A stretch of DNA of 64,000 nucleotides from Nitrosopumilus sp. (GTDB lineage Archaea; Thermoproteota; Nitrososphaeria; Nitrososphaerales; Nitrosopumilaceae), in NCBI GenBank assembly GCA_965203315.1, contig OZ241857.1, forward strand, positions 1,056,001 through 1,120,000, read 5' to 3'. The notes below the pieces were generated by a model. It ran no database searches. It had not been told where the DNA came from and worked only from the letters and a program-made list of their open reading frames with translations. Both the position numbers and the translations under genes were made by a program. Positions 1 to 64,000 of this stretch are shown piece after piece (position 1 is the stretch's first letter; each line of letters starts with the position of its first letter).

Positions 1-160
1 GTTCATCTGTACATACACGAGTCTACATCCTCCTAGCCTTGTCCTAAACGACGTTCGTAATTCCGACAGATGTGCAGTATACAACGAAGCCGAATAGATA
101 GACTTGTGTGATATTGGGGCATGATAATTAATTCTAGTAATTATTTATCACGAGATACTG

Positions 161-277
161 GGATCTTTTCGCTTTACATTGTATAAAAGAATTACAACAA
201 AATCACTACAGATTCTGTAAAGAAAAATTATGGAGAAACCCTTGTGAGACACTATCTAATGCAAATCGAAGAGACCC
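161..277. mobile_element. MITE family A copy (~117 bp)
   Basis: Ends GGATCTTTTCGCTTTAC ... GCAAATCGAAGAGACCC; similar to six other copies in the window; flanks AGATACTG/AAATACGA (5/8). Confidence 0.7.
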
Positions 278-402
278 AAATACGACACATCATAGTTTTA
301 CTTGCAGTATTTAGTTTCCATGTTGGGATTTATGTAAGAGTGTCGTAATTAAAAATGAGTGATCTACATTTATTGATTCAGAGTCAATATACAAGATGTC
401 TT

Positions 403-1857
403 TCATCTAAACGACTCTACTTTAACAAACGCTGCGTCCAATCTAGCGTGTAACTCTTTATTCCACTCTTCAAACCCATTAGGATCTTGTGGATACTTGT
501 TATAGTGATCTACAAGCCACTTGTTCTCGTTTGATGTATATCGCAATCCTTCTGCCACCGTCTTATTCATGGCACCTCGAATTATCATTTCCAACTTTGT
601 CAGACCACTAAAGTCTGGATGCTCACCCTTGCTTATCGACTCGATATCGAGATTACCTAAAAAGTGCTTCATTCCATAACTTATCTGATCGTTGGTCATC
701 TGTTGTACTAGTCGCCTAAAGAGTTCAAGACCCGCAGTCTTGTAGCCATACTCTTTGATAAAATCGATATTGTACTGCCATAGTCCACTCTCAGATAGAT
801 CACCTGCCTCTAGTGCTTGTGCTATATTATTTCCTAGTATGGTTCCAGCGATTATTGCAGGTCCTATGCCTCCTGCATCTATTGGCTTTGGCATCCATGC
901 CGAGTCACCTACTAGTACGTATCCACCAGACACCATACAGTCGTTCTGTCTACGGACTGATACTTGGAATACTCCTGAATTGTTGTCGATATCTTCGGGA
1001 TCTTGCGAGAGCCGAGGATTTGTAATGGCGTGATTTCGTGCAAGATACTCTTTCATCAGTGACTCTACATTATCACTCTTGCCGAGACGTTTGTTACGTT
1101 TATCCAAGAATGACTTTTCTACACCTAAACCAATGTTTACTTTATTGACCCCTTTTGGAAAGACCCAACCATATCCTCCAGGCGCAATATCTTGATCTAG
1201 ATGTATTATGCAATAGTTGGGATCAAAGTCTGAGAGATCTTGTTGAACTTGGTCAAAGTACATGATATATCTGCCCGTAGATTCTAGATCTCGACGATCT
1301 ATACGTCTCTCTACCTTGTCAGAGTTCTTTAACCCATTTCTCAACATAGAGGTTACTCCAGTTGCATCGACTACGACCTTGGCAGTACACTTGAATGGTT
1401 GTCTTGTACTGTTGTCTACTCCTTGTACGCCTACAACTTGGGGCCCATCATATAACAGACCAGTGAGGTTTATCTCGTATCTAAAGTCTACTCCCATGTG
1501 TCTACAGCGTTTATTTTGGATCTCTGGCAATAGTTGTCTATTCAACATGTATCCGTCGCCGTCAAAGGGAATTGATGTCTCTCTATCTGGAGATAGAGCT
1601 ATGACCCCTTGTACATCGTACTCGATCTCCGGTCTACTCCAATTCACACCTATTCTGCTCGTCATAAAGTCTACTGCCTCCTTTGAGCAGGCATCGCCAC
1701 ACACCCATCCTGCATGAGATTTACGACCAGGAGTTGTCTCGGGGTTTCGATCGATCACTAGAATTCTAGCGTTCTGACGTGAATAGTACGATATCGACTG
1801 TGTCACTATCGTTCCGGCTAGACCGCCACCTGCAACTATAACATCATAATCTGCCAT
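403..1857 (-). CDS. Geranylgeranyl reductase family FAD-dependent oxidoreductase (digeranylgeranylglycerophospholipid reductase-like)
   Basis: GGGLAG FAD motif, CGDA, APGGYGWVFPKG, LVGDSA..PKPIDAGGI. Confidence 0.85.
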   Translation of the reverse strand: MADYDVIVAGGGLAGTIVTQSISYYSRQNARILVIDRNPETTPGRKSHAGWVCGDACSKEAVDFMTSRIGVNWSRPEIEYDVQGVIALSPDRETSIPFDGDGYMLNRQLLPEIQNKRCRHMGVDFRYEINLTGLLYDGPQVVGVQGVDNSTRQPFKCTAKVVVDATGVTSMLRNGLKNSDKVERRIDRRDLESTGRYIMYFDQVQQDLSDFDPNYCIIHLDQDIAPGGYGWVFPKGVNKVNIGLGVEKSFLDKRNKRLGKSDNVESLMKEYLARNHAITNPRLSQDPEDIDNNSGVFQVSVRRQNDCMVSGGYVLVGDSAWMPKPIDAGGIGPAIIAGTILGNNIAQALEAGDLSESGLWQYNIDFIKEYGYKTAGLELFRRLVQQMTNDQISYGMKHFLGNLDIESISKGEHPDFSGLTKLEMIIRGAMNKTVAEGLRYTSNENKWLVDHYNKYPQDPNGFEEWNKELHARLDAAFVKVESFR

Positions 1858-1970
1858 AACTTACCTTACACCATCCTCATCTGTTAGTCTGTATTTAAAA
1901 TATCATAGCATTCAGCATTACCCAAAATATCTCTTATCAACATACATCGAGATCTGTACGTGTAATTATT

Positions 1971-2020
1971 GTACACTAATGTACATTAATGTATAGCAAT
2001 GTATAGCAATGTATGTCATT
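1971..2020. repeat. Five imperfect 10-bp tandem repeats
   Basis: gtacactaat gtacattaat gtatagcaat gtatagcaat gtatgtcatt in a divergent intergenic region. Confidence 0.6.
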
Positions 2021-2217
2021 AGCGATCTATAAGCCGCTGAGATGAACAACGAACGGCTGTTTTTGGAAGACATTGTCTTTGTATAATTCTAAAACAGATA
2101 CACAAGGATTGTAAACTGATACGAGTCACAAAATGTCTCTAGTCTCGTAATTGTCTCAACTACTAAAATGTAAAGCCATCAGAGGCTAGATCGCAAAACC
2201 TAGGAACTAGACAGAGA

Positions 2218-3057
2218 TTGAACCAAAAATATAATATTATTCATGCAACAGACACCACATACTTGACGGAAATTGTCCCATATCTAGATTGGAATAACTC
2301 GATCGACATACTAGACAAAGCATACGAGTCAAGACTCTTTGTGTTGGTCGTGGGCCCAAAGGGAACAGGCAAGACATCACTGGTGCGAGAGTTTGCAAAT
2401 ATGCATAATATACATTTACAGTCGATCAACTTTAGTTTGCGCACTCGTGAGAGTCATCTGGTTGGAACAAAGACACTAAACGAAGGAACCATAAGTTTTG
2501 ATGAAGGTCTCTTGATCAAATCTATGAGACAAGGCGATCTATTATACCTAGATGAGATAAATGCAGCAGAAGCAGATGTTCTACTACGGTTGGATGAAGC
2601 TCTAGATGACAGGCGCCAAATAGTACTAAAAGAGTCAGATGGTCAGACAGTTCATGCAGACGATGGATGGTTTGTGGTTGCGACCATAAATCCATTAACA
2701 CATAGTGGCACAAAAGAGTTGCCGCCGCAACTATTAAGTCGATTTCCAGTTAGAATAAGATTAGAATATCCACCAGAAGATATAGAGCTCGATATTGTAC
2801 GACGACACGTATCTGGACACGATGATACAATACTACAAGCCATAAAACTTGCAAACACACTGCGACAAGCAGCTGCAGTAGAAGAGCTCTATTACGCTCC
2901 CAGTCTGAGAGAGACTATTGCGTTTGGTAAACTAGTGCAACACGGAGTCAAACCTAACGATGCTGCGGTCTATATCTTTGGAAACGTATACACGCAATGG
3001 GGCACTATAGAGTATCAGAAAGCAAACGACATAATCGTATCGATGTTTGGACAATGA
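2218..3057 (+). CDS. MoxR/CbbQ/NirQ-type AAA+ ATPase
   Basis: Walker A GPKGTGKT, Walker B LYLDEINAA, ATINP, SRF arginine finger. Confidence 0.9.
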   Translation: MNQKYNIIHATDTTYLTEIVPYLDWNNSIDILDKAYESRLFVLVVGPKGTGKTSLVREFANMHNIHLQSINFSLRTRESHLVGTKTLNEGTISFDEGLLIKSMRQGDLLYLDEINAAEADVLLRLDEALDDRRQIVLKESDGQTVHADDGWFVVATINPLTHSGTKELPPQLLSRFPVRIRLEYPPEDIELDIVRRHVSGHDDTILQAIKLANTLRQAAAVEELYYAPSLRETIAFGKLVQHGVKPNDAAVYIFGNVYTQWGTIEYQKANDIIVSMFGQ

Positions 3058-4625
3058 ACAGCATATCACTAAGTAACGACTCGTTGATAGAGATTGCAAC
3101 CTTTCTTGCAAGACGGTGGTCTGGTAGAAATGAGTGTATGGTACAGATATCATCTAACAGTAATACTAGGGTACAGAGTAGAGATAGAATATTACTCGCT
3201 GCATTAGACAAGCGATCTGGTAATGGCTTTGAGCGATACAGACAGTTTCGAGTATCGTTGTGGTATGAAGCTATGCGATCCAAATACTGTGAAAAGGTTC
3301 TCAGTAGTGATCATGCATTCGGATTCATTCTAAACACGATGGAGACTAGACGAATTGAATCACTAGGCAGGCAGACATGGCAAGGGATGAGTGGTGAGCT
3401 GCTCTTCAACTATGCAGTCATGTTGTCATCAAGGCCTTATCTACGAGATGTATATGGTAGAGCAAGAATAGTTGAGGCATTTTATCAGTACTATATGTTT
3501 GGAGTGATAAAAGGAGAGATCCAATCGAGTCACCTAGAGCGCGTACACAAAGCAGCAGATCTCGCAACAAGACTGGTCCAAGAGTCACTAAAACAGAGTG
3601 ACACCAGATGGCTAGAACATAATACAAGCAAGATTATAAAGATACTAGATATAGACTCGCTCTTGACTATTCCTGTATCGTTACCATACATGAGATCAGG
3701 CATGGCATTAAACGAAGAAGAGTTGCGCAAGAATCTAAAGTTGATAACAAGAGATAGAGAAGACGATTGGGTCCAACTCGATCCTAATGATGTATTATCG
3801 GGTCGAGACATCTATGACGAATATACGATATTGGTAAACGAGAACAAAAAGACTCAAAATCTAGGACTAGGACAAGAGACCGTTGGAGTTCAATTACCAT
3901 CAGCACATAATGTTGACGAGACTGCAATATACGATATAGCACTGATCAGTGGACTAAAGACCAAATTCAAAGTGTGGAAGACTGGATGGAGTGAACAACA
4001 TTTAGACTCGGGTGACGAGTTTGATGAAGAGAGCTATATCGAGGGTAATGAACCATTCTTCACAGATATGAGACGAACTATTAAAACAAGGATCACCATT
4101 CTCCTAGACCACTCTTCAAGTATTGCAGCAGATGCACTAGAATACAAAAAGGCGACTCTGGCATTATGTGAGGTGTTGGCATTTCTGAGAATCGATTTCT
4201 CTGTATATGCATTTAGTACACAAGATAGAGCTGTAGTATGCTGGGTCGTAAAACCAGACAATACAAAATGGAACAGTCTTGCTGCAAAGCGACTTGCGCA
4301 GATAGTTGCAAACGGCTCTACGCCCTTGGCAGAGGTATACGACAAAATGTACGATACATTACAAGCAAGGCGACCAGACATATTTCTCACTCTTACTGAT
4401 GGTGAGCCGTCTGATCCAGATGCAGTAAGAAAGATGACAAATCAATTCAAGTCACTCGGAATAAAGATGGTGGCGATGGGTATGGGTCACAGTACAATTC
4501 GGGCAACCACAATTGCAAGCAACTTGAGACACTTGGGATATGAACGAACTGTAGCAGTAAGTAGACTAGCAGATATTCCAGACAAAGTCATGTCTATACT
4601 AGATGGACCATCTGATATTTTTTAA
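3054..4625 (+). CDS. von Willebrand factor A domain protein (MoxR partner)
   Basis: MIDAS-like LLDHSSS, GSTPL, LTDGEP; ATG at 3054 overlaps the ATPase stop (ATGA). Confidence 0.85.
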   Translation: MNSISLSNDSLIEIATFLARRWSGRNECMVQISSNSNTRVQSRDRILLAALDKRSGNGFERYRQFRVSLWYEAMRSKYCEKVLSSDHAFGFILNTMETRRIESLGRQTWQGMSGELLFNYAVMLSSRPYLRDVYGRARIVEAFYQYYMFGVIKGEIQSSHLERVHKAADLATRLVQESLKQSDTRWLEHNTSKIIKILDIDSLLTIPVSLPYMRSGMALNEEELRKNLKLITRDREDDWVQLDPNDVLSGRDIYDEYTILVNENKKTQNLGLGQETVGVQLPSAHNVDETAIYDIALISGLKTKFKVWKTGWSEQHLDSGDEFDEESYIEGNEPFFTDMRRTIKTRITILLDHSSSIAADALEYKKATLALCEVLAFLRIDFSVYAFSTQDRAVVCWVVKPDNTKWNSLAAKRLAQIVANGSTPLAEVYDKMYDTLQARRPDIFLTLTDGEPSDPDAVRKMTNQFKSLGIKMVAMGMGHSTIRATTIASNLRHLGYERTVAVSRLADIPDKVMSILDGPSDIF

Positions 4626-4768
4626 TCACAACAAGATCAGTTCTTTTAACGAGTTGGTAACATTATGCGTAAATCTGAAAAATAAAATTACGTTTGTGTA
4701 AATTATTCGATCGTTTGATCTGTATATTTTGGAGATTTGTTGTAGACTCGACATGCACGAGTTAAAAG

Positions 4769-4884
4769 AGATCTTTTTGGTTTATGTGGAATGATATTTT
4801 ACAAGATGGTTCTCACTAAATTTTCCCTACAAAATTCCATAGTATTTTTTCTGTAAAGTTCTATCCCACATACGTCAGAGATTC
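4769..4884. mobile_element. MITE family A copy (left end of composite)
   Basis: AGATCTTTTTGGTTTATGTGG ... CCCACATACGTCAGAGATTC; aligns with the reverse complement of 9637-9753. Confidence 0.75.
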
Positions 4885-5011
4885 TAAAGATAGAATGTCA
4901 AAGATGTCATTTTTGTGTACATTTCAACCCAACCCTACGAATAATCAACAAGAATTGAACACTCAGATTAATGGTGGACAATTTTTGATATCACATATCT
5001 CGAATGCAAAC

Positions 5012-8000
5012 CTACTCGGTTAGCCAGCCTAGATTGATCAGGGTTCTAGTGCGAGAGTCCATGTCACCAAACTCATAGGTAAAGATGTTGTCGATCTCGG
5101 CATATGCTTTTGTCTTGTATGCATCGTATAGCGAGTCACGCAGTTCTATCATCTTTTGGGTGTGCCAGTCGAGTTTGACCTTGAATGGCGCACATATTCT
5201 GTCGTTGATGTCTGTACATACTGGAGTGGTACCTGCGTATGGTGCATATTCTACTATTACGAAATGACCAAACGAGTTGCGACTCCATGTGTTTCCAAAC
5301 GCATCAGCCCATAGATCAGAGACCTTGTCTGTACGGACTAGAATAAGATTTACTGGTCTGCCATCGTCACGAGATAGTGTCAGTCCTGGCTGTACAGTTG
5401 GTGGTGTGTTTAGTGATGGACCTTCAACAAAGACGCCTTCATTCATGTAGTTTATTGCGTTTAGTGATAACGTGTCTGTTACTTGTATTGCAAATGGTTC
5501 ATGGTTCATCACCTCACGGAACAGTACATCTGGAATGGTTACTTGGGTACATTGCAGCTCACCACCAGAGCAAGATGCAGTAGATACGATCGTACCAGTG
5601 ATGTCATAGTCTATGATGTTGTTTGGGTCATGTATAGTAACATCTGTGATATAGTGGTATGACGGTTCGCTATAGTTTATTCCAAGATTTACAGAAATGT
5701 ATGCTTCAGCTGTACTCAGTGGAGCGCCAACATTTGGTACACTAAACGCCAGTACGACATTTCTCAACAGGGTTGGTGCGTATGCCTTGAGAGCAAATGT
5801 GTGTGTTGTGTTTGTTTGGATTGTATTTCGTTCATACTGGACATGGTATGCAGTAACATCACGGCAAGTGTCGTCCATCATATAGCCACATGTTACGACT
5901 TGTTCACCGGTGTATAGCGATCTGCCAAACGTTGGTGCAAGTGTTAGATAGGTATCGTCCGAGTCACTGGGTGGAGGTGGAGGACCAGGATTAAAGTTGA
6001 TAATATGGGTAGGCATAATTATTGTACCAGCAGTTCCATAAAATCCTGTTAGTCGTTTTGTTATAATGACGATATCATCACCGTGTTTACCATAGCACAT
6101 GATATTTTTATCCTTGAGAGTATTGGTGGTCGTATCGATTATTTTATCTGTACACGCAGGAATTGGTTGAGCCTTTGTTATGTTTTCACGAGGTGAGAAA
6201 TAGTATGGATGTTCGTCTGTTTTATTGTATATGGTGAATCGCATCTCTTTGTCGGTTATGAGAGGTTTGGTAGAGTTTTTTGTGAGGTCTATGTTACATC
6301 CAGCTCTTTTGATAAAGTTTGGTCCAAACGAACCCGAGTCTGCTATCAGATTGGTAGGTACTTTAAGAGTGAGATTTCCATAATTGTTGTCTGCAATCAA
6401 AAGATTGACAGTTCTGAATTGAGCTACACACGTACTCGTTTCCGGAAACTCGTTGGGGAGTATCTTTGTATCGTTTTGTACATGCAAGTCGCCTATTCTA
6501 GTGTTCACGTGACCAGTATATCGCTCACGATCACTACCTGGTATGTATGCGCCAGGAGCAGTAGTTGGGTCAGATGTTACCGATAGGGATTTTCCATCTG
6601 GGTCTGGTTTGTCAGGAAAGTCTGATGGTGGTGCCAGTGTCAGAATATTGGTATCACGAGGGACGGTAGGTGCGTTGAGGTCCACTGGAGTTTTAGGTGG
6701 GTTGACGGTATCGGCTGCACCATAAAATCCAGTCAGTCGCTTTGTGATGATGACGATATCGTCACCGTGTATGCCATAACATATCGTATTGTTGCCTTTG
6801 AGGGTATTGGTGGTTGTATCTAGTATATCAGTTGTACACACAGGGATTGGTTGAGCCTCGGGTATTCTGTCACGTGGAGAGAAATAGTAGGGAGTTTTCT
6901 CTGCCTTGCCGTATATCGTATATCGTATCTCTTTGGTGGTTATTAACGGTAGGCTATGTACAGCTTCGGGATCTGCCGGCGTGCAGCTTGCAAAGTCTAA
7001 TCCATATGCGTGTACACTACGCAGAGGTGTTTTAGGAACTATATTATCGGGTATGGCAAATTTTGGAACCTTGTCTGTGTTTAGGGTTGCAACATGCCGT
7101 AAATCCGCATTACATCGGTAAACACCAATGCCCTTGAATAGAGGATGTACGATGTTGGTATCTTGTGCTAGATAGATATCAGCTGTGGGCTTGGTTAGAT
7201 GATCGATGAATCTGCGATCGTTGCCACCATAGTATATCTTGCCATCACTAAACTCGTCCTGGTCAAAACCTATTGCAGAGTCATCCTTTGTGTCGGTTAA
7301 TGGTGGTATAGTCAATGCCATCGCATATGTACTAGCAGATTCTGTACGTGGAGGTGCTGCATTGAGGTCTATTGGATTTGCAGGCGCGGTAATGTTATTG
7401 GCTACACCATAAAATCCAACCAGTCGTTTTGTGATAATTACAATGTCATCTCCATGTTTGCCGTAACATATGGTATTGTGACCTTTGAGTTTGTTGTTGT
7501 TTGTGTCGAGTATAGCAGTTGTACATGCAGGTATGGGTTGTGCAGCAGATATGCTGTCACGTGGAGAAAAGTAGAAAGGCTTTTTGTCTGTCTGGTTGTA
7601 TATGGTATATCGCATCTCTGTGTCGGTTATCAGTGTTTGGTTGGATACTTTACCAGGATTTGGCTTGCATTTCTTGTCAAAGCCTAGGCCGTATGCAAAG
7701 AGTTCATTCTTTTGTGTAGGAGTGATGTTATCGGGTACGACAAATTTTGGACGCGCGTTTTTGTCGAAATTTTTAACACGCTCAAAGTCCATATCACATT
7801 CATACTCACCGGTACCAGCAAACAGAGTCCGTGGGAGTGTACTAGTATCATGTTCTAGATAGATATCAGCGGTAGCTCTCTTTTTGTTACCATCATCGGT
7901 CATTCTAACAGTGTCGCCATCATAGAATAGTACGCCGTCACGTTCTGTCGTTGATTTAACGCTCAGCCCAGCATAATCTTTCTCGTCGGTTAGTGGCGGT

Positions 8001-9475
8001 ATCGTTAGTATAGTACCTGAATCTCGTGGTACGCCTGCGACTGCATAAAATGCAATCCTCTTTGTTATAATTACGATATCGTCACCATTCTTGCCATAGC
8101 ACATCTTTGTGGTACCTTTGAGAGACTGGTTGTTCAGATGTATCATATCGGTGGTACATGCAGGTATCTGGACAGCTGTGGTGATATCGTCACGAGGCGA
8201 GAAATAGTACGGTTGGTTGGTTGTGTCGTATATTGTGAATCTCATCTCTTTCTCTGTGAATATAGGATTTGGTGATTTGGCGTCCATGTCTACTTTACAA
8301 CTACCGGCAACAGGACCAAAGTCGAGTGCCAGTCCAACTATACCGTTTGGATTAGTTGGGTTTATGTTGCTTGGTATGGTAAACGATGGAACCTTGTCGG
8401 TCTTGGCCAGTTCCGTTATAGACCAGACATCTACATCACAGTCAGTATTTGCGTAAGAGTTGGTTACAGAGTTGAAAAATATTGGGTTGGACTCTGTACG
8501 TGTAGGAGTGGGTATGTACACATCACCTACTTGACCATTAGGTTCGTTCTCGAATGCCACAGGAGTGAATACATACTTGTTGTTGGCTTCATCTCTGACC
8601 ATGAACGTAGTCTGCCGATCACCATTAGTAGTGGTTATGGTCCGTAGATCATAATCAGTAGATATCTCAAGGTTGTCAGGCTTGGGTATCGTCAGTATAG
8701 ATTGAGCAGCAGGATCTGGAACAACAGGATCTATAGCTGCATTGAGGTCTATTGGGTTTGTAGGCGGGGTGACAGTGTTGGCTGCACCATAAAATCCGGT
8801 CAGTCGCTTTGTTATAATGACCATATCATCACCATGTTTGCCATAACATATCGTATTGTTGCCTTGTAGAGTATTGTTGCTTGTGTGAATTATTGTACTA
8901 GTACATATGGGTATGGGTTGTGCTTGTAATATTCCGTCACGTGGTGAGAAATAGTAAGGCTTTTTGTCTGCCTTGCCGTGTAGAGTAACTCGCATATCCT
9001 TGTCGGTTATCAGTGTTTGATTAGAGGGGGTTTCAGGACTTGGTGTGGAACAGGGGGATTGAAAGTCTAGACCGAATCCAAATAGTCTGTTCTTTTTATT
9101 AGGCTGGATATTGTCTGGTATGGCAAAGTTTGGAACATCACTTGTGCTGAGACCTTTAATAGCAACCAATGATGCATAACACCCATAAGTGCCGACACCC
9201 TCAAACAGAGGGCGTGTGAGTGTATGAGTCTCTGTCTCTACATAGATATCACCATTAGGATTTGGTTTGTCTGTGTATCTATTAGAAGAGCCACCATAGT
9301 ATATCTGGCCACTAATAGAGTCGTCCGAGTTAAATTGTAATACACCGTGAACTGTCGAGTTGGTCTTTGGCGGCACGGTCAATATATCTGCCCCAAACGC
9401 ATCATCTAGATCAACTAGTAAAAGTGGTACAACTGCTGCCAAAACCAGAACAGAGATTAGACGACGCTTACTCAA
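5012..9475 (-). CDS. Large secreted/surface protein with 5 copies of an unrecognised ~220-aa Cys-containing domain and a C-terminal thaumarchaeal surface-protein-type domain
   Basis: N-terminal signal peptide; five repeats ending YFSPR..IPxCT..CYGxxGDDxVIITKR; Pro-rich linker before the C-terminal domain (LAPTFG...). Confidence 0.85.
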   Translation of the reverse strand: MSKRRLISVLVLAAVVPLLLVDLDDAFGADILTVPPKTNSTVHGVLQFNSDDSISGQIYYGGSSNRYTDKPNPNGDIYVETETHTLTRPLFEGVGTYGCYASLVAIKGLSTSDVPNFAIPDNIQPNKKNRLFGFGLDFQSPCSTPSPETPSNQTLITDKDMRVTLHGKADKKPYYFSPRDGILQAQPIPICTSTIIHTSNNTLQGNNTICYGKHGDDMVIITKRLTGFYGAANTVTPPTNPIDLNAAIDPVVPDPAAQSILTIPKPDNLEISTDYDLRTITTTNGDRQTTFMVRDEANNKYVFTPVAFENEPNGQVGDVYIPTPTRTESNPIFFNSVTNSYANTDCDVDVWSITELAKTDKVPSFTIPSNINPTNPNGIVGLALDFGPVAGSCKVDMDAKSPNPIFTEKEMRFTIYDTTNQPYYFSPRDDITTAVQIPACTTDMIHLNNQSLKGTTKMCYGKNGDDIVIITKRIAFYAVAGVPRDSGTILTIPPLTDEKDYAGLSVKSTTERDGVLFYDGDTVRMTDDGNKKRATADIYLEHDTSTLPRTLFAGTGEYECDMDFERVKNFDKNARPKFVVPDNITPTQKNELFAYGLGFDKKCKPNPGKVSNQTLITDTEMRYTIYNQTDKKPFYFSPRDSISAAQPIPACTTAILDTNNNKLKGHNTICYGKHGDDIVIITKRLVGFYGVANNITAPANPIDLNAAPPRTESASTYAMALTIPPLTDTKDDSAIGFDQDEFSDGKIYYGGNDRRFIDHLTKPTADIYLAQDTNIVHPLFKGIGVYRCNADLRHVATLNTDKVPKFAIPDNIVPKTPLRSVHAYGLDFASCTPADPEAVHSLPLITTKEIRYTIYGKAEKTPYYFSPRDRIPEAQPIPVCTTDILDTTTNTLKGNNTICYGIHGDDIVIITKRLTGFYGAADTVNPPKTPVDLNAPTVPRDTNILTLAPPSDFPDKPDPDGKSLSVTSDPTTAPGAYIPGSDRERYTGHVNTRIGDLHVQNDTKILPNEFPETSTCVAQFRTVNLLIADNNYGNLTLKVPTNLIADSGSFGPNFIKRAGCNIDLTKNSTKPLITDKEMRFTIYNKTDEHPYYFSPRENITKAQPIPACTDKIIDTTTNTLKDKNIMCYGKHGDDIVIITKRLTGFYGTAGTIIMPTHIINFNPGPPPPPSDSDDTYLTLAPTFGRSLYTGEQVVTCGYMMDDTCRDVTAYHVQYERNTIQTNTTHTFALKAYAPTLLRNVVLAFSVPNVGAPLSTAEAYISVNLGINYSEPSYHYITDVTIHDPNNIIDYDITGTIVSTASCSGGELQCTQVTIPDVLFREVMNHEPFAIQVTDTLSLNAINYMNEGVFVEGPSLNTPPTVQPGLTLSRDDGRPVNLILVRTDKVSDLWADAFGNTWSRNSFGHFVIVEYAPYAGTTPVCTDINDRICAPFKVKLDWHTQKMIELRDSLYDAYKTKAYAEIDNIFTYEFGDMDSRTRTLINLGWLTE

Positions 9476-9507
9476 TAATTACCCCCCCCCCCCCCTATCT
9501 TATAAAA
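9476..9507 (-). promoter_or_regulatory. TATA box (TTTTATAA, 9507-9500) followed by a G14 homopolymer (9495-9482) just upstream of the TTG start
   Basis: Minus strand reads TTTTATAA-GATA-G14-TAATTA-TTG. Confidence 0.65.
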
Positions 9508-9636
9508 GTACTCACAAGTACGATAAGATCGATGCAACACAGACACAAAAATCAAACATGCTTGACATCAAAGCGTGATGTCAACCGAATCATACAGATA
9601 AAAGATCTCCAATTCTCGCAACGGAGAGATAATCAA

Positions 9637-9753
9637 GGATCTCTTCGATTTATGTGGGATAGAATTTTCACAGGAAAAACACTACAAAATTCTGTATGGA
9701 AAATTTAGTGAAAAAGTCTTGTAAAATGTAATCGTATGTAAACCAAAAGATCC
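9637..9753. mobile_element. MITE family A copy (right end of composite)
   Basis: GGATCTCTTCGATTTATGTGGG ... TAAACCAAAAGATCC. Confidence 0.8.
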
Positions 9754-9797
9754 GTTAAAAGAACCTTTTATAATGCGACACATCACATAACAAGATC

Positions 9798-11288
9798 GTG
9801 GACGATGAACTACTAGCCGAGTTTGAACAACACATACTAGACAAAGTTCCACATGTTGTTGATGGCGCAGTAGTAAATGCGACTAGGTTGATAGATCTCT
9901 CCAACGATCTGATCCAGTGTGCAAAAGAGTGTTACAATATTGATCTAAATAATATAGAGGTTTATGGCAAGTTTGAGTCTGATCTACTTGCAGGATCGAT
10001 TAAAGTTCGACCTGCTGTACACATCATACATGATGCCATAAAGTCAGGTAAACTAGAACGAGGGCAGACTATAATCGAGGCCACGTCTGGAAACTTTGGT
10101 ATTGCACTAGGCAAACTGACTAGGCTCGGTATACCTGTAATATCGCTAGTATCACGTAAACTCCAAGAGGGAGTCTTTGATGAGCTCAAAGAAGGAGATA
10201 TCAAGGTTATTGATCTAGACATGGATATATGTCCAGCACCTGGCGCTAGTGGCAGTAGTGACGATATCCAAGCGAGAGCAGCTGCTGCAAATATTCGATC
10301 ACAGCTAGTTTCATTAGGATTCGATGGCAAGTCGTTTGATGATCATATCCAAGAGATACACAATCTCTTAAAATCTCAAGATATCATAAACTTGGCTCGA
10401 TACCTTGCAGAGATATACGGATGTTTCTGTCCAGAACAATATGACAACCAGTTGAACATCAATGTACATCAGACAGTCACAGGACCAGAGATAGATCAAC
10501 AGCTTGCAAATAAAGACAAGTCATTAGGAGACTATACAATATTTTGTACGTTTGGTACAGGAGGTACGTCAGGAGGTCTAAGTAATTACATGTATGAAAA
10601 GTATCAAAAGAGATCTGTACACGTAGTGTTTCCTATACCCGGTCAGGATGTTGCAGGTATTAGAACAAAGGCCAAAGCAACAGGACTGCACTTGTACACT
10701 CCAGAGATATATGCTCAAGAGTACGAGATCGACTTTACAAAGGCAAAATCACTCTTGAGATTCTTTGTAAAGAGAGGTCACGATATCGGTGAGAGTACTG
10801 CACTAGCATTGTACACAATATTAGAGAATGTAAAAGACCAAGGTGGTAAATTTGTGGTGATTGCAGCAGACGGGATTGCAAAGTACAAAAAGAGTCTAGA
10901 AGAGAAGGCTCCGATTCAGATAAGTCTAACAGACGCTACTGTTGCCAACTATGACAAGATAGTTTGGGTTCATACTCAATATACTCCTCGTGATGCAGGA
11001 ATCGATGTGATTGCAAGAGCATTAGGAGTTGACAGATCAAAGATTACGATTCCAAAGGCGAAGACAGTAGACAGACTACTCCAAACAAGACAAGTTCCAG
11101 ACGAACTTGTCGAAGATCTGAAAGGCAATACACTTTTGGTCTGTATGGCAGGAAATACATCCTTGATGACAGCAAATGTTCTTGCAAGTAAAGGAATCAC
11201 GACACAGAGTTTGAACGGTGGAATCACAAACCTACCAGAGAGTCAGCAAAAGAGTCCAGCAGACCTTGTACAGTTTGCAAGGGAGTAG
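9798..11288 (+). CDS. PLP-dependent cysteine synthase family protein with C-terminal rhodanese-like domain
   Basis: GSIKVR (PLP lysine), EATSGNFG, GTGGT; C-terminal LLVCMAGNTS...SLNGGI. Confidence 0.8.
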   Translation: MDDELLAEFEQHILDKVPHVVDGAVVNATRLIDLSNDLIQCAKECYNIDLNNIEVYGKFESDLLAGSIKVRPAVHIIHDAIKSGKLERGQTIIEATSGNFGIALGKLTRLGIPVISLVSRKLQEGVFDELKEGDIKVIDLDMDICPAPGASGSSDDIQARAAAANIRSQLVSLGFDGKSFDDHIQEIHNLLKSQDIINLARYLAEIYGCFCPEQYDNQLNINVHQTVTGPEIDQQLANKDKSLGDYTIFCTFGTGGTSGGLSNYMYEKYQKRSVHVVFPIPGQDVAGIRTKAKATGLHLYTPEIYAQEYEIDFTKAKSLLRFFVKRGHDIGESTALALYTILENVKDQGGKFVVIAADGIAKYKKSLEEKAPIQISLTDATVANYDKIVWVHTQYTPRDAGIDVIARALGVDRSKITIPKAKTVDRLLQTRQVPDELVEDLKGNTLLVCMAGNTSLMTANVLASKGITTQSLNGGITNLPESQQKSPADLVQFARE

Positions 11289-11293
11289 AACAC

Positions 11294-11662
11294 TTGCGCT
11301 GTCTATCGGTATGTCAGCCGTTTGCAGAGTTGATCATATCTGGTAGAAAGACGATCGAGTTGCGAAGATGGAATACAAAGTTTCGTGGTGAGTTTTTAGT
11401 TCATGCTGCAAAGAAGATCAGAGTCAGAGATTGTGTACGACTTGGAATGAACCAAGAGCTAGTTACAGGTGCACTGGTCGGGAGAGCAGAGATATACGAC
11501 GTAAAGATCTATGACACGACAGAACAGATAGACGACGACCGTACACTACATCACTCAGACAGTTCGGCTGGCAGATATGGATTCATGTTAAGAGATCCAA
11601 AGAGATTTGCATCTGCTATACCACATAGTGGCAGACTCGGATTCTTTGATGTAAAACCATAG
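11294..11662 (+). CDS. ASCH domain protein
   Basis: LSVCQPFAELIISGRKTIELRRW..RGEFLVHA. Confidence 0.85.
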   Translation: MRCLSVCQPFAELIISGRKTIELRRWNTKFRGEFLVHAAKKIRVRDCVRLGMNQELVTGALVGRAEIYDVKIYDTTEQIDDDRTLHHSDSSAGRYGFMLRDPKRFASAIPHSGRLGFFDVKP

Positions 11663-11749
11663 ACAATATTGATGCGAGATGGCCACCAAAGATTAGTGTG
11701 TCATCAATTTGTGATCTAGTATATATAAAGGACTATTTAAACGAAAAGA

Positions 11750-12313
11750 ATGCCTCAAACTAAACCAATAGTTAGTGTAGAGAATGTTGTCGCATCTGCG
11801 TCAGTAGAACAAAAGATCGATCTAGACGAGATTACTAGAAAGTTTCCAGATACAGAGTATCATCCGGAACAGTTTCCAGGACTAGTCTTTAGGCTCCCTA
11901 CACCAAGAACTGCAACTCTGATATTTCGTACAGGAAAGATGGTGTGCACTGGTGCAAAATCTGAAGAGATGGCCATAAAGGCAGTAAATACTGTTGTTCA
12001 GCGACTACGTAGAGCAAAGATCAAGATAAAGAACGATGCAGTAATCACAGTTCAAAATATCGTAGCAGCTATCAACCTAGGAGGCAAGATCCATTTAGAA
12101 AAAGCAGCACGGACTCTGCCACGAAGTATGTATGAACCAGAGCAGTTTCCAGGCTTGATACATAGAATGTTGGATCCCAAGACGGTTATTCTGCTGTTTG
12201 CCTCCGGCAAGCTCGTCTGTACAGGAGCAAAGAAAGAGTCTGACGTGTATCGATCGGTTCACAACCTTCACGCACTACTTGAAGAGAAGAATCTGATGAT
12301 ATATGAGCAATGA
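11750..12313 (+). CDS. tbp: TATA-box-binding protein
   Basis: Two repeats YxPEQFPGL, NVVAS/NIVAA, GKxVCTGAK. Confidence 0.97.
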   Translation: MPQTKPIVSVENVVASASVEQKIDLDEITRKFPDTEYHPEQFPGLVFRLPTPRTATLIFRTGKMVCTGAKSEEMAIKAVNTVVQRLRRAKIKIKNDAVITVQNIVAAINLGGKIHLEKAARTLPRSMYEPEQFPGLIHRMLDPKTVILLFASGKLVCTGAKKESDVYRSVHNLHALLEEKNLMIYEQ

Positions 12314-12521
12314 TCTAGAGAGCGAGAGACGTCGGTTGACACCAGAGACAGGATTTGCGTTAATATCAACAGACTATTTCGCAGAGACCGGAGCAGAGAT
12401 GTACATAGTAGATACATTCGATATGTATCAAGATGCACTATATGCCAAAAAGAACAAAAAGAATCCAGATGAATACTATATTGTGTATAAAGACAGCGAT
12501 GGCAAGTATCTATACCGTTGA
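12303..12521 (+). CDS. Small hypothetical protein
   Basis: ATG ORF overlapping the tbp end. Confidence 0.65.
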   Translation: MSNDLESERRRLTPETGFALISTDYFAETGAEMYIVDTFDMYQDALYAKKNKKNPDEYYIVYKDSDGKYLYR

Positions 12522-13190
12522 TTATCTATAGGTAAAGATCGAGTTACTAGTTCTAGAGCCATCGTTGGCAGTAATAGTATATTCGCCCAACTCGGACCAC
12601 TCTTGTCCTGCTGCGATCGCGAGTGTTGCAAACTCGCCTGTACGTTTTATTGTTACAGTCTCAGTCCACACCAACACTCCAGACGGATTCTCGATTGATA
12701 AATCTACAGTTCCGATCTCATCAGAGCGTCCGCTGATAGATATTATGTCACCAGAGTTGTACGATTGAAGATCTGTAGTAATGTATAGTGGTAGATCAGG
12801 TAACTGAGGTACAGGAGGAATTGCGGGGGTCGCAGATAATGACAGATATGCTGATACAGCTATTGCCACGACAGCGATGAAGATTATTGCGATAATAGGA
12901 TAAAGTTTGGTCTTTCTTTTACGACGAACTATTTGAGGAGTGGGTCGAACTAGCGCTTGAGAGGTTGTGTTAGTATTTGGCATCTTTTGTGATGCAGTTG
13001 GTATCTGTAGTCTGTGAATATGAGGTCTACGGTTTAAATGCTGTTCAGCTAGTCTCTTTACATAACCACGTTCAAAGTTGCTGATCACTTCATCGTTATC
13101 ACACGCTCGAAGGATCTGTCGCAGTATTCGATCGTCACCAAAGCCTTTGTCCATGAGTGACTTTACATCGTCACGTAGTGTTGATTCCAT
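12522..13190 (-). CDS. Single-pass membrane protein with C-terminal Ig-like/MG2-like domain
   Basis: Hydrophobic IIAIIFIAVVAIAVSAYL; ITTDLQSYNSGDIISISG...GEYTITA. Confidence 0.7.
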   Translation of the reverse strand: MESTLRDDVKSLMDKGFGDDRILRQILRACDNDEVISNFERGYVKRLAEQHLNRRPHIHRLQIPTASQKMPNTNTTSQALVRPTPQIVRRKRKTKLYPIIAIIFIAVVAIAVSAYLSLSATPAIPPVPQLPDLPLYITTDLQSYNSGDIISISGRSDEIGTVDLSIENPSGVLVWTETVTIKRTGEFATLAIAAGQEWSELGEYTITANDGSRTSNSIFTYR

Positions 13191-13249
13191 CTACACATCA
13201 CACCATATTCAAGTAATAGTGTTTTATTAAATTGATCATTCAATTTAGA

Positions 13250-14966
13250 GTAAGCGGTTAGGCTGACAACGATTCTTGCTGTGTGTTGAGCATTTAGGAT
13301 ATTGATGGATTATTTACATGACATACGAACTTACTATCTAGTACGTCTCTTCAGCAGCCTTTGCCGTGAGAATTCTCAACAATTCGTCTCTAATGCTCAG
13401 CCCACGTTTACGACATGTAAAGAAGAACGTAAACAAGATAGACCACGCATCCATGCCGCGCTGCGATGTAAAGTGCAGCGAAATGTTGCGATGTATTGCA
13501 ATTGGCCGCATGTACAGTTCTGTCTCGTTGTTCGTGGGATCCATTCCAGGATGGTTCACGAATGTAAAGAGATTGGGAGCAGCATTACGCAGCGTCGTCG
13601 CAAATTTCTTGTTGCCGAGCTTTTCGTGCTGATCTACAACATCTAATACCTGTGCTATTAAATCAGACACATCTCCCGGTGGTCGTCCCTTGGCTATGTG
13701 AAATATCTTTTGTAGTCTTTCGTGCAATATTGTAGTTTCATGGCAATATAGGGCAGTCTTCATTGCATGTTTTGAATCGATCAATATGTGTGACCAACAT
13801 CTCTGCGTGTCATCATCCGTCTCGTAACCGCAATATCCATCAACAGTCTTGCATTTGTTTTTAAACGGTTTGAAATATTCATCTAAAACCCTCGATCCTC
13901 GTGTATCTGTTACACGAACGAGAACTGCATCATCTGTGACACATGTCCACACATATCCACGTTTGCCTGGTACTTTATGTGGCGTTTCGTCAAATTTGAC
14001 ATTTTCAGAACTTTCAGCTGCTTTCCAGATGCCTGAAACATCGTCTTCTATTGCGTTAACGAGTGCAAATGTAGCGTTGTTTATGGTTGCTTTAGATGGA
14101 CGGTAATCAAAAAACTCTAATTGTTTTTGAATCATTCCTTGTGACATGTTGTTGAATAGTGAAATTCCATGATGGACTAGCATGTTTATGCTCATCTCTG
14201 TACCCTTGATCTTGGGAATCTTTTTACTAGTATCCCACTCGTATCCGCAACCATTACACGTATGTTTATATCCAACATGCGTATTTATCTCGGTTTTTGG
14301 CAGAGGTACATCACGAATCCTACACTGATATGATTTGTTGTACGTGATATCTATGCCATGGCAGCCTGGACACGCTGAATCTATGTACGGGACAGTACCT
14401 GCTGATTTGTCCGTCTGCGATACTCCTACGTGATTCTCTTTTTGGCCTACTTTATTGTAATCCTTTGGATCTATATACGCTGCTATTCTTTCTTGCATTG
14501 TAGGTATGCTGTTCTTGGATGATGGATTAAACGGACTCTCATAGTATGGCATCTTTTGTTGTAACTCTTGATTCTCTTTTGCGTGTGTACATGTCTCTGG
14601 TTCACATTGATCTGAATGACCACCTAGTTGTTGTTCAAGTTTACGTTCCAGTTCTGCAGTTCGCAGTTCTCCTCGTAATATGACGCCTCCCTGCCATTCA
14701 ATCATATCTAGTGCAATGCGAATTATCTCGTCTTTGTCATCGAGTTGTGTATGCAACATTGCGATCTCCTCTCGAAGTATCTTCATCTCTGATTGAGGCA
14801 TGACATTCATAGTTATGTACTAGTATTTACACAGATCAAAAAATAAAGTTGACACAATGGTAAGCCAAACTAAACACTAATTTTTTCTAATCATGCAGAT
14901 CGACATGAATTGCATACGTTATCTTGCTCAAAACACCACAAGATCGTTGTCAGCCTAACCGCTTAC
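13250..14966 (-). mobile_element. IS66-family insertion sequence (single-ORF type)
   Basis: Perfect 24-bp TIR GTAAGCGGTTAGGCTGACAACGAT; 8-bp TSD AATTTAGA at 13242-13249 and 14967-14974. Confidence 0.93.
13338..14810 (-). CDS. IS66-family transposase
   Basis: Coiled coil, CPGC/CNGC Zn finger, FDETP, VDGY, QRCWSH, PTNNETE. Confidence 0.93.
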   Translation of the reverse strand: MNVMPQSEMKILREEIAMLHTQLDDKDEIIRIALDMIEWQGGVILRGELRTAELERKLEQQLGGHSDQCEPETCTHAKENQELQQKMPYYESPFNPSSKNSIPTMQERIAAYIDPKDYNKVGQKENHVGVSQTDKSAGTVPYIDSACPGCHGIDITYNKSYQCRIRDVPLPKTEINTHVGYKHTCNGCGYEWDTSKKIPKIKGTEMSINMLVHHGISLFNNMSQGMIQKQLEFFDYRPSKATINNATFALVNAIEDDVSGIWKAAESSENVKFDETPHKVPGKRGYVWTCVTDDAVLVRVTDTRGSRVLDEYFKPFKNKCKTVDGYCGYETDDDTQRCWSHILIDSKHAMKTALYCHETTILHERLQKIFHIAKGRPPGDVSDLIAQVLDVVDQHEKLGNKKFATTLRNAAPNLFTFVNHPGMDPTNNETELYMRPIAIHRNISLHFTSQRGMDAWSILFTFFFTCRKRGLSIRDELLRILTAKAAEETY

Positions 14967-15180
14967 AATTTAGATAATCAATACGGATGTAGAGTTAGGA
15001 CATACAAGTATTTAGACTCGCACCAATTCTTCACCGGTACTCATAAAGACATACAGTTGATAGTCTCTAGATCTAGAGATCAAAAACACCTAGTTGCTAG
15101 GTACAAGACAAGTGTCATTCATCAGTCCTACACATAGTCATAGACACAATCTTTTTTAATTACTGTGATACAAGAATACA

Positions 15181-15522
15181 ATGAAACGAATCGAAGCAAC
15201 CATCCAAAGTAGCAAGATAGGAGCAGTCTCTGATGCGATCAACGATATCGTTGGAGGTTTTACTATCCTAGAAGGAAATGGTAGAGGCTCAGGTCAGAGA
15301 CAGATGATCAGATCTGGTAGAGGAACCGGTTCCGTTGTTGCCGAGTATAACAAAGTCGCAACCATTACAACGATAGTTGATGACGCGGATGTAGAAAAGG
15401 TCTCTAATGTCATTGCAGAGGCTGCATTTACAGGCAAGGGTGGTGATGGAATAATCGCAGTTAGTGACGTTAATAGCGTGCTAAACATTGCGTCAAAAAA
15501 GAGTGGTTCAGAAGCCCTCTAA
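15181..15522 (+). CDS. glnB: P-II family nitrogen regulatory protein
   Basis: MKRIEATI, GRGSG T-loop, TGKGGDGII. Confidence 0.9.
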   Translation: MKRIEATIQSSKIGAVSDAINDIVGGFTILEGNGRGSGQRQMIRSGRGTGSVVAEYNKVATITTIVDDADVEKVSNVIAEAAFTGKGGDGIIAVSDVNSVLNIASKKSGSEAL

Positions 15523-15568
15523 TCACTTTCTTTCTAATCGATATATTTCAGATACATGTGATCAGAGA

Positions 15569-15817
15569 CTACTGTCCTTCAATTCCCATCAAAGTTAGTG
15601 TAGAACGGATCTTTGGAATCTTGCGTATCTTCCATGTTATGGTCTCACGAAGTGCTTCAACTTGCGTCAATTCAACTTTGGCCAAAATATCGTATGCGCC
15701 AAACGTTCCATGTACTTCAACCACACCATCAATAGATCGTAGTTCTGAGATTACAGATTCTTCAGAACCTAATTCGCAGTTTATGAGAACATATGCTGTT
15801 GCCAAACTATGACTCAT
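15569..15817 (-). CDS. Lrp/AsnC ligand-binding domain protein
   Basis: AYVLINCELG...VHGTFGAYDILAKV...IRSTLTL. Confidence 0.85.
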   Translation of the reverse strand: MSHSLATAYVLINCELGSEESVISELRSIDGVVEVHGTFGAYDILAKVELTQVEALRETITWKIRKIPKIRSTLTLMGIEGQ

Positions 15818-15877
15818 CTCCCATGTATTATAATAGCACGTTCAATTATATAAACAAGTCATGCGGTTGTTCTGCAA

Positions 15878-15995
15878 GGATCTTTTCGATTTACGTGGAA
15901 TGATATTTCGTAAGACTTTTCCCATAATTTTCCCTTATAGACTTTCGCAGCGCTTTTTCTGTAACCATTCTATCCCACGTAAACCGAAAAGATTC
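15878..15995. mobile_element. MITE family A copy
   Basis: GGATCTTTTCGATTTACGTGG ... CCCACGTAAACCGAAAAGATTC. Confidence 0.8.
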
Positions 15996-16399
15996 AGATC
16001 CAAGACATTTTATTCTAAAGGTATTATGTTTGGGTGCCACAGATGTCAGGCATGATCTTTTATGAAAAGTTTGTTTTTCGTGCCTAACCAACATGTCGAC
16101 CTAATGTCATACTTCTAGAGTATGGTACATTGAATTATTTATCAAGTCAGGGCACTACTAAAAGATGTAAGGGTTTGTTGAGACATACATCGGGATAAAT
16201 TGAAACTAGAATTCTGTATATTTTTTGAGGCGATGAATCAATATAAGACTTATGATTTTTCCATTCATTTTATAAAATTTTCATACAATCTGTCAGGAAA
16301 AATTATAATTTTTACAATATTTCTGTATAGTATACGAGATTTCCAAGAACATAAATCCAAACTAAAAAGGCTTTTAACTATGTTGTATCAACTATTGTT

Positions 16400-16567
16400 A
16401 TGAGTACAGACAAAAGTATCATAGATCCAAATGGTAAGAATTTTTCGTTTCAAAAAGAAAAACATCCGTATTACGACCCTCAAGTAATTTATACGGATCA
16501 TAATCGTGAATTTAATTTAAAGATTGATGGTTTAATCAATAAACTTGATCGGGTGTTTGATCCGTGA
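16400..16567 (+). CDS. Small AT-rich hypothetical protein (55 aa)
   Basis: MSTDKSIIDPNG...DRVFDP; stop overlaps the GTG start at 16564 (GTGA). Confidence 0.45.
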   Translation: MSTDKSIIDPNGKNFSFQKEKHPYYDPQVIYTDHNREFNLKIDGLINKLDRVFDP

Positions 16568-16757
16568 GTTTATTTGATAAAGATCTAGAAAGTGTTGCGA
16601 ATTCTATAAAACATTTTAATGCATTAACATCTTTTGTTAAAACATCCATTGTTACTGATCTTACATATCTACTTAATGATAAAAAACTACTTGACAAGCT
16701 ATATCCAATTTTAAGCGGAATTCAAAATGACATCTCCAAATATGATGAGAGAACTAT

Positions 16758-18289
16758 AGACATTATGCGTTAGTCGTTTTCAACGATACCAAAGCTAGTT
16801 GAAATTCGTAAGTTATTGCGTCAACGTCATTACACAAGTGTCTAAAATTAGAATATCTCATTCAACTTTGCAAATACAATCAAAATATTGCGTTAATGTA
16901 CATGAATGTACAGGAATACAGTAAATCATAAACAGATAATGGTATCCTGTATTGCATTGTGATGTTTTAGCCGTATCTCTTTCTCAATTTGTTGGCACGC
17001 CGATGATATGCACGCAATAGCTTGTCAAATCTCTTGGTTGACCGATCGCGTCTTTTGTCCCATAATATGCCTGCATTTACAAGTGCTGCTACCTCTTCGA
17101 TTCTTTTTTCTAAATCAGGTTCAACACATTCAATTTGTTGTTGCATGTGACGATACTGCTTGATCATTCCTATGGAATTTTCAACCACCACGCGTTCTGA
17201 GCTGTGATCTCGGTTAAACTCTTTCTGCTCTTTGGTGAGCTCGCCGCCACGAGGTTTTTTGAATGGTACGATAAAGTTTGTTCCTGGAAATATACTCTCG
17301 CCACCTTGGTATGCAGAATCCTGACGCATCTTTATTCTCTCTTTACGTGGAGTTGATGGATCTCTCATCTTGTCTTCCCATTTACCAAATCCCAATTTCC
17401 ACTCTTTGAGTATGGTTATCTCGTGCGTACTGCCATAGTATAATGGACTCATAGTTAGGATCAGCTTTTCTTTGTTCACCATCACTAGAATTACACAAGT
17501 GTGTTTCTTTAGTTTGCCAGACCTTGACCACGTTTCTAACTGAGAATCTGATGGTATATCGATTATGAAATGAGTCCCATCAATTGCAGTCTTTAAGCGA
17601 GGAATCCATTCTCGTAGATCTTGTAATGTTTTACATTTAGAGATCTGGTCTGCTATATCTATTGGTCTTGTCCAAGATTGATTCAGGAATCTACGTACAT
17701 GTCTAGTATGTCTAGAGACATTGCTTTGACTCATATCAAATATGGACCCAATCACATCTTGAGTCATTCCAGCTCGAGTAGACATAAACTCCATCAACAT
17801 GACAGCTGTTGTGCTTAATACTGACACCTTTCCTCGTCCAACATTAACGCCAGAGTATTGTGGTATCTTTGGTTCACCATCTAGTTTCTCTTTACGTCTC
17901 TTGTTGAGTTGATCATTGCGTCTCTCTCTAATTGATTCATCTTTGATGTATTGTTTGTATTCTTTATCATACAGCGCGAATAGATTGGGAGTCATTTTTG
18001 TGAATTTATACAAAGTAGTTGGTTTGGAGAGGATCCTCTTACAAAAATCATCAACCTTTTCTGTTTTCTGTCTGTAAAAATTAGGTTTATTGTTCGCCTC
18101 TTGGTCGAGTTGTTCTGCAACAGTATCTCGTTGTTGCTCTAGTTCACTAACAGTCTGCTCTAACTCTTTTACTCTTTGCTGGAGACACAGTATTTGTCCG
18201 TTTGACGTACTAGTTTTTTGACTCAATGATTGCTATTTTTAGACCTACGATCTAAGTGTTTCGGTCAAAACGACTAACGCATAATGTCT
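16758..18289 (-). mobile_element. IS5-family (ISL2/DDE_Tnp_4-like) insertion sequence
   Basis: 23-bp TIR AGACATTATGCGTTAGTCGTTTT; 3-bp TSD TAT. Confidence 0.88.
16967..18226 (-). CDS. DDE superfamily transposase
   Basis: HTH (FDMSQSNVSR), AIDGTH, DSAYQG, PFKKPRGGELT..QKEFNR..SSERVVVENSIG. Confidence 0.9.
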   Translation of the reverse strand: MSQKTSTSNGQILCLQQRVKELEQTVSELEQQRDTVAEQLDQEANNKPNFYRQKTEKVDDFCKRILSKPTTLYKFTKMTPNLFALYDKEYKQYIKDESIRERRNDQLNKRRKEKLDGEPKIPQYSGVNVGRGKVSVLSTTAVMLMEFMSTRAGMTQDVIGSIFDMSQSNVSRHTRHVRRFLNQSWTRPIDIADQISKCKTLQDLREWIPRLKTAIDGTHFIIDIPSDSQLETWSRSGKLKKHTCVILVMVNKEKLILTMSPLYYGSTHEITILKEWKLGFGKWEDKMRDPSTPRKERIKMRQDSAYQGGESIFPGTNFIVPFKKPRGGELTKEQKEFNRDHSSERVVVENSIGMIKQYRHMQQQIECVEPDLEKRIEEVAALVNAGILWDKRRDRSTKRFDKLLRAYHRRANKLRKRYG

Positions 18290-18917
18290 TATAAGTAATA
18301 AACTGATTCAACTAGGTATGGAAGAATCATATGCAATATTATTGGTCAAGATTGTGATTAAGCAGGCTCCTACCACTAGTTATCAGATAAGTATACTAGC
18401 AAAAATTTCTAGTAAAGAATTTGTAGAAAAAATACCTCACATAATGCATGATATGTGGACAAATCGAATTTCGCCGATCGAATTATCAAAGAAATATACC
18501 GTTACTTTAGAATTTGTACAATACTTTATGAGTTTCTCTCGTGAATGTATGAACAAATTACAGCGCAGAAACATATCTGTTGATAGTCTTAAACAATTTT
18601 GTTTAAATGAAGGACTACCTAATTCAAGCACAGATGTACTAATTAAAACGTTTCAAACGTACGAAAATTTTTGGCACGATATGATTGTATTTACAAATGT
18701 TCAAGACAGTATTGCAGAGTTACGTATGATACGCGCAGAAAATCAAGAAATAAAAGAAACCGTGAAAGAAATACTCAAATACATGAAAAAAACAACTGAT
18801 ACATCTAATCATAGTTTTTTTCAATAATTGGTAAAGCTACCAAAGACCCTATTCATAATTCTCTTTTGGCTCGTATGGTGCTCTAGTTTTTTACCATTTT
18901 GTCAACACATTTCAGTA

Positions 18918-19112
18918 GGTTCTGTTCAATTGACGGAGGTTGAGATCGTTATGACGTTATCTCAAAGAACCCACAATATCTGACTCAAAGCATCAGCAAT
19001 TTATGATAGCCGGCATGAGGCCATTTCCATATTTTGCAAAATTTTTCGAGAATTTTGTGTAGAAAATGCCAACCCCTCCCCTCCCCTCCCCCCCCGTTAA
19101 TTGAACAGAACC
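18918..19112. mobile_element. MITE family B-like element with C-rich tract
   Basis: TIR GGTTCTGTTCAATTGACGG / CCGTTAATTGAACAGAACC (1 mismatch); no TSD seen. Confidence 0.65.
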
Positions 19113-19467
19113 CATAGCACATGTCTGTATACAACATACAATTTCTACATAAAATCCACTTCGTTAAAACTTCAGATCCAACTTGTGTTGAAATAGACCC
19201 CTTGTTTCGCTATTGATCTGACTCTTAACTTTTCACCTTTTGTTTATGATATCGTATGATTCACATTTGTCATCAGACTTTCTTGCGCCTTTCATTTCAC
19301 GTATAATTCTACAAGTAGAGATGATATCCTACAACCGTCTGTAAAATATTCTTTTGTGTCAGATTCACTAATACGCATTGCATTTGCAAGTTCAGCCATG
19401 TTCTATATGGATTCATTATCGTTATCTTGGTTTAAAAGATTAGGCTCGCTCTTTTGTATAAAATAGA

Positions 19468-22400
19468 TTATGGATCTGGACAACCGTCGGTATCTCGATC
19501 ACCATCATAGTCCTCTGGTTCTGATACACATTGATCTTGATCATCTATGATTCCGTCTAGATCAGAGTCATGTACAAAGCGTTGTTGTTCCGGAATTATA
19601 TCTGGACAACCGTCGGTATCTCGATACTTGTTCCATGTCTCGGGTTGAAGTGGACAAGAGTCAAGTTCGTCCCGATAACCGTCCTTGTCTGTATCATATA
19701 CAGGCGGTATAACAGATTCAGCGCCTGGTACATCTGGGCAGCCGTCAAAGTCTAGATAGTTGTTATAGTTTTCTGGTTCGTCAACACAAGAGTCCCATCT
19801 ATCGTCTATACCGTCAGAGTCGGTATCTGAGAATACAAATCTAGGTACAGTAGATTGGGGTGCTTGGTCAGGACAGCCGTCGGTATCTTGGTATCTGTTG
19901 TATGTCTCGGGAGCATCAACACAAGAGTCTACACTGTCTGATATGCCGTCATTGTCACGATCTATTAGCAAGTTAATATCATCAGGACAGCCGTCGGTAT
20001 CGTCGATTCCATTAAAGGTCTCTGGCTCGTTTGGACATCTATCCAAATAGTCTAGAATATTATCACCGTCAGAGTCGGAGACTCCTCCTTCTTCAGGTAC
20101 AACATCAGGGCAGCCGTCTGCATCTTGGTATCTGTTGTATGTCTCGGGTTGGTTTGGGCAGAGATCTATATCATTAAAGATTGCGTCTCGATCATAATCT
20201 GATGTTCGTACATGCATGATCGAGTCTGGGCAGCCGTCATCGTCTTGAAAGTTGTTGAATCTCTCGGCAACTAGAGGGCATTGGTCTACACTATCTGGAT
20301 ATCCATCATAGTCTGAATCTATTGGAGTAGCAGATGCTACATTTACTCCTGGTACATCTGGGCAGCCGTCAAAGTCTAGATAGTTGTTATAGTTTTCTGG
20401 TTCGTCAACACAAGAGTCCCATCTATCGTCTATACCGTCAGAGTCGGTATCCGGGAATACAAATCTGGGTGTATCTGATCCTGGTGCTTGGTCAGGACAA
20501 CCGTCGGTATCTTGGTATCTGTTGTATGTCTCTGGAGCATCGGGACACTGGTCTACATTATCAAGAATTAGATCACCGTCAGAGTCACTGTTTGGAGCTC
20601 TGTCTGGGCAGCCGTCGGTATCATCAAAGTTGTTGTAAGTCTCGGGTTGGTTTGGACAGAGATCTCTACTATCAATTATCAGATCATTGTCCGAGTCATA
20701 ATCGGATGGAGATTCGTCTAGACTGTCAGGACAACCGTCGGTATCTTGGTATCTGTTGTATGTCTCTTTGATGTACACACACTGATCAAATGGATCGTTT
20801 ATTCCATCGCCATCAGAGTCGCCAGTAGATATGAACTCGACTGTGTCTGGACAACCGTCGGTATCTTGAAACTTGTTATAGTTTTCTCGTAATAGAGGAC
20901 ATGCATCTTCCGAGTCAGGTATTGTATCATAGTCGGTGTCAACTATGCTGTTTGGATTAGCGCCTGGTACATCTGGGCAGCCGTCAAAGTCTAGATAGTT
21001 GTTATAGTTTTCTGGTTCGTCAACACAAGAGTCCCATCTATCGTCTATACCGTCAGAGTCGGTATCCGGGAATACAAATCTGGGTGTATCTGATCCTGGT
21101 GCTTGGTCAGGACAACCGTCGGTATCTTGGTATCTGTTGTATGTCTCTGGAGCATCGGGACACTGGTCTACATTATCAAGAATTAGATCACCGTCAGAGT
21201 CACTGTTTGGAGCTCTGTCTGGGCAGCCGTCGGTATCATCAAAGTTGTTGTAAGTCTCGGGTTGGTTTGGACAGAGATCTCTACTATCAATTATCAGATC
21301 ATTGTCCGAGTCATAATCGGATGGAGATTCGTCTAGACTGTCAGGACAACCGTCGGTATCTTGGTATCTGTTGTATGTCTCTTTGATGTACACACACTGA
21401 TCAAATGGATCGTTTATTCCATCGCCATCAGAGTCGCCAGTAGATATGAACTCGACTGTGTCTGGACAACCGTCGGTATCTTGAAACTTGTTATAGTTTT
21501 CTCGTAATAGAGGACATGCATCTTCCGAGTCAGGTATTGTATCATAGTCGGTGTCAACTATGCTGTTTGGATTAGCGCCTGGTACATCTGGGCAGCCGTC
21601 AAAGTCTAGATAGTTGTTATAGTTTTCTGGTTCGTCAACACAAGAGTCCCATCTATCGTCTATACCGTCAGAGTCGGTATCCGGGAATACAAATCTGGGT
21701 GTATCTGATCCTGGTGCTTGGTCAGGACAACCGTCGGTATCTTGGTATCTGTTGTATGTCTCGGGTTCGTCAACACAAGAGTCTACACTGTCTGATATGC
21801 CATCATTGTCACGATCTGTTAGTGAGTTAATATCATCAGGACAACCGTCGGTATCGTCGATTCCATTAAAGGTCTCTGGTTCGTTTGGACATCTATCTAA
21901 ATAATCTGCAAGTCCATCAGCATCAGAGTCAGGAATTCCCCCTGGATCATCGGTCGAGTCAGGACACCCATCTGCATCTTGAAATCTATTCCATGTCTCA
22001 GGATGGTAAGGACATTGATCTATATCGTCAAATATTGAATCGTTATCTATATCGGTTATTCTCACATATATCGCAACATCGGGACAGCCATCATCGTCTT
22101 GAAAGTTGTTGAACCTCTCGGCAGCTAGAGGGCACTTGTCTATGCCATCTAGATATCCATCATTGTCAGAGTCTATTGGGAGACCGACAGACAAGGCGCC
22201 TGGTACATCAGGACAGCCGTCAAAGTCTAGATAGTTGTTATAGTTTTCTGGTTCGTCAACACAAGAGTCCCATCTATCGTCTATACCGTCAGAGTCGGTA
22301 TCCGGGAATACAAATCTGGGTGTATCTGATCCTGGTGCTTGGTCAGGACAACCGTCGGTATCTTGGTATCTGTTGTATGTCTCGGGTTCGTCAACACAAG

Positions 22401-22887
22401 AGTCTACACTGTCTGATATGCCATCATTGTCACGATCTGTTAGTGAGTTAATATCATCAGGACAACCGTCGGTATCGTCGATTCCATTAAAGGTCTCTGG
22501 TTCGTTTGGACATCTATCTAAATAATCTGCAAATCCATCAGCATCAGAGTCGATAAACATAGATGTACCGCCAGGTGCAACATCGGGACATCCATCAGCA
22601 TCTTCAAAGTTGTTGTATGTCTCTTTTACAGTTGGGCATGAATCTATATGATCTTGGACACCATCAGAGTCGGCATCATACCACGGAACAAAGTCTGCAG
22701 GACAACCATCGATGTTGTTCCCATACTGTGGATCATAATCTTCAAGTAGATGTGGACATTTATCCACTCTGTTTGGAACACCATCACCATCGTTATCTAG
22801 CTCTGATGCCGCGCTAGTTAGTGATGTCGTACTAAAAGCTAGAACTGCAATCAATAATAGCGTAAATAAGTATCGCTTCATTACCAA
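19468..22887 (-). CDS. Secreted thrombospondin type-3 (Ca-binding) repeat protein
   Basis: Signal peptide; many DxDxDGIxDxxDxCPxxPExYNxxxDxDGCPD units. Confidence 0.92.
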   Translation of the reverse strand: MVMKRYLFTLLLIAVLAFSTTSLTSAASELDNDGDGVPNRVDKCPHLLEDYDPQYGNNIDGCPADFVPWYDADSDGVQDHIDSCPTVKETYNNFEDADGCPDVAPGGTSMFIDSDADGFADYLDRCPNEPETFNGIDDTDGCPDDINSLTDRDNDGISDSVDSCVDEPETYNRYQDTDGCPDQAPGSDTPRFVFPDTDSDGIDDRWDSCVDEPENYNNYLDFDGCPDVPGALSVGLPIDSDNDGYLDGIDKCPLAAERFNNFQDDDGCPDVAIYVRITDIDNDSIFDDIDQCPYHPETWNRFQDADGCPDSTDDPGGIPDSDADGLADYLDRCPNEPETFNGIDDTDGCPDDINSLTDRDNDGISDSVDSCVDEPETYNRYQDTDGCPDQAPGSDTPRFVFPDTDSDGIDDRWDSCVDEPENYNNYLDFDGCPDVPGANPNSIVDTDYDTIPDSEDACPLLRENYNKFQDTDGCPDTVEFISTGDSDGDGINDPFDQCVYIKETYNRYQDTDGCPDSLDESPSDYDSDNDLIIDSRDLCPNQPETYNNFDDTDGCPDRAPNSDSDGDLILDNVDQCPDAPETYNRYQDTDGCPDQAPGSDTPRFVFPDTDSDGIDDRWDSCVDEPENYNNYLDFDGCPDVPGANPNSIVDTDYDTIPDSEDACPLLRENYNKFQDTDGCPDTVEFISTGDSDGDGINDPFDQCVYIKETYNRYQDTDGCPDSLDESPSDYDSDNDLIIDSRDLCPNQPETYNNFDDTDGCPDRAPNSDSDGDLILDNVDQCPDAPETYNRYQDTDGCPDQAPGSDTPRFVFPDTDSDGIDDRWDSCVDEPENYNNYLDFDGCPDVPGVNVASATPIDSDYDGYPDSVDQCPLVAERFNNFQDDDGCPDSIMHVRTSDYDRDAIFNDIDLCPNQPETYNRYQDADGCPDVVPEEGGVSDSDGDNILDYLDRCPNEPETFNGIDDTDGCPDDINLLIDRDNDGISDSVDSCVDAPETYNRYQDTDGCPDQAPQSTVPRFVFSDTDSDGIDDRWDSCVDEPENYNNYLDFDGCPDVPGAESVIPPVYDTDKDGYRDELDSCPLQPETWNKYRDTDGCPDIIPEQQRFVHDSDLDGIIDDQDQCVSEPEDYDGDRDTDGCPDP
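20351..21760. repeat. Apparently perfect 615-bp tandem duplication inside the TSP3 gene
   Basis: GGTACATCTGGGCAGCCGTCAAAG at 20351, 20966 and 21581; related units at 19727 and 22202. Confidence 0.85.
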
Positions 22888-23019
22888 GTGTTGTTGTTTT
22901 ATCGTATTTATTAAGTCTCACGATAAAGGCTTTTGCTGAATTGTGTGGTGTTAAGTTTATGTTCAAAAAAGATCGACAAGAGATAACACTCTAGACTAAT
23001 GATCTTTGGAAACCATCCC

Positions 23020-23360
23020 CACTAGATTTAGCTGTTTCTTACTGTCAAGATCCACATGTCTCTTGGCGCTGTAAAATAGATAGTTGGTTGGTCAGAGTCT
23101 CCAATATCTCAAACTTGTCTCTCTAATGGTTTGATGAGACAGCGGTCTTGCATATTATGCTCGTTTATTTTATCTAAAAAAAATACTATTGATTTGTAGA
23201 GTTCTGTTATCAAGGATTGGTATTCTCTGCACAAAATTCTCAATTTTGCAAGTATAGAAATTGTCGTGTACAGACTATTGTGAATCGCTATGGTTTTGAA
23301 TCACATACTGTTATATTATTTGCAACAACGTCTTCACTGTCTTAACCTCTACCAAGCTGA
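23020..23360. repeat. Degenerate dispersed repeat/relic related to 35380-35620
   Basis: Collinear shared blocks GTTGGTyAGAGTCT-like, AATyGCTA..GTTTT.AATC.CATACTGT, ACAACGTCTTCAC. Confidence 0.45.
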
Positions 23361-24540
23361 CACTCTTGATCGACAAACATAGCTGAAAGTTTATTTCTGT
23401 TCATAACTATATCTGATACAATAAATCAATTTGATGTCATATCACAGAGTATGTTATTCTCATCATCTTGAGATTGGTTTACTTTAACTCTAAAGAAAAT
23501 TGGATGGGCAAACAAATGCTCTACAAAAGAGTACAAATGAGAGTACATGATGGCCAGTATTTGGGTCCGATTACTCTCACAAAGCAGTTACAAAATCACA
23601 TAAACAGAACCGCTACAACAATATGATAAAAAAGTACAAAAAGTATTGAATAACTCAACTACTGTAAAGCAAAAACGTTGCAATTAGGTTCGTTGAGAAA
23701 ACACTCTTACTCTATGTGGTATCGGGATTGACATAATAGTAAAAGGCACAAAATGGAAAAAGATTACCTGATTTGCCTATATACCTAGATGGTTACGTAG
23801 GTAACATCAATGACAAGTCTACAAACATGCAACACCAGATAATGCAATCAGAGTGTTGAGAAAAGATATCAAAAATGGCGGCCACGAGTTCTATCTGATC
23901 GTAAGACATAATTTATGTCTACAAAAAATCAAAAAACGTGCGTAATATATTATGAAAGTAAACACCACATAAAGCAAATATTTGTAAAAGCAAATCATTA
24001 GACTAGTGACAAGTTGGAGATATTCTTTATTATATTTGAATTAGAAATTAAACATTCCGAAATCATAAGAGCATACACCAGACAAAGATAGACTTCATTT
24101 CTCACCAGATATTGGTGATAAAACACTATCAACTACATTTAAAACAAAATGCGCCAGTGCTAAAATTAAAAATAATTCCAACGGAGGCAAACGAATAGTC
24201 CGATGAATTTAAACGGTTTCAGTACAGTACATACCTCTACGATCGATCATAAAATGTGATCTTGTGACTCGAATATAATTACAAATCATGACTTTACGAT
24301 TGTATAAAAATTGTAGACGCCCAAAGACGCCAACTGTCAGATTAGCCTGTTTGGTATAAGAGTAATTTTTGAAATTCTTGGTTAATTTGATGTTACTCTG
24401 ACTTGAGATTCTATCTTTAGAACCACTTGTAGATCTTTATGTTTTATCTAATTTGCATGTTTTTAGGCTCATATTTGGACAAACTGTGTTTACTGATCGA
24501 CCTATATGATTTATAAAACGATTATTGGGGTTTTAACTTT

Positions 24541-24993
24541 ATGGCAAAAGTGTATGACGTACCTGCAGATATGCTAATAAAACAACTTGCAGAGACTCTA
24601 AAAGATGAGGGCATCTCTGCACCCACTTGGACTCCATTTGTAAAGACAGGAGCTCATGCAGATCGACCTCCACATGACAGAGACTGGTGGTATACTAGAT
24701 GTGCGTCACTATTGAGAAAGATATATCTTCATGGCCCTATTGGTATTAACGAATTACGAGTAAAATACGGCGGTGGCAAACCCTCAGGATATGGAGCTGC
24801 ACATCATAGAGACGCCGGAGGTGCAATAATACGAAACGCTGTTCATGGTTTAGAAAAGCTAGGATATATAGAGAAAGCAGACAAGAAGGGTCGAATCATA
24901 TCGTCTAAAGGAATGAAGAAACTTGATCAGATGGCAACCAAAATTCTCAAATCGATGACGGAGAGTAATTCAAAATTAGAGATTTATAGATAG
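24541..24993 (+). CDS. rps19e: 30S ribosomal protein S19e
   Basis: VYDVPAD, FVKTGAHADRPP..DWWYTRCASLLRKIY. Confidence 0.97.
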   Translation: MAKVYDVPADMLIKQLAETLKDEGISAPTWTPFVKTGAHADRPPHDRDWWYTRCASLLRKIYLHGPIGINELRVKYGGGKPSGYGAAHHRDAGGAIIRNAVHGLEKLGYIEKADKKGRIISSKGMKKLDQMATKILKSMTESNSKLEIYR

Positions 24994-25000
24994 ATCTAAA

Positions 25001-25267
25001 ATGAGCTTCGATGAACCTATAGAAAATAATGAAGAGATGTCTGCTCAAAAAGAGAGCATCTTGAAGCAGATACTCAGTCCAGATGCACGGATGCGGTTGG
25101 GCAACATAAAGATGGTAAAACCAGAGATCTCTAACATGGTAGAACAATATCTTATAACAATGGCAACTCAGGGCAAGATTCACGAACAAATATCTGATGA
25201 ACAATTCAAGCAGATACTATTATCAATCCAACAGCCAAAACGAGACTTTAAGTTTAATCGTCGTTAA
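25001..25267 (+). CDS. PDCD5-like DNA-binding protein
   Basis: ILKQILSPDARMRLGNIKMVKPE...VEQYLI; located after rps19e. Confidence 0.9.
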   Translation: MSFDEPIENNEEMSAQKESILKQILSPDARMRLGNIKMVKPEISNMVEQYLITMATQGKIHEQISDEQFKQILLSIQQPKRDFKFNRR

Positions 25268-25483
25268 TTGAGTCGATATAATACTGAGGGTACAATATCA
25301 GGTTGCCGTTGAAACCAGGCATGATTTGTACTAGAATCTCTAGTTGACACGCTTGAATATCATGACAACATGAGACTATATCTCAAAAGTAGAGATCATA
25401 AATTATCAGATGATGAAACGTCATGCCTGAGAGCATAGCTGTCAAACCTAAAATATAATTATAGGCAAAAAATTGGATAATTA

Positions 25484-26563
25484 ATGAAAGCTGTAGTATA
25501 TCACGAATATGCACCTGATGACGATTATGCAAAGATTCTCAAAGTTGAGGATATTGATGAACCAAAGCCAAAACCAGACGAGGTCGTTTTTAAGGTAAAG
25601 GCAGCAGCACTAAACTATAATGATATCTGGGGAATGCGTGGCCAGCCAGTAGCTGTTCCGTTGCCCCATGTGTCCGGATCGGATGCGGCTGGAGACGTAA
25701 TTGCAGTCGGTGAGGACGTAAAGGATATCAAAGTAGGAGATAGAGTAGTGTCTCACTCCAACATGGCTTGCCGTGTATGTAAAGCATGTACAGATGGTCG
25801 TGAGTTTGATTGTACACGTAGAACGATCTGGGGATTCCAGACTGGACCAACTTGGGGAGCCTATCAAGAGGTTACACATCTACCAGAGGTCAACATATCA
25901 AAGATTCCCGATACTCTCTCATACCAAGATGCTGCGGCTGCATCCATGACTATATTGACTGCATGGCACATGTTAGTTGGACGTGCCAAGATCACACCAG
26001 GTCAGACGGTCTTGATCATGGGTGGTGGTTCTGGTGTCGGAAGTTTTGGAATTCAAATAGCAAAACTCTACAACTGTGATGTCATTGCGACTGCAAGTCC
26101 AGACAAACTAGACAAGTGTTTAGAACTTGGTGCAGACTTTGCAGTAGATCATAGAAAAGAAGACTGGCATAAAGAGGTACGAACAATAACAAAAGAGATT
26201 GCAAGGAGAAAGGGCGAACTGCCAGGAATCGATATATCTTTTGATCATATTGGTCAGACCCATTGGAACAAACAGTTAACTCTACTAAAGTATGGTGCAA
26301 CCCTCGTATCTTGTGGTGCAACAACAGGCTATGATGCCAAGACCGATCTAAGACACATCTTCTTTAAAGGAACCAACATTTTGGGATCTACTCAAGGAAC
26401 AAAAGCTGAACTAGATCAAGCAATCTATTGGATGGGTCAAGGAAAGATAAAGTCAGTCATCGATTCTACATACACATTCGAGCAGGCAGCCACAGCGCAT
26501 ACCAAGATGCTTACCGGAAAAGGACTCTTTGGCAAGATCATAATGAAGCCAGAGGGTGTCTAA
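25484..26563 (+). CDS. Zinc-binding MDR-family dehydrogenase/reductase
   Basis: GroES-like domain, CRVCKAC..C structural Zn, GGGSGVG. Confidence 0.88.
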   Translation: MKAVVYHEYAPDDDYAKILKVEDIDEPKPKPDEVVFKVKAAALNYNDIWGMRGQPVAVPLPHVSGSDAAGDVIAVGEDVKDIKVGDRVVSHSNMACRVCKACTDGREFDCTRRTIWGFQTGPTWGAYQEVTHLPEVNISKIPDTLSYQDAAAASMTILTAWHMLVGRAKITPGQTVLIMGGGSGVGSFGIQIAKLYNCDVIATASPDKLDKCLELGADFAVDHRKEDWHKEVRTITKEIARRKGELPGIDISFDHIGQTHWNKQLTLLKYGATLVSCGATTGYDAKTDLRHIFFKGTNILGSTQGTKAELDQAIYWMGQGKIKSVIDSTYTFEQAATAHTKMLTGKGLFGKIIMKPEGV

Positions 26564-26570
26564 TCTTTTT

Positions 26571-27434
26571 ATGACACTATACCGTAGTCTAATATTTGTT
26601 CCAGGAAATAATTCTAGATTTTTAAAAAAGGCTCAAACGTTGCGGGCAGATATTGTATGTCTTGATCTAGAAGACTCTGTACCAAAAGATCAAAAGACAG
26701 ATGCTCGCGAGATGATTCGTGGAGCTCTAGATTCCAAGTACGAGTCATCCATATTTGTGCGAACAAACTCACCTCAATCCGGGTTGATTCCTACTGATCT
26801 GAATTACATCATACATGAGGGCATAGATGGCATAGTCATACCAAAAGTGAATAATATTGACGAGCTAGAGTGTATCATAAAGATGATATCTGATTTAGAG
26901 GAGCAGTGCGGTTTGAAACAGTGTCAACTGATACCGTCTATCGAATCTGCGCTAGGTCTAGTAAATACATACCAAATAGCATCCACAAATAGAGTATCAG
27001 CTATAGTCTTTGGCGTCTTTGATCTACTAAACGATATTGGAGTCGAATATGCAAAAGACAATCAAATGATCAATCATGCTAGAGCTCAACTTGCACTTGC
27101 TACCCATGCAGCAAACATTCCTGCGATAGATGCGATATGGCAGGATCTCAAAGATAGTTCAGGACTAGAGAGTGACTGTAGATCTGGCAAGAGTCTTGGA
27201 TATGCAGGCAAGAGCATAATACATCCAGATCAGATAGACACGGTACATAGAATATTTCATCCAACAGAGTCCGAGATACAGTGGGCAGAGAAGGTTTGTA
27301 CTGCGTATCGTAATGCAAAGTCACTAGGCAAAGGTGCAACCACAGTAGATGGAAAGATGATTGATGAAGTTCACTACAAACAAGCCTTGTCTGTAATCAA
27401 AGTGTCAAAAGACACACAAGGATCAGATCTTTGA
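26571..27434 (+). CDS. CitE/HpcH family CoA-ester lyase
   Basis: RSLIFVPGN, DLEDSV, IPKV, IESALG, GKSIIHPDQI, DGKMIDEVH. Confidence 0.9.
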   Translation: MTLYRSLIFVPGNNSRFLKKAQTLRADIVCLDLEDSVPKDQKTDAREMIRGALDSKYESSIFVRTNSPQSGLIPTDLNYIIHEGIDGIVIPKVNNIDELECIIKMISDLEEQCGLKQCQLIPSIESALGLVNTYQIASTNRVSAIVFGVFDLLNDIGVEYAKDNQMINHARAQLALATHAANIPAIDAIWQDLKDSSGLESDCRSGKSLGYAGKSIIHPDQIDTVHRIFHPTESEIQWAEKVCTAYRNAKSLGKGATTVDGKMIDEVHYKQALSVIKVSKDTQGSDL

Positions 27435-27723
27435 GATTGTAAACCATCAAACAATTCTGTGTAATGTTTGAGTTTAAATCTAGATCAAGACGGTCACGCT
27501 TACATCAATCATGATGTGGAGATGGATCTCTTCAATCGACAGGCCTTGACGAGTGCCGCATATGACAATTTATAGATTATAAACGACATATCGATACTGT
27601 GAATTTTCTACAATTGCGCTAAAAATGCGTAAAAATTTGGTTTTCATCAACGATTATTTCAAACCCACCTGCTGAAGATAATCATTGACCGATTTTAAAT
27701 ATATGATAGTCTAGACATAAATA

Positions 27724-28275
27724 ATGGACAAGACAGATCTAGATGCTTTAGATATACTTTGTATGACGCTAGCTGCTAACGAGAACGAAATAGAGGGCAG
27801 AACAACAATTCAAAAACTAACTTATTTTGAGATGCAAAAGATAAAAGGATTAAACGTCAATCCACACAAAGCATATCGTTATGGTCCTTTTAATACAGAA
27901 ATCTCAGATGGATTAGGAACACTAGTTTACATAAATGTCATAAGTGAAAAAAGATTGCCAGGAACATACCCAACATGGGGATACAAGATCGAAGAAAAAG
28001 GAATTCCAGTTGTAGAAAAATTGAAAGTTGAAAATGAGAAAATATACAATAAAATTGAAAATATCGTTAAAACATGTAAAGAATACTGTTCATTAAAACA
28101 AACCACTTTAGCGATTACAGCAAAAGTCCACTATATACGCTCACATAAAAAAACTAAAAAAATGACTCCTGATGAAATTATTAGCATGTCAAAAAATTTT
28201 GGTTGGGAGATCAAGAAAAAAGATATTAAGGACGCAGATGCCCTACTAGGAAAACTTGGTCTTGTCAGAGTTTAA
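27724..28275 (+). CDS. YwgA/DUF4065-like winged-helix protein (AT-rich)
   Basis: GRTTIQKLTYF...YRYGPFNTEISDGL. Confidence 0.65.
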   Translation: MDKTDLDALDILCMTLAANENEIEGRTTIQKLTYFEMQKIKGLNVNPHKAYRYGPFNTEISDGLGTLVYINVISEKRLPGTYPTWGYKIEEKGIPVVEKLKVENEKIYNKIENIVKTCKEYCSLKQTTLAITAKVHYIRSHKKTKKMTPDEIISMSKNFGWEIKKKDIKDADALLGKLGLVRV

Positions 28276-28311
28276 CGATAAAAACCAGTTTAGATATAAA
28301 TCAATATGTGG

Positions 28312-28425
28312 GGAACTTTTCAATTTATGTGGAATGGTGTTTTAACACAAGTACTATCAGACTTTATAGGAATATTTTCAGGAAAAAGTCTTTAAAATAC
28401 CATCCCACGTAAATCGAAGAGATCC
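28312..28425. mobile_element. MITE family A copy
   Basis: GGAACTTTTCAATTTATGTGG ... CCCACGTAAATCGAAGAGATCC. Confidence 0.8.
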
Positions 28426-28661
28426 CTCGAGTAAGCCACCATATGGAAAATACAATTACTCTTACTGATGAATTTTTTTGGTTTACATAGGATAGTTTTC
28501 AAATGATTTTGTTCCTAAAAATGCTCAACCCTCTAAAATAAGTAGATTTCTTTATAATTTTGCTAGATTTCTATTTGTAATTTAGTATATGATAAAATAT
28601 TTGTAATTGAAAAATCAATTTATTTCTAAAAAAGTGATATGTGTCAATATATCTCTACTGT

Positions 28662-28742
28662 GGATCTTTTTCGATTTATACGAGATAGAGTTTTGTAAGA
28701 CTTTTTCTGTAAAATTCTACCCCACATGAATCGAAGAGATCC
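28662..28742. mobile_element. MITE family A copy, internally deleted (81 bp)
   Basis: GGATCTTTTTCGATTTATACG ... CCCACATGAATCGAAGAGATCC. Confidence 0.75.
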
Positions 28743-28794
28743 TTATGTAGCGATTGTGGAATAATTTAAAAGATAGTTTAGATGATTATACAGT

Positions 28795-29499
28795 ATGGTA
28801 AACCTACTTGATCCCTCAAACGTATTAACACGAATGTTTAACGCAAAAAAATATGAAGAGATGTACAAATATTGTAGTGACTTACTAGCAGAGATTCCAA
28901 ACGATATGGTCGCATTGCAAAACATTGCACTTGCTTTAGTGTATATGAAACGATACCATGAGGCAATAGATTTTTGTGATAAAGTTCTTGCCATTAAAAG
29001 AGATGATCTATTTGCGTTAAAGAACAAGATATATGCACTTGAAGGACTCAAACGATATCATGATGTTGTAGAGCTCTGTGATAAAATACTAGCACAGAAT
29101 CCCAAAGATATCTGGACTCTTGATACTATGGGTCTTGCGCTCAACGAACTCGATCGTCATGATGAGGCCCTCACATACTATGAGAGATCACTTGAGGTTG
29201 ATCCCAAAGGCATTACCGCATTAATGAATAATGCCATCTCACTCTCACATCTAAAACGATATGATGATGCGATCACTTTCTACGATAAAGTTCAGATGAT
29301 TGACTCTACTCAAAAAGATGCACTACTAGCAAAATCACGACTCTATGAACATCTTGGAATGAAAGATGAAGCATTCTTGGCAGCACAAGGCGTACTAAAT
29401 CAAGATATGCCCAAGATCAAACAAGCTGCTCTAGATAACGAGTGCACTGTATTTCATCAGTTTTGTGAGAACGAGTTTGCAGAATACGAGTCCAAATAG
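28795..29499 (+). CDS. Tetratricopeptide repeat protein
   Basis: ~34-aa repeats AL.N.A.AL..L.RY.EA...Y.K.L..DP. Confidence 0.9.
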   Translation: MVNLLDPSNVLTRMFNAKKYEEMYKYCSDLLAEIPNDMVALQNIALALVYMKRYHEAIDFCDKVLAIKRDDLFALKNKIYALEGLKRYHDVVELCDKILAQNPKDIWTLDTMGLALNELDRHDEALTYYERSLEVDPKGITALMNNAISLSHLKRYDDAITFYDKVQMIDSTQKDALLAKSRLYEHLGMKDEAFLAAQGVLNQDMPKIKQAALDNECTVFHQFCENEFAEYESK

Positions 29500-29771
29500 T
29501 TCATACATACAATCATTACGAGTTTCCTAGTTTGGTGAACAGCACATAACCATCAAGAATGTTATTCTTTAATTACACCGTCCATTGTACAATTGAACTG
29601 ATGTACATCGAAAATTATGTCAATTTATCAATCTATACGTAAGAGATGACAGACTGGTGGAATCTGTTAGTTGTGTAATTGATTAATGTTAGCGTCGTCT
29701 AAAGTTTAGAACAAATTAGACAGATTGAGTTATGATAATGATTTTATACAATCTATACAACAACATATCTA

Positions 29772-30362
29772 TTGTTTACTGGAATCATACAAGGAACGGG
29801 AACTGTAAAAGAGATCTCTGCTGCCACCAATACACGTAATGCAGTAAATCTCCTAGTTGATCTTGGTAAACACTCTAAAGGATTACGAGTTGGGCAGAGT
29901 GTTGCGTTAAATGGTGTATGTTTGACCGCAATAAAGTTATCTGGTTCAGAATGCAACTTTGAAGTTATAGACGAGACTGTAAAGAATACAGATATTGGAA
30001 ATCTCAAAAAGGGTCAACTCGTAAACATTGAGCGTTCGCTCAAGGCAAATGATCGACTTGAAGGTCATTTTGTTTTAGGTCATGTAGACGGTGTCGGTAC
30101 AATCAAATCGATCGAACAGAAACCCAAAGAACTTGAGATAGTATTTGTTGTTCCAAAACAACTTGCCAAGTACGTAGTGAAGAAAGGTTCGATAGCAGTA
30201 GATGGTATAAGCCTTACAGTTACTAATATCAAAGGTACAGCAATATCCGTATCATTAATCCCACATACTGTAAAGATGACCAACTTTCAAACAAAAAAGA
30301 TTGGCGATAAAATTAATATTGAAACCGACATACTCGGAAAATACATCTTGAAACAGAAATGA
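29772..30362 (+). CDS. ribE: Riboflavin synthase (alpha, bacterial/eukaryotic type)
   Basis: N-terminal MFTGII, GVCLT, GHFVLGHVDG, NIETD. Confidence 0.95.
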   Translation: MFTGIIQGTGTVKEISAATNTRNAVNLLVDLGKHSKGLRVGQSVALNGVCLTAIKLSGSECNFEVIDETVKNTDIGNLKKGQLVNIERSLKANDRLEGHFVLGHVDGVGTIKSIEQKPKELEIVFVVPKQLAKYVVKKGSIAVDGISLTVTNIKGTAISVSLIPHTVKMTNFQTKKIGDKINIETDILGKYILKQK

Positions 30363-30366
30363 TCTA

Positions 30367-30402
30367 TTACCAATTTTGTGGTAATTACTAATTTTCTAGT
30401 AA
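30367..30402. promoter_or_regulatory. Two abutting 18-bp palindromic operator-like sites upstream of the ribB TATA box
   Basis: TTACCAattttgTGGTAA and TTACTAattttcTAGTAA; TTTATAA at 30405-30411. Confidence 0.65.
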
Positions 30403-30433
30403 GATTTATAATAAAAAATCAGCAAGTATAGAT

Positions 30434-31096
30434 ATGTATCTAGAGTCTGCATTAGACTCGCTTCGGCGTGGCGAGTTTATTCTTCTTTATGACTCGGCAG
30501 GGCGTGAGAACGAAATTGATATGGTAGTTGCGGCCGAGTTTATAACTCCAGAGCACATAGTCCGAATGAGACAGAACGGTGGAGGTCTCTTGTGTATGGC
30601 AATAGATCACAACTTTGCTAGATCACTTGGACTGCGATACATGCATGATATACTATCAGATGCGCTCTCTGACGATGCCATGATAATGGGTCTAGCGCCG
30701 TATGGAGATCACCCAACATTCTCATTATCTGTAAATCATTATCAAACGTTTACTGGAATAACTGATCGTGACCGAGCACTTACCATTAAAGAGATGGCAA
30801 AACTATTCAATGTCGAGAATCCCAAGAGGCGATTTATCTCATCTTTCAAGACGCCAGGTCATGTGCCCTTGCTCATAGCATCCAAAGATCTATTGAACGT
30901 TCGTCAAGGCCATACCGAGATGTCAGTATATCTCAACCATATTGCTGGACTTGTTCCCATAACTGCTATCTGTGAGATGATGGATGCACATACATACAAT
31001 GCACTCTCTCTTGACAAGGCGGCAAAATTCGCAAAAGATAATGGGATACCCCTAGTTGACGGGAAAGAGTTAGTGGAATACGCAAAGGTGCATTAG
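30434..31096 (+). CDS. ribB: 3,4-dihydroxy-2-butanone-4-phosphate synthase
   Basis: YDSAGRENEIDM, TGITDRDR, PGHV, RQGHTE, CEMMD. Confidence 0.95.
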   Translation: MYLESALDSLRRGEFILLYDSAGRENEIDMVVAAEFITPEHIVRMRQNGGGLLCMAIDHNFARSLGLRYMHDILSDALSDDAMIMGLAPYGDHPTFSLSVNHYQTFTGITDRDRALTIKEMAKLFNVENPKRRFISSFKTPGHVPLLIASKDLLNVRQGHTEMSVYLNHIAGLVPITAICEMMDAHTYNALSLDKAAKFAKDNGIPLVDGKELVEYAKVH

Positions 31097-31098
31097 CA

Positions 31099-31515
31099 TT
31101 GAGAATTGCTATAGTCGTCTCGGCGTTTAATGACAAGATTACGTCTAGAATGCTTGCAGTTGCAAAAGAGAGATCAGAATCTCTAGGCATAACCGTTACA
31201 CATGTATCAAAAGTATCAGGTACATTTGATATGCCAATCATAGTTGCAGCTATGTTAAAGAGAGATGATATCGATGGAGTAGTGACTCTGGGCGCAGTTA
31301 TAAAAGGACAGACAAGACATGATGAAGTGATAGCACACTCTACAGCACGAGCTCTAGTAGATCTAGCAATACAATTCCAAAAACCTGTATCACTAGGAGT
31401 CTCTGGGCCAGGTATGCAACAGCGTCAGGCATATGCAAGAATTCGTCCTGTTGCTGAACGAGCAGTGGAAGCAGTTCTCAAGACATCACAAGAGTTGGAC
31501 AAGATCAGATCATGA
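31099..31515 (+). CDS. ribH: 6,7-dimethyl-8-ribityllumazine synthase
   Basis: IAIVVSAFN, LGAVIKGQTRH, KPVSLGVSGPG. Confidence 0.95.
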   Translation: MRIAIVVSAFNDKITSRMLAVAKERSESLGITVTHVSKVSGTFDMPIIVAAMLKRDDIDGVVTLGAVIKGQTRHDEVIAHSTARALVDLAIQFQKPVSLGVSGPGMQQRQAYARIRPVAERAVEAVLKTSQELDKIRS

Positions 31516-32261
31516 TACAGCTAAGTATTCTAAAGTTAACCGAGTATGGTCCATGGACTCTGACTCTCGGTAGCGATCGTGAACATCGGCTTCAAATGTT
31601 ACAATCCTCGTTATACCGTACAACTCAGCAATTATTTTCTGAAAAGGACGGTCTAGTATTTCTGAACCGAGCAGATGAGCTCTTTGTAGTATCAAACGGA
31701 ATTAAATTACAAGATCATGTAGAGATTCAAAGAACGATCAACAAAGAGTTTGATGTCGGTTTTAACATATCGATTGGACACGGTGACACGCCATTTGCTG
31801 CAAACCAGAATGCGTATCAAGCAAAAAAGAACAAGTCTCTACTAGACTCTAACCATCAAATATATGGTTTTAATGACTCAGTCGATACATCCGATATAGC
31901 AATAATGCATCTAGATGTTGATGATCTCTCATCGTATAGAGAGACTAGAACACCTTTTGAGATATCATTGATTATATTCGAGTTGTATGTAAACATGGCA
32001 AAATACTTTACAACAAAAGAATCTCTGACATTCTTTCTTGGTGGCGACAACTTTATGATAGTTGCAAACGATTCGGCAACAAGTCAGGTAAAGGAGTTTA
32101 TTGCAAAGATCAAACAAGAGTATTCTATAACATTGAACTGTGGTATCGGACGTGGTAGATCTGCACGTGCAGCTGCAAAACTAGCAACACAGTCTCTCGA
32201 CACTATACGTGAGATTCGGGACTCTGGAAGACCAAAACCCGATGTTTATGAGGCATGTTAA
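31512..32261 (+). CDS. gch3: GTP cyclohydrolase III (IIa)
   Basis: YGPWTLTLGSDREHRLQMLQ, HLDVDD, FFLGGDNF. Confidence 0.9.
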   Translation: MIQLSILKLTEYGPWTLTLGSDREHRLQMLQSSLYRTTQQLFSEKDGLVFLNRADELFVVSNGIKLQDHVEIQRTINKEFDVGFNISIGHGDTPFAANQNAYQAKKNKSLLDSNHQIYGFNDSVDTSDIAIMHLDVDDLSSYRETRTPFEISLIIFELYVNMAKYFTTKESLTFFLGGDNFMIVANDSATSQVKEFIAKIKQEYSITLNCGIGRGRSARAAAKLATQSLDTIREIRDSGRPKPDVYEAC

Positions 32262-33424
32262 TCAAAAATACTAGTGCCTTACTTGGTTCTGAACTAGAGT
32301 TTGTAAAATGTATCAACATAGATATCCGAGATGATAAGTTCTATAAAATTGGCAATAGTACGAGATCGACAGAGTCTATAGATTGTGAAGGGTTCTTGAT
32401 GATTCCAGGATTTGTAAACGCTCATACACACATTGGTGACTCTGTTGGCAAAGATATCGCAATTCATTCAGTAGATCATACAGTTCATCCAGTCTTTGGT
32501 GCAAAGGCAAAGATCCTAAAGCAGACTAGTGATGATATCATGATAGATTTTATGAAGAGTTCCATACATGCGATGGTTCGCAAAGGCATCACAACCTTTG
32601 TTGACTTTAGAGAGGGGGGCAGTAAAGGTGTCCACTTGTTGAAGCGTGCTCTACAGGGTACTCCTATTCGATGCATAATACTTGGTAGAGTGGAATCGTA
32701 TTCAAATGTGCATCCAGAACAACTGTCCACTGACGTATTCAAAAATAAACTAGACGAACTCGTTGATCTGTGCGATGGTGTTGGTCTCAGTGGCGCCAAC
32801 GAGAACAACGATTCAACCATACATCAATATTCCAATACACATAAACTTCGTGCAATTCATGCAGCAGAGACTCAAGAGAGTACAATATACTCTAAAGATA
32901 CTAGTTCATTCTCTGAAGTAACTAGAGCATTACGTGTAAAACCACACTTTCTAGTTCACATGACTTGGGCATCTAGATCAGAACTTGCTCGTGCTGCAAA
33001 GAGTACTCGCGGCATAGTTGTATGTCCTCGCGCCAATGGTGTACTTGCAGCTGGTATTCCAAATATTATACAGATGAAGAATGCAGGATGTACTCTAGCT
33101 CTAGGTACTGATAACGTTATGATAAACTCGCCGGATATGTTTCGAGAGATGGATTACATATGGAAGGTCATGATGGCAACACACAGATGTCGAATAGAAC
33201 CACGTGAGATAATAAAGATGGCTACTGTAAATGGTGGCAAAATTGTTGATAGAGATATTGGCACAATTGATTTAGGTAAATCAGCTGATTGTATATTTAT
33301 TGATAAACATGCACTTGATCTAGAACCAATGCATGATCCATATGCTGCAATAGTTCATCGTGCAACAGAATCTTCAATACGCGCTGTAATGATAAATGGA
33401 GAGATAGTTTATGGCAAACTCTAG
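32255..33424 (+). CDS. Metal-dependent amidohydrolase in the riboflavin operon
   Basis: PGFVNAHTHIGD, IHAAE, CPRAN, LGTDN. Confidence 0.85.
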   Translation: MLIKNTSALLGSELEFVKCINIDIRDDKFYKIGNSTRSTESIDCEGFLMIPGFVNAHTHIGDSVGKDIAIHSVDHTVHPVFGAKAKILKQTSDDIMIDFMKSSIHAMVRKGITTFVDFREGGSKGVHLLKRALQGTPIRCIILGRVESYSNVHPEQLSTDVFKNKLDELVDLCDGVGLSGANENNDSTIHQYSNTHKLRAIHAAETQESTIYSKDTSSFSEVTRALRVKPHFLVHMTWASRSELARAAKSTRGIVVCPRANGVLAAGIPNIIQMKNAGCTLALGTDNVMINSPDMFREMDYIWKVMMATHRCRIEPREIIKMATVNGGKIVDRDIGTIDLGKSADCIFIDKHALDLEPMHDPYAAIVHRATESSIRAVMINGEIVYGKL

Positions 33425-34067
33425 ACCACATGTAATACTTTGTGCTGCAATGTCAATCGACGGAAAGATTGCAACTAGTACAGGTGACTCTAAACTCTCT
33501 TCAGATACAGATCTATTGCGTTTACATAAATTACGTTCTCGAGTAGATGCGGTCCTAGTTGGTAAGAATACATTACTAGCTGATGATCCATTATTAACTG
33601 TAAGACGAGTACGCGGTTTAAATCCAACTCGTATAATTTTAGATTCGCGCGGCACTATTCCCAATGACTCTAAAATATTACAGACCAGTTCTGATGTTCC
33701 GACGATCATTGCAGTAACAAAAAGCATTACAAAGAGAGATAAATCTAGATTACAAAACTCATCAGCTGAGGTTTTGGTTGTTGGAACAAAATCTATAAAC
33801 CTCAAACTGCTGTTACGTAAACTACACAGTAGAGGTATACGAACTCTCTTGGTCGAGGGTGGCGGTACAACCAACTGGGAGTTTGTACAACACAATCTCT
33901 TTGATGAACTTGTTGTTACGATATCTCCATTTCTGGTGGGCGGTAAAGACTCAATCTCACTGATAGAAGGACTCGGATTCAGCAAGCTCTCTGACTCTCC
34001 CAATCTACGACTCAAATCGACTAAAAAGCTCCAAAATCATCTAGTTTTGACATATATCAACGTGTAA
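33411..34067 (+). CDS. 2,5-diamino-6-(ribosylamino)-4(3H)-pyrimidinone 5'-phosphate reductase
   Basis: AAMSIDGKIA, DAVLVG..T...DDPLLTVR, LLVEGGG. Confidence 0.92.
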   Translation: MANSRPHVILCAAMSIDGKIATSTGDSKLSSDTDLLRLHKLRSRVDAVLVGKNTLLADDPLLTVRRVRGLNPTRIILDSRGTIPNDSKILQTSSDVPTIIAVTKSITKRDKSRLQNSSAEVLVVGTKSINLKLLLRKLHSRGIRTLLVEGGGTTNWEFVQHNLFDELVVTISPFLVGGKDSISLIEGLGFSKLSDSPNLRLKSTKKLQNHLVLTYINV

Positions 34068-34100
34068 GTTATTATATCAAGCCATTGTAGAATTACAAGA

Positions 34101-34310
34101 TTGGTAGCAAAAACCAAGAGCGCAGCCAAGAAAAAGACTGCCGATAAAAAAGGAACGTCATCCAAAAAGGCATTTGGGGGATACACAATTAGTTTTGCGA
34201 ATCGCGACGAGACATTGGAACAAGTATTTGGCAAAAAGCCTATTCCACCAAGTGAGATGACTAAAAAGATTTGGGCATTTGTGAAAGCAAATGAACTATC
34301 AAACAAATAA
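34101..34310 (+). CDS. Small basic SWIB/MDM2-like protein
   Basis: LEQVFGKKPIPPSEMTKKIWAFVKANEL after a Lys-rich tail. Confidence 0.75.
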   Translation: MVAKTKSAAKKKTADKKGTSSKKAFGGYTISFANRDETLEQVFGKKPIPPSEMTKKIWAFVKANELSNK

Positions 34311-34317
34311 GTATATT

Positions 34318-34346
34318 GATTAACGGTACCCGTTAATCGATTTTTT
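34318..34346 (+). terminator. Hairpin plus T-tract
   Basis: GATTAACGG-tac-CCGTTAATC followed by GATTTTTT. Confidence 0.55.
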
Positions 34347-34562
34347 ATATTTTATATCCGAATATAAAATATCAGACGTTATGCCTGATTCCTCATACTT
34401 GGATATTGTGACTCAGTCTCTAAAATCAAACTCTAGATACAAAAACTAAAGACTGCCGAGACAAGAATATCAACCTATTATCCATAGTAAAATTTCAAAT
34501 TACAAGAGTGGTTGTAGACATGACGCAAACAAAATATATACAAATCAATAAAACATACACAC

Positions 34563-35108
34563 ATGTCTACTGAATCGCTACGTCGTGATCATGATCTGAT
34601 TACCAAAGTAGTTCGTGCGATGGAGTCTACAGTTCAGTTATTAATTGATGGTAAAGAGATTCCAGAGTCTATCTTGCGTGACGTGATCGAGTTTACAACA
34701 AACTTTACTGATACATGTCATCATGGTAAAGAAGAAGAGTCATTATTTCCGACTTTGGAGAGAGCAGGCATGCCAAGCAACATTGGACCAATTGCAATGA
34801 TGCTACTAGAACATCAACAATCACGTGAGATTGTAACACGTATGATATCATCAACAAAAGAGTACCTAGATTCTGGTAATTCAGATAGACTAATTGTAGA
34901 TATGCAACAATACATCAAACATATCACAGAACATTTGTGGAAAGAGAATAATCGCCTCTTTGTAATGGTAGAGTCACGTTTACAAAATAGCTCCATAGAT
35001 ACAGATCTCGACAAGGTAGAAGCTACAAAGCTGGAGAGTTTGGGCAAGCCTCGAGATCATTATGAAAAGATTGCACGCGACCTAACAGATAACATCTCAA
35101 AGTTGTGA
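34563..35108 (+). CDS. Hemerythrin HHE domain protein
   Basis: LRRDH, CHHGKEE..LFP, EHQQSR, HLWKENN. Confidence 0.88.
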   Translation: MSTESLRRDHDLITKVVRAMESTVQLLIDGKEIPESILRDVIEFTTNFTDTCHHGKEEESLFPTLERAGMPSNIGPIAMMLLEHQQSREIVTRMISSTKEYLDSGNSDRLIVDMQQYIKHITEHLWKENNRLFVMVESRLQNSSIDTDLDKVEATKLESLGKPRDHYEKIARDLTDNISKL

Positions 35109-36439
35109 CGAGGAATGTTTTTAGGAATCATGAACTTTGACGGTATATCAAAGATCAAGGCGTTCCGAGACTTTAATCTCTGCTCAATATTTTATCGAGT
35201 GATCCTCGTCAGAGTATATTAGGACTTTTTTGATACTTAAGCCATGTGTATTATTGATCAGTAAAGTTTAAAAGGTGTGATAAATTTGCCAACAGATTTA
35301 GCAACATCGTATCATTGTTTTCTATATACGCCAACTTGTGATATCATCTCATCATACTAATGCAGATCATGCTCGTTCTGCATATCCAAGATTTGATGGC
35401 TTGGTGGTACATGCTGTCTAGTCACTTGGATAACAGCTGGGTTGGTTAAGAGTCTGTGTTAAGTTGCTAATTCGGCGGAGGTTGGCATCTTTACAACTCT
35501 CTAAAATGTGCAAGATATGCAGACTGTCTCATATCGGCTTGTCATAAATTGCTACTGTTTTTAATCGCATACTGTACATTGAGACAACGTCTTCACCATC
35601 TCAACTACCGCAGACAGAGCCGAGAATTTAGCCAAAAAGCAATCGACAATCCCAGTGTAAATTGGCGCTCAAACTTGTCATTCAACATAGTGTCGACTCT
35701 GAAGATTATCATAAAATCTAACAGATTTTATGTTTACAAACTCCAACATACCATATCTAGACAGCTCTCTCCCAAATCCACTATGTTTTATTCCACCAAA
35801 AGGTATTCGAGGATCAGATACTACAACATTATTGACACTTACTATACCAGATGCAATCTTGTTTGATATCTGTTCTGCCTTTTCTAAATCTCTAGTCCAT
35901 ATACTTGCACCAAGTCCAAACTCTGTATCGTTGGCCATACGTATAGCCTCTTCTTCGTCATCAACTAGTGTAACAGGAGCGACAGGACCAAACGTCTCTT
36001 CAGTCGCTATCCGCATATTTGATCTTATGCCCGTTAGGATCGTTGGTTCGTAAAAGTAGCCTCTTTTATTGACAATAGATCCGCCAAGCAGTATATCGGC
36101 ACCTTTTGACTTGGCATCTTCAACGATAGCGGATATTGTATCTAGGCCTTGTTTACTAGATAGTGGACCAATATCTGTATCACTAGACATCGGATCCCCA
36201 ACTCGTAGTCGTGATGTCTTTTGGATGAATTGATCTATAAAGTCATCAGCGATACTTTTATGGATAAAGAATCGCTTTGATGCAATACAACTCTGTCCAC
36301 AGTTTATGAACCTGCCCTTTACTGCACCTTCAGCTGCTTCTTCGATATCTGCATCATCTATAGTGACAAGATAAATTAATTTCAGTATCAACTATTTTTG
36401 ACATCATAAGTTATGAATTAATGTGTTCTAGACATTACA

Positions 36440-37486
36440 ATGGCAACAAAAAAGAGATCTGTCAATACTTCAAAGACATCTAAATCGCCCAGACGATGGT
36501 CTGGATCACAGAGAAAAATACTCAAGAAGGGTCTTAAGAAAAGAAAACACCAACACATACGACACAAAGTCATAGCTCTCAAGATGATCATAGTCGATGG
36601 CTGTACAGTAGCACTTGCTGCAAAATCTGTTGGAGTAACAGAACGTACAGTATACAATTGGCTCAATCGATTTGACGAAAAGGCTCTTTTTGGGCTGGAA
36701 GACAAGGGCGGTCGTGGAAGAAAACCCAAGATACCTGACGAAACATATGAGCAAATACTAGACACTCAAGAAAGAACAACACCTAGAGACATGTACAAGT
36801 TACTTTTAGACGAGACAGGTGTAAGACAACACTTTGATACGATAAGAAAGAGGATGAAAAAGTTAGGGTGGTCAAGGAAACGTTCACAAACGGCATACAG
36901 AAATCGAGCTAAACCTCCAGAGATCAAAGCATTCCGTAAAAGGGTACTGTCCATGTATGGACATCTCAAGAAGAAAGGTTGGAAACTGTTTGCAATGGAC
37001 GAGACAATCTTGACGTTAGAAACCAAGAATGGTGCTAAATTCTGGACCAAAATAGGCAGGCCTGTATATGCTACCTCAAAGGGGTCACGTGATAAAGTGA
37101 TCGTAATGGGGGCAATAGGTCAAGGTAGAGTGCAATACTTTGAGATAGTAGAGAGTACAAACAAGGCCTGTTTCTTGGAGTTTCTGAAAAACCTGTACAA
37201 ACGCTTTCAAAAAGTGATACTGCTGCTCGATGGTCCCAAGACGCATAAAGGAGAAGAGGTCGAAGAGTTCATCAAGGGCAAGGATATCAAACTCGTCTAT
37301 CTGCCAAGAGCAATACCCGAGTTCAATCCAATCGAAGAGTATTGGCATCAGCTCAAACGAGAGATCAAAGTTGGAGTATACTATGAGACAGTTGAAGAGA
37401 TGGAAGCTGCTGTGCGTGACTATCTAAAAAAGACACGACATACGCTCGATCTTTTGGCATTCATAAAAAGAGAGATCGTTGCATAA
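36440..37486 (+). CDS. IS630-family transposase
   Basis: HTH (TVYNWLNRF..GL.DK.GRGRKP), MDET, LLDG, LP..PEFNPIEEYW. Confidence 0.93.
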   Translation: MATKKRSVNTSKTSKSPRRWSGSQRKILKKGLKKRKHQHIRHKVIALKMIIVDGCTVALAAKSVGVTERTVYNWLNRFDEKALFGLEDKGGRGRKPKIPDETYEQILDTQERTTPRDMYKLLLDETGVRQHFDTIRKRMKKLGWSRKRSQTAYRNRAKPPEIKAFRKRVLSMYGHLKKKGWKLFAMDETILTLETKNGAKFWTKIGRPVYATSKGSRDKVIVMGAIGQGRVQYFEIVESTNKACFLEFLKNLYKRFQKVILLLDGPKTHKGEEVEEFIKGKDIKLVYLPRAIPEFNPIEEYWHQLKREIKVGVYYETVEEMEAAVRDYLKKTRHTLDLLAFIKREIVA

Positions 37487-37490
37487 TACG

Positions 37491-37733
37491 TCAAACTCGT
37501 GTTAGTGGCTTTCTTCCTCTACCGGGTTTGTCTTCTAGTCCTGCAATTCCTTCTCGCTTGTATCGTCTTAGCCAATTATACACGGTACGTTCCGTCCTGC
37601 CAACATGCCTTGCTGTACGTGATATTGTGTTTTTATCAATTAGAACCATCTTTACACCAAAGATTCTAGTTCGTATGTGCGCGTACTTTTTATTTTTAAG
37701 AGCTAGAAGAAGATTTTTGTGTTTTGTACTCAA
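37491..37733 (-). CDS. HTH protein paralogous to the IS630 transposase N-terminus
   Basis: TERTVYNWLRRY..G..GLEDKPGRGRKP matches TERTVYNWLNRF...GLEDKGGRGRKP. Confidence 0.65.
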   Translation of the reverse strand: MSTKHKNLLLALKNKKYAHIRTRIFGVKMVLIDKNTISRTARHVGRTERTVYNWLRRYKREGIAGLEDKPGRGRKPLTRV

Positions 37734-38605
37734 GATATCACTAAAAATTATGTCAATGCGTGAATTTTAGTGTTTTAATGGACATAACAGTGAAATTAAT
37801 TCGTCATGTCACTATAGTACGATGAATGGATCACTACCACCAAGCTCTAGAACACATTTTTTCAGGTTGATAGATGCGCGTTGTCCTACCTCCGCTCCAG
37901 CGCTTGTACTTCCAGTAAACGTTACTGCATTCACATCAGAGTCGATCAGATGGTTTGCAGTGTCAACACTTCCCACCACAGTTTGAAATACTCCTTTGGG
38001 AATACCGGCTGCAGTAAAAGCTGATTCGATCTCGATTCCCGATTGTATGGTCAGTCGGGATGGTTTCATAACTATGACATTTCCTGCCATCAAGCACGGA
38101 GCTGCAAAACGTAGTGCTTGCCAATATGGAAAGTTCCAAGGCATTATTGAACCGATTACTCCGAGTGGCTCAAACGTCAAAAAACTCTTTCGTGCATCAG
38201 TGTTTAATATCTCGTTAGATAGAAAACTATCACCATGATCTGCGTAAAATTCTAATGCCCATGCGCATTTCTCAACTTCGCTTATAGACTCTTTGAGAGC
38301 TTTGCCCATCTCAGATGTCGCAACCTTTGCAAGATTGATCTTGTTCTTCTTCAAATAATCCACTAGATTGTATATGTAACTGCGTCGCTTCTCATAGTCT
38401 ATACGCCACTCTTCAAATGTCTTACCAGCTAGTTTGACACGTTCAAAGACCTCTGATCTATCCATTATGTCATATCGATCTAGCTCTTCTGTTGTTGCTG
38501 GGTTTGTTGTGATTATCTGGTTCAGTATCTTGTTTTGTATTGTCATGTATTTATCTTAAATTATTATCCTAGATATCAGTGTGTTATTGATATTGAATAT
38601 GAGGT

Positions 38606-39121
38606 CTAAAAGATCTGTTGCATATCGCCTTTGATGTCGTCGATCTTTTTCGCATAAGCGCGTTTGGATTTGTCATTCTTCTTCAAGTTTAACACCTTTC
38701 CACACGAAGGACATCTAAACATACCTTCTAGTGACTCTTCAAATGTAACTCTTGAGCAGTCATTGTTTCCACAATGATAAAAATCAGATGCATTCTCATA
38801 GTCTAATCTCTGCTGAAGTCGTTCAGTAATCTTTTTCTTTTGATTCTCGATAAAGGTCTCGACCTCGTCACGTCTAGTCTGCCATCTGTACACAAACCAC
38901 CCCTTTCTATCATCTTTTACCCTAATGCCTGTGATCAATGACTTGCCAAAGAGGTCATACAGAACCTTTCGTACCATATTTATTCGAAGTCCAGTAGAGC
39001 TCGCAATCTCTTCATCTGTGGCATCTTTTGCCTTGAGCAACGAGCGTGCAACCTTGAGATACTCATCTCCTCCTATCATTGCTGCTATACGCACAAATGG
39101 ATCTTCATACTTGTCAACCAA
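38606..39121 (-). CDS. tfe: Transcription factor E
   Basis: TDEEIA...VRKVLYDL, GWFVYRW, C..C/CPSC Zn ribbon. Confidence 0.93.
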   Translation of the reverse strand: MVDKYEDPFVRIAAMIGGDEYLKVARSLLKAKDATDEEIASSTGLRINMVRKVLYDLFGKSLITGIRVKDDRKGWFVYRWQTRRDEVETFIENQKKKITERLQQRLDYENASDFYHCGNNDCSRVTFEESLEGMFRCPSCGKVLNLKKNDKSKRAYAKKIDDIKGDMQQIF

Positions 39122-39147
39122 TCACATCTACTCTATACATTCTAGTA

Positions 39148-39675
39148 TTAATCCCTTGTTTTGACATGTACATTCTTACCTTTAGCAGTAGGTACTATAC
39201 TTCGCTTTGCGCCGTCAAATGTATACTCGAACTGTTTTCCTTGCTGAATACGATCAAGAAATACTCCCAATGCACTGATCTCAGAGTGTGGCTGGTTACC
39301 GATACTGACGTTATAGTCGGCAATATCGTATACTTGTCTTGGAACCTTTTCAGCTCCAACCACAATCAAGATATCTGCATCGTGTATAGCATCTTGAATA
39401 TCATTGATCAGTTGACCGTACATTGTTAGATGTACAATCTTGAATCCATCTCGCTTTCGTTCTTTTAGGACAGACATCCAACTTTGACAGAACTGTAACT
39501 CAAAGTTGCCACCCCACGTATCATTGATCTTTGATATAGTATCTCTAATCTCTGGATTCACCTCGGTCATGTAGATCTTTGTTGCACCAAAAGCTCTAGC
39601 AACTAGAGCTACATGTGTTGTAACTCGATCATCTCTGACTAGTCGTTGTCCAATTCTAAGAACTTCTATCACCAA
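39148..39675 (-). CDS. trm56: tRNA (cytidine(56)-2'-O)-methyltransferase
   Basis: [38 protein letters not shown]; start position inferred. Confidence 0.93.
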
Positions 39676-40759
39676 TTCCAATCGCCTCCACTTTACATTG
39701 TTCTTGTATAATATCATGTGCGAGTAGTTTGAGACCAGCAATGTTTGTACCGTTCTTGGCAGATACTTTGATCCATTTTTTGCTCTCACTCAAATTTAGT
39801 GCGACGATCTTTTCTTCAATATCTTTATCGTCTGTCTGATCGATCTTGTTCAACGCATAAATCATCTTGTCCCGTTCAATACCAAGATCAGATAGAGTCT
39901 TTATGCAGCTAGAGAATTTTTTTCGTAGTTCGTGTATTGGATTACTTGCATCGATTACAATTATTACGATATCTGCATATCCTATCTCTTCTAGTGTAGA
40001 TCTGAATGCATCTATCATATATGCAGGCAATTTGCTGATAAATCCAACAGTATCTGATATCAGAAACGACTCTCTCTGTATGGTTACTCGTCGTGTTGTT
40101 GTAGACAGAGTTGTAAATAGTTCGGTACTCTCTGCTCGGTCCTCGCCAGTAATTCTATTGAATAACGTTGTCTTGCCAGCTGATGTATATCCAGCTAGAG
40201 ATATGGTCTTAAATCCTGCTCTCTTTCGTCCCTGTCTGTGTAGCTCACGTTGACGACCTGCTCTTTCCAGCTTTGCTCGTATAGATTGCATTCTATGTTT
40301 GATATCGTTATAGTATACATCGACTCCAAACTTGCCTATTCCCATAAATCCAGGTTGTTCTCCCATGCTAGATAGTCGTACCTTTTCTTTTGCCCTTGCC
40401 ATCTCGTATCGCAATTGAGCAAGCTTTACTTGCAGCTTGGATTCAGCACTAGACGCTCTACGTTCAAAGATCTCTAGAATTAACGTCTCTCTATCCAAGA
40501 TTGTCTTGTGTAGGGTCGATGCAAGATTATAATTTTGACTAGGTTTGAGAATCTCATCAAATATGATTACATTTGGTCTCAAATTCTCAACCATCTCTTC
40601 TAGACGCTCAAGTGTATAACCGCTTATTCCAAACTTTGGTCTATTCAAAAATCGTTGTTTTATAATATGAATAACCTCATAGCCAGCTGTGTTACAAAGT
40701 TCTCTAGCTTCTTCTATAGCGTCATTATTGTCATATGTGATTAATATCGCTGAACTCAT
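39656..40759 (-). CDS. hflX: GTPase HflX
   Basis: [38 protein letters not shown]. Confidence 0.95.
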
Positions 40760-40761
40760 AT

Positions 40762-41814
40762 CTATGTCTTCTTTAACGTCTTTTCTATATTCATGTTTAG
40801 TACAATCTCCGATATATCACTTGCGTACTCTGAGACTCTTCGTATATTCTCAGACATTCGTCTAACTCTATAGATCTCTTCATCTTCTGTTAATGTCTTT
40901 GCTACATCTCTAACTCTCTTTTCAAACTTGCTTATCTCATATGTCTGCTTTATGGTATTCTCTGCATGTAAGTAATCTTCTTTGAATAATGCAAGACATG
41001 CTTCGTCTAAAACCAAGAGACAAAAGTTATTCATATCGTCTAATCTCTTCCAGACATCCATCTTTATCGGTTTTTTGAACTCTAAGAGATCTTGAGCAAT
41101 ACGTGTAGCATGATCTCCGGCTCGTTCTATATTCTTTACAATTAATCTATATCCCAAACAGTCTCTTGCATTTCGAAAGCCCATCTCGTTTAACATATGT
41201 TCATTTTGAATTGCAATCTTTAGTTGTCGAATTATATAAAATCCAAATCGGTCTACCTCATCATCCGTATTTATCACCTCTTGAGCCAGATCAATATTAT
41301 TCTCTTTTATTGCAGTTAGAGCATCTCTTGACATTGATTTTGCTAGATGGATCATTCGCTTGAACGCACCGTCAACAGACAGCTCAAATAGGTTCACCAG
41401 CACTTGAATAGTAACTCCATCGTTCGAGTCTGAGATGATCTCAGATCCCATGAGTAATCGTTTCACTGCTTCTTTGATAGTCTTTCTTTGATTAGGACCA
41501 AATCTCCCATTCTTTGGCTTTATGTGTAGTGTACTAAAACCTAAAAAGTACAGTGATACCAGTCTTCGAATAGTCGATGATGGATCAGCATCTGCAGTAA
41601 TCTCTACAGTTGCATCATCTTTCTTTCGTGTACGTGTATCGAGTTTTGGTGGATAAATCTCCAATACCGACGAGTCTCTTCTGATCATCTTGATCTGTTC
41701 TCCCTTTTTTAGACCCACATCCATAATCCATTGTTTAGGCAATGAAACTATATAGGAAGATTTACCGGTAAATTGTATCTTTCTAGTCTCTTCTCTATCT
41801 ACCATAAATACCAC
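40762..41814 (-). CDS. phoU: Phosphate uptake regulator (AbrB + PhoU domains)
   Basis: [34 protein letters not shown]. Confidence 0.9.
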
Positions 41815-41986
41815 AAATAATCTGTATCTATATAGGTTGACTATAATGTATTGGTACTGTGCTATTTTAGATTCTACTTTATAGTATTCTTGTCGGGGAA
41901 TGTCAGAGTACCTCTTGCATTATTATGATGAGATTTTTTTACTTGGAGTATCATACTAGGTGACATAGATACAAGATATTTCATTA

Positions 41987-42164
41987 GGTTCTTTTAACTT
42001 AACGGGGGGTCGATAGTTTTCATGCAACATTCTCTAAAAATTTTACAAGTTATGAAAAATGGTTAGAACATCCATTGTAGATTATTGCTGTTTTAAGTTG
42101 CATACAGTACGTTTCTTGAAATATCTGCATCTTAATCTTAACCCCCCGATAAGTTAAAAGAACC
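41987..42164. mobile_element. MITE family B (178 bp)
   Basis: 24-bp TIR GGTTCTTTTAACTTAwCGGGGGGT; perfect 8-bp TSD TTTCATTA (41979-41986, 42165-42172). Confidence 0.88.
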
Positions 42165-42169
42165 TTTCA

Positions 42170-45073
42170 TTATACGCCAAATACTGCAAGAATCTTGGAT
42201 ACCAGTACTGTGTCACTGCCGTCTTTGCCATAACATACTTGTGTATTGTCCAACAGTCTATTTGTGGAACTGTCAAAGTTGGTGTCGGTACACTTTGGTA
42301 TGTCGACTAGATTACTGCCTGTATCGTTGATATAGTAGAATGGTACTTTATCATCAGTATCTGCAAATCTTACATAGATCTCTTTGCTGAGATCTAGTTT
42401 GCCATCAAATGATATATCTGGAGCTTGATCACACCTACTAGGATCATTGGCTTGTCTAAATTGAAGGTATAGTGTATCTATGTGATCTCTAGTTATGTCT
42501 ATTTGACCGGCTTTTAAATCGCCAACATAGCAGTAAGAGTCACCCCGAGGAGTGAATGATTTACCAATTATCTCTGTGCCACGAAATATCGTAATATCTG
42601 CTCTATCGTTGATATGATATGCAGTACCCACATCCTGATAGTATGTGTCTATTCGTATCTGATTGTTGCTACCGGTGTATAGATCGATGGTTCTATGAGT
42701 ATTGTCAAACAGCATAGATTCCGGTACTGCTATCGACATAGTTGGTACAATTATCGGTACGGGTACAATTGGTACATCCGTCTCTGTATTTGTAGTGTCA
42801 TCTGTGTCGGATACACCAAAGACTGTGAGAATCTTTGATATTATTATGGTGTCCACACCATCCTTGCCATAACATATCTCTGTATTGCCAATCAAAGTAT
42901 TGGTTGTACTATCAAAATTGGTACTAGTACATTTTGGTATGTTTATTCGATTGTCTGTATAGTAGAATGGTACTTGGCCATCAGTACCTACAAACCTCAC
43001 ATAGACCTCTTTGGTAAGAGACAGACTATCATCAAATGTAATATCTGGTGAACCATTACATCTGTTAGGATCATTGGCTTGTCTAAATTGTATGGATAAA
43101 GTATTGTTGTGTTGTACAGATACATCTTGGTCTTGACCAACGAATAGATCACCCACATAACAGTACTGTCCACCACTAGCTGTAAACTGTTTATTAGTGA
43201 TCCACGTATCTCTAAACATGGTAATGTATGCTTTATCATCGATATAGTACGCGGTACCGCCATCTTGATAAGCGGTATCTATTCGTAGTCTGTCGCTTAT
43301 ACCATGGTATAGGTCGATGGTTCTATCTGTGTTGTCATACTTGTACGAATCTGGTAATGTTATCTGTATTGTAGGCACATCTGTTGCTGTGTTATTAGGT
43401 ATAGTCGGTACTGGCTTAAGTTTAGGAGGTACCGGAGGTTTAACCTCTGGAATGGTTGGCTCACCAACTTGATAATCTATTGTACTTGTAGCAAATGTAT
43501 ATGTTGTATTGTATATACCAGCTAGTTTACGATCTTGTTTTGCTGTACCGTATACGATAATATTGTATGAACCTGTCGGCTCTAGTGGTATGTCTAGAGT
43601 ATACTGGTTGGTGATACGATCAGTTGTGTTACCCCAGAATGAATTACCGGTATCGATATCAGTTACAACCCAGTTTAGCTGCTTTGGTTTATCTTGTTTT
43701 GTAAATTTGTAATCAAGCTCTAGACCGTCTGTCGAATTTGTGATGGTCTTTGGTGACATGTCAAATATGTGAATGATATTCTTGTTGGGCTTTACCTTGC
43801 CGTATTTGCATAGAGTGTCATCAACTAGTGATATAGTGTCGGTACTGACATTTGGAACATAAATAGTGTATGTTACTCCAGCACGATGGAAAAGCTTAGA
43901 GATTGCTGTTTCCTTAGGAAGACTTGGTAGAGACAATACTGATACTCTATTATTTGGTAGATGAGGTTCGTGTGTGAAGCCACCTCCCTCAACATCTATA
44001 CCTTTGTGAAAGTATAATGGTAACGGGCCACTAGCAGGCGGTAAGCCGGTTCTAATATCTATGAACGATGACGAGTGACTATCAGAAAATACATGAGATT
44101 TGTATATGGTATCACTAGTAGAGAATATATGCAATTTGACGGAAATGCTATCTTCGTATGTGTCAAATAGGCTGTTTGGTATGATGCTTTGATAGAATAC
44201 GTGTGTAGTGTTTTGACTAGTACGAGTTAGATCTAATGATACCGATCTAGAGCTAGAATCAGAGGTCAAAAATAAGAGTACTCGACTAGATGTAGTGTCG
44301 TGCTTCTTTTCTAATGTATAGTTTATAACAATATTGCCACTAGGCGATATTGAAATCGTATGATCAAATAGGTGAATCTGAGCAGTACATTTTGGCATCA
44401 TTGAAAATAATTCATCAATATTATTGTTAGAATCAAAGAATTCTATACTATCAATTGTAATAGGCACAGTACTGTTTACAATACGTACATACTGTTCATG
44501 CCCAATGACTTGACCAATATGTTCTAATGGTATATAGGGATAAATAGCAGGAATTGAAATACTATTATCCCTCGAGATACTTGGATATTCAAATAATGCT
44601 GAAACTTCAGTACGTAGGGAAAGTTCCGGAATTTTATCTACTGGGACTAGTGCGTATATGTATAGTTGAGAAGTCTTATTTAACGTAAGTATGTCAAGGG
44701 CATTAATTGTCTCTAGGTATTTCAATAATGATTGTTCATTGCCACTAGGCGACACGTAGATACCAAAATATGTGATATCTATGTCCAAGTCAAGTTTCTT
44801 TTTTGGTGTAGCTTTTACATGCCAGTCATGTTGTATATATTTATCCATGGCGTTGTATACTTTATCTCCTTTCTCTGAAGTTTTTTTAATCAAATCTAGA
44901 ATTTTTTTATAAAAAGCGTCGTTTTTATCACTAGGACTAAACTTCATATCATTGGTGTAAAAAAACTTGTTTGGATCACCCTCATCCGGGGATTGATGTG
45001 CAGAGACATCAACTGTTAAGAATGGTATAAAGACTAAGAGCGATACAGCAAATACAAGACAACTTTTGATCAC
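42170..45073 (-). CDS. Large secreted protein: subtilase-prodomain-like N-terminus, no protease domain, 2 C-terminal copies of the unrecognised domain
   Basis: Signal peptide; FYKKILDLI...LLKYLETINA..YIYALVPVDKIPELS; two IPKCT..CYGKDGxDT..SKILxVFGV units. Confidence 0.8.
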   Translation of the reverse strand: MIKSCLVFAVSLLVFIPFLTVDVSAHQSPDEGDPNKFFYTNDMKFSPSDKNDAFYKKILDLIKKTSEKGDKVYNAMDKYIQHDWHVKATPKKKLDLDIDITYFGIYVSPSGNEQSLLKYLETINALDILTLNKTSQLYIYALVPVDKIPELSLRTEVSALFEYPSISRDNSISIPAIYPYIPLEHIGQVIGHEQYVRIVNSTVPITIDSIEFFDSNNNIDELFSMMPKCTAQIHLFDHTISISPSGNIVINYTLEKKHDTTSSRVLLFLTSDSSSRSVSLDLTRTSQNTTHVFYQSIIPNSLFDTYEDSISVKLHIFSTSDTIYKSHVFSDSHSSSFIDIRTGLPPASGPLPLYFHKGIDVEGGGFTHEPHLPNNRVSVLSLPSLPKETAISKLFHRAGVTYTIYVPNVSTDTISLVDDTLCKYGKVKPNKNIIHIFDMSPKTITNSTDGLELDYKFTKQDKPKQLNWVVTDIDTGNSFWGNTTDRITNQYTLDIPLEPTGSYNIIVYGTAKQDRKLAGIYNTTYTFATSTIDYQVGEPTIPEVKPPVPPKLKPVPTIPNNTATDVPTIQITLPDSYKYDNTDRTIDLYHGISDRLRIDTAYQDGGTAYYIDDKAYITMFRDTWITNKQFTASGGQYCYVGDLFVGQDQDVSVQHNNTLSIQFRQANDPNRCNGSPDITFDDSLSLTKEVYVRFVGTDGQVPFYYTDNRINIPKCTSTNFDSTTNTLIGNTEICYGKDGVDTIIISKILTVFGVSDTDDTTNTETDVPIVPVPIIVPTMSIAVPESMLFDNTHRTIDLYTGSNNQIRIDTYYQDVGTAYHINDRADITIFRGTEIIGKSFTPRGDSYCYVGDLKAGQIDITRDHIDTLYLQFRQANDPSRCDQAPDISFDGKLDLSKEIYVRFADTDDKVPFYYINDTGSNLVDIPKCTDTNFDSSTNRLLDNTQVCYGKDGSDTVLVSKILAVFGV

Positions 45074-45126
45074 ATCTTGGACTTAGTAAACATTCATTTA
45101 AATAAGTTATGTACATGTAAATGTAT

Positions 45127-46134
45127 TGTCTTAGACGGAAATCATTTCACATATAAGTCAAGATCTGCCCATTTTGGGTCTTTTCTAATCTCAGCACTAG
45201 CTTGTTTTGCTCTAAAAGCCATGAGCGGTGTTTCTCCGTTATCGATATCTAATGCAAAGTGCGGTCTTTTTTCATTGTAATGACTAATGTATTCACCAAT
45301 TCTGGCATGATGTTCAACCTCATTTTCAAATGTTCCAAAGAATCTCTCTATCTTGCCATTGGTCTGTGGATGTCCAACTCTGGCACGAATGTGTTTGATT
45401 CCCTGTTCTGCCAGTCTCATCTCAAATTTGGATATTCCCTTTTTCTTGACCTCTGACTTGCATAGAACTATATCCCACGATCTGTGAGTATTGCTTTTGG
45501 TTTTCCGTGATTTTTGATTGCTGCATCTAATACTGCAAGTGCGTTCTCTGTTGTTGCATGATCAAACACGCCGTATCCAACTACAAACCTAGAAGCATCG
45601 TCTAGATAGGCGATTAACCATCTGCCATCATCTAGTAGTTTATAGTCAGCATGCCATAGTAAATTAGAGAATTCACGCTCATATCGTACCCATTTGCGCT
45701 GTTGACTCTTTTTTGGTTCTCGTCTAGATAGACCTTCATCTCGCAATATGTGATATATGGTATGATAGGAAATATATTCCCGTGGAATCTTTTATCTCGT
45801 CTTTTATGCTGGTTGTTGCAAGATGAACATCTTGTCGTGCAGTTAGTACAGCAAAATACTCTAGTCTACATGGAAGACTTTCTTGGGCCTACCCATTGGT
45901 CTTGGATGTATCATTAGATTGGTTCCATGTACTTGATCGTGCCCGCAATTTTTTAATCCAAATTGTAGATATGCCCATTCTTTGTGCAATTGTGGCGTGC
46001 TTGGTGCCTTTACGTTTTTCTCGTATGATGTATCGTACCTTTTTCTCATCTAGTTTGTGCATTTCGTGTCTATGTTTACACGCTATATGTCCCAACATCT
46101 CTTACCCACACACCTTCATTTCCAGTGCAAGACA
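45127..46134 (-). pseudogene. Decayed IS481-family element
   Basis: Fragments RYEREFSNLLWHADYK, YLDDASR, ILTDRG, HPQTNGKIER; ends TGTCTTAGACGGAAAT / ATTTCCAGTGCAAGACA. Confidence 0.85.
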
Positions 46135-46392
46135 GATTGTGTTTCTATTACGATCCATTTTCATGGGTATACTATTTGTACAACACACATGTGTAGACTG
46201 TATGCGTATTTCTTACATCATACTCACGTTTTAAGGTACAATAAAACACAGGTGTAATTTCTAGAGACAAATTGATTCATTGCTATCGTGTTTGATGATT
46301 GGGCATGGGCACTCTCAATAATACGCATACAGTCTTGTGATTCAAACGAGATTTGCTCATACTTATAACCTACATTAATATGAGATTCCATA

Positions 46393-49300
46393 GTGATATC
46401 GTATGCAATACCGTTACTCACATTAGCTATTTTAGTACCAAGTGTGATCTTTGTCCAAGATATTGATTCCACAGATGCATTTGCAAACATTGGAGACGAA
46501 TACAAATTTGATCCTAGATTCTACGAAAAGATACTAGGCATCATAGAGAGCAATGGCGAAGTTCATGGAGCATCTGCCGATTCAGTATCTGACGAACAGA
46601 GATACTATAATGTGATTCTAGTTGTTAGTAGAGGTTATGGTGACGCATCAGATGAGATTGTAGCAGAGAATAAAAATATGTTGGTAAAGCGTCTAGAGTC
46701 GATCGGAGCTAGATATATCTATCGAGCTAGTTCTCTATCGTTTGTAACTGCTTCAGTTCCAACACATGAGATTCCAGGACTCTCATCATACAACGAAATC
46801 TTCAAGATAGGCGATGGTGAGTTATCAATGAGACCTCTAGTCGACCAAGCAAGAATAACAATCAAAGCCACAGACATGGATCTGAATCAGCTAAATTTTC
46901 AAGTCAATGGTAGTGGCGTAGTGGTTGCGGTGGTAGATTTTGGAATAAACAGCATATATCTAAATGATAAAGTTCGTGAGAGGATATACTGTCCAAATGG
47001 AATATGTTGGACAAACAATGGTACAATCATAGGAACTCCTACATATCCGATTGGTTTATTGAATTCTACAAATGCTACACATGGCACACAAGTCGCACAA
47101 GTGATTGCAGCATCTGGGATGTCTAGTAATAATGGAATAGCACAAGGAGTAACATTATTGGATGCGTTGACAGTATACTACAATGCCACATTGTCAGAAC
47201 ATGCCTACATAATTTACAGAAATGGTAGCGCATCTTTTGCAGAATCGCTTGACTGGTCAGTAACACACGGTGCAGATATTGCAAGTATTAGTATTGGACC
47301 GTCAGGAGAATGTAATGCATACCCAGCATCAAAAACACTGAATTTGATCTTAAATGAGGCAGTTGATCAAGGAGTACTAGTTGTCTCCGCTGCTGGAAAC
47401 GAGTCATTTCTTACCGGTTTTATCGGTAATTTAGCTTTTCTGAACAATCGTACATATAGAACAGTAGGCGATCCGAGTTGTGCGTACAACATAATCACTG
47501 TAGGCGGAATAGATGATCGAGTTGATCCAATCTCAATGTATAATCATTCAAGTCGTGGACCAGCAAATAGTACTGGACCAGTAAATCCTGACATGCCAAT
47601 ACTAAAGCCAGAGATTGTGGCACCTGCAACAGAGATTGTAGTTTTGTATAATTCTACACATCTAGCTCGTGCTACAGGCACTAGTGTTGCAGCACCTCAA
47701 GTCAGTGCAGTAGCTGCACTGATGTTAGAGACAAACCCCAACCTCACACCCACCGAAGTCAAAACATTACTCTTACTCGGAGCAAACTGGACTGCCACTA
47801 TTCCGTGTACTTCACACCAGTTTGAACAAAACAATACCAATGACTGCTCTTTTGCAAGACAACCCTCGGATCTAAATGAAGCAAATAATTCTACATCACT
47901 AAGCATACTAAATAACGTGGGTTTTGGAATACTAGATGCTGTAAAGTCTCTAAGATATGTTCAATCATCGTCTCACATGATATCTGATCATATAAGTACA
48001 AACTCGACTAAAAAATACGAGTTTAACGTTACAAATACAACAGAACCCGTTAAAGTCATTCTGTCGTGGTTGGTTCACCCACATGGAAATATACGAGATC
48101 AGATAGGTAGTACGACTCCCGCACCCTTTACAAATCTTGACTTTGTTTTAGAGTGTGGACAGCAAAAAGTACATGCAAACTCGTCACATCAGATAAACGA
48201 GTTTGCAGTGTTTGTACCGTCTCAGACAGGCAAGTGTGTCATAACAGTTACGAGTCCACTACAAAATGTAACTAGTTCGACACAAAACTATACTCTAGTG
48301 AGCACATATGAACTAGGACCATTCATACCTACCCAAAACATCGTAAATAAAACCACACCAACAGGTACAACACTCACAATAACGCTACCAGAACCAACTG
48401 AACACACAGATGCGGTTATCGGCCTTATGACATATCCAGATAACCGCATAAAGTTCAATACTCAAGAGAACACAATAGGCAATGGCACTAGATACTATGA
48501 CGAATATATCTCTGGGGATGGTATTATAATCCATCACGAAACAGAGATACTAGACAAGACGTTCACATATACAAGAGATCATTACTGTTACGAGACTATT
48601 GTACTGGTAGGAAATCTAGACACCATACCAAAAAATCATACAACTGCCCTATGGCTCGAGTTTGGAAGAGATTCCAAGCCAAAGAGATGTGACAACGCTC
48701 CAGACATATCATTTGATGGTAAACTGTTACTCAATAAAGAGGTCTATGTGCAATTTAATGATACAGAGGGTCAAACTCCATTTTATCATATAAGCGGTAC
48801 AAAAAGTATTGTACCCATACCAAAGTGTACCGACACCAACTTTAATTCCACTCACAATACACTAAAAAGAGGTACCGAGATATGTTACGGCAAGAACGGT
48901 ACAGACACCATCATAGTATCCAAGATACTTGCAATCTTTGGTGTAACCGACATTAAACAGATAACAATACATGACTCTGTACCATTTCACCTGACCGGTA
49001 CAATCGACCTCCATACAGCTCATAACAAGATAAGAATCGATACACACTATGAGGATACAGGCACTATATACCATATCAATGATCAAGCAGACATTACAAT
49101 ATATCGAGATACAGAGATAGTTGGCAAAAAATTCACTAACGATCCAATTGATGTCTATTGTTATGTTGGAGATTTACTAGTGAATCACACAGTACAACAA
49201 ACCCGTACACTAGAGATAAACTTTAGACAGTCTAGTGATCAGACTAGATGTGATACTGCTCCAGTCATCACATTTGATGATAAACTAGATCTCAGCAAAG

Positions 49301-50835
49301 AGATCTATGTAAGATTTGTAGGTACACATGATCATGTACCATTCTACATGAACGGAACTAGTAATATTGCAATACCAAAGTGTACCGACACCAACTTTGA
49401 TGACACAACCAATACTCTGATTGGTAATACAGAGATATGTTATGGTGAAGATGGTGACGATACAGTACTAGTATCCAAGATACTTGCAGTCTTTGGTGTA
49501 ATGACAAAGACTCCAATATCATCAAACGGTACCATTGATTCAGTGATGACGATACCTCCAAACGATCTTCCAAACAATACATTGTTTATGAGAATAGTAT
49601 TTGTGCCAGGAGATAACGGCACCATAGAGATCGATGGTGCAGAGTATAACAAGAAAGGAAAGATCATTAAAAATGGTACGAGATTTACTGACTCTCACAC
49701 GTACAGTATAGGTGACGTATACATCACTCGTACAGATATCATTAATGTAGATACCAGTGCATTTGTACACAAAGATGGCATATACTGTTATACCAGCGTC
49801 TTTACTAGAGTTCCCCAAGATCGTCTAGATATCACGATACCATTAAACGAATCAGCTGCTATGGGATTTCAATTCGCAAAAGATCCTAATGAGAAATATC
49901 CTGTAGGTGATGTTTACTATAGCTGTGCTGATATACCTGACATATCTTTTAGTGGCAAGATACTTCTCGATAGAGAGATTCGTGTACAACTAGATGATGT
50001 TGTGGGTAGAGATCCATTCTATTACGTAAACGGTACAGATACCGTTGTACCTATACCGAAATGTACTGCTGCAAACTTTGACAACACCACTCAGACGCTA
50101 AAAGGCAACACATCTGCATGTTATGGCAAGTACGATAACAACATCATAATCATAACAAAGATGATGAATATCTTTGGTACTACAACAGAGAAACTAGTCG
50201 CGCCCAAAGTTTCATCTGTACCTGACTTGTTCAACCCAAATGATCCACTTCAAATAGTACAAGACTATACAAATGCTACCCTTTCATATCAAACATTTAG
50301 TATCACTCCACGTGGTCAGACTGCAGATATCAATGTCTATGGCGATAAACGATTTACAAATGCGCCCAATGCACTTCGGCTAGGCGATGTATACATCCAA
50401 TATAGAACAAAGGTTATGGTTGGTACCGACATATTTGATATTAATCAAGGTACGTCTTGTGTGGATGTTGGATTTACTCATGTTATCGATATGCCCTACT
50501 CTGCTACAAAAGGACTGTCCGCAATGGGATTCAACTTTACAAATGCGCCCAACATGCCTCTGTGTACTATTGATCTTGCTAGCTATAACGGTACACTAGT
50601 AACAGACAAAGAGATGTACATAACATTATATCAAAATGCAACTGCACAAGACATATCTCCGTATTATTCCTCGCCACGAGAGGGTGACTCTACCACCAAA
50701 TCGATACCAATGTGTGTCTCTGGCACAAACTTGTACAACACTCAAACCCTGATGACTGGAGCAGATATGTGTTATGGTACATATCAGAATGATATCATCA
50801 TAATAACCAAAAAGTTTGGAGTATATGGTAACTAG
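46393..50835 (+). CDS. Secreted S8 (subtilisin-like) serine protease with 4 C-terminal copies of the unrecognised domain
   Basis: VAVVDFG (Asp), HGTQVA (His), AAGN oxyanion, SSRGP, KPEIVAP, GTSVAAP (Ser). Confidence 0.92.
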   Translation: MISYAIPLLTLAILVPSVIFVQDIDSTDAFANIGDEYKFDPRFYEKILGIIESNGEVHGASADSVSDEQRYYNVILVVSRGYGDASDEIVAENKNMLVKRLESIGARYIYRASSLSFVTASVPTHEIPGLSSYNEIFKIGDGELSMRPLVDQARITIKATDMDLNQLNFQVNGSGVVVAVVDFGINSIYLNDKVRERIYCPNGICWTNNGTIIGTPTYPIGLLNSTNATHGTQVAQVIAASGMSSNNGIAQGVTLLDALTVYYNATLSEHAYIIYRNGSASFAESLDWSVTHGADIASISIGPSGECNAYPASKTLNLILNEAVDQGVLVVSAAGNESFLTGFIGNLAFLNNRTYRTVGDPSCAYNIITVGGIDDRVDPISMYNHSSRGPANSTGPVNPDMPILKPEIVAPATEIVVLYNSTHLARATGTSVAAPQVSAVAALMLETNPNLTPTEVKTLLLLGANWTATIPCTSHQFEQNNTNDCSFARQPSDLNEANNSTSLSILNNVGFGILDAVKSLRYVQSSSHMISDHISTNSTKKYEFNVTNTTEPVKVILSWLVHPHGNIRDQIGSTTPAPFTNLDFVLECGQQKVHANSSHQINEFAVFVPSQTGKCVITVTSPLQNVTSSTQNYTLVSTYELGPFIPTQNIVNKTTPTGTTLTITLPEPTEHTDAVIGLMTYPDNRIKFNTQENTIGNGTRYYDEYISGDGIIIHHETEILDKTFTYTRDHYCYETIVLVGNLDTIPKNHTTALWLEFGRDSKPKRCDNAPDISFDGKLLLNKEVYVQFNDTEGQTPFYHISGTKSIVPIPKCTDTNFNSTHNTLKRGTEICYGKNGTDTIIVSKILAIFGVTDIKQITIHDSVPFHLTGTIDLHTAHNKIRIDTHYEDTGTIYHINDQADITIYRDTEIVGKKFTNDPIDVYCYVGDLLVNHTVQQTRTLEINFRQSSDQTRCDTAPVITFDDKLDLSKEIYVRFVGTHDHVPFYMNGTSNIAIPKCTDTNFDDTTNTLIGNTEICYGEDGDDTVLVSKILAVFGVMTKTPISSNGTIDSVMTIPPNDLPNNTLFMRIVFVPGDNGTIEIDGAEYNKKGKIIKNGTRFTDSHTYSIGDVYITRTDIINVDTSAFVHKDGIYCYTSVFTRVPQDRLDITIPLNESAAMGFQFAKDPNEKYPVGDVYYSCADIPDISFSGKILLDREIRVQLDDVVGRDPFYYVNGTDTVVPIPKCTAANFDNTTQTLKGNTSACYGKYDNNIIIITKMMNIFGTTTEKLVAPKVSSVPDLFNPNDPLQIVQDYTNATLSYQTFSITPRGQTADINVYGDKRFTNAPNALRLGDVYIQYRTKVMVGTDIFDINQGTSCVDVGFTHVIDMPYSATKGLSAMGFNFTNAPNMPLCTIDLASYNGTLVTDKEMYITLYQNATAQDISPYYSSPREGDSTTKSIPMCVSGTNLYNTQTLMTGADMCYGTYQNDIIIITKKFGVYGN

Positions 50836-50882
50836 ATGACACGCCTTTATGATATCATGACTTGGAGATGTTTTGACATATT

Positions 50883-51356
50883 ATGGATCCACGAACAAAG
50901 ATAGAACGTACTCTTGATGCATTATTTGGCGACAGAGTCTCTCGTGGTCTACCCAGAGATATCGAGTTCACATTCTCCCGCAAGACGGGTAGGATACGAA
51001 CTGTACAGTATGAAGGCGAGATCCTTTGTACCTTGAGGATAGATGGCGGACTAGCGTTGAGTCTCAAGTTTGCGCAAATCTTATTGAGACAGCCCAGATT
51101 CAAAGCAAACTGTCTTCAAGTAAGTGATGTTGCAGCACCGTTTGTAAGTGATGGTCGATCTGTATTCTGCAAACATGTCACATGGTGTGGTAAACTGGTC
51201 TGTATATCTGCCGATACGCCTGTACTATACAGAGATCAAGTCATTGCGGTGGGTCGAGCCATGTTGTCATATAACATGATCAATAACTGTACACGAGGCG
51301 TCGCAGTAAAAGTTAGAGATAGTTTAAAAAGTCATACAGATAAATCCCAAGTATGA
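50883..51356 (+). CDS. PUA-domain protein (archaeosine tRNA-guanine transglycosylase C-terminal-like)
   Basis: SRKTGRIR, GRSVFCKHV, AVGRA, GVAVKVR. Confidence 0.8.
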   Translation: MDPRTKIERTLDALFGDRVSRGLPRDIEFTFSRKTGRIRTVQYEGEILCTLRIDGGLALSLKFAQILLRQPRFKANCLQVSDVAAPFVSDGRSVFCKHVTWCGKLVCISADTPVLYRDQVIAVGRAMLSYNMINNCTRGVAVKVRDSLKSHTDKSQV

Positions 51357-51697
51357 TGCGTGGTGGAAATCGCAATACGCGACGAATGATGGACAAGATG
51401 GGTGTAGATGTGAGTGATGTACACAATGTCATAGAGGTAAGAATCAAGACGGACAAGAAAGAGATCATCATAACAAAGCCTACAGTAAGTGAGATGAAGA
51501 CCAAGGGTGAGACGATCTTTACGGTTGCTGGTGGAAGTCAGGAGGAGATGGAGTTAGAGGTTCCCATATTCTCTGATGATGATATCCAGCTAATCTGTCA
51601 GCGAACAGGAGTGGATGTAGAGAGAGCAAATGCTGCTCTAAAAGATGCCAATGGTGATCTTACAACAGCCATAATAGCACTCAAAGAACAGACCTAA
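51353..51697 (+). CDS. nac: Nascent polypeptide-associated complex protein
   Basis: RRMMDKMG, EIIITKPTV; C-terminal UBA DIQLI..TGV...A..AL...GDL..AI. Confidence 0.88.
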   Translation: MMRGGNRNTRRMMDKMGVDVSDVHNVIEVRIKTDKKEIIITKPTVSEMKTKGETIFTVAGGSQEEMELEVPIFSDDDIQLICQRTGVDVERANAALKDANGDLTTAIIALKEQT

Positions 51698-51748
51698 CTG
51701 TACTTGAAATGAATGACTTTTAAGTATGGATTGTCGAGTCTCGGTTAG

Positions 51749-52081
51749 ATGAGCGTAGTCGAGTCCAAAGTTACAGGAATCATAAAGTCATTAAACGTAC
51801 TAGAAGATGACTTGGATTCATTGAACGCCAAGTCTGCAGATATGAAGAAACAACTTGTCGCAAAGGCACAATCTGAGATTGATGCTCTACTAACAAAGAC
51901 GCGTGAGATGGCTCTAAAAGAGACCAAAGATATCATTGCTAAATCACGAGATAGAGCGACTGCCGAGTCTTTGCAGATATCTCAAGACAGTGAGACCAAG
52001 CTGGCTGAATTAAAGTCAAAGATCGAATCTAACTTTGATGCTGCCGTCAAAGATGTCGTGACAACCATTTTGAAGCCATAG
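51749..52081 (+). CDS. Coiled-coil protein, A/V-type ATPase subunit H/G-like
   Basis: Ala/Lys/Glu-rich helix ending FDAAVKDVVTTIL. Confidence 0.5.
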   Translation: MSVVESKVTGIIKSLNVLEDDLDSLNAKSADMKKQLVAKAQSEIDALLTKTREMALKETKDIIAKSRDRATAESLQISQDSETKLAELKSKIESNFDAAVKDVVTTILKP

Positions 52082-52191
52082 TTCTCAAACCAAAACACAA
52101 CGATAACACAAGACTGTTAAATTGTATAAAATATCGATGAACTAAAAATACAATACCATCGAGTGTTCAATCTACAAGATTATTCTAATAA

Positions 52192-53335
52192 TGTCTTGCC
52201 AGAGATGTGTTGTACAAAAATCATTTAAATTCACCAGAATCTTCGTTTGCCCAGTTGAGATTATTTCTAATTTTAGCACTGGCATGTTTTGTTTTAAATG
52301 TCATCATAGGTATTTTGCCATTATCGATATCTAGTGAGAAAAGTCTGTCTTTGTTTTAGTAATGAATGTATGACATTATACCCTTGGAGTGTTTAATCTC
52401 TGATTCAAATGTTCCAAAGAATCTCCCCAACTTGCCATTGGTCTGAGGATGATTTGCTCTTGCAAGTATTTGTTTTATTTTTCGTTTGATTAATTCTGCT
52501 TCAAATAATGTAATTTTACGCCCGTTCTTTGGTTTTTTAGCAGATGTAAATTGTGTTCCACGATCAGATAGTATCTGTGCTGGTACGCCAAACTTTTTGA
52601 TAGCTTTTCTCAACACACTAACCGCATTTGCTGATGTTGCGTGTTTAAAGACCCCAAAACCCGTGATGTATCTAGAAGCATCGTCTAGGTAGCAGATCAG
52701 GTAGAGTTCCATCTTGAGTCAGATATTATGTGTCAGCCTACATGCCACATGGCGTTAGAGTATTTCCTCTCAAAACGAACTTATCTACGACGTTTTCGTT
52801 TTGCAGGTGCTGGAGTTATTAGGCCCTTTTCGTACATTATCTTTCGTACAGATCTGTAACTGATTTGTATGTGCAAACGTTGTAATTCTTTTGTAAGGCG
52901 AATCACACCAAAATGCCGTTTGTTGTACATTTTCATCACTGCCTGAATCTCTTTATGTGTAGGTTCTTTATTTGGTCGACCAATCTTCTTTTGTGTCGGT
53001 GGAGAACCTGTCTTGACATAATGTGAATATATTTGACATATTCTTTGCTCAGTAATATTAAATTGATCTGCTATGACAGATAATTTCACACCTTTACGTC
53101 TTTGTGATATGATACTCAATACTTGCTTTTTTTCTAACTTTCTGATTGGCATAGATTTCTTGCATAAATCATCGTTTAAATACTTTTGGTACAAAACAGT
53201 TTTGATAATCGGTAGTAGATATGTTTGGTCTATTTTTATTTCTAGAAATCTTGTTACAGACTTGATGAATGTGTCATATGAGAACACATATCGAGTAATG
53301 ACATAATGCGAGATATGGTAGATCCTGTCAAGACA
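52192..53335 (-). pseudogene. Decayed IS481-family element (second, diverged copy)
   Basis: RFERKYSNAMWH region with in-frame stops, YLDDASR, ILSDRGTQF, HPQTNGKLGR; ends TGTCTTGCCAG / CTGTCAAGACA. Confidence 0.85.
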
Positions 53336-53721
53336 CATATGCGCTAACTAGAGCAAGACATGACAAGTCTTCATCAGACATAGATTTGAGACTCTATCGC
53401 CAGATCCCACACCCTAGATTGGCAGAATCTAAAGTCTATGTATCCAAAAGCAACAAACTAGAAGATACACAGCCGATCTAGTACGAGCCTGAACATCGTA
53501 TAGATGTGCAAGCTAGATATCGTAAACACATGCTGGATGCGACTCGGCATAGTACCATCTGAACACAATCACGATAATTATTGATGAACTTTGGTATTTT
53601 TCCAACTAGGATTTTTGAAAATAATCATTTTTTTAAAATTTTTTCATATTTTCTAGGGATCTTTGTAAATTTACTACATTCATGCTTATATAGGTGTGAT
53701 TTACATACAAAACACTAGAAA

Positions 53722-54093
53722 ATGACTTGTAAAGGAATATGCGTCAGATATAAGGCTCAAAAACCGGTTGGGACAGGGCGATATGCTTCTGGTCAACGAC
53801 GTTGTCAAATCTGCGAGATATTTATCAAGTGGGAAGGACTTTGGTGTCCATGTTGTGGATATCGACTTAGAACAAAACCACGTAATCTAAAGTATAAAGC
53901 AAAGTTGCGTGCACGAGTAGAAGCCGACTCTATGGAGGCAAAATCTAGTGCAAAGACAGCAAAGAAGACACCTTGCGAGTATTGTGAAAAGATGTTTGTG
54001 TATCTAGCTAGACATCAGTCCAAATGTAAGAGCAACCCTGCAAATCAAACCAAAGTTGCTGGCAAACGCGAATCAATAACAATAAAAACATAA
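53722..54093 (+). CDS. Cys-rich Zn-finger protein (thaumarchaeal type)
   Basis: CKGIC, CQIC, CPCC, CEYC..H..C. Confidence 0.8.
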   Translation: MTCKGICVRYKAQKPVGTGRYASGQRRCQICEIFIKWEGLWCPCCGYRLRTKPRNLKYKAKLRARVEADSMEAKSSAKTAKKTPCEYCEKMFVYLARHQSKCKSNPANQTKVAGKRESITIKT

Positions 54094-54111
54094 GAGACTG
54101 CTGGAATATCA

Positions 54112-54450
54112 TTGACCTCATCAGATAGGTTTGTAGAGAGAGTTGTCAAACTATCTGACCGTAGTTTTACAATACGGACGCTACGGTTCGATAATGGCTA
54201 TTTTGTATCTATATCTGAAGGTACCGATCTACTAGGTTCGATGGTAGCATCGCTTGCAGCAGGACCTACACCAATAACTACCAACATAATACCATCACGA
54301 ACAGACTCGATATTTTTAAGACTCGTGTCAGAACGACTTTGTACGCAAGCGCGTGGTATTGCACTAGTCTCAGTCAATACACAGAGAGAGATAGACTCAA
54401 CTATTGCTCAAGATATAATGTCCGAGATCGTGGAGATGATTCAACCGTGA
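54112..54450 (+). CDS. Hypothetical protein (proteasome assembly chaperone 4-like)
   Basis: F.NG.FVSISEG...LGSM pattern; coupled to ubiD. Confidence 0.55.
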   Translation: MTSSDRFVERVVKLSDRSFTIRTLRFDNGYFVSISEGTDLLGSMVASLAAGPTPITTNIIPSRTDSIFLRLVSERLCTQARGIALVSVNTQREIDSTIAQDIMSEIVEMIQP

Positions 54451-55781
54451 CCGATCTGCGCAAGTTTCTTACAAAGATACAAAAGATCGACGAACTACGA
54501 CGCATCAAACCTAAAGTATCTACAAAATATGAGATTGCTGGGATCACAGCCAAGGTTGATGGTTCTGATGCAGTACTGTTTACGAATATCAAAGAGAGTA
54601 AATTCAATCTAGTTGCGAATCTAGTTGGGACGCGAAGACGTTTTGCGCTAGCAGTTGGAAGTTCAGAAGAGTCGATACATGAGACAGTGATTGCAGCTAT
54701 ACGCAATGCCAAGAGACCCAAAATAATCTCTACAGCACCGTTTCTTAAAAATAGAACTAGAGATCAGAGAGTGTTACCAATTGTGACACATTTTGAGAAA
54801 GAGTCTGGACCATTTATCACATCGTCTATAGTATATGCAAAAAACCCTGAATCAGGTAGACAGAACGCATCGTTTCACAGATTGATGCCTATAGACAAGG
54901 ATCACTTTACAATCAGGATGGTCGAAGGTCGTGACCTACACAAGTGTTGGACTGCTGCAGTAGAACAAGGTCAAGATCTACGAGTTGCAGTTACCATAGG
55001 TGTTCATCCTGCGATATCTATTGCAGGTGCATATCAAGCAGAATGGGGTCGAGATGAGATCGATATTGCAAACTCGTTACTAAATGACAAGCTAACCCTG
55101 ACCAAACTATCTTACTCACAACTTGCTGTTCCTTCTGGTGCCGAGTTTGTAATGGAGGGAAAGATACTTGCTGACAAGACTCATCCAGAGTGGATGGTCG
55201 AGATGTTACAGACATATGATCATAAACGATCCCAACCTATCTTTGAGCTCGAGTCATTGTACTATCGTGATGATCCAATATTTCATGATGTGTTATCTGG
55301 ATATGCTGAACACCGACTATTGATGGGGATGCCTATAGAGTCCAAACTAAATGATCAACTAGGGAGATCATTTCGCAATATACAACATGTATCCATGACA
55401 GGTGGTGGCTGTAACTGGCTACATGCAGTTGTACAGATAAAGAAACGAGCTAATACAAATGTTGCAAAGATAATCACAAAAACATTTGAGATACATCGTT
55501 CACTCAAGCAAGTAACTGTTGTGGATCATGATATCGATCCAAATAATCCTATAGCAGTAGAGTATGCGATGGCCACTAGATTTCAAGCAGATCGTGATCT
55601 AATAATAGTAAAAGATGTACGTGGCTCTAGTCTAGATCCATCTAGTGATCAAAGACGACTACGTACTGCAAAGATGGGAGTCGATGCAACGAGACCTCTT
55701 TCAAAACGTCCTGAAGGGTTTGAGATAGCCAAGATTCCCAACATCGACAAGATTAACCTGAAAAAATATCTCATAGATTAA
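54447..55781 (+). CDS. ubiD: UbiD family (de)carboxylase
   Basis: DLRKFL, GPFITS, NASFHR, AEFVMEG, VVDHDID, MGVDAT; GTG start overlaps the upstream TGA. Confidence 0.9.
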   Translation: MTDLRKFLTKIQKIDELRRIKPKVSTKYEIAGITAKVDGSDAVLFTNIKESKFNLVANLVGTRRRFALAVGSSEESIHETVIAAIRNAKRPKIISTAPFLKNRTRDQRVLPIVTHFEKESGPFITSSIVYAKNPESGRQNASFHRLMPIDKDHFTIRMVEGRDLHKCWTAAVEQGQDLRVAVTIGVHPAISIAGAYQAEWGRDEIDIANSLLNDKLTLTKLSYSQLAVPSGAEFVMEGKILADKTHPEWMVEMLQTYDHKRSQPIFELESLYYRDDPIFHDVLSGYAEHRLLMGMPIESKLNDQLGRSFRNIQHVSMTGGGCNWLHAVVQIKKRANTNVAKIITKTFEIHRSLKQVTVVDHDIDPNNPIAVEYAMATRFQADRDLIIVKDVRGSSLDPSSDQRRLRTAKMGVDATRPLSKRPEGFEIAKIPNIDKINLKKYLID

Positions 55782-55808
55782 ATTGTATATATAACAATGA
55801 ATGCTTGA

Positions 55809-56282
55809 TTGTCAGATCGTCGCTCAAAAAGTCCATCCGAGTCTCAAGCAGAAGTAATAGTTCGAATGTTTCCGTCAGATGCAAACCCGGCCGGTAATGT
55901 ATTTGGTGGCGAGATTCTAAAGAATATAGACATGGTTGCAGGCATTGTAGCCCAGCGTCACTCTCAATCCAATGCAGTAACTGCGTCTATGGATCGTGTC
56001 AACTTTTTAAAACCAGTCTTTGTTGGAAATGTACTAAAACTAGTTGCTAGAATCAACTATGTCCACAACTCATCTATGGAGATTGAGGTTCGCGCAGAAG
56101 CCGAAGATATTCAAACCGGAATACAAACCATCACTGCTACAGCATTTGTGACATTTGTTGCTCTAGATGATGATGGCAAACCTATCCATGTTCCAAAACT
56201 TGAACTAAAGACTGACGAGGATCGTAACAAGTTTGAGTTGGGTAAGGCTAGAATGGAAACGAGACGACAGAGCCGCAAGTAA
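55809..56282 (+). CDS. Hotdog-fold acyl-CoA thioesterase
   Basis: PSDANPAGNVFGG..L..ID, VTASMD.VNF..PV, TFVALD. Confidence 0.9.
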   Translation: MSDRRSKSPSESQAEVIVRMFPSDANPAGNVFGGEILKNIDMVAGIVAQRHSQSNAVTASMDRVNFLKPVFVGNVLKLVARINYVHNSSMEIEVRAEAEDIQTGIQTITATAFVTFVALDDDGKPIHVPKLELKTDEDRNKFELGKARMETRRQSRK

Positions 56283-56368
56283 TCGTTGAAATGATCTTTA
56301 ACATTATACTTACAAGTATCTTTGTTAATTAAACTCGTACAACCATGATGTTCATCGGCATTGTGAAT

Positions 56369-56617
56369 CTAACCACTCAGTTCACGTCTCATATCTTCTT
56401 TATTGAGGGCTCGTAGTGTCCAACGCAACGACGGATCTTTTCTTTTCTTCCACATAACAAGAAACTCTAATGCAGAAAGCAGATTTGGTTCTTCGGCAGT
56501 AGGAGGAATAATGTAATGGTCCAAATCTGTAGGTTGATCTGATTTTCTCTGGAACTCTAGTATGTAATGATTACCATGCTCATCAACAAGCAAGTATTTC
56601 ATAAGAAATTTACCCAA
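56369..56617 (-). CDS. Small hypothetical protein
   Basis: ORF only. Confidence 0.45.
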   Translation of the reverse strand: MGKFLMKYLLVDEHGNHYILEFQRKSDQPTDLDHYIIPPTAEEPNLLSALEFLVMWKKRKDPSLRWTLRALNKEDMRRELSG

Positions 56618-56865
56618 CTTGTCTTTTGAATAGAATCAGATACTATTAACTATTCTTAAAAAAAAGCGACTAGGCATCTAGGCCCCAAATGATCCTTGAA
56701 CCACACACAAATTCAATAAATCCTAAATCAGTCAAAAAAATAGTAAGATACGACAGAAATTGATTGAAAGTTGATGGATCCTATCTCAGAATATTCGAAT
56801 TTCGTTAATTTAATCAGTCGAGTTGTATGTAGAGTCATACTTTTGTGAACTAGCGTTTGGTCTTG

Positions 56866-57720
56866 TCATTTAAGAGATTGTCGAGATCTCTTTGCCTGAA
56901 TGTTTGCTTCAAGATTCTCTGGGTCTAAATGTTTGGGGTCTAGTTTTTTTGATTTGTTTAATGCGTTCAATGACTCATCTAATAAATCAAGATTATACAG
57001 TACCATGCCGAGTACATACTGTAAAGCAGCATCTTTTATATCCAATTCGATCACTTCCCTAGCACACTCTACTGCTTCGTCATATCTATCTGCATCATTC
57101 AAAATTATAGTCTTGTCTAACAGATATGTGGGATTTTCTGGTTCGATGGACAGTGCTTCATCAATGCACTCTATCCCTTCGTCATATCTTCCAAGATCAG
57201 ATAGTATAACTGCTTTTTTGTACATTGTATAACTATCTAGATCAGTTAGTGCTGCTTTATCATAGCAATGGAGTATATCTTTTAATAATTTCTTGTCTCC
57301 AGTTTCTTCATAAATCTCATTTAGAGCATGTCCCTTCAAGGTATATGCACCAAGATCGATGCCACCCTTTATGGCCCTGTCTGCCCATTTTACGGTCTCT
57401 TCAAATCGTTCGAGTTCAAACAAAAGGTCTGCTTTCATATATGCACAGAATGGCTCTAAATCATCATAGTTCTGTATCTGAATAAGACACTCTAATCCTT
57501 TATCGAACTTGTCAAAGCTCTTGTAAAACATAGCCTTGACTATGTATAGCATTGGATCATCACTCATAGATAGCATCAACATATCACAAATTGATAATGC
57601 ATCCCTTTGCTTACCTTGTTTGGCTAGGTTCAGTGCATTGATTAATGGATCTATATAATAGCCACGCTCTTTTAGGAAACCTTCAATTTCATCAAATATT
57701 GTGTTTAGTTCTACCATCAT
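56866..57720 (-). CDS. Tetratricopeptide repeat protein
   Basis: LGRYDEGIECIDEALSIEP-type repeats. Confidence 0.88.
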   Translation of the reverse strand: MMVELNTIFDEIEGFLKERGYYIDPLINALNLAKQGKQRDALSICDMLMLSMSDDPMLYIVKAMFYKSFDKFDKGLECLIQIQNYDDLEPFCAYMKADLLFELERFEETVKWADRAIKGGIDLGAYTLKGHALNEIYEETGDKKLLKDILHCYDKAALTDLDSYTMYKKAVILSDLGRYDEGIECIDEALSIEPENPTYLLDKTIILNDADRYDEAVECAREVIELDIKDAALQYVLGMVLYNLDLLDESLNALNKSKKLDPKHLDPENLEANIQAKRSRQSLK

Positions 57721-57756
57721 TGTCTAGATATTATCGCTATTAATATGTGTCAAGTC

Positions 57757-57870
57757 GGAACTTTTCGATTTATGTGGTTAATGGTTACAGAAAAAGCACA
57801 AAGGGATTCTATAAGTGAAATTATCAAAAAAAAGCCTTACGAAAAACCACTCCACGTAAATCGGAGATTC
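57757..57870. mobile_element. MITE family A copy
   Basis: GGAACTTTTCGATTTATGTGG ... CCACGTAAATCGGAGATTC; flanks GTCAAGTC/GTAAAGTC (7/8 TSD). Confidence 0.85.
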
Positions 57871-57895
57871 GTAAAGTCTGTCAACAAGTCAGATT

Positions 57896-58762
57896 CTATG
57901 CGGATTCTAGATTTGACATGATATCTCGTCTAAGATTCTCAGTGTCAACAAATGATGGATCTAGTCTAGTTGCAGTGTTTAAAGCATGCAAGGACTCTTG
58001 CATTAAACCAAGATCGTATAGTGTACAAGCAACAACATACAGTATATGAGAGTTTTTTGGACCTAGTTTGAGTACCTGCTTGCATTGTTCTGTTGACTCG
58101 TCATATCTGCCAGCTTGATGCAGAGCAGTTGCTAGGTCACTCATAATTTCATATTTTGACATTATGGCACCGTCTGGATCCAATGATAACGCTTCTTTGA
58201 AACATGATATCGCTTTATCATACTCTCCAAGTATACCAAATATCCTTCCTTTACCATCTAGTATTATGTCACTTGGAGCGCCCTCTAAGGCTTTGTTATA
58301 ACAATCTAGTATCTTGTTCAATGTCTTCTTGTTTTTAGATCCACCGTAAAGATTATGCATCGATAGTCCTTTGTAGGCATATGTGTTTGGGAGGTTTATC
58401 CTAAAAAGTATGAGTTTATTTGCTAGTCTTATTGCTGCCTTGTTTCTATCAGCCCAGTGTAGATATCTCAATTTCAGAGATAGGTAAGTAGGTAGAAACT
58501 CTGATTTGTGTGGCGGTATAGAGTATTTTATTGCACGGTCAATACATTCTATTGCTTTATCATACTGATCAAGTTCGTCATAAAATCCAGATTTAAGGCA
58601 ATATGTTGATGGCTCGTTTGGTTTTGACTTTATTGCCTTGTCGCAGTATACCAATGCCTCTTCGTATCTGCCTTGATCTCCAAACTTTATTGCCTTGTCT
58701 AACGGATCATTAGGATAATATCTTTGATCGTTGTAAAAATATTCTGTCTCTTTAGGTTCCAT
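57896..58762 (-). CDS. Tetratricopeptide repeat protein, paralog of 56866-57720
   Basis: GRYEEALVYCDKAI; shared KK.L..IL.CY.KA and ESL.ALN....LDP...D.ENL. Confidence 0.88.
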   Translation of the reverse strand: MEPKETEYFYNDQRYYPNDPLDKAIKFGDQGRYEEALVYCDKAIKSKPNEPSTYCLKSGFYDELDQYDKAIECIDRAIKYSIPPHKSEFLPTYLSLKLRYLHWADRNKAAIRLANKLILFRINLPNTYAYKGLSMHNLYGGSKNKKTLNKILDCYNKALEGAPSDIILDGKGRIFGILGEYDKAISCFKEALSLDPDGAIMSKYEIMSDLATALHQAGRYDESTEQCKQVLKLGPKNSHILYVVACTLYDLGLMQESLHALNTATRLDPSFVDTENLRRDIMSNLESA

Positions 58763-59335
58763 ATATCCTTGTACAACTGATAAGGTGTTTAATATGTAAC
58801 GAAAAAAAAGAATTGATTACGTCTCAAAGCGGTAACAGTCACTACGCCGGTGGTCACTATACTGCCGTCAATGAGTACCTGTCACCGTTATAGAAATCAC
58901 TCATGTAAGTCGGATATTGTATAGTTTGTTTTACTGTCCACACTAGGAGTGTTGGCAAGGTTATGCCAAATCTATCGGTATAATCTGTTGGAGATGAAGT
59001 GAGTGTGTCATTAGTGAAAAGTTGTTCATAGTGTAATTCCATCGAGTTATTGTTACGGAATCGGCCTCTAATGTACCAACATTCTTGAACTGTCAGTAGT
59101 GTCACTAGTACCTGCCTTGAGACTAGTCTCGCCAAGATGTAGATCTTTTTGTTGTTCCACCGAATACACCAGAACCTACGATACCGATTGTATCAGCAGT
59201 CATGACAGCTGCAAGCCAGATCAGATTCTCTTTGGTAAATTGAACCGCCCATAGTACCCGAAATAAGTTCATGTTTTATCTCACACCAGAACCACAAATA
59301 GATTCATTTAAGAATAACCAAGTCTACCATCAGAT

Positions 59336-59743
59336 ATGTCTCAATCCGACAACAATGAATGGAGTTCATTATGGCAAGAGTATGCTAGAGCACTTGAGAC
59401 ATGGAAGTCTCTCTTTGAGCAGATGCAAAATGCAAGCAATGAGATGCAATCCAAATTTAACCAAGTCTGGGAAAAAGCCGTGAGTGAGTCTAGTGCCGAG
59501 ACCATGAAAACCTTTGGCGCAAACTGGCAGAAAGCAATGTCCGATGTAGGCTTTAAGTCATTTCAGGGATTTAACGAAGGGTGGCAAAAGTCACTCAATG
59601 ACTCCAATATCCAGGCATTTACGACATTTGCTACGAACTGGCAAAAAATGATGAGCGCTAATGGACTAGAACAGATGAAGTCATATGGCGAGATGATGAA
59701 AAAATTTGCAGATACATGGAATGCAATGTGGCCTACAAAATGA
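59336..59743 (+). CDS. Trp-periodic helical hypothetical protein
   Basis: Repeated F...W.K...e.....k.F...W. Confidence 0.75.
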   Translation: MSQSDNNEWSSLWQEYARALETWKSLFEQMQNASNEMQSKFNQVWEKAVSESSAETMKTFGANWQKAMSDVGFKSFQGFNEGWQKSLNDSNIQAFTTFATNWQKMMSANGLEQMKSYGEMMKKFADTWNAMWPTK

Positions 59744-59783
59744 GATCGCCAAGAGTTAAAAACACAACGATCTCCACAACAGT

Positions 59784-60434
59784 ATGACTCAAAGCGAATG
59801 TTTAATAGAACTAGATAGTTTTGATGATCTGGCACGGTTCGTCTGTGCGTCTAGAGAATATCCTAGACGGGTATACTCACACCTAGTTGACGGTACACGA
59901 GTCTTGTCTAGTACTTTGAGTCTTGTAAATACATTGATGATCCTATACTACAAGATGCCCAAATATGGCAAGTATGTCTCATATCGAGTTAGAGATGGTG
60001 ACGAGACATGTGGTGTGGTCGAGTCTACCAAAGATATCTCACACTATGCACCAATAGTTCATGGAGTATCGGATATATCATCACTGCCTGTAGAGACAAC
60101 ATCAACAGATCAGTTTCGTCCAATAGAGCTGCAAGACCTTGGTAGTCTAGCTCGTCTCACATACGATCCAGAACTTCCAGAAGAACCAGATCTAACTCTC
60201 TATGCAATCCCACATGACGAGTCGTGGGTTGTTGGATACATTACATCACTAGACATGCAAGATACAATCTATCACTTTAACTATGTACGATTGACTACAA
60301 AACCTACAAAGTCATTCTTAAAGTATCAAGGAAACCACGGTCAAGATCCAGAATTTGATGACTCGTTTGAACATGGATATACATATCTGCCAATAATCAA
60401 GATAAAACAATCACATCCTATCTTTGGGTTATGA
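59784..60434 (+). CDS. Conserved archaeal hypothetical protein
   Basis: Internal duplication IELDSFDDLARF / IELQDLGSLARL. Confidence 0.75.
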   Translation: MTQSECLIELDSFDDLARFVCASREYPRRVYSHLVDGTRVLSSTLSLVNTLMILYYKMPKYGKYVSYRVRDGDETCGVVESTKDISHYAPIVHGVSDISSLPVETTSTDQFRPIELQDLGSLARLTYDPELPEEPDLTLYAIPHDESWVVGYITSLDMQDTIYHFNYVRLTTKPTKSFLKYQGNHGQDPEFDDSFEHGYTYLPIIKIKQSHPIFGL

Positions 60435-61097
60435 TCTAAACTCGTTGATCTTTACTCTAGACTCGTCTTTGATTTTAATCATCAAAGGAATGTAAGTTTT
60501 AATGGAGTGTATTACTTCCATACTCTCTCTTCCAATCTCTGCAAACGTAGTAGCAATTACTTGATCGTCGCTAACTTTGGGTTCTCTAGCTCGTGTACGC
60601 TTGTTGTTTATGTGCATCAAGAATGTAGGTAGCTGATGTCTCATAGCTGTGTGTATGTGGATCTTTGATCGAATCCTACCATGTACACCCACTAGCTCTT
60701 GAGCAGGATCACCATGATATCTATCTCTCGATATCATCATAATTTTTATAGTCGGCGATCTCTTGTTGTCTCGAATAAACCTTCTCGCTCTATCGATAAA
60801 AGAGGGATATATCATTTGATGTTCATTTGCATAATTTTTTGTAAACCAGTTACAAAACGCCAATGCTTGTTGATCGTTACGTTCTAGAGATCTAGCTCTA
60901 AAACTATGCTCTGTTATCTTGTCTTTCGTAAATAATCCAAAGTCAGTATCTGCATCCTCAAATATACTATCAAATACGCGGTCTGTAGATGTTGCAAAAT
61001 CAAATAATAGATTCGACACAGGCATGGGATCTGGATCGTATAATTGTATCTGATTATATCTGAATTTACACTCTTGTATATGTTGATCAGTGTTCAT
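60429..61097 (-). CDS. Hypothetical protein
   Basis: 222-aa ORF overlapping the upstream gene end. Confidence 0.65.
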   Translation of the reverse strand: MNTDQHIQECKFRYNQIQLYDPDPMPVSNLLFDFATSTDRVFDSIFEDADTDFGLFTKDKITEHSFRARSLERNDQQALAFCNWFTKNYANEHQMIYPSFIDRARRFIRDNKRSPTIKIMMISRDRYHGDPAQELVGVHGRIRSKIHIHTAMRHQLPTFLMHINNKRTRAREPKVSDDQVIATTFAEIGRESMEVIHSIKTYIPLMIKIKDESRVKINEFRS

Positions 61098-61470
61098 CGA
61101 TTGTATCAGCTTTTGAATATTTTGATTGTGATTTCAGATTTGTTGCAAGCTCTCTAAAGATATCATTTACGCTAACATCTACAAAATTTATAGTTGCATT
61201 CTCTTTTACGATCTGTTTTTCAAACTTTTCCTTTACTGCAAAAGATACTGATGACCAATGAAGTACTCCTTTTAGCTGCTCTTGAACTGTAGCATTAGTT
61301 GTAGGAAAGTTTGCGGGTGAAAAGACAATTCCGTCTGCCCACTGCATAGTAGGTATTGCTCCCCCAGATGATCTCGTGCTAAATGCAATCTGTTTTACCC
61401 AATCATCAAACTTGTACTCTATGACTTCATGTATTATTAGTTTCTTCCAGGGCTCAATTGATATCTCCAT
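61087..61470 (-). CDS. Conserved archaeal hypothetical protein
   Basis: PWKKLIIHEV, WADGIVF, G.LHWSSVSFA. Confidence 0.75.
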   Translation of the reverse strand: MEISIEPWKKLIIHEVIEYKFDDWVKQIAFSTRSSGGAIPTMQWADGIVFSPANFPTTNATVQEQLKGVLHWSSVSFAVKEKFEKQIVKENATINFVDVSVNDIFRELATNLKSQSKYSKADTIDEH

Positions 61471-61576
61471 CAGCAGTCTCTAGACTATGTTTATTATAAC
61501 TCTTGTTTATAATTTACAGAATTATGGTATCATTTAAGACAGTATCATTTATGATAGACTGTACAGCTTGTTGTTT

Positions 61577-61596
61577 CTGTACAATTTATTGTACAG
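61577..61596. other. Perfect inverted repeat (terminator or operator)
   Basis: CTGTACAAT-tt-ATTGTACAG just downstream of the 61606-62082 stop. Confidence 0.4.
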
Positions 61597-61605
61597 CACT
61601 ATAAA

Positions 61606-62082
61606 TCACATGTTGTTTGAATGCCACGCTTGATTGAATCTCTTTATTGCTTCTTGGTATGCCTTGATCGAATCGTCTCCTGAAATCCTTAGAAATTTGT
61701 CCCATTGTTCATTAAACTTTTTGATCGATTGTATGTTGGTCTCTTTGAAGATATTCTCGATCATCCTTGTCTGTTGTTTGATGTACTCTGGTCCTATCTC
61801 ATCCCATGTACTCTCCCAGCTAGAACTGACCTTCTTTAACAGCTCAGTATCTGAGTCTTGAGCTCTTTGACATGCATTGTGATATGCTACCAGAGCCTCG
61901 TTTGTGGCACGTTGCCAATCTGCTAGTGACTCTTTCCATACGCGTAGAGCAGTATTGTACTCTTTCCATGCACTCTCAAACTCTGATTGGGACTCTGTTG
62001 GTTTCTTTACTGGCTTTGCCTTTGGTGTCTTTACCAATGTCTTTTTGGGTTGTGATTTTGTACTTGGTTTCTTGGTCGCCAT
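61606..62082 (-). CDS. Trp-periodic helical protein with Lys/Pro-rich N-tail, resembles 59336-59743
   Basis: WKEYNTALRVWK vs WQEYARALETWK; IKKFNEQWDK. Confidence 0.75.
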   Translation of the reverse strand: MATKKPSTKSQPKKTLVKTPKAKPVKKPTESQSEFESAWKEYNTALRVWKESLADWQRATNEALVAYHNACQRAQDSDTELLKKVSSSWESTWDEIGPEYIKQQTRMIENIFKETNIQSIKKFNEQWDKFLRISGDDSIKAYQEAIKRFNQAWHSNNM

Positions 62083-62206
62083 AGTATTATCTAAAAACTA
62101 GTAGATGTTAAGTCTTTCAGTATCCCTAGTCAGTCATCCGAATATCATCAATGTGACCGAATTGGATTCAAGTGTTGAGTAATTGCCACATATCACAATA
62201 CACCAT

Positions 62207-62362
62207 TCAGATCTCTGATGCTTTTGTAAATTTAGGCGCATGTTCTGCATTACGGTTCTGGAACAGTAGATAGTGTTTTTTGCATAGTCGTCTCTTCTCT
62301 CTAAATCCGATATAAACTGTCTTTACCGATTTTTCTTTGCATTCACTAATACTACATTGCAT
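62207..62362 (-). CDS. Small Zn-binding hypothetical protein
   Basis: MQCSISEC...LCKKH; start position inferred. Confidence 0.55.
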   Translation of the reverse strand: MQCSISECKEKSVKTVYIGFREKRRLCKKHYLLFQNRNAEHAPKFTKASEI

Positions 62363-62683
62363 GAGAGCTAGGAATACTCGCTCATAATAAAACGTTAAGA
62401 ATATTGGTCTTATTATATTCCAATATGGTTCTGTGAATTTGGCAAGAGGTTGAGATCTAGATGACATTATCTCAAGGAATGCATATTGTGCGGTATAGTA
62501 ATTTTAGCAGATACGCGACAATTTTTCATACTTGTGATTGGGATTTTGTCTAAAACTATTAACTCTCAGGTAAACAGCTTGCACAATTGCGTTAACTGAT
62601 ATTGCAGAAATTTGGTGTTGAATCTTGTGGTAAAAATCAAATAATCGCCTAGATTTTTAACTGCTTGTGGTGTTTGGAATATC

Positions 62684-62875
62684 ATGGTTGAAAAAGGTGA
62701 ACAGTTTTTACAGTTGGTAAACGAACAGAATGATTTGCAGTGGAGTATAGTCTCCAAGTTATCTGCTCTGATCAAGGCAGATTGGCAGTCAGATGATATC
62801 AAAGTGGAACTGACACGACTAGTTGAACGACATATTGAGATTACAAAACAGCTCAACAATATCGACATCAATTAG
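62684..62875 (+). CDS. Small hypothetical protein
   Basis: 63-aa helical ORF with ATG start. Confidence 0.55.
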   Translation: MVEKGEQFLQLVNEQNDLQWSIVSKLSALIKADWQSDDIKVELTRLVERHIEITKQLNNIDIN

Positions 62876-62938
62876 CCTCCACAAATACATCATGTGATTA
62901 TGTAAATGGTATTTTGTGTACTGTATACGAGTATGACA

Positions 62939-63868
62939 CTATAACGCAGTATCTACCATTAATGCGATAAACAAGACTGTAAGATATGGACTAGAGAACT
63001 TGAATAGAGTCCAAGATGCTTTTTCCATAGGTTTTGCGATAACCCATGCTGATAATACTATCATTAAAGAGCCAGATGCAATAGCAGTCCACAGATAAAC
63101 CTCACCCACTAAAGATTCACCACTATCTGTGATCAAGAAGAACGGCACAATAGAAAAGAGCACCATAACCACAGTCGATGCAGCAATAGTTCTTGCAGAT
63201 GTCTTTTCAGATTGGATAGCAGTTAACATTGGAACGTTAACTTTGTTATAATCTTCCTTAAAGTGTAACGTGAGTGCCCATATGTGCATCGGTATCCAGA
63301 TGAATACGAGACCTGCCATAGTTAGTCCCATAGTCCAGAGATCTGTAGTAGTTACTGCAACCCAACCGATCATCGGAGGTGCGCCACCACATAGACCACC
63401 AAGTATTATGTTTGTTCTAGAATTTCTTTTTAGTGCATACGAATATACTAGAACATTATTCAACAAACCAAACGCGATAAATACGGTTGCCCACATTCCT
63501 TGCTCCATAGTTGTAGTATACGAGATACTAAATGCCAATACTAGAGATATTGCAGCTAGTACCAATCCAAAGTTTCTTGCGTGCTCTGCTGGATGAATCC
63601 TCTTAGAGGGCAATGGTCTATTCTTTGTTCGTTCCATTATTGCGTCGATGTCACGGTCATGATAGTTTGTTAGTGTATTTGCGGCAGCCGATCCTGTTGC
63701 TACTGAGAATATCATCAGTATCCATGTGAGAGGTGAGACTTCAATATCGTATATCTGAGATGCTGTAAGGGCTGCTCCAAAGGCCGTAAAAACCAAGAGA
63801 TACCATATCTTTGGTTTAGTAAGCTCATAGTATATAGAAATCTTGGACTCTGTCCTTTGTCGTTGCAA
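62939..63868 (-). CDS. ctaB: Protoheme IX farnesyltransferase (heme o synthase)
   Basis: ELTKPKI, DRDIDAIMERTKNRPLPS, W.PMH.W.L...DY...VPML. Confidence 0.95.
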   Translation of the reverse strand: MQRQRTESKISIYYELTKPKIWYLLVFTAFGAALTASQIYDIEVSPLTWILMIFSVATGSAAANTLTNYHDRDIDAIMERTKNRPLPSKRIHPAEHARNFGLVLAAISLVLAFSISYTTTMEQGMWATVFIAFGLLNNVLVYSYALKRNSRTNIILGGLCGGAPPMIGWVAVTTTDLWTMGLTMAGLVFIWIPMHIWALTLHFKEDYNKVNVPMLTAIQSEKTSARTIAASTVVMVLFSIVPFFLITDSGESLVGEVYLWTAIASGSLMIVLSAWVIAKPMEKASWTLFKFSSPYLTVLFIALMVDTAL

Positions 63869-63870
63869 CT

Positions 63871-64000
63871 CTACTCACTACTACCCGGTAACATATATGG
63901 GATTGCTCTTGCGTGTGACTTCATCTCAATAAATGACTCTGATGATCGCACACCGTCGATACTACCTATCTTTGTCGCAACAATAGTATGCATCTGATCA
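63871..64000 (-). CDS. C-terminus of a probable Lrp/AsnC regulator (cut by the window edge)
   Basis: DQMHTIVATKIGSIDGVRSSESFIEMK...*. Confidence 0.55.
   Translation of the reverse strand, partial: DQMHTIVATKIGSIDGVRSSESFIEMKSHARAIPYMLPGSSE

Follow-up and report, generated by a model that had tools for sequence, protein, structure and literature searches.

Within the window, the 64,000-nt stretch of a Nitrosopumilus sp. chromosome that was analysed, the segment 4769-9753 is in all likelihood a non-autonomous composite transposon of 4,985 bp residing in an archaeal chromosome, and the block with its gene very probably came in as a single unit between two MITE relics (Table 1). The octamer GTTAAAAG, at 4761-4768 and 9754-9761, directly abuts the outer ends of both MITE-A copies, whereas the inner flanks TAAAGATA and ATAATCAA mismatch the octamer and each other at no fewer than four of eight positions in either orientation. 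Neither MITE is bounded by a duplication of its own, the target duplication being found only at the outer ends. The two copies are 78.6% identical when aligned inverted and 59.8% when aligned direct, which evidences their inverted orientation; typical pairs show a median likeness of 71%, with a 95th percentile of 81%. These observations agree with a sequence-only reading of this DNA, which had described an inverted, diverged MITE pair around one large gene and the octamer outside both outer ends. At its outer end, the right MITE lacks one base of the consensus, a case covered by our MITE-end search, which allowed gaps. Although 2.47 Mb contain 130 copies of the octamer, counting both strands, only these two of 346 MITE-A ends adjoin it at one mismatch or fewer. 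A solo copy in the window (57757-57870), already pointed out in that reading, is flanked by GTCAAGTC/GTAAAGTC, a 7/8 match.

The core of the element encodes one large ORF and no transposition gene, as judged from Pfam and NCBIfam profiles, which gave no match. The inner flank directly adjoining the upstream MITE aligns over 86 nt, at 84% identity, with the sequence beside a solo MITE, G000:C5:81133-81246, and retains a remnant of the latter's own older duplication. The match takes in the upstream MITE itself, and the solo copy, whose own duplication is intact, stands before another paralog of the cargo gene.

Table 1. Features of the element and its surroundings (positions in the window).
Feature	Positions	Strand	Remarks
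Flanking vWA-domain gene, outside element	2997..4625	+	Profile match; adjacency in relatives
Left part of MITE-B-like relic, insertion target	4639..4768	+	12-bp end 4639-4650
Left copy of 8-bp target-site duplication GTTAAAAG	4761..4768	+	Sequence
MITE-A downstream of cargo gene	4769..4884	-	IRL-type end outward
Cargo gene, 1,487-aa secreted protein	5012..9475	-	ORF, TTG start
Conserved C-terminal region, aa ~1178-1487	5015..5944	-	Common to large proteins of 16/150 same-genus genomes
Five ~230-aa repeats, four Cys each	~8711-9400, 7964-8653, 7331-8020, 6644-7333, 5960-6649	-	Within 5960..9400
G14 run separating start codon from TATA-like box	9482..9495	-	Candidate phase-variation tract
TATA-like box TTTTATAA of cargo gene, inside element	9500..9507	-	Sequence; function putative
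Inner flank of upstream MITE	9502..9636	-	Compared with solo MITE flank
MITE-A upstream of cargo gene	9637..9753	+	IRL-type end outward
Right copy of 8-bp target-site duplication GTTAAAAG	9754..9761	+	Continuous with MITE-B-like relic end 9754-9765
Flanking PALP / cysteine-synthase-like gene, outside element	9798..11288	+	TATA-like box kept at 9766-9773

An autonomous IS with the same ends

A search for a transposase gene with MITE-A ends uncovered a 1.5-kb (1,500-bp) IS that shares these ends and 8-bp duplications. Eight copies are full-length, six of them uninterrupted with an open 381-aa frame; four show exact 8-bp duplications, two have duplications swapped by inversion and two have none. 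The transposase matches DDE_Tnp_IS240 (E 1.6e-16; PF13610, 61 bits, cut-off 27), with D207, D266 and E307 as candidate DDE residues read from sequence, and carries SWIM and Zn-ribbon motifs at its N terminus. NF033587 (NCBIfam IS6) scored 103 bits, below its cut-off of 125 and still the top of ten families. The IS ends are similar to each other over ~27 bp, without G7, and the MITE consensus aligns with both of them. As described for the IS6/IS26 family (PMC7986276, PMC6807381), the helper IS has a DDE_Tnp_IS240 domain, ends starting with GG and an 8-bp duplication; however, it has neither the ~800-bp length, nor the 14-bp ends with GG and G7, nor the 210-250-aa transposase given there. This IS, the outer duplication and the sister composites described below support the earlier proposal that a transposase-free 5-kb unit was mobilised in trans.

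MITE pairs across the genome and spread of the cargo family

Nearby MITE-end pairs had matching outer 8-mers in 11 of 291 cases; 2,000 permutations averaged 0.42 such pairs and never gave more than 4, and no match occurred among 275 inner-facing control pairs. Of the 11, six are composites, four are autonomous copies of the IS and one, C5:228724-230859, is a single MITE-A split by a MITE pair of another family, which had looked like a composite and was not counted as such; in a seventh composite the outer 8-mers match at a 1-nt offset. Thus, six composites exist besides the one studied here, as the sequence-only reading had suggested looking for. Their cargo, counting all seven, is the secreted-protein family (three), a PIN pair (three) and a TPR protein (one), and the MITEs are 66-79% alike within the three surface-gene composites. 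The ends are inverted in five of the seven. Outward-facing IRL ends, also in five of seven, trace to two lineages only, and this bias is not significant. The composite C1:807812-811826 has direct MITEs that are 99.2% identical. In a broader scan, no enrichment was found for composites of a third MITE family (4/46 vs 2/52 in the control) or of MITE-B, whose sole long matches were MITE-A elements; two 1.5-kb B-ended pairs exist besides the known IS. When MITE ends were searched for intramolecular replicative inversion, a single IS pair proved swapped, and the remaining matches were at chance level (18 exact pairs against 2.7 expected). Solo MITEs retain their duplication in just 9 of 138 cases, which indicates that the flanks of this family are much rearranged or decayed.

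Paralogs of the cargo gene are found in two sister composites, C5:313729-318959 and C5:267377-277941, which have the downstream MITE and spacer in common with the 4769-4884 side. Homology to both ends exactly at the outer MITE end, and each has a different 7/8 duplication of its own. The earlier idea that such units spread the surface-gene repertoire holds in that composites do carry paralogs, but only 3 of the 14 paralogs with a full C-terminal domain lie inside them, and no MITEs bound C1:847541-851071, the paralog nearest to the gene body; composite transposition thus counts as just one of several ways in which the family spreads. Gene and element ends are mosaic relative to the paralogs, whose tree has one well-supported branch of 11 and does not allow the order of events to be recovered.

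Insertion site and assembly support

The vWA and cysteine-synthase genes are neighbours in 42 of 43 same-genus genomes, which constitutes a gene-order empty site, and in 52 of 80 named loci. As anticipated, the two genes are adjacent in relatives without MITE or cargo, although these relatives are too distant (~69% DNA identity) for a single octamer to be demonstrable. Neither the gene at this locus without MITEs in a relative nor a separate duplication for each MITE was encountered. The target itself had been read as a MITE-B relic. Indeed, MITE-B-type 12-bp ends are present at 4639-4650 and 9754-9765, but by BLAST the relic interior resembles no member of the 170-190-bp MITE-B family, and no 8-bp duplication was found around it, so that its identity is carried by the 12-bp ends alone.

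Contigs of the same species bridge the filled left junction (2900-5036) in three studies with no differences, and the filled right junction (9392-11400) in two studies with one gap. Among the contig pieces listed none covers the whole block, and run X7 contributed just short pieces internal to the gene, without junctions. No joint skipping the block, and hence no empty site in the same species, was seen among 15 of 20 joints in these contigs. A joint linking 4805 and 9668 on opposite strands, found in three runs, was considered as a cargo inversion and rejected, the positions not being homologous between the two MITEs; we take it to come from a short MITE copy at another place, for example 28664-28742. 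The assembly contains a 17.7-kb duplicate shared between C1 and C5.

Alternative origins and proposed route

The paired octamers might instead be the termini of two different MITE-B-type elements, both cut at one and the same base by independent MITE-A insertions, with the gene arriving by another route. The MITE-B terminal repeat, present in ~45 copies per end type, does contain the octamer, which is thus not a random word; yet the two insertions would have to fall exactly in register, neither MITE has a duplication of its own, the octamer is found at none of the remaining MITE-A ends and so marks no hotspot, and the same pattern with unrelated octamers recurs in six other composites. We consider this origin very improbable, even with a relic interior so unlike MITE-B. 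An assembly artefact is scarcely credible: the C1/C5 duplicate and the many similar paralogs of the gene show the genome to be repeat-rich, but contigs of three studies bridge the left junction and of two the right.

A solo MITE could also have inserted first, with its 8-bp duplication, and the gene been acquired later by recombination with a MITE-bearing donor, circular or linear, as an IS26-style translocatable unit or by gene conversion. Such routes are described for IS26 family members (PMC7986276), the mosaic gene and ends are compatible with them, and the near-identical direct MITEs of C1:807812-811826 fit. Circle integration, however, yields direct copies, whereas the copies here are inverted and 21% diverged, and intramolecular replicative inversion would leave one reversed copy of the duplication inside, which is not seen; taken jointly, these routes appear very unlikely. 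In a weaker form of the same idea, an older composite may have landed here and its cargo been partly overwritten later by paralogs.

We therefore retain transposition of the composite as a unit, for which we propose the following route. The MITEs would be internal-deletion derivatives of the 1.5-kb IS6-like element, and single MITE insertions would have occurred on either side of secreted-protein family genes; this step is partly shown. Homologous recombination among paralogs could then have swapped repeats, promoter regions and flanking MITEs, leaving a gene with a MITE at both ends. Finally, transposase supplied in trans from an intact IS copy would have treated the outer MITE ends as those of one element, so that the 4,985-bp block with its promoter entered the vWA-cysteine synthase spacer and 8 bp were duplicated, an event with a clear footprint. 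Hints on the mode of strand transfer point both ways, and we lean towards a replicative process (cointegrate, then resolution) over cut-and-paste because the direct MITEs of another composite are 99.2% identical and duplications are missing from most solo MITEs.

The cargo protein

The 1,487-aa protein contains 26 Cys, a single hydrophobic stretch at the N terminus and no C-terminal membrane helix, and matched no Pfam or NCBIfam profile. A first fold model (repeat 5 plus C terminus) did not resolve the repeat; the repeat model is all-beta (pLDDT 90.5), and its best matches in two fold searches, weak ones (Z 5-7, rmsd 3.5-4.5, Foldseek E 0.006), were the ankyrin and UNC5 ZU5 and the adhesion-GPCR GAIN domains. 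These belong to the ZU5 superfamily (ZU5, GAIN/GPS, Nup98), described in prokaryotic surface proteins (PMC3482391), although its CxH motif is absent from the cargo repeats, which have no sequence match to solved structures. A PDB sequence search with the repeat profile found nothing, and an ESM Atlas search with one repeat gave no usable match. The final strand has the sequence K-[R/H]-L-[T/S]-G-F-Y in roughly half of the copies. At the expected site of an autoproteolytic motif, ahead of the last strand, T or S is found in 18 of 28 repeats and H before L in two; 10 of 28 have A or V as the putative nucleophile, or lack it. Residues ~1178-1353 form an Ig-like beta-sandwich (Z ~8, a generic match), and metagenome contigs scanned with the C-terminal domain gave 33 pattern matches, none of them a relative. 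Most likely, the cargo is a variable protein, secreted or attached to the surface, whose ZU5/GAIN-like repeats may in part be self-cleaving, and slippage of the promoter poly-G run could switch its expression. A role as an adhesin is only putative, the features seen being a signal peptide, the repeats and an Ig-like fold.

Relation to known systems and significance

MITE-bounded composites of both orientations have been shown to transpose in bacteria (PMC4133298). As described, TIME-COMPs and IMU-bounded elements likewise consist of two direct or inverted MITEs around a transposase-free core of 1 to >10 kb, with a flanking target duplication and transposase acting in trans, but have Tn3-family ends, 5-bp duplications, near-identical MITEs and mostly resistance cargo on bacterial plasmids (PMC4133298, PMC13367494). 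Here the ends are IS6-like, the duplication is 8 bp, the MITEs of the surface-gene composites are diverged, and an archaeal chromosome carries surface-protein, PIN-pair and TPR cargo. The element is TIME-COMP-like, outside the strict definition by Tn3-family ends and 5-bp duplication. A MITE pair similarly mobilises the genes in between in the MITE-flanked class 1 integrons of Acinetobacter, which differ in their identical MITEs, bacterial host and integron cargo (PMC10969869). Our literature search, sparse in subscription journals, found no MITE-bounded composites in archaea. With the elements described here, composite transposition of this kind, hitherto mainly a matter of bacterial resistance genes, reaches an archaeal chromosome, and a single genome contains several independent cargoes.

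IS26-type elements form compound structures from direct copies only (PMC7986276), and all IS6 compound transposons are said to have direct ends, unlike most composites here; the one with duplicated direct MITEs is as cointegration predicts for pseudo-compound transposons (PMC7986276, PMC6807381). Whether archaeal 'IS6' elements share the cointegrate-only mechanism of IS26 (PMC6807381) is a question on which the inverted architecture bears, and the intact IS with its MITEs offers a direct test system. For the organism, these composites provide one means of multiplying a family of large, lineage-specific secreted proteins. More speculatively, and with considerable doubt, they may represent portable 'contingency cassettes', in which an IS6-like transposase moves inverted MITE pairs with whole surface genes and their phase-variable poly-G promoter, and recombination between copies shuffles the ZU5/GAIN-like repeats, part of them self-cleaving. 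If true, this would mean pathogen-style surface variation in an archaeon and an IS group that, unlike IS26, uses the outer ends of inverted copies.

Inverted MITE-A copies and a duplicated octamer delimit the cargo gene

The sequence-only reading placed an inverted pair of MITE-A copies around one large gene and its promoter, with an octamer outside both outer ends and non-matching inner flanks. Indeed, the two copies are 78.6% identical when inverted and 59.8% in direct orientation, a single large ORF with a TATA-like box lies between them, and the inner flanks are unlike both GTTAAAAG and one another (see table). This octamer is a portion of the end of a different family, MITE-B, but no other end among the genome's 346 MITE-A ends (174 left and 172 right, by gapped end-finding) adjoins it, so it is no hotspot. 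Outside the MITE-B-like relic, 4618-4638 and 9766-9797 are mutually similar (TATA-like word, closing ACAAGATC), as though the cysteine-synthase promoter had duplicated around it. MITE-B-type ends also bound two 1.5-kb stretches, C1:790965-792481 and C1:1913593-1915108 (C1 and C5 are contigs; the window occupies C1:1056001-1120000), with outer duplications of 8/8 and 7/8.

Features of the window's composite (window coordinates) and sister MITE-A-bounded units (contig coordinates)
Feature	Position	Strand	Description
Octamer GTTAAAAG	4761-4768 and 9754-9761		Abuts outer ends of both MITE-A copies
MITE-A copies	4769-4884 and 9637-9753		Mutually inverted
Cargo ORF, 1,487 aa, with TATA-like box	5012-9475	-	Sole large ORF between MITEs
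Run of 14 G	9482-9495		Between cargo gene's TATA-like box and start codon
Sister composite	C5:267377-277941		3,086-aa paralog of the cargo protein
Sister composite	C1:392497-394084		PIN-domain gene pair; left end an IS-end fragment, no full MITE
Sister composite	C1:807812-811826		PIN-domain gene pair
Sister composite	C1:1691504-1692961		PIN-domain gene pair
Sister composite	C1:1123730-1125264		TPR gene
Sister composite (gained with 1-nt offset)	C5:313729-318959		1,592-codon paralog

The composite separates a vWA gene from a cysteine-synthase-like gene, whose protein has closest named relatives mostly labelled Nitrosopumilus or Nitrosopumilaceae. The two genes are neighbours (34-402 nt between matches) at 46 of 48 loci, representing 42 of 43 genomes, with a cut contig as the sole exception; these are the best-scoring loci out of 143 genomes with a match. 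Among 80 named loci, the gap was 34-123 nt in 52 and longer in two, the order differed in four, and 22 had no vWA match within the fetched stretch; none contained MITE-A, and the single cargo-like match lay elsewhere in its locus. At ~69% DNA identity, these relatives are too distant to reveal the single octamer. Same-species contigs from runs X3, X4 and X5, which belong to three studies (one of them perhaps that of the source itself), crossed the left junction without difference; those of X3 and X4 also crossed the right junction, with a single gap. No single piece from these runs spanned the whole block, and no joint skipped it among the 15 of 20 joints listed. Given these bridged junctions and the lack of block-skipping joints among those listed, the insertion is genuine and seems fixed within the sampled material. 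The proposed empty site was seen as gene adjacency in relatives, but not as an empty allele among the joints listed for same-species contigs.

An IS6-like element shares the MITE-A ends

The anticipated transposase gene with MITE-A-type ends resides in a 1,500-bp IS (the helper), and encodes a 381-aa protein with a SWIM finger, a four-Cys ribbon and a DDE_Tnp_IS240 domain. Its eight full-length copies are 96.5-97% identical to one reference copy; six have an open frame and no interruption, and other IS split the remaining two. Exact 8-bp duplications flank four copies, two have swapped flanks and two have none. The swapped pair (C1:430005-431508 and 578127-579630, inverted) exchanged 8-bp flanks, through either a 148-kb inversion by recombination between IS copies or an assembly flip. 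At its two outward ends, the window's composite has the helper end type that lies upstream of the transposase gene. The MITE-A consensus aligns with the two helper ends joined, which identifies it as an internal-deletion derivative.

The best NCBIfam model is IS6, at 103 bits, below its cut-off of 125. We call the helper 'IS6-like' rather than an IS6 family member, because its length, ends and score depart from the family as delimited in the available parts of PMC7986276 and PMC6807381, the latter arguing there that archaeal elements fall outside IS6. We found helper relatives in 68 of the 150 same-genus genomes searched, none above about 45% identity over full length; MITE-A had no real match in those 150, just two short chance-level ones.

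Sister composites carry surface-protein, PIN and TPR genes

An nhmmer model retrieved 208 MITE-A matches, 135 of them >95 nt, once a 17.7-kb assembly duplicate was excluded (C1:1-17756 and C5:1-17756 are 99.98% identical, probably an assembly overlap of two contigs). Outer 8-mers agreed with at most one mismatch in 11 of 291 pairs (different matches, <=20 kb apart), against a permutation mean of 0.42 and maximum of 4 (2,000 permutations) and 0/275 inner-facing control pairs. These 11 comprise four autonomous IS copies, one MITE-A split by another element and six composites; permitting a 1-nt offset gave 12/417 versus 3/401 in the control. Further pairs with outer 8-bp duplications, as the sequence-only reading had envisaged, therefore exist, with surface-protein paralogs, the PIN pair and a TPR gene as cargoes. 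Weighing on the other side, just 9 of 138 solo copies keep their own duplication (6 exact, 3 with one mismatch).

C1:807812-811826 also contains an IS66 element and an IS5 fragment within an exact outer duplication, and looks like a recent cointegrate-type event. The window itself carries IS66-type (13338-14810) and IS5-type (16758-18289) elements, both with open transposase frames. The PIN-domain gene and its upstream UPF0175-like partner are multiplied at about 25 loci, often adjoining MITE-A; the copies at C1:1754112-1755547 and C1:1819753-1820663 are MITE-bounded without outer duplication. At C5:228760-230775, nested within a MITE-A, two copies of another MITE family (ends AGACTGTATGCGTATT, 3-bp duplication) enclose the same pair, possibly as a second-family composite; a genome-wide scan found no enrichment of composites of that family. 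The interval 28312-28742 of the window has one full and one short MITE-A, inverted and 431 bp apart; their outer 8-mers are 6/8 alike and they enclose no gene. This may be an empty composite that has decayed.

Origin of the block

Ends, duplication, helper and sister elements are directly observed for this system; the block would have been moved by helper transposase acting in trans on the two outer MITE ends. Integration of a circle at a solo MITE predicts direct copies, which does not fit the inverted ones around this block. Intramolecular replicative inversion likewise does not fit, since it predicts identical copies and one duplication inside. Ends are inverted in five of the seven composites; C1:807812-811826 has direct MITEs, 99.2% identical, consistent with cointegration. 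IS6 compound transposons invariably have direct copies, according to the available part of PMC7986276. A replicative transposase taking any two ends, followed by resolution, would suit both arrangements, with cut-and-paste as a possible alternative.

Homology with the sister carrying the 1,592-codon paralog extends from precisely the outer boundary of the downstream MITE across spacer and gene end, 1,190 nt at 84%. The 3,086-aa sister shares the same downstream MITE and the first 30 nt of spacer. Outside flanks of all three are unrelated, each with a separate duplication. The upstream MITE is of different origin: its inner 60 nt best match the solo MITE C5:81133-81246, placed ahead of another paralog with its duplication TTCAGATT intact, and the adjoining inner flanks agree at 84% over 86 nt (E 4e-18). 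The inner flank of the upstream MITE includes a remnant of TTCAGATT, two bases lost; a two-step origin would leave the old duplication on the inner side only, as seen here. The outer half of this MITE most resembles the downstream MITE of the 1,592-codon sister. Within the cargo gene, nt 777-1458 match two C5 paralogs at 93% identity, and nt 1457-4463 match C1:847541-851071 at 85%. Since gene and upstream MITE are both patchworks, we infer that paralog recombination was also at work. The cargo protein matches 24 loci in the genome (two matches being one gene). Only 3 of 14 paralogs with a full C-terminal domain lie inside duplication-bounded composites, so the suggested spread of the surface-protein repertoire by composites would be one route among others.

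The cargo protein and its poly-G promoter

The protein has a single hydrophobic stretch, at its N terminus, five four-Cys repeats, 17 N-glycosylation sequons and no C-terminal membrane helix. There is good support for a secreted or surface protein; an adhesin is a guess. The repeat was modelled with confidence as a beta-sandwich (pLDDT 90.5) whose best fold matches were the ZU5 of ankyrin and UNC5 and the GAIN of adhesion GPCRs (Z 7.0, rmsd 3.5, 120 aligned; Foldseek E 0.006). This predicted likeness is below the level that would prove kinship, yet consistent across both fold searches. In the last strand the sequence is T-K-[R/H/C/Q]-L-[T/S/A/V]-G-F-Y, and 18 of 28 repeats have T or S at the variable position after L; the GAIN cleavage motif is H-L/T. 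ZU5, GPS and Nup98 domains are grouped together, and found in bacterial surface proteins, in the available part of PMC3482391. A generic fold match (Z 8.0, rmsd 3.4, 117 aligned) places an Ig-like domain in the C-terminal part, which is shared by 16 of 150 same-genus genomes and, at 69-74%, by 16 proteins of other assemblies; the repeat profile matched none of the 150. Elsewhere in the window, 42170-45073 (-) and 46393-50835 (+) encode large secreted proteins, one a subtilase, C-terminally with a diverged cargo-type Cys-containing repeat, and 19468-22887 (-) encodes a 1,139-aa secreted protein with thrombospondin type 3-like repeats and near-identical internal 615-bp duplications.

The genome has 40 runs of at least 8 G, 21 of them upstream of ORFs with signal-peptide-like N termini (judged by eye). 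At these 21 genes, the cargo gene and 20 others, 9-15 G lie between TATA-like box and start codon. We take two of them to be S-layer-like, and an 869-aa gene at C5:308223, also preceded by a poly-G run, presumably resembles a type III Mod methyltransferase. The pattern is nearly absent from other same-genus genomes (2/150), and a literature search found no published report of poly-G promoter switching in these archaea. These runs are a candidate phase-variation system.

Relation to known elements

We found no published report of MITE-bounded composites in archaea in the literature searched, and the word 'composite' is absent from the available parts of an archaeal IS survey (PMC13343696). Some sponge-associated relatives have numerous transposases, as the available part of PMC7848895 states. 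The window's composite works like TIME-COMPs, bacterial composite transposons bounded by MITEs, and likewise resembles MITE-flanked integrons, as far as the available parts of PMC4133298 and PMC13367494, and of PMC10969869, describe them, but strictly speaking it falls outside the TIME-COMP group. As a MITE-bounded composite it is real and has good support.
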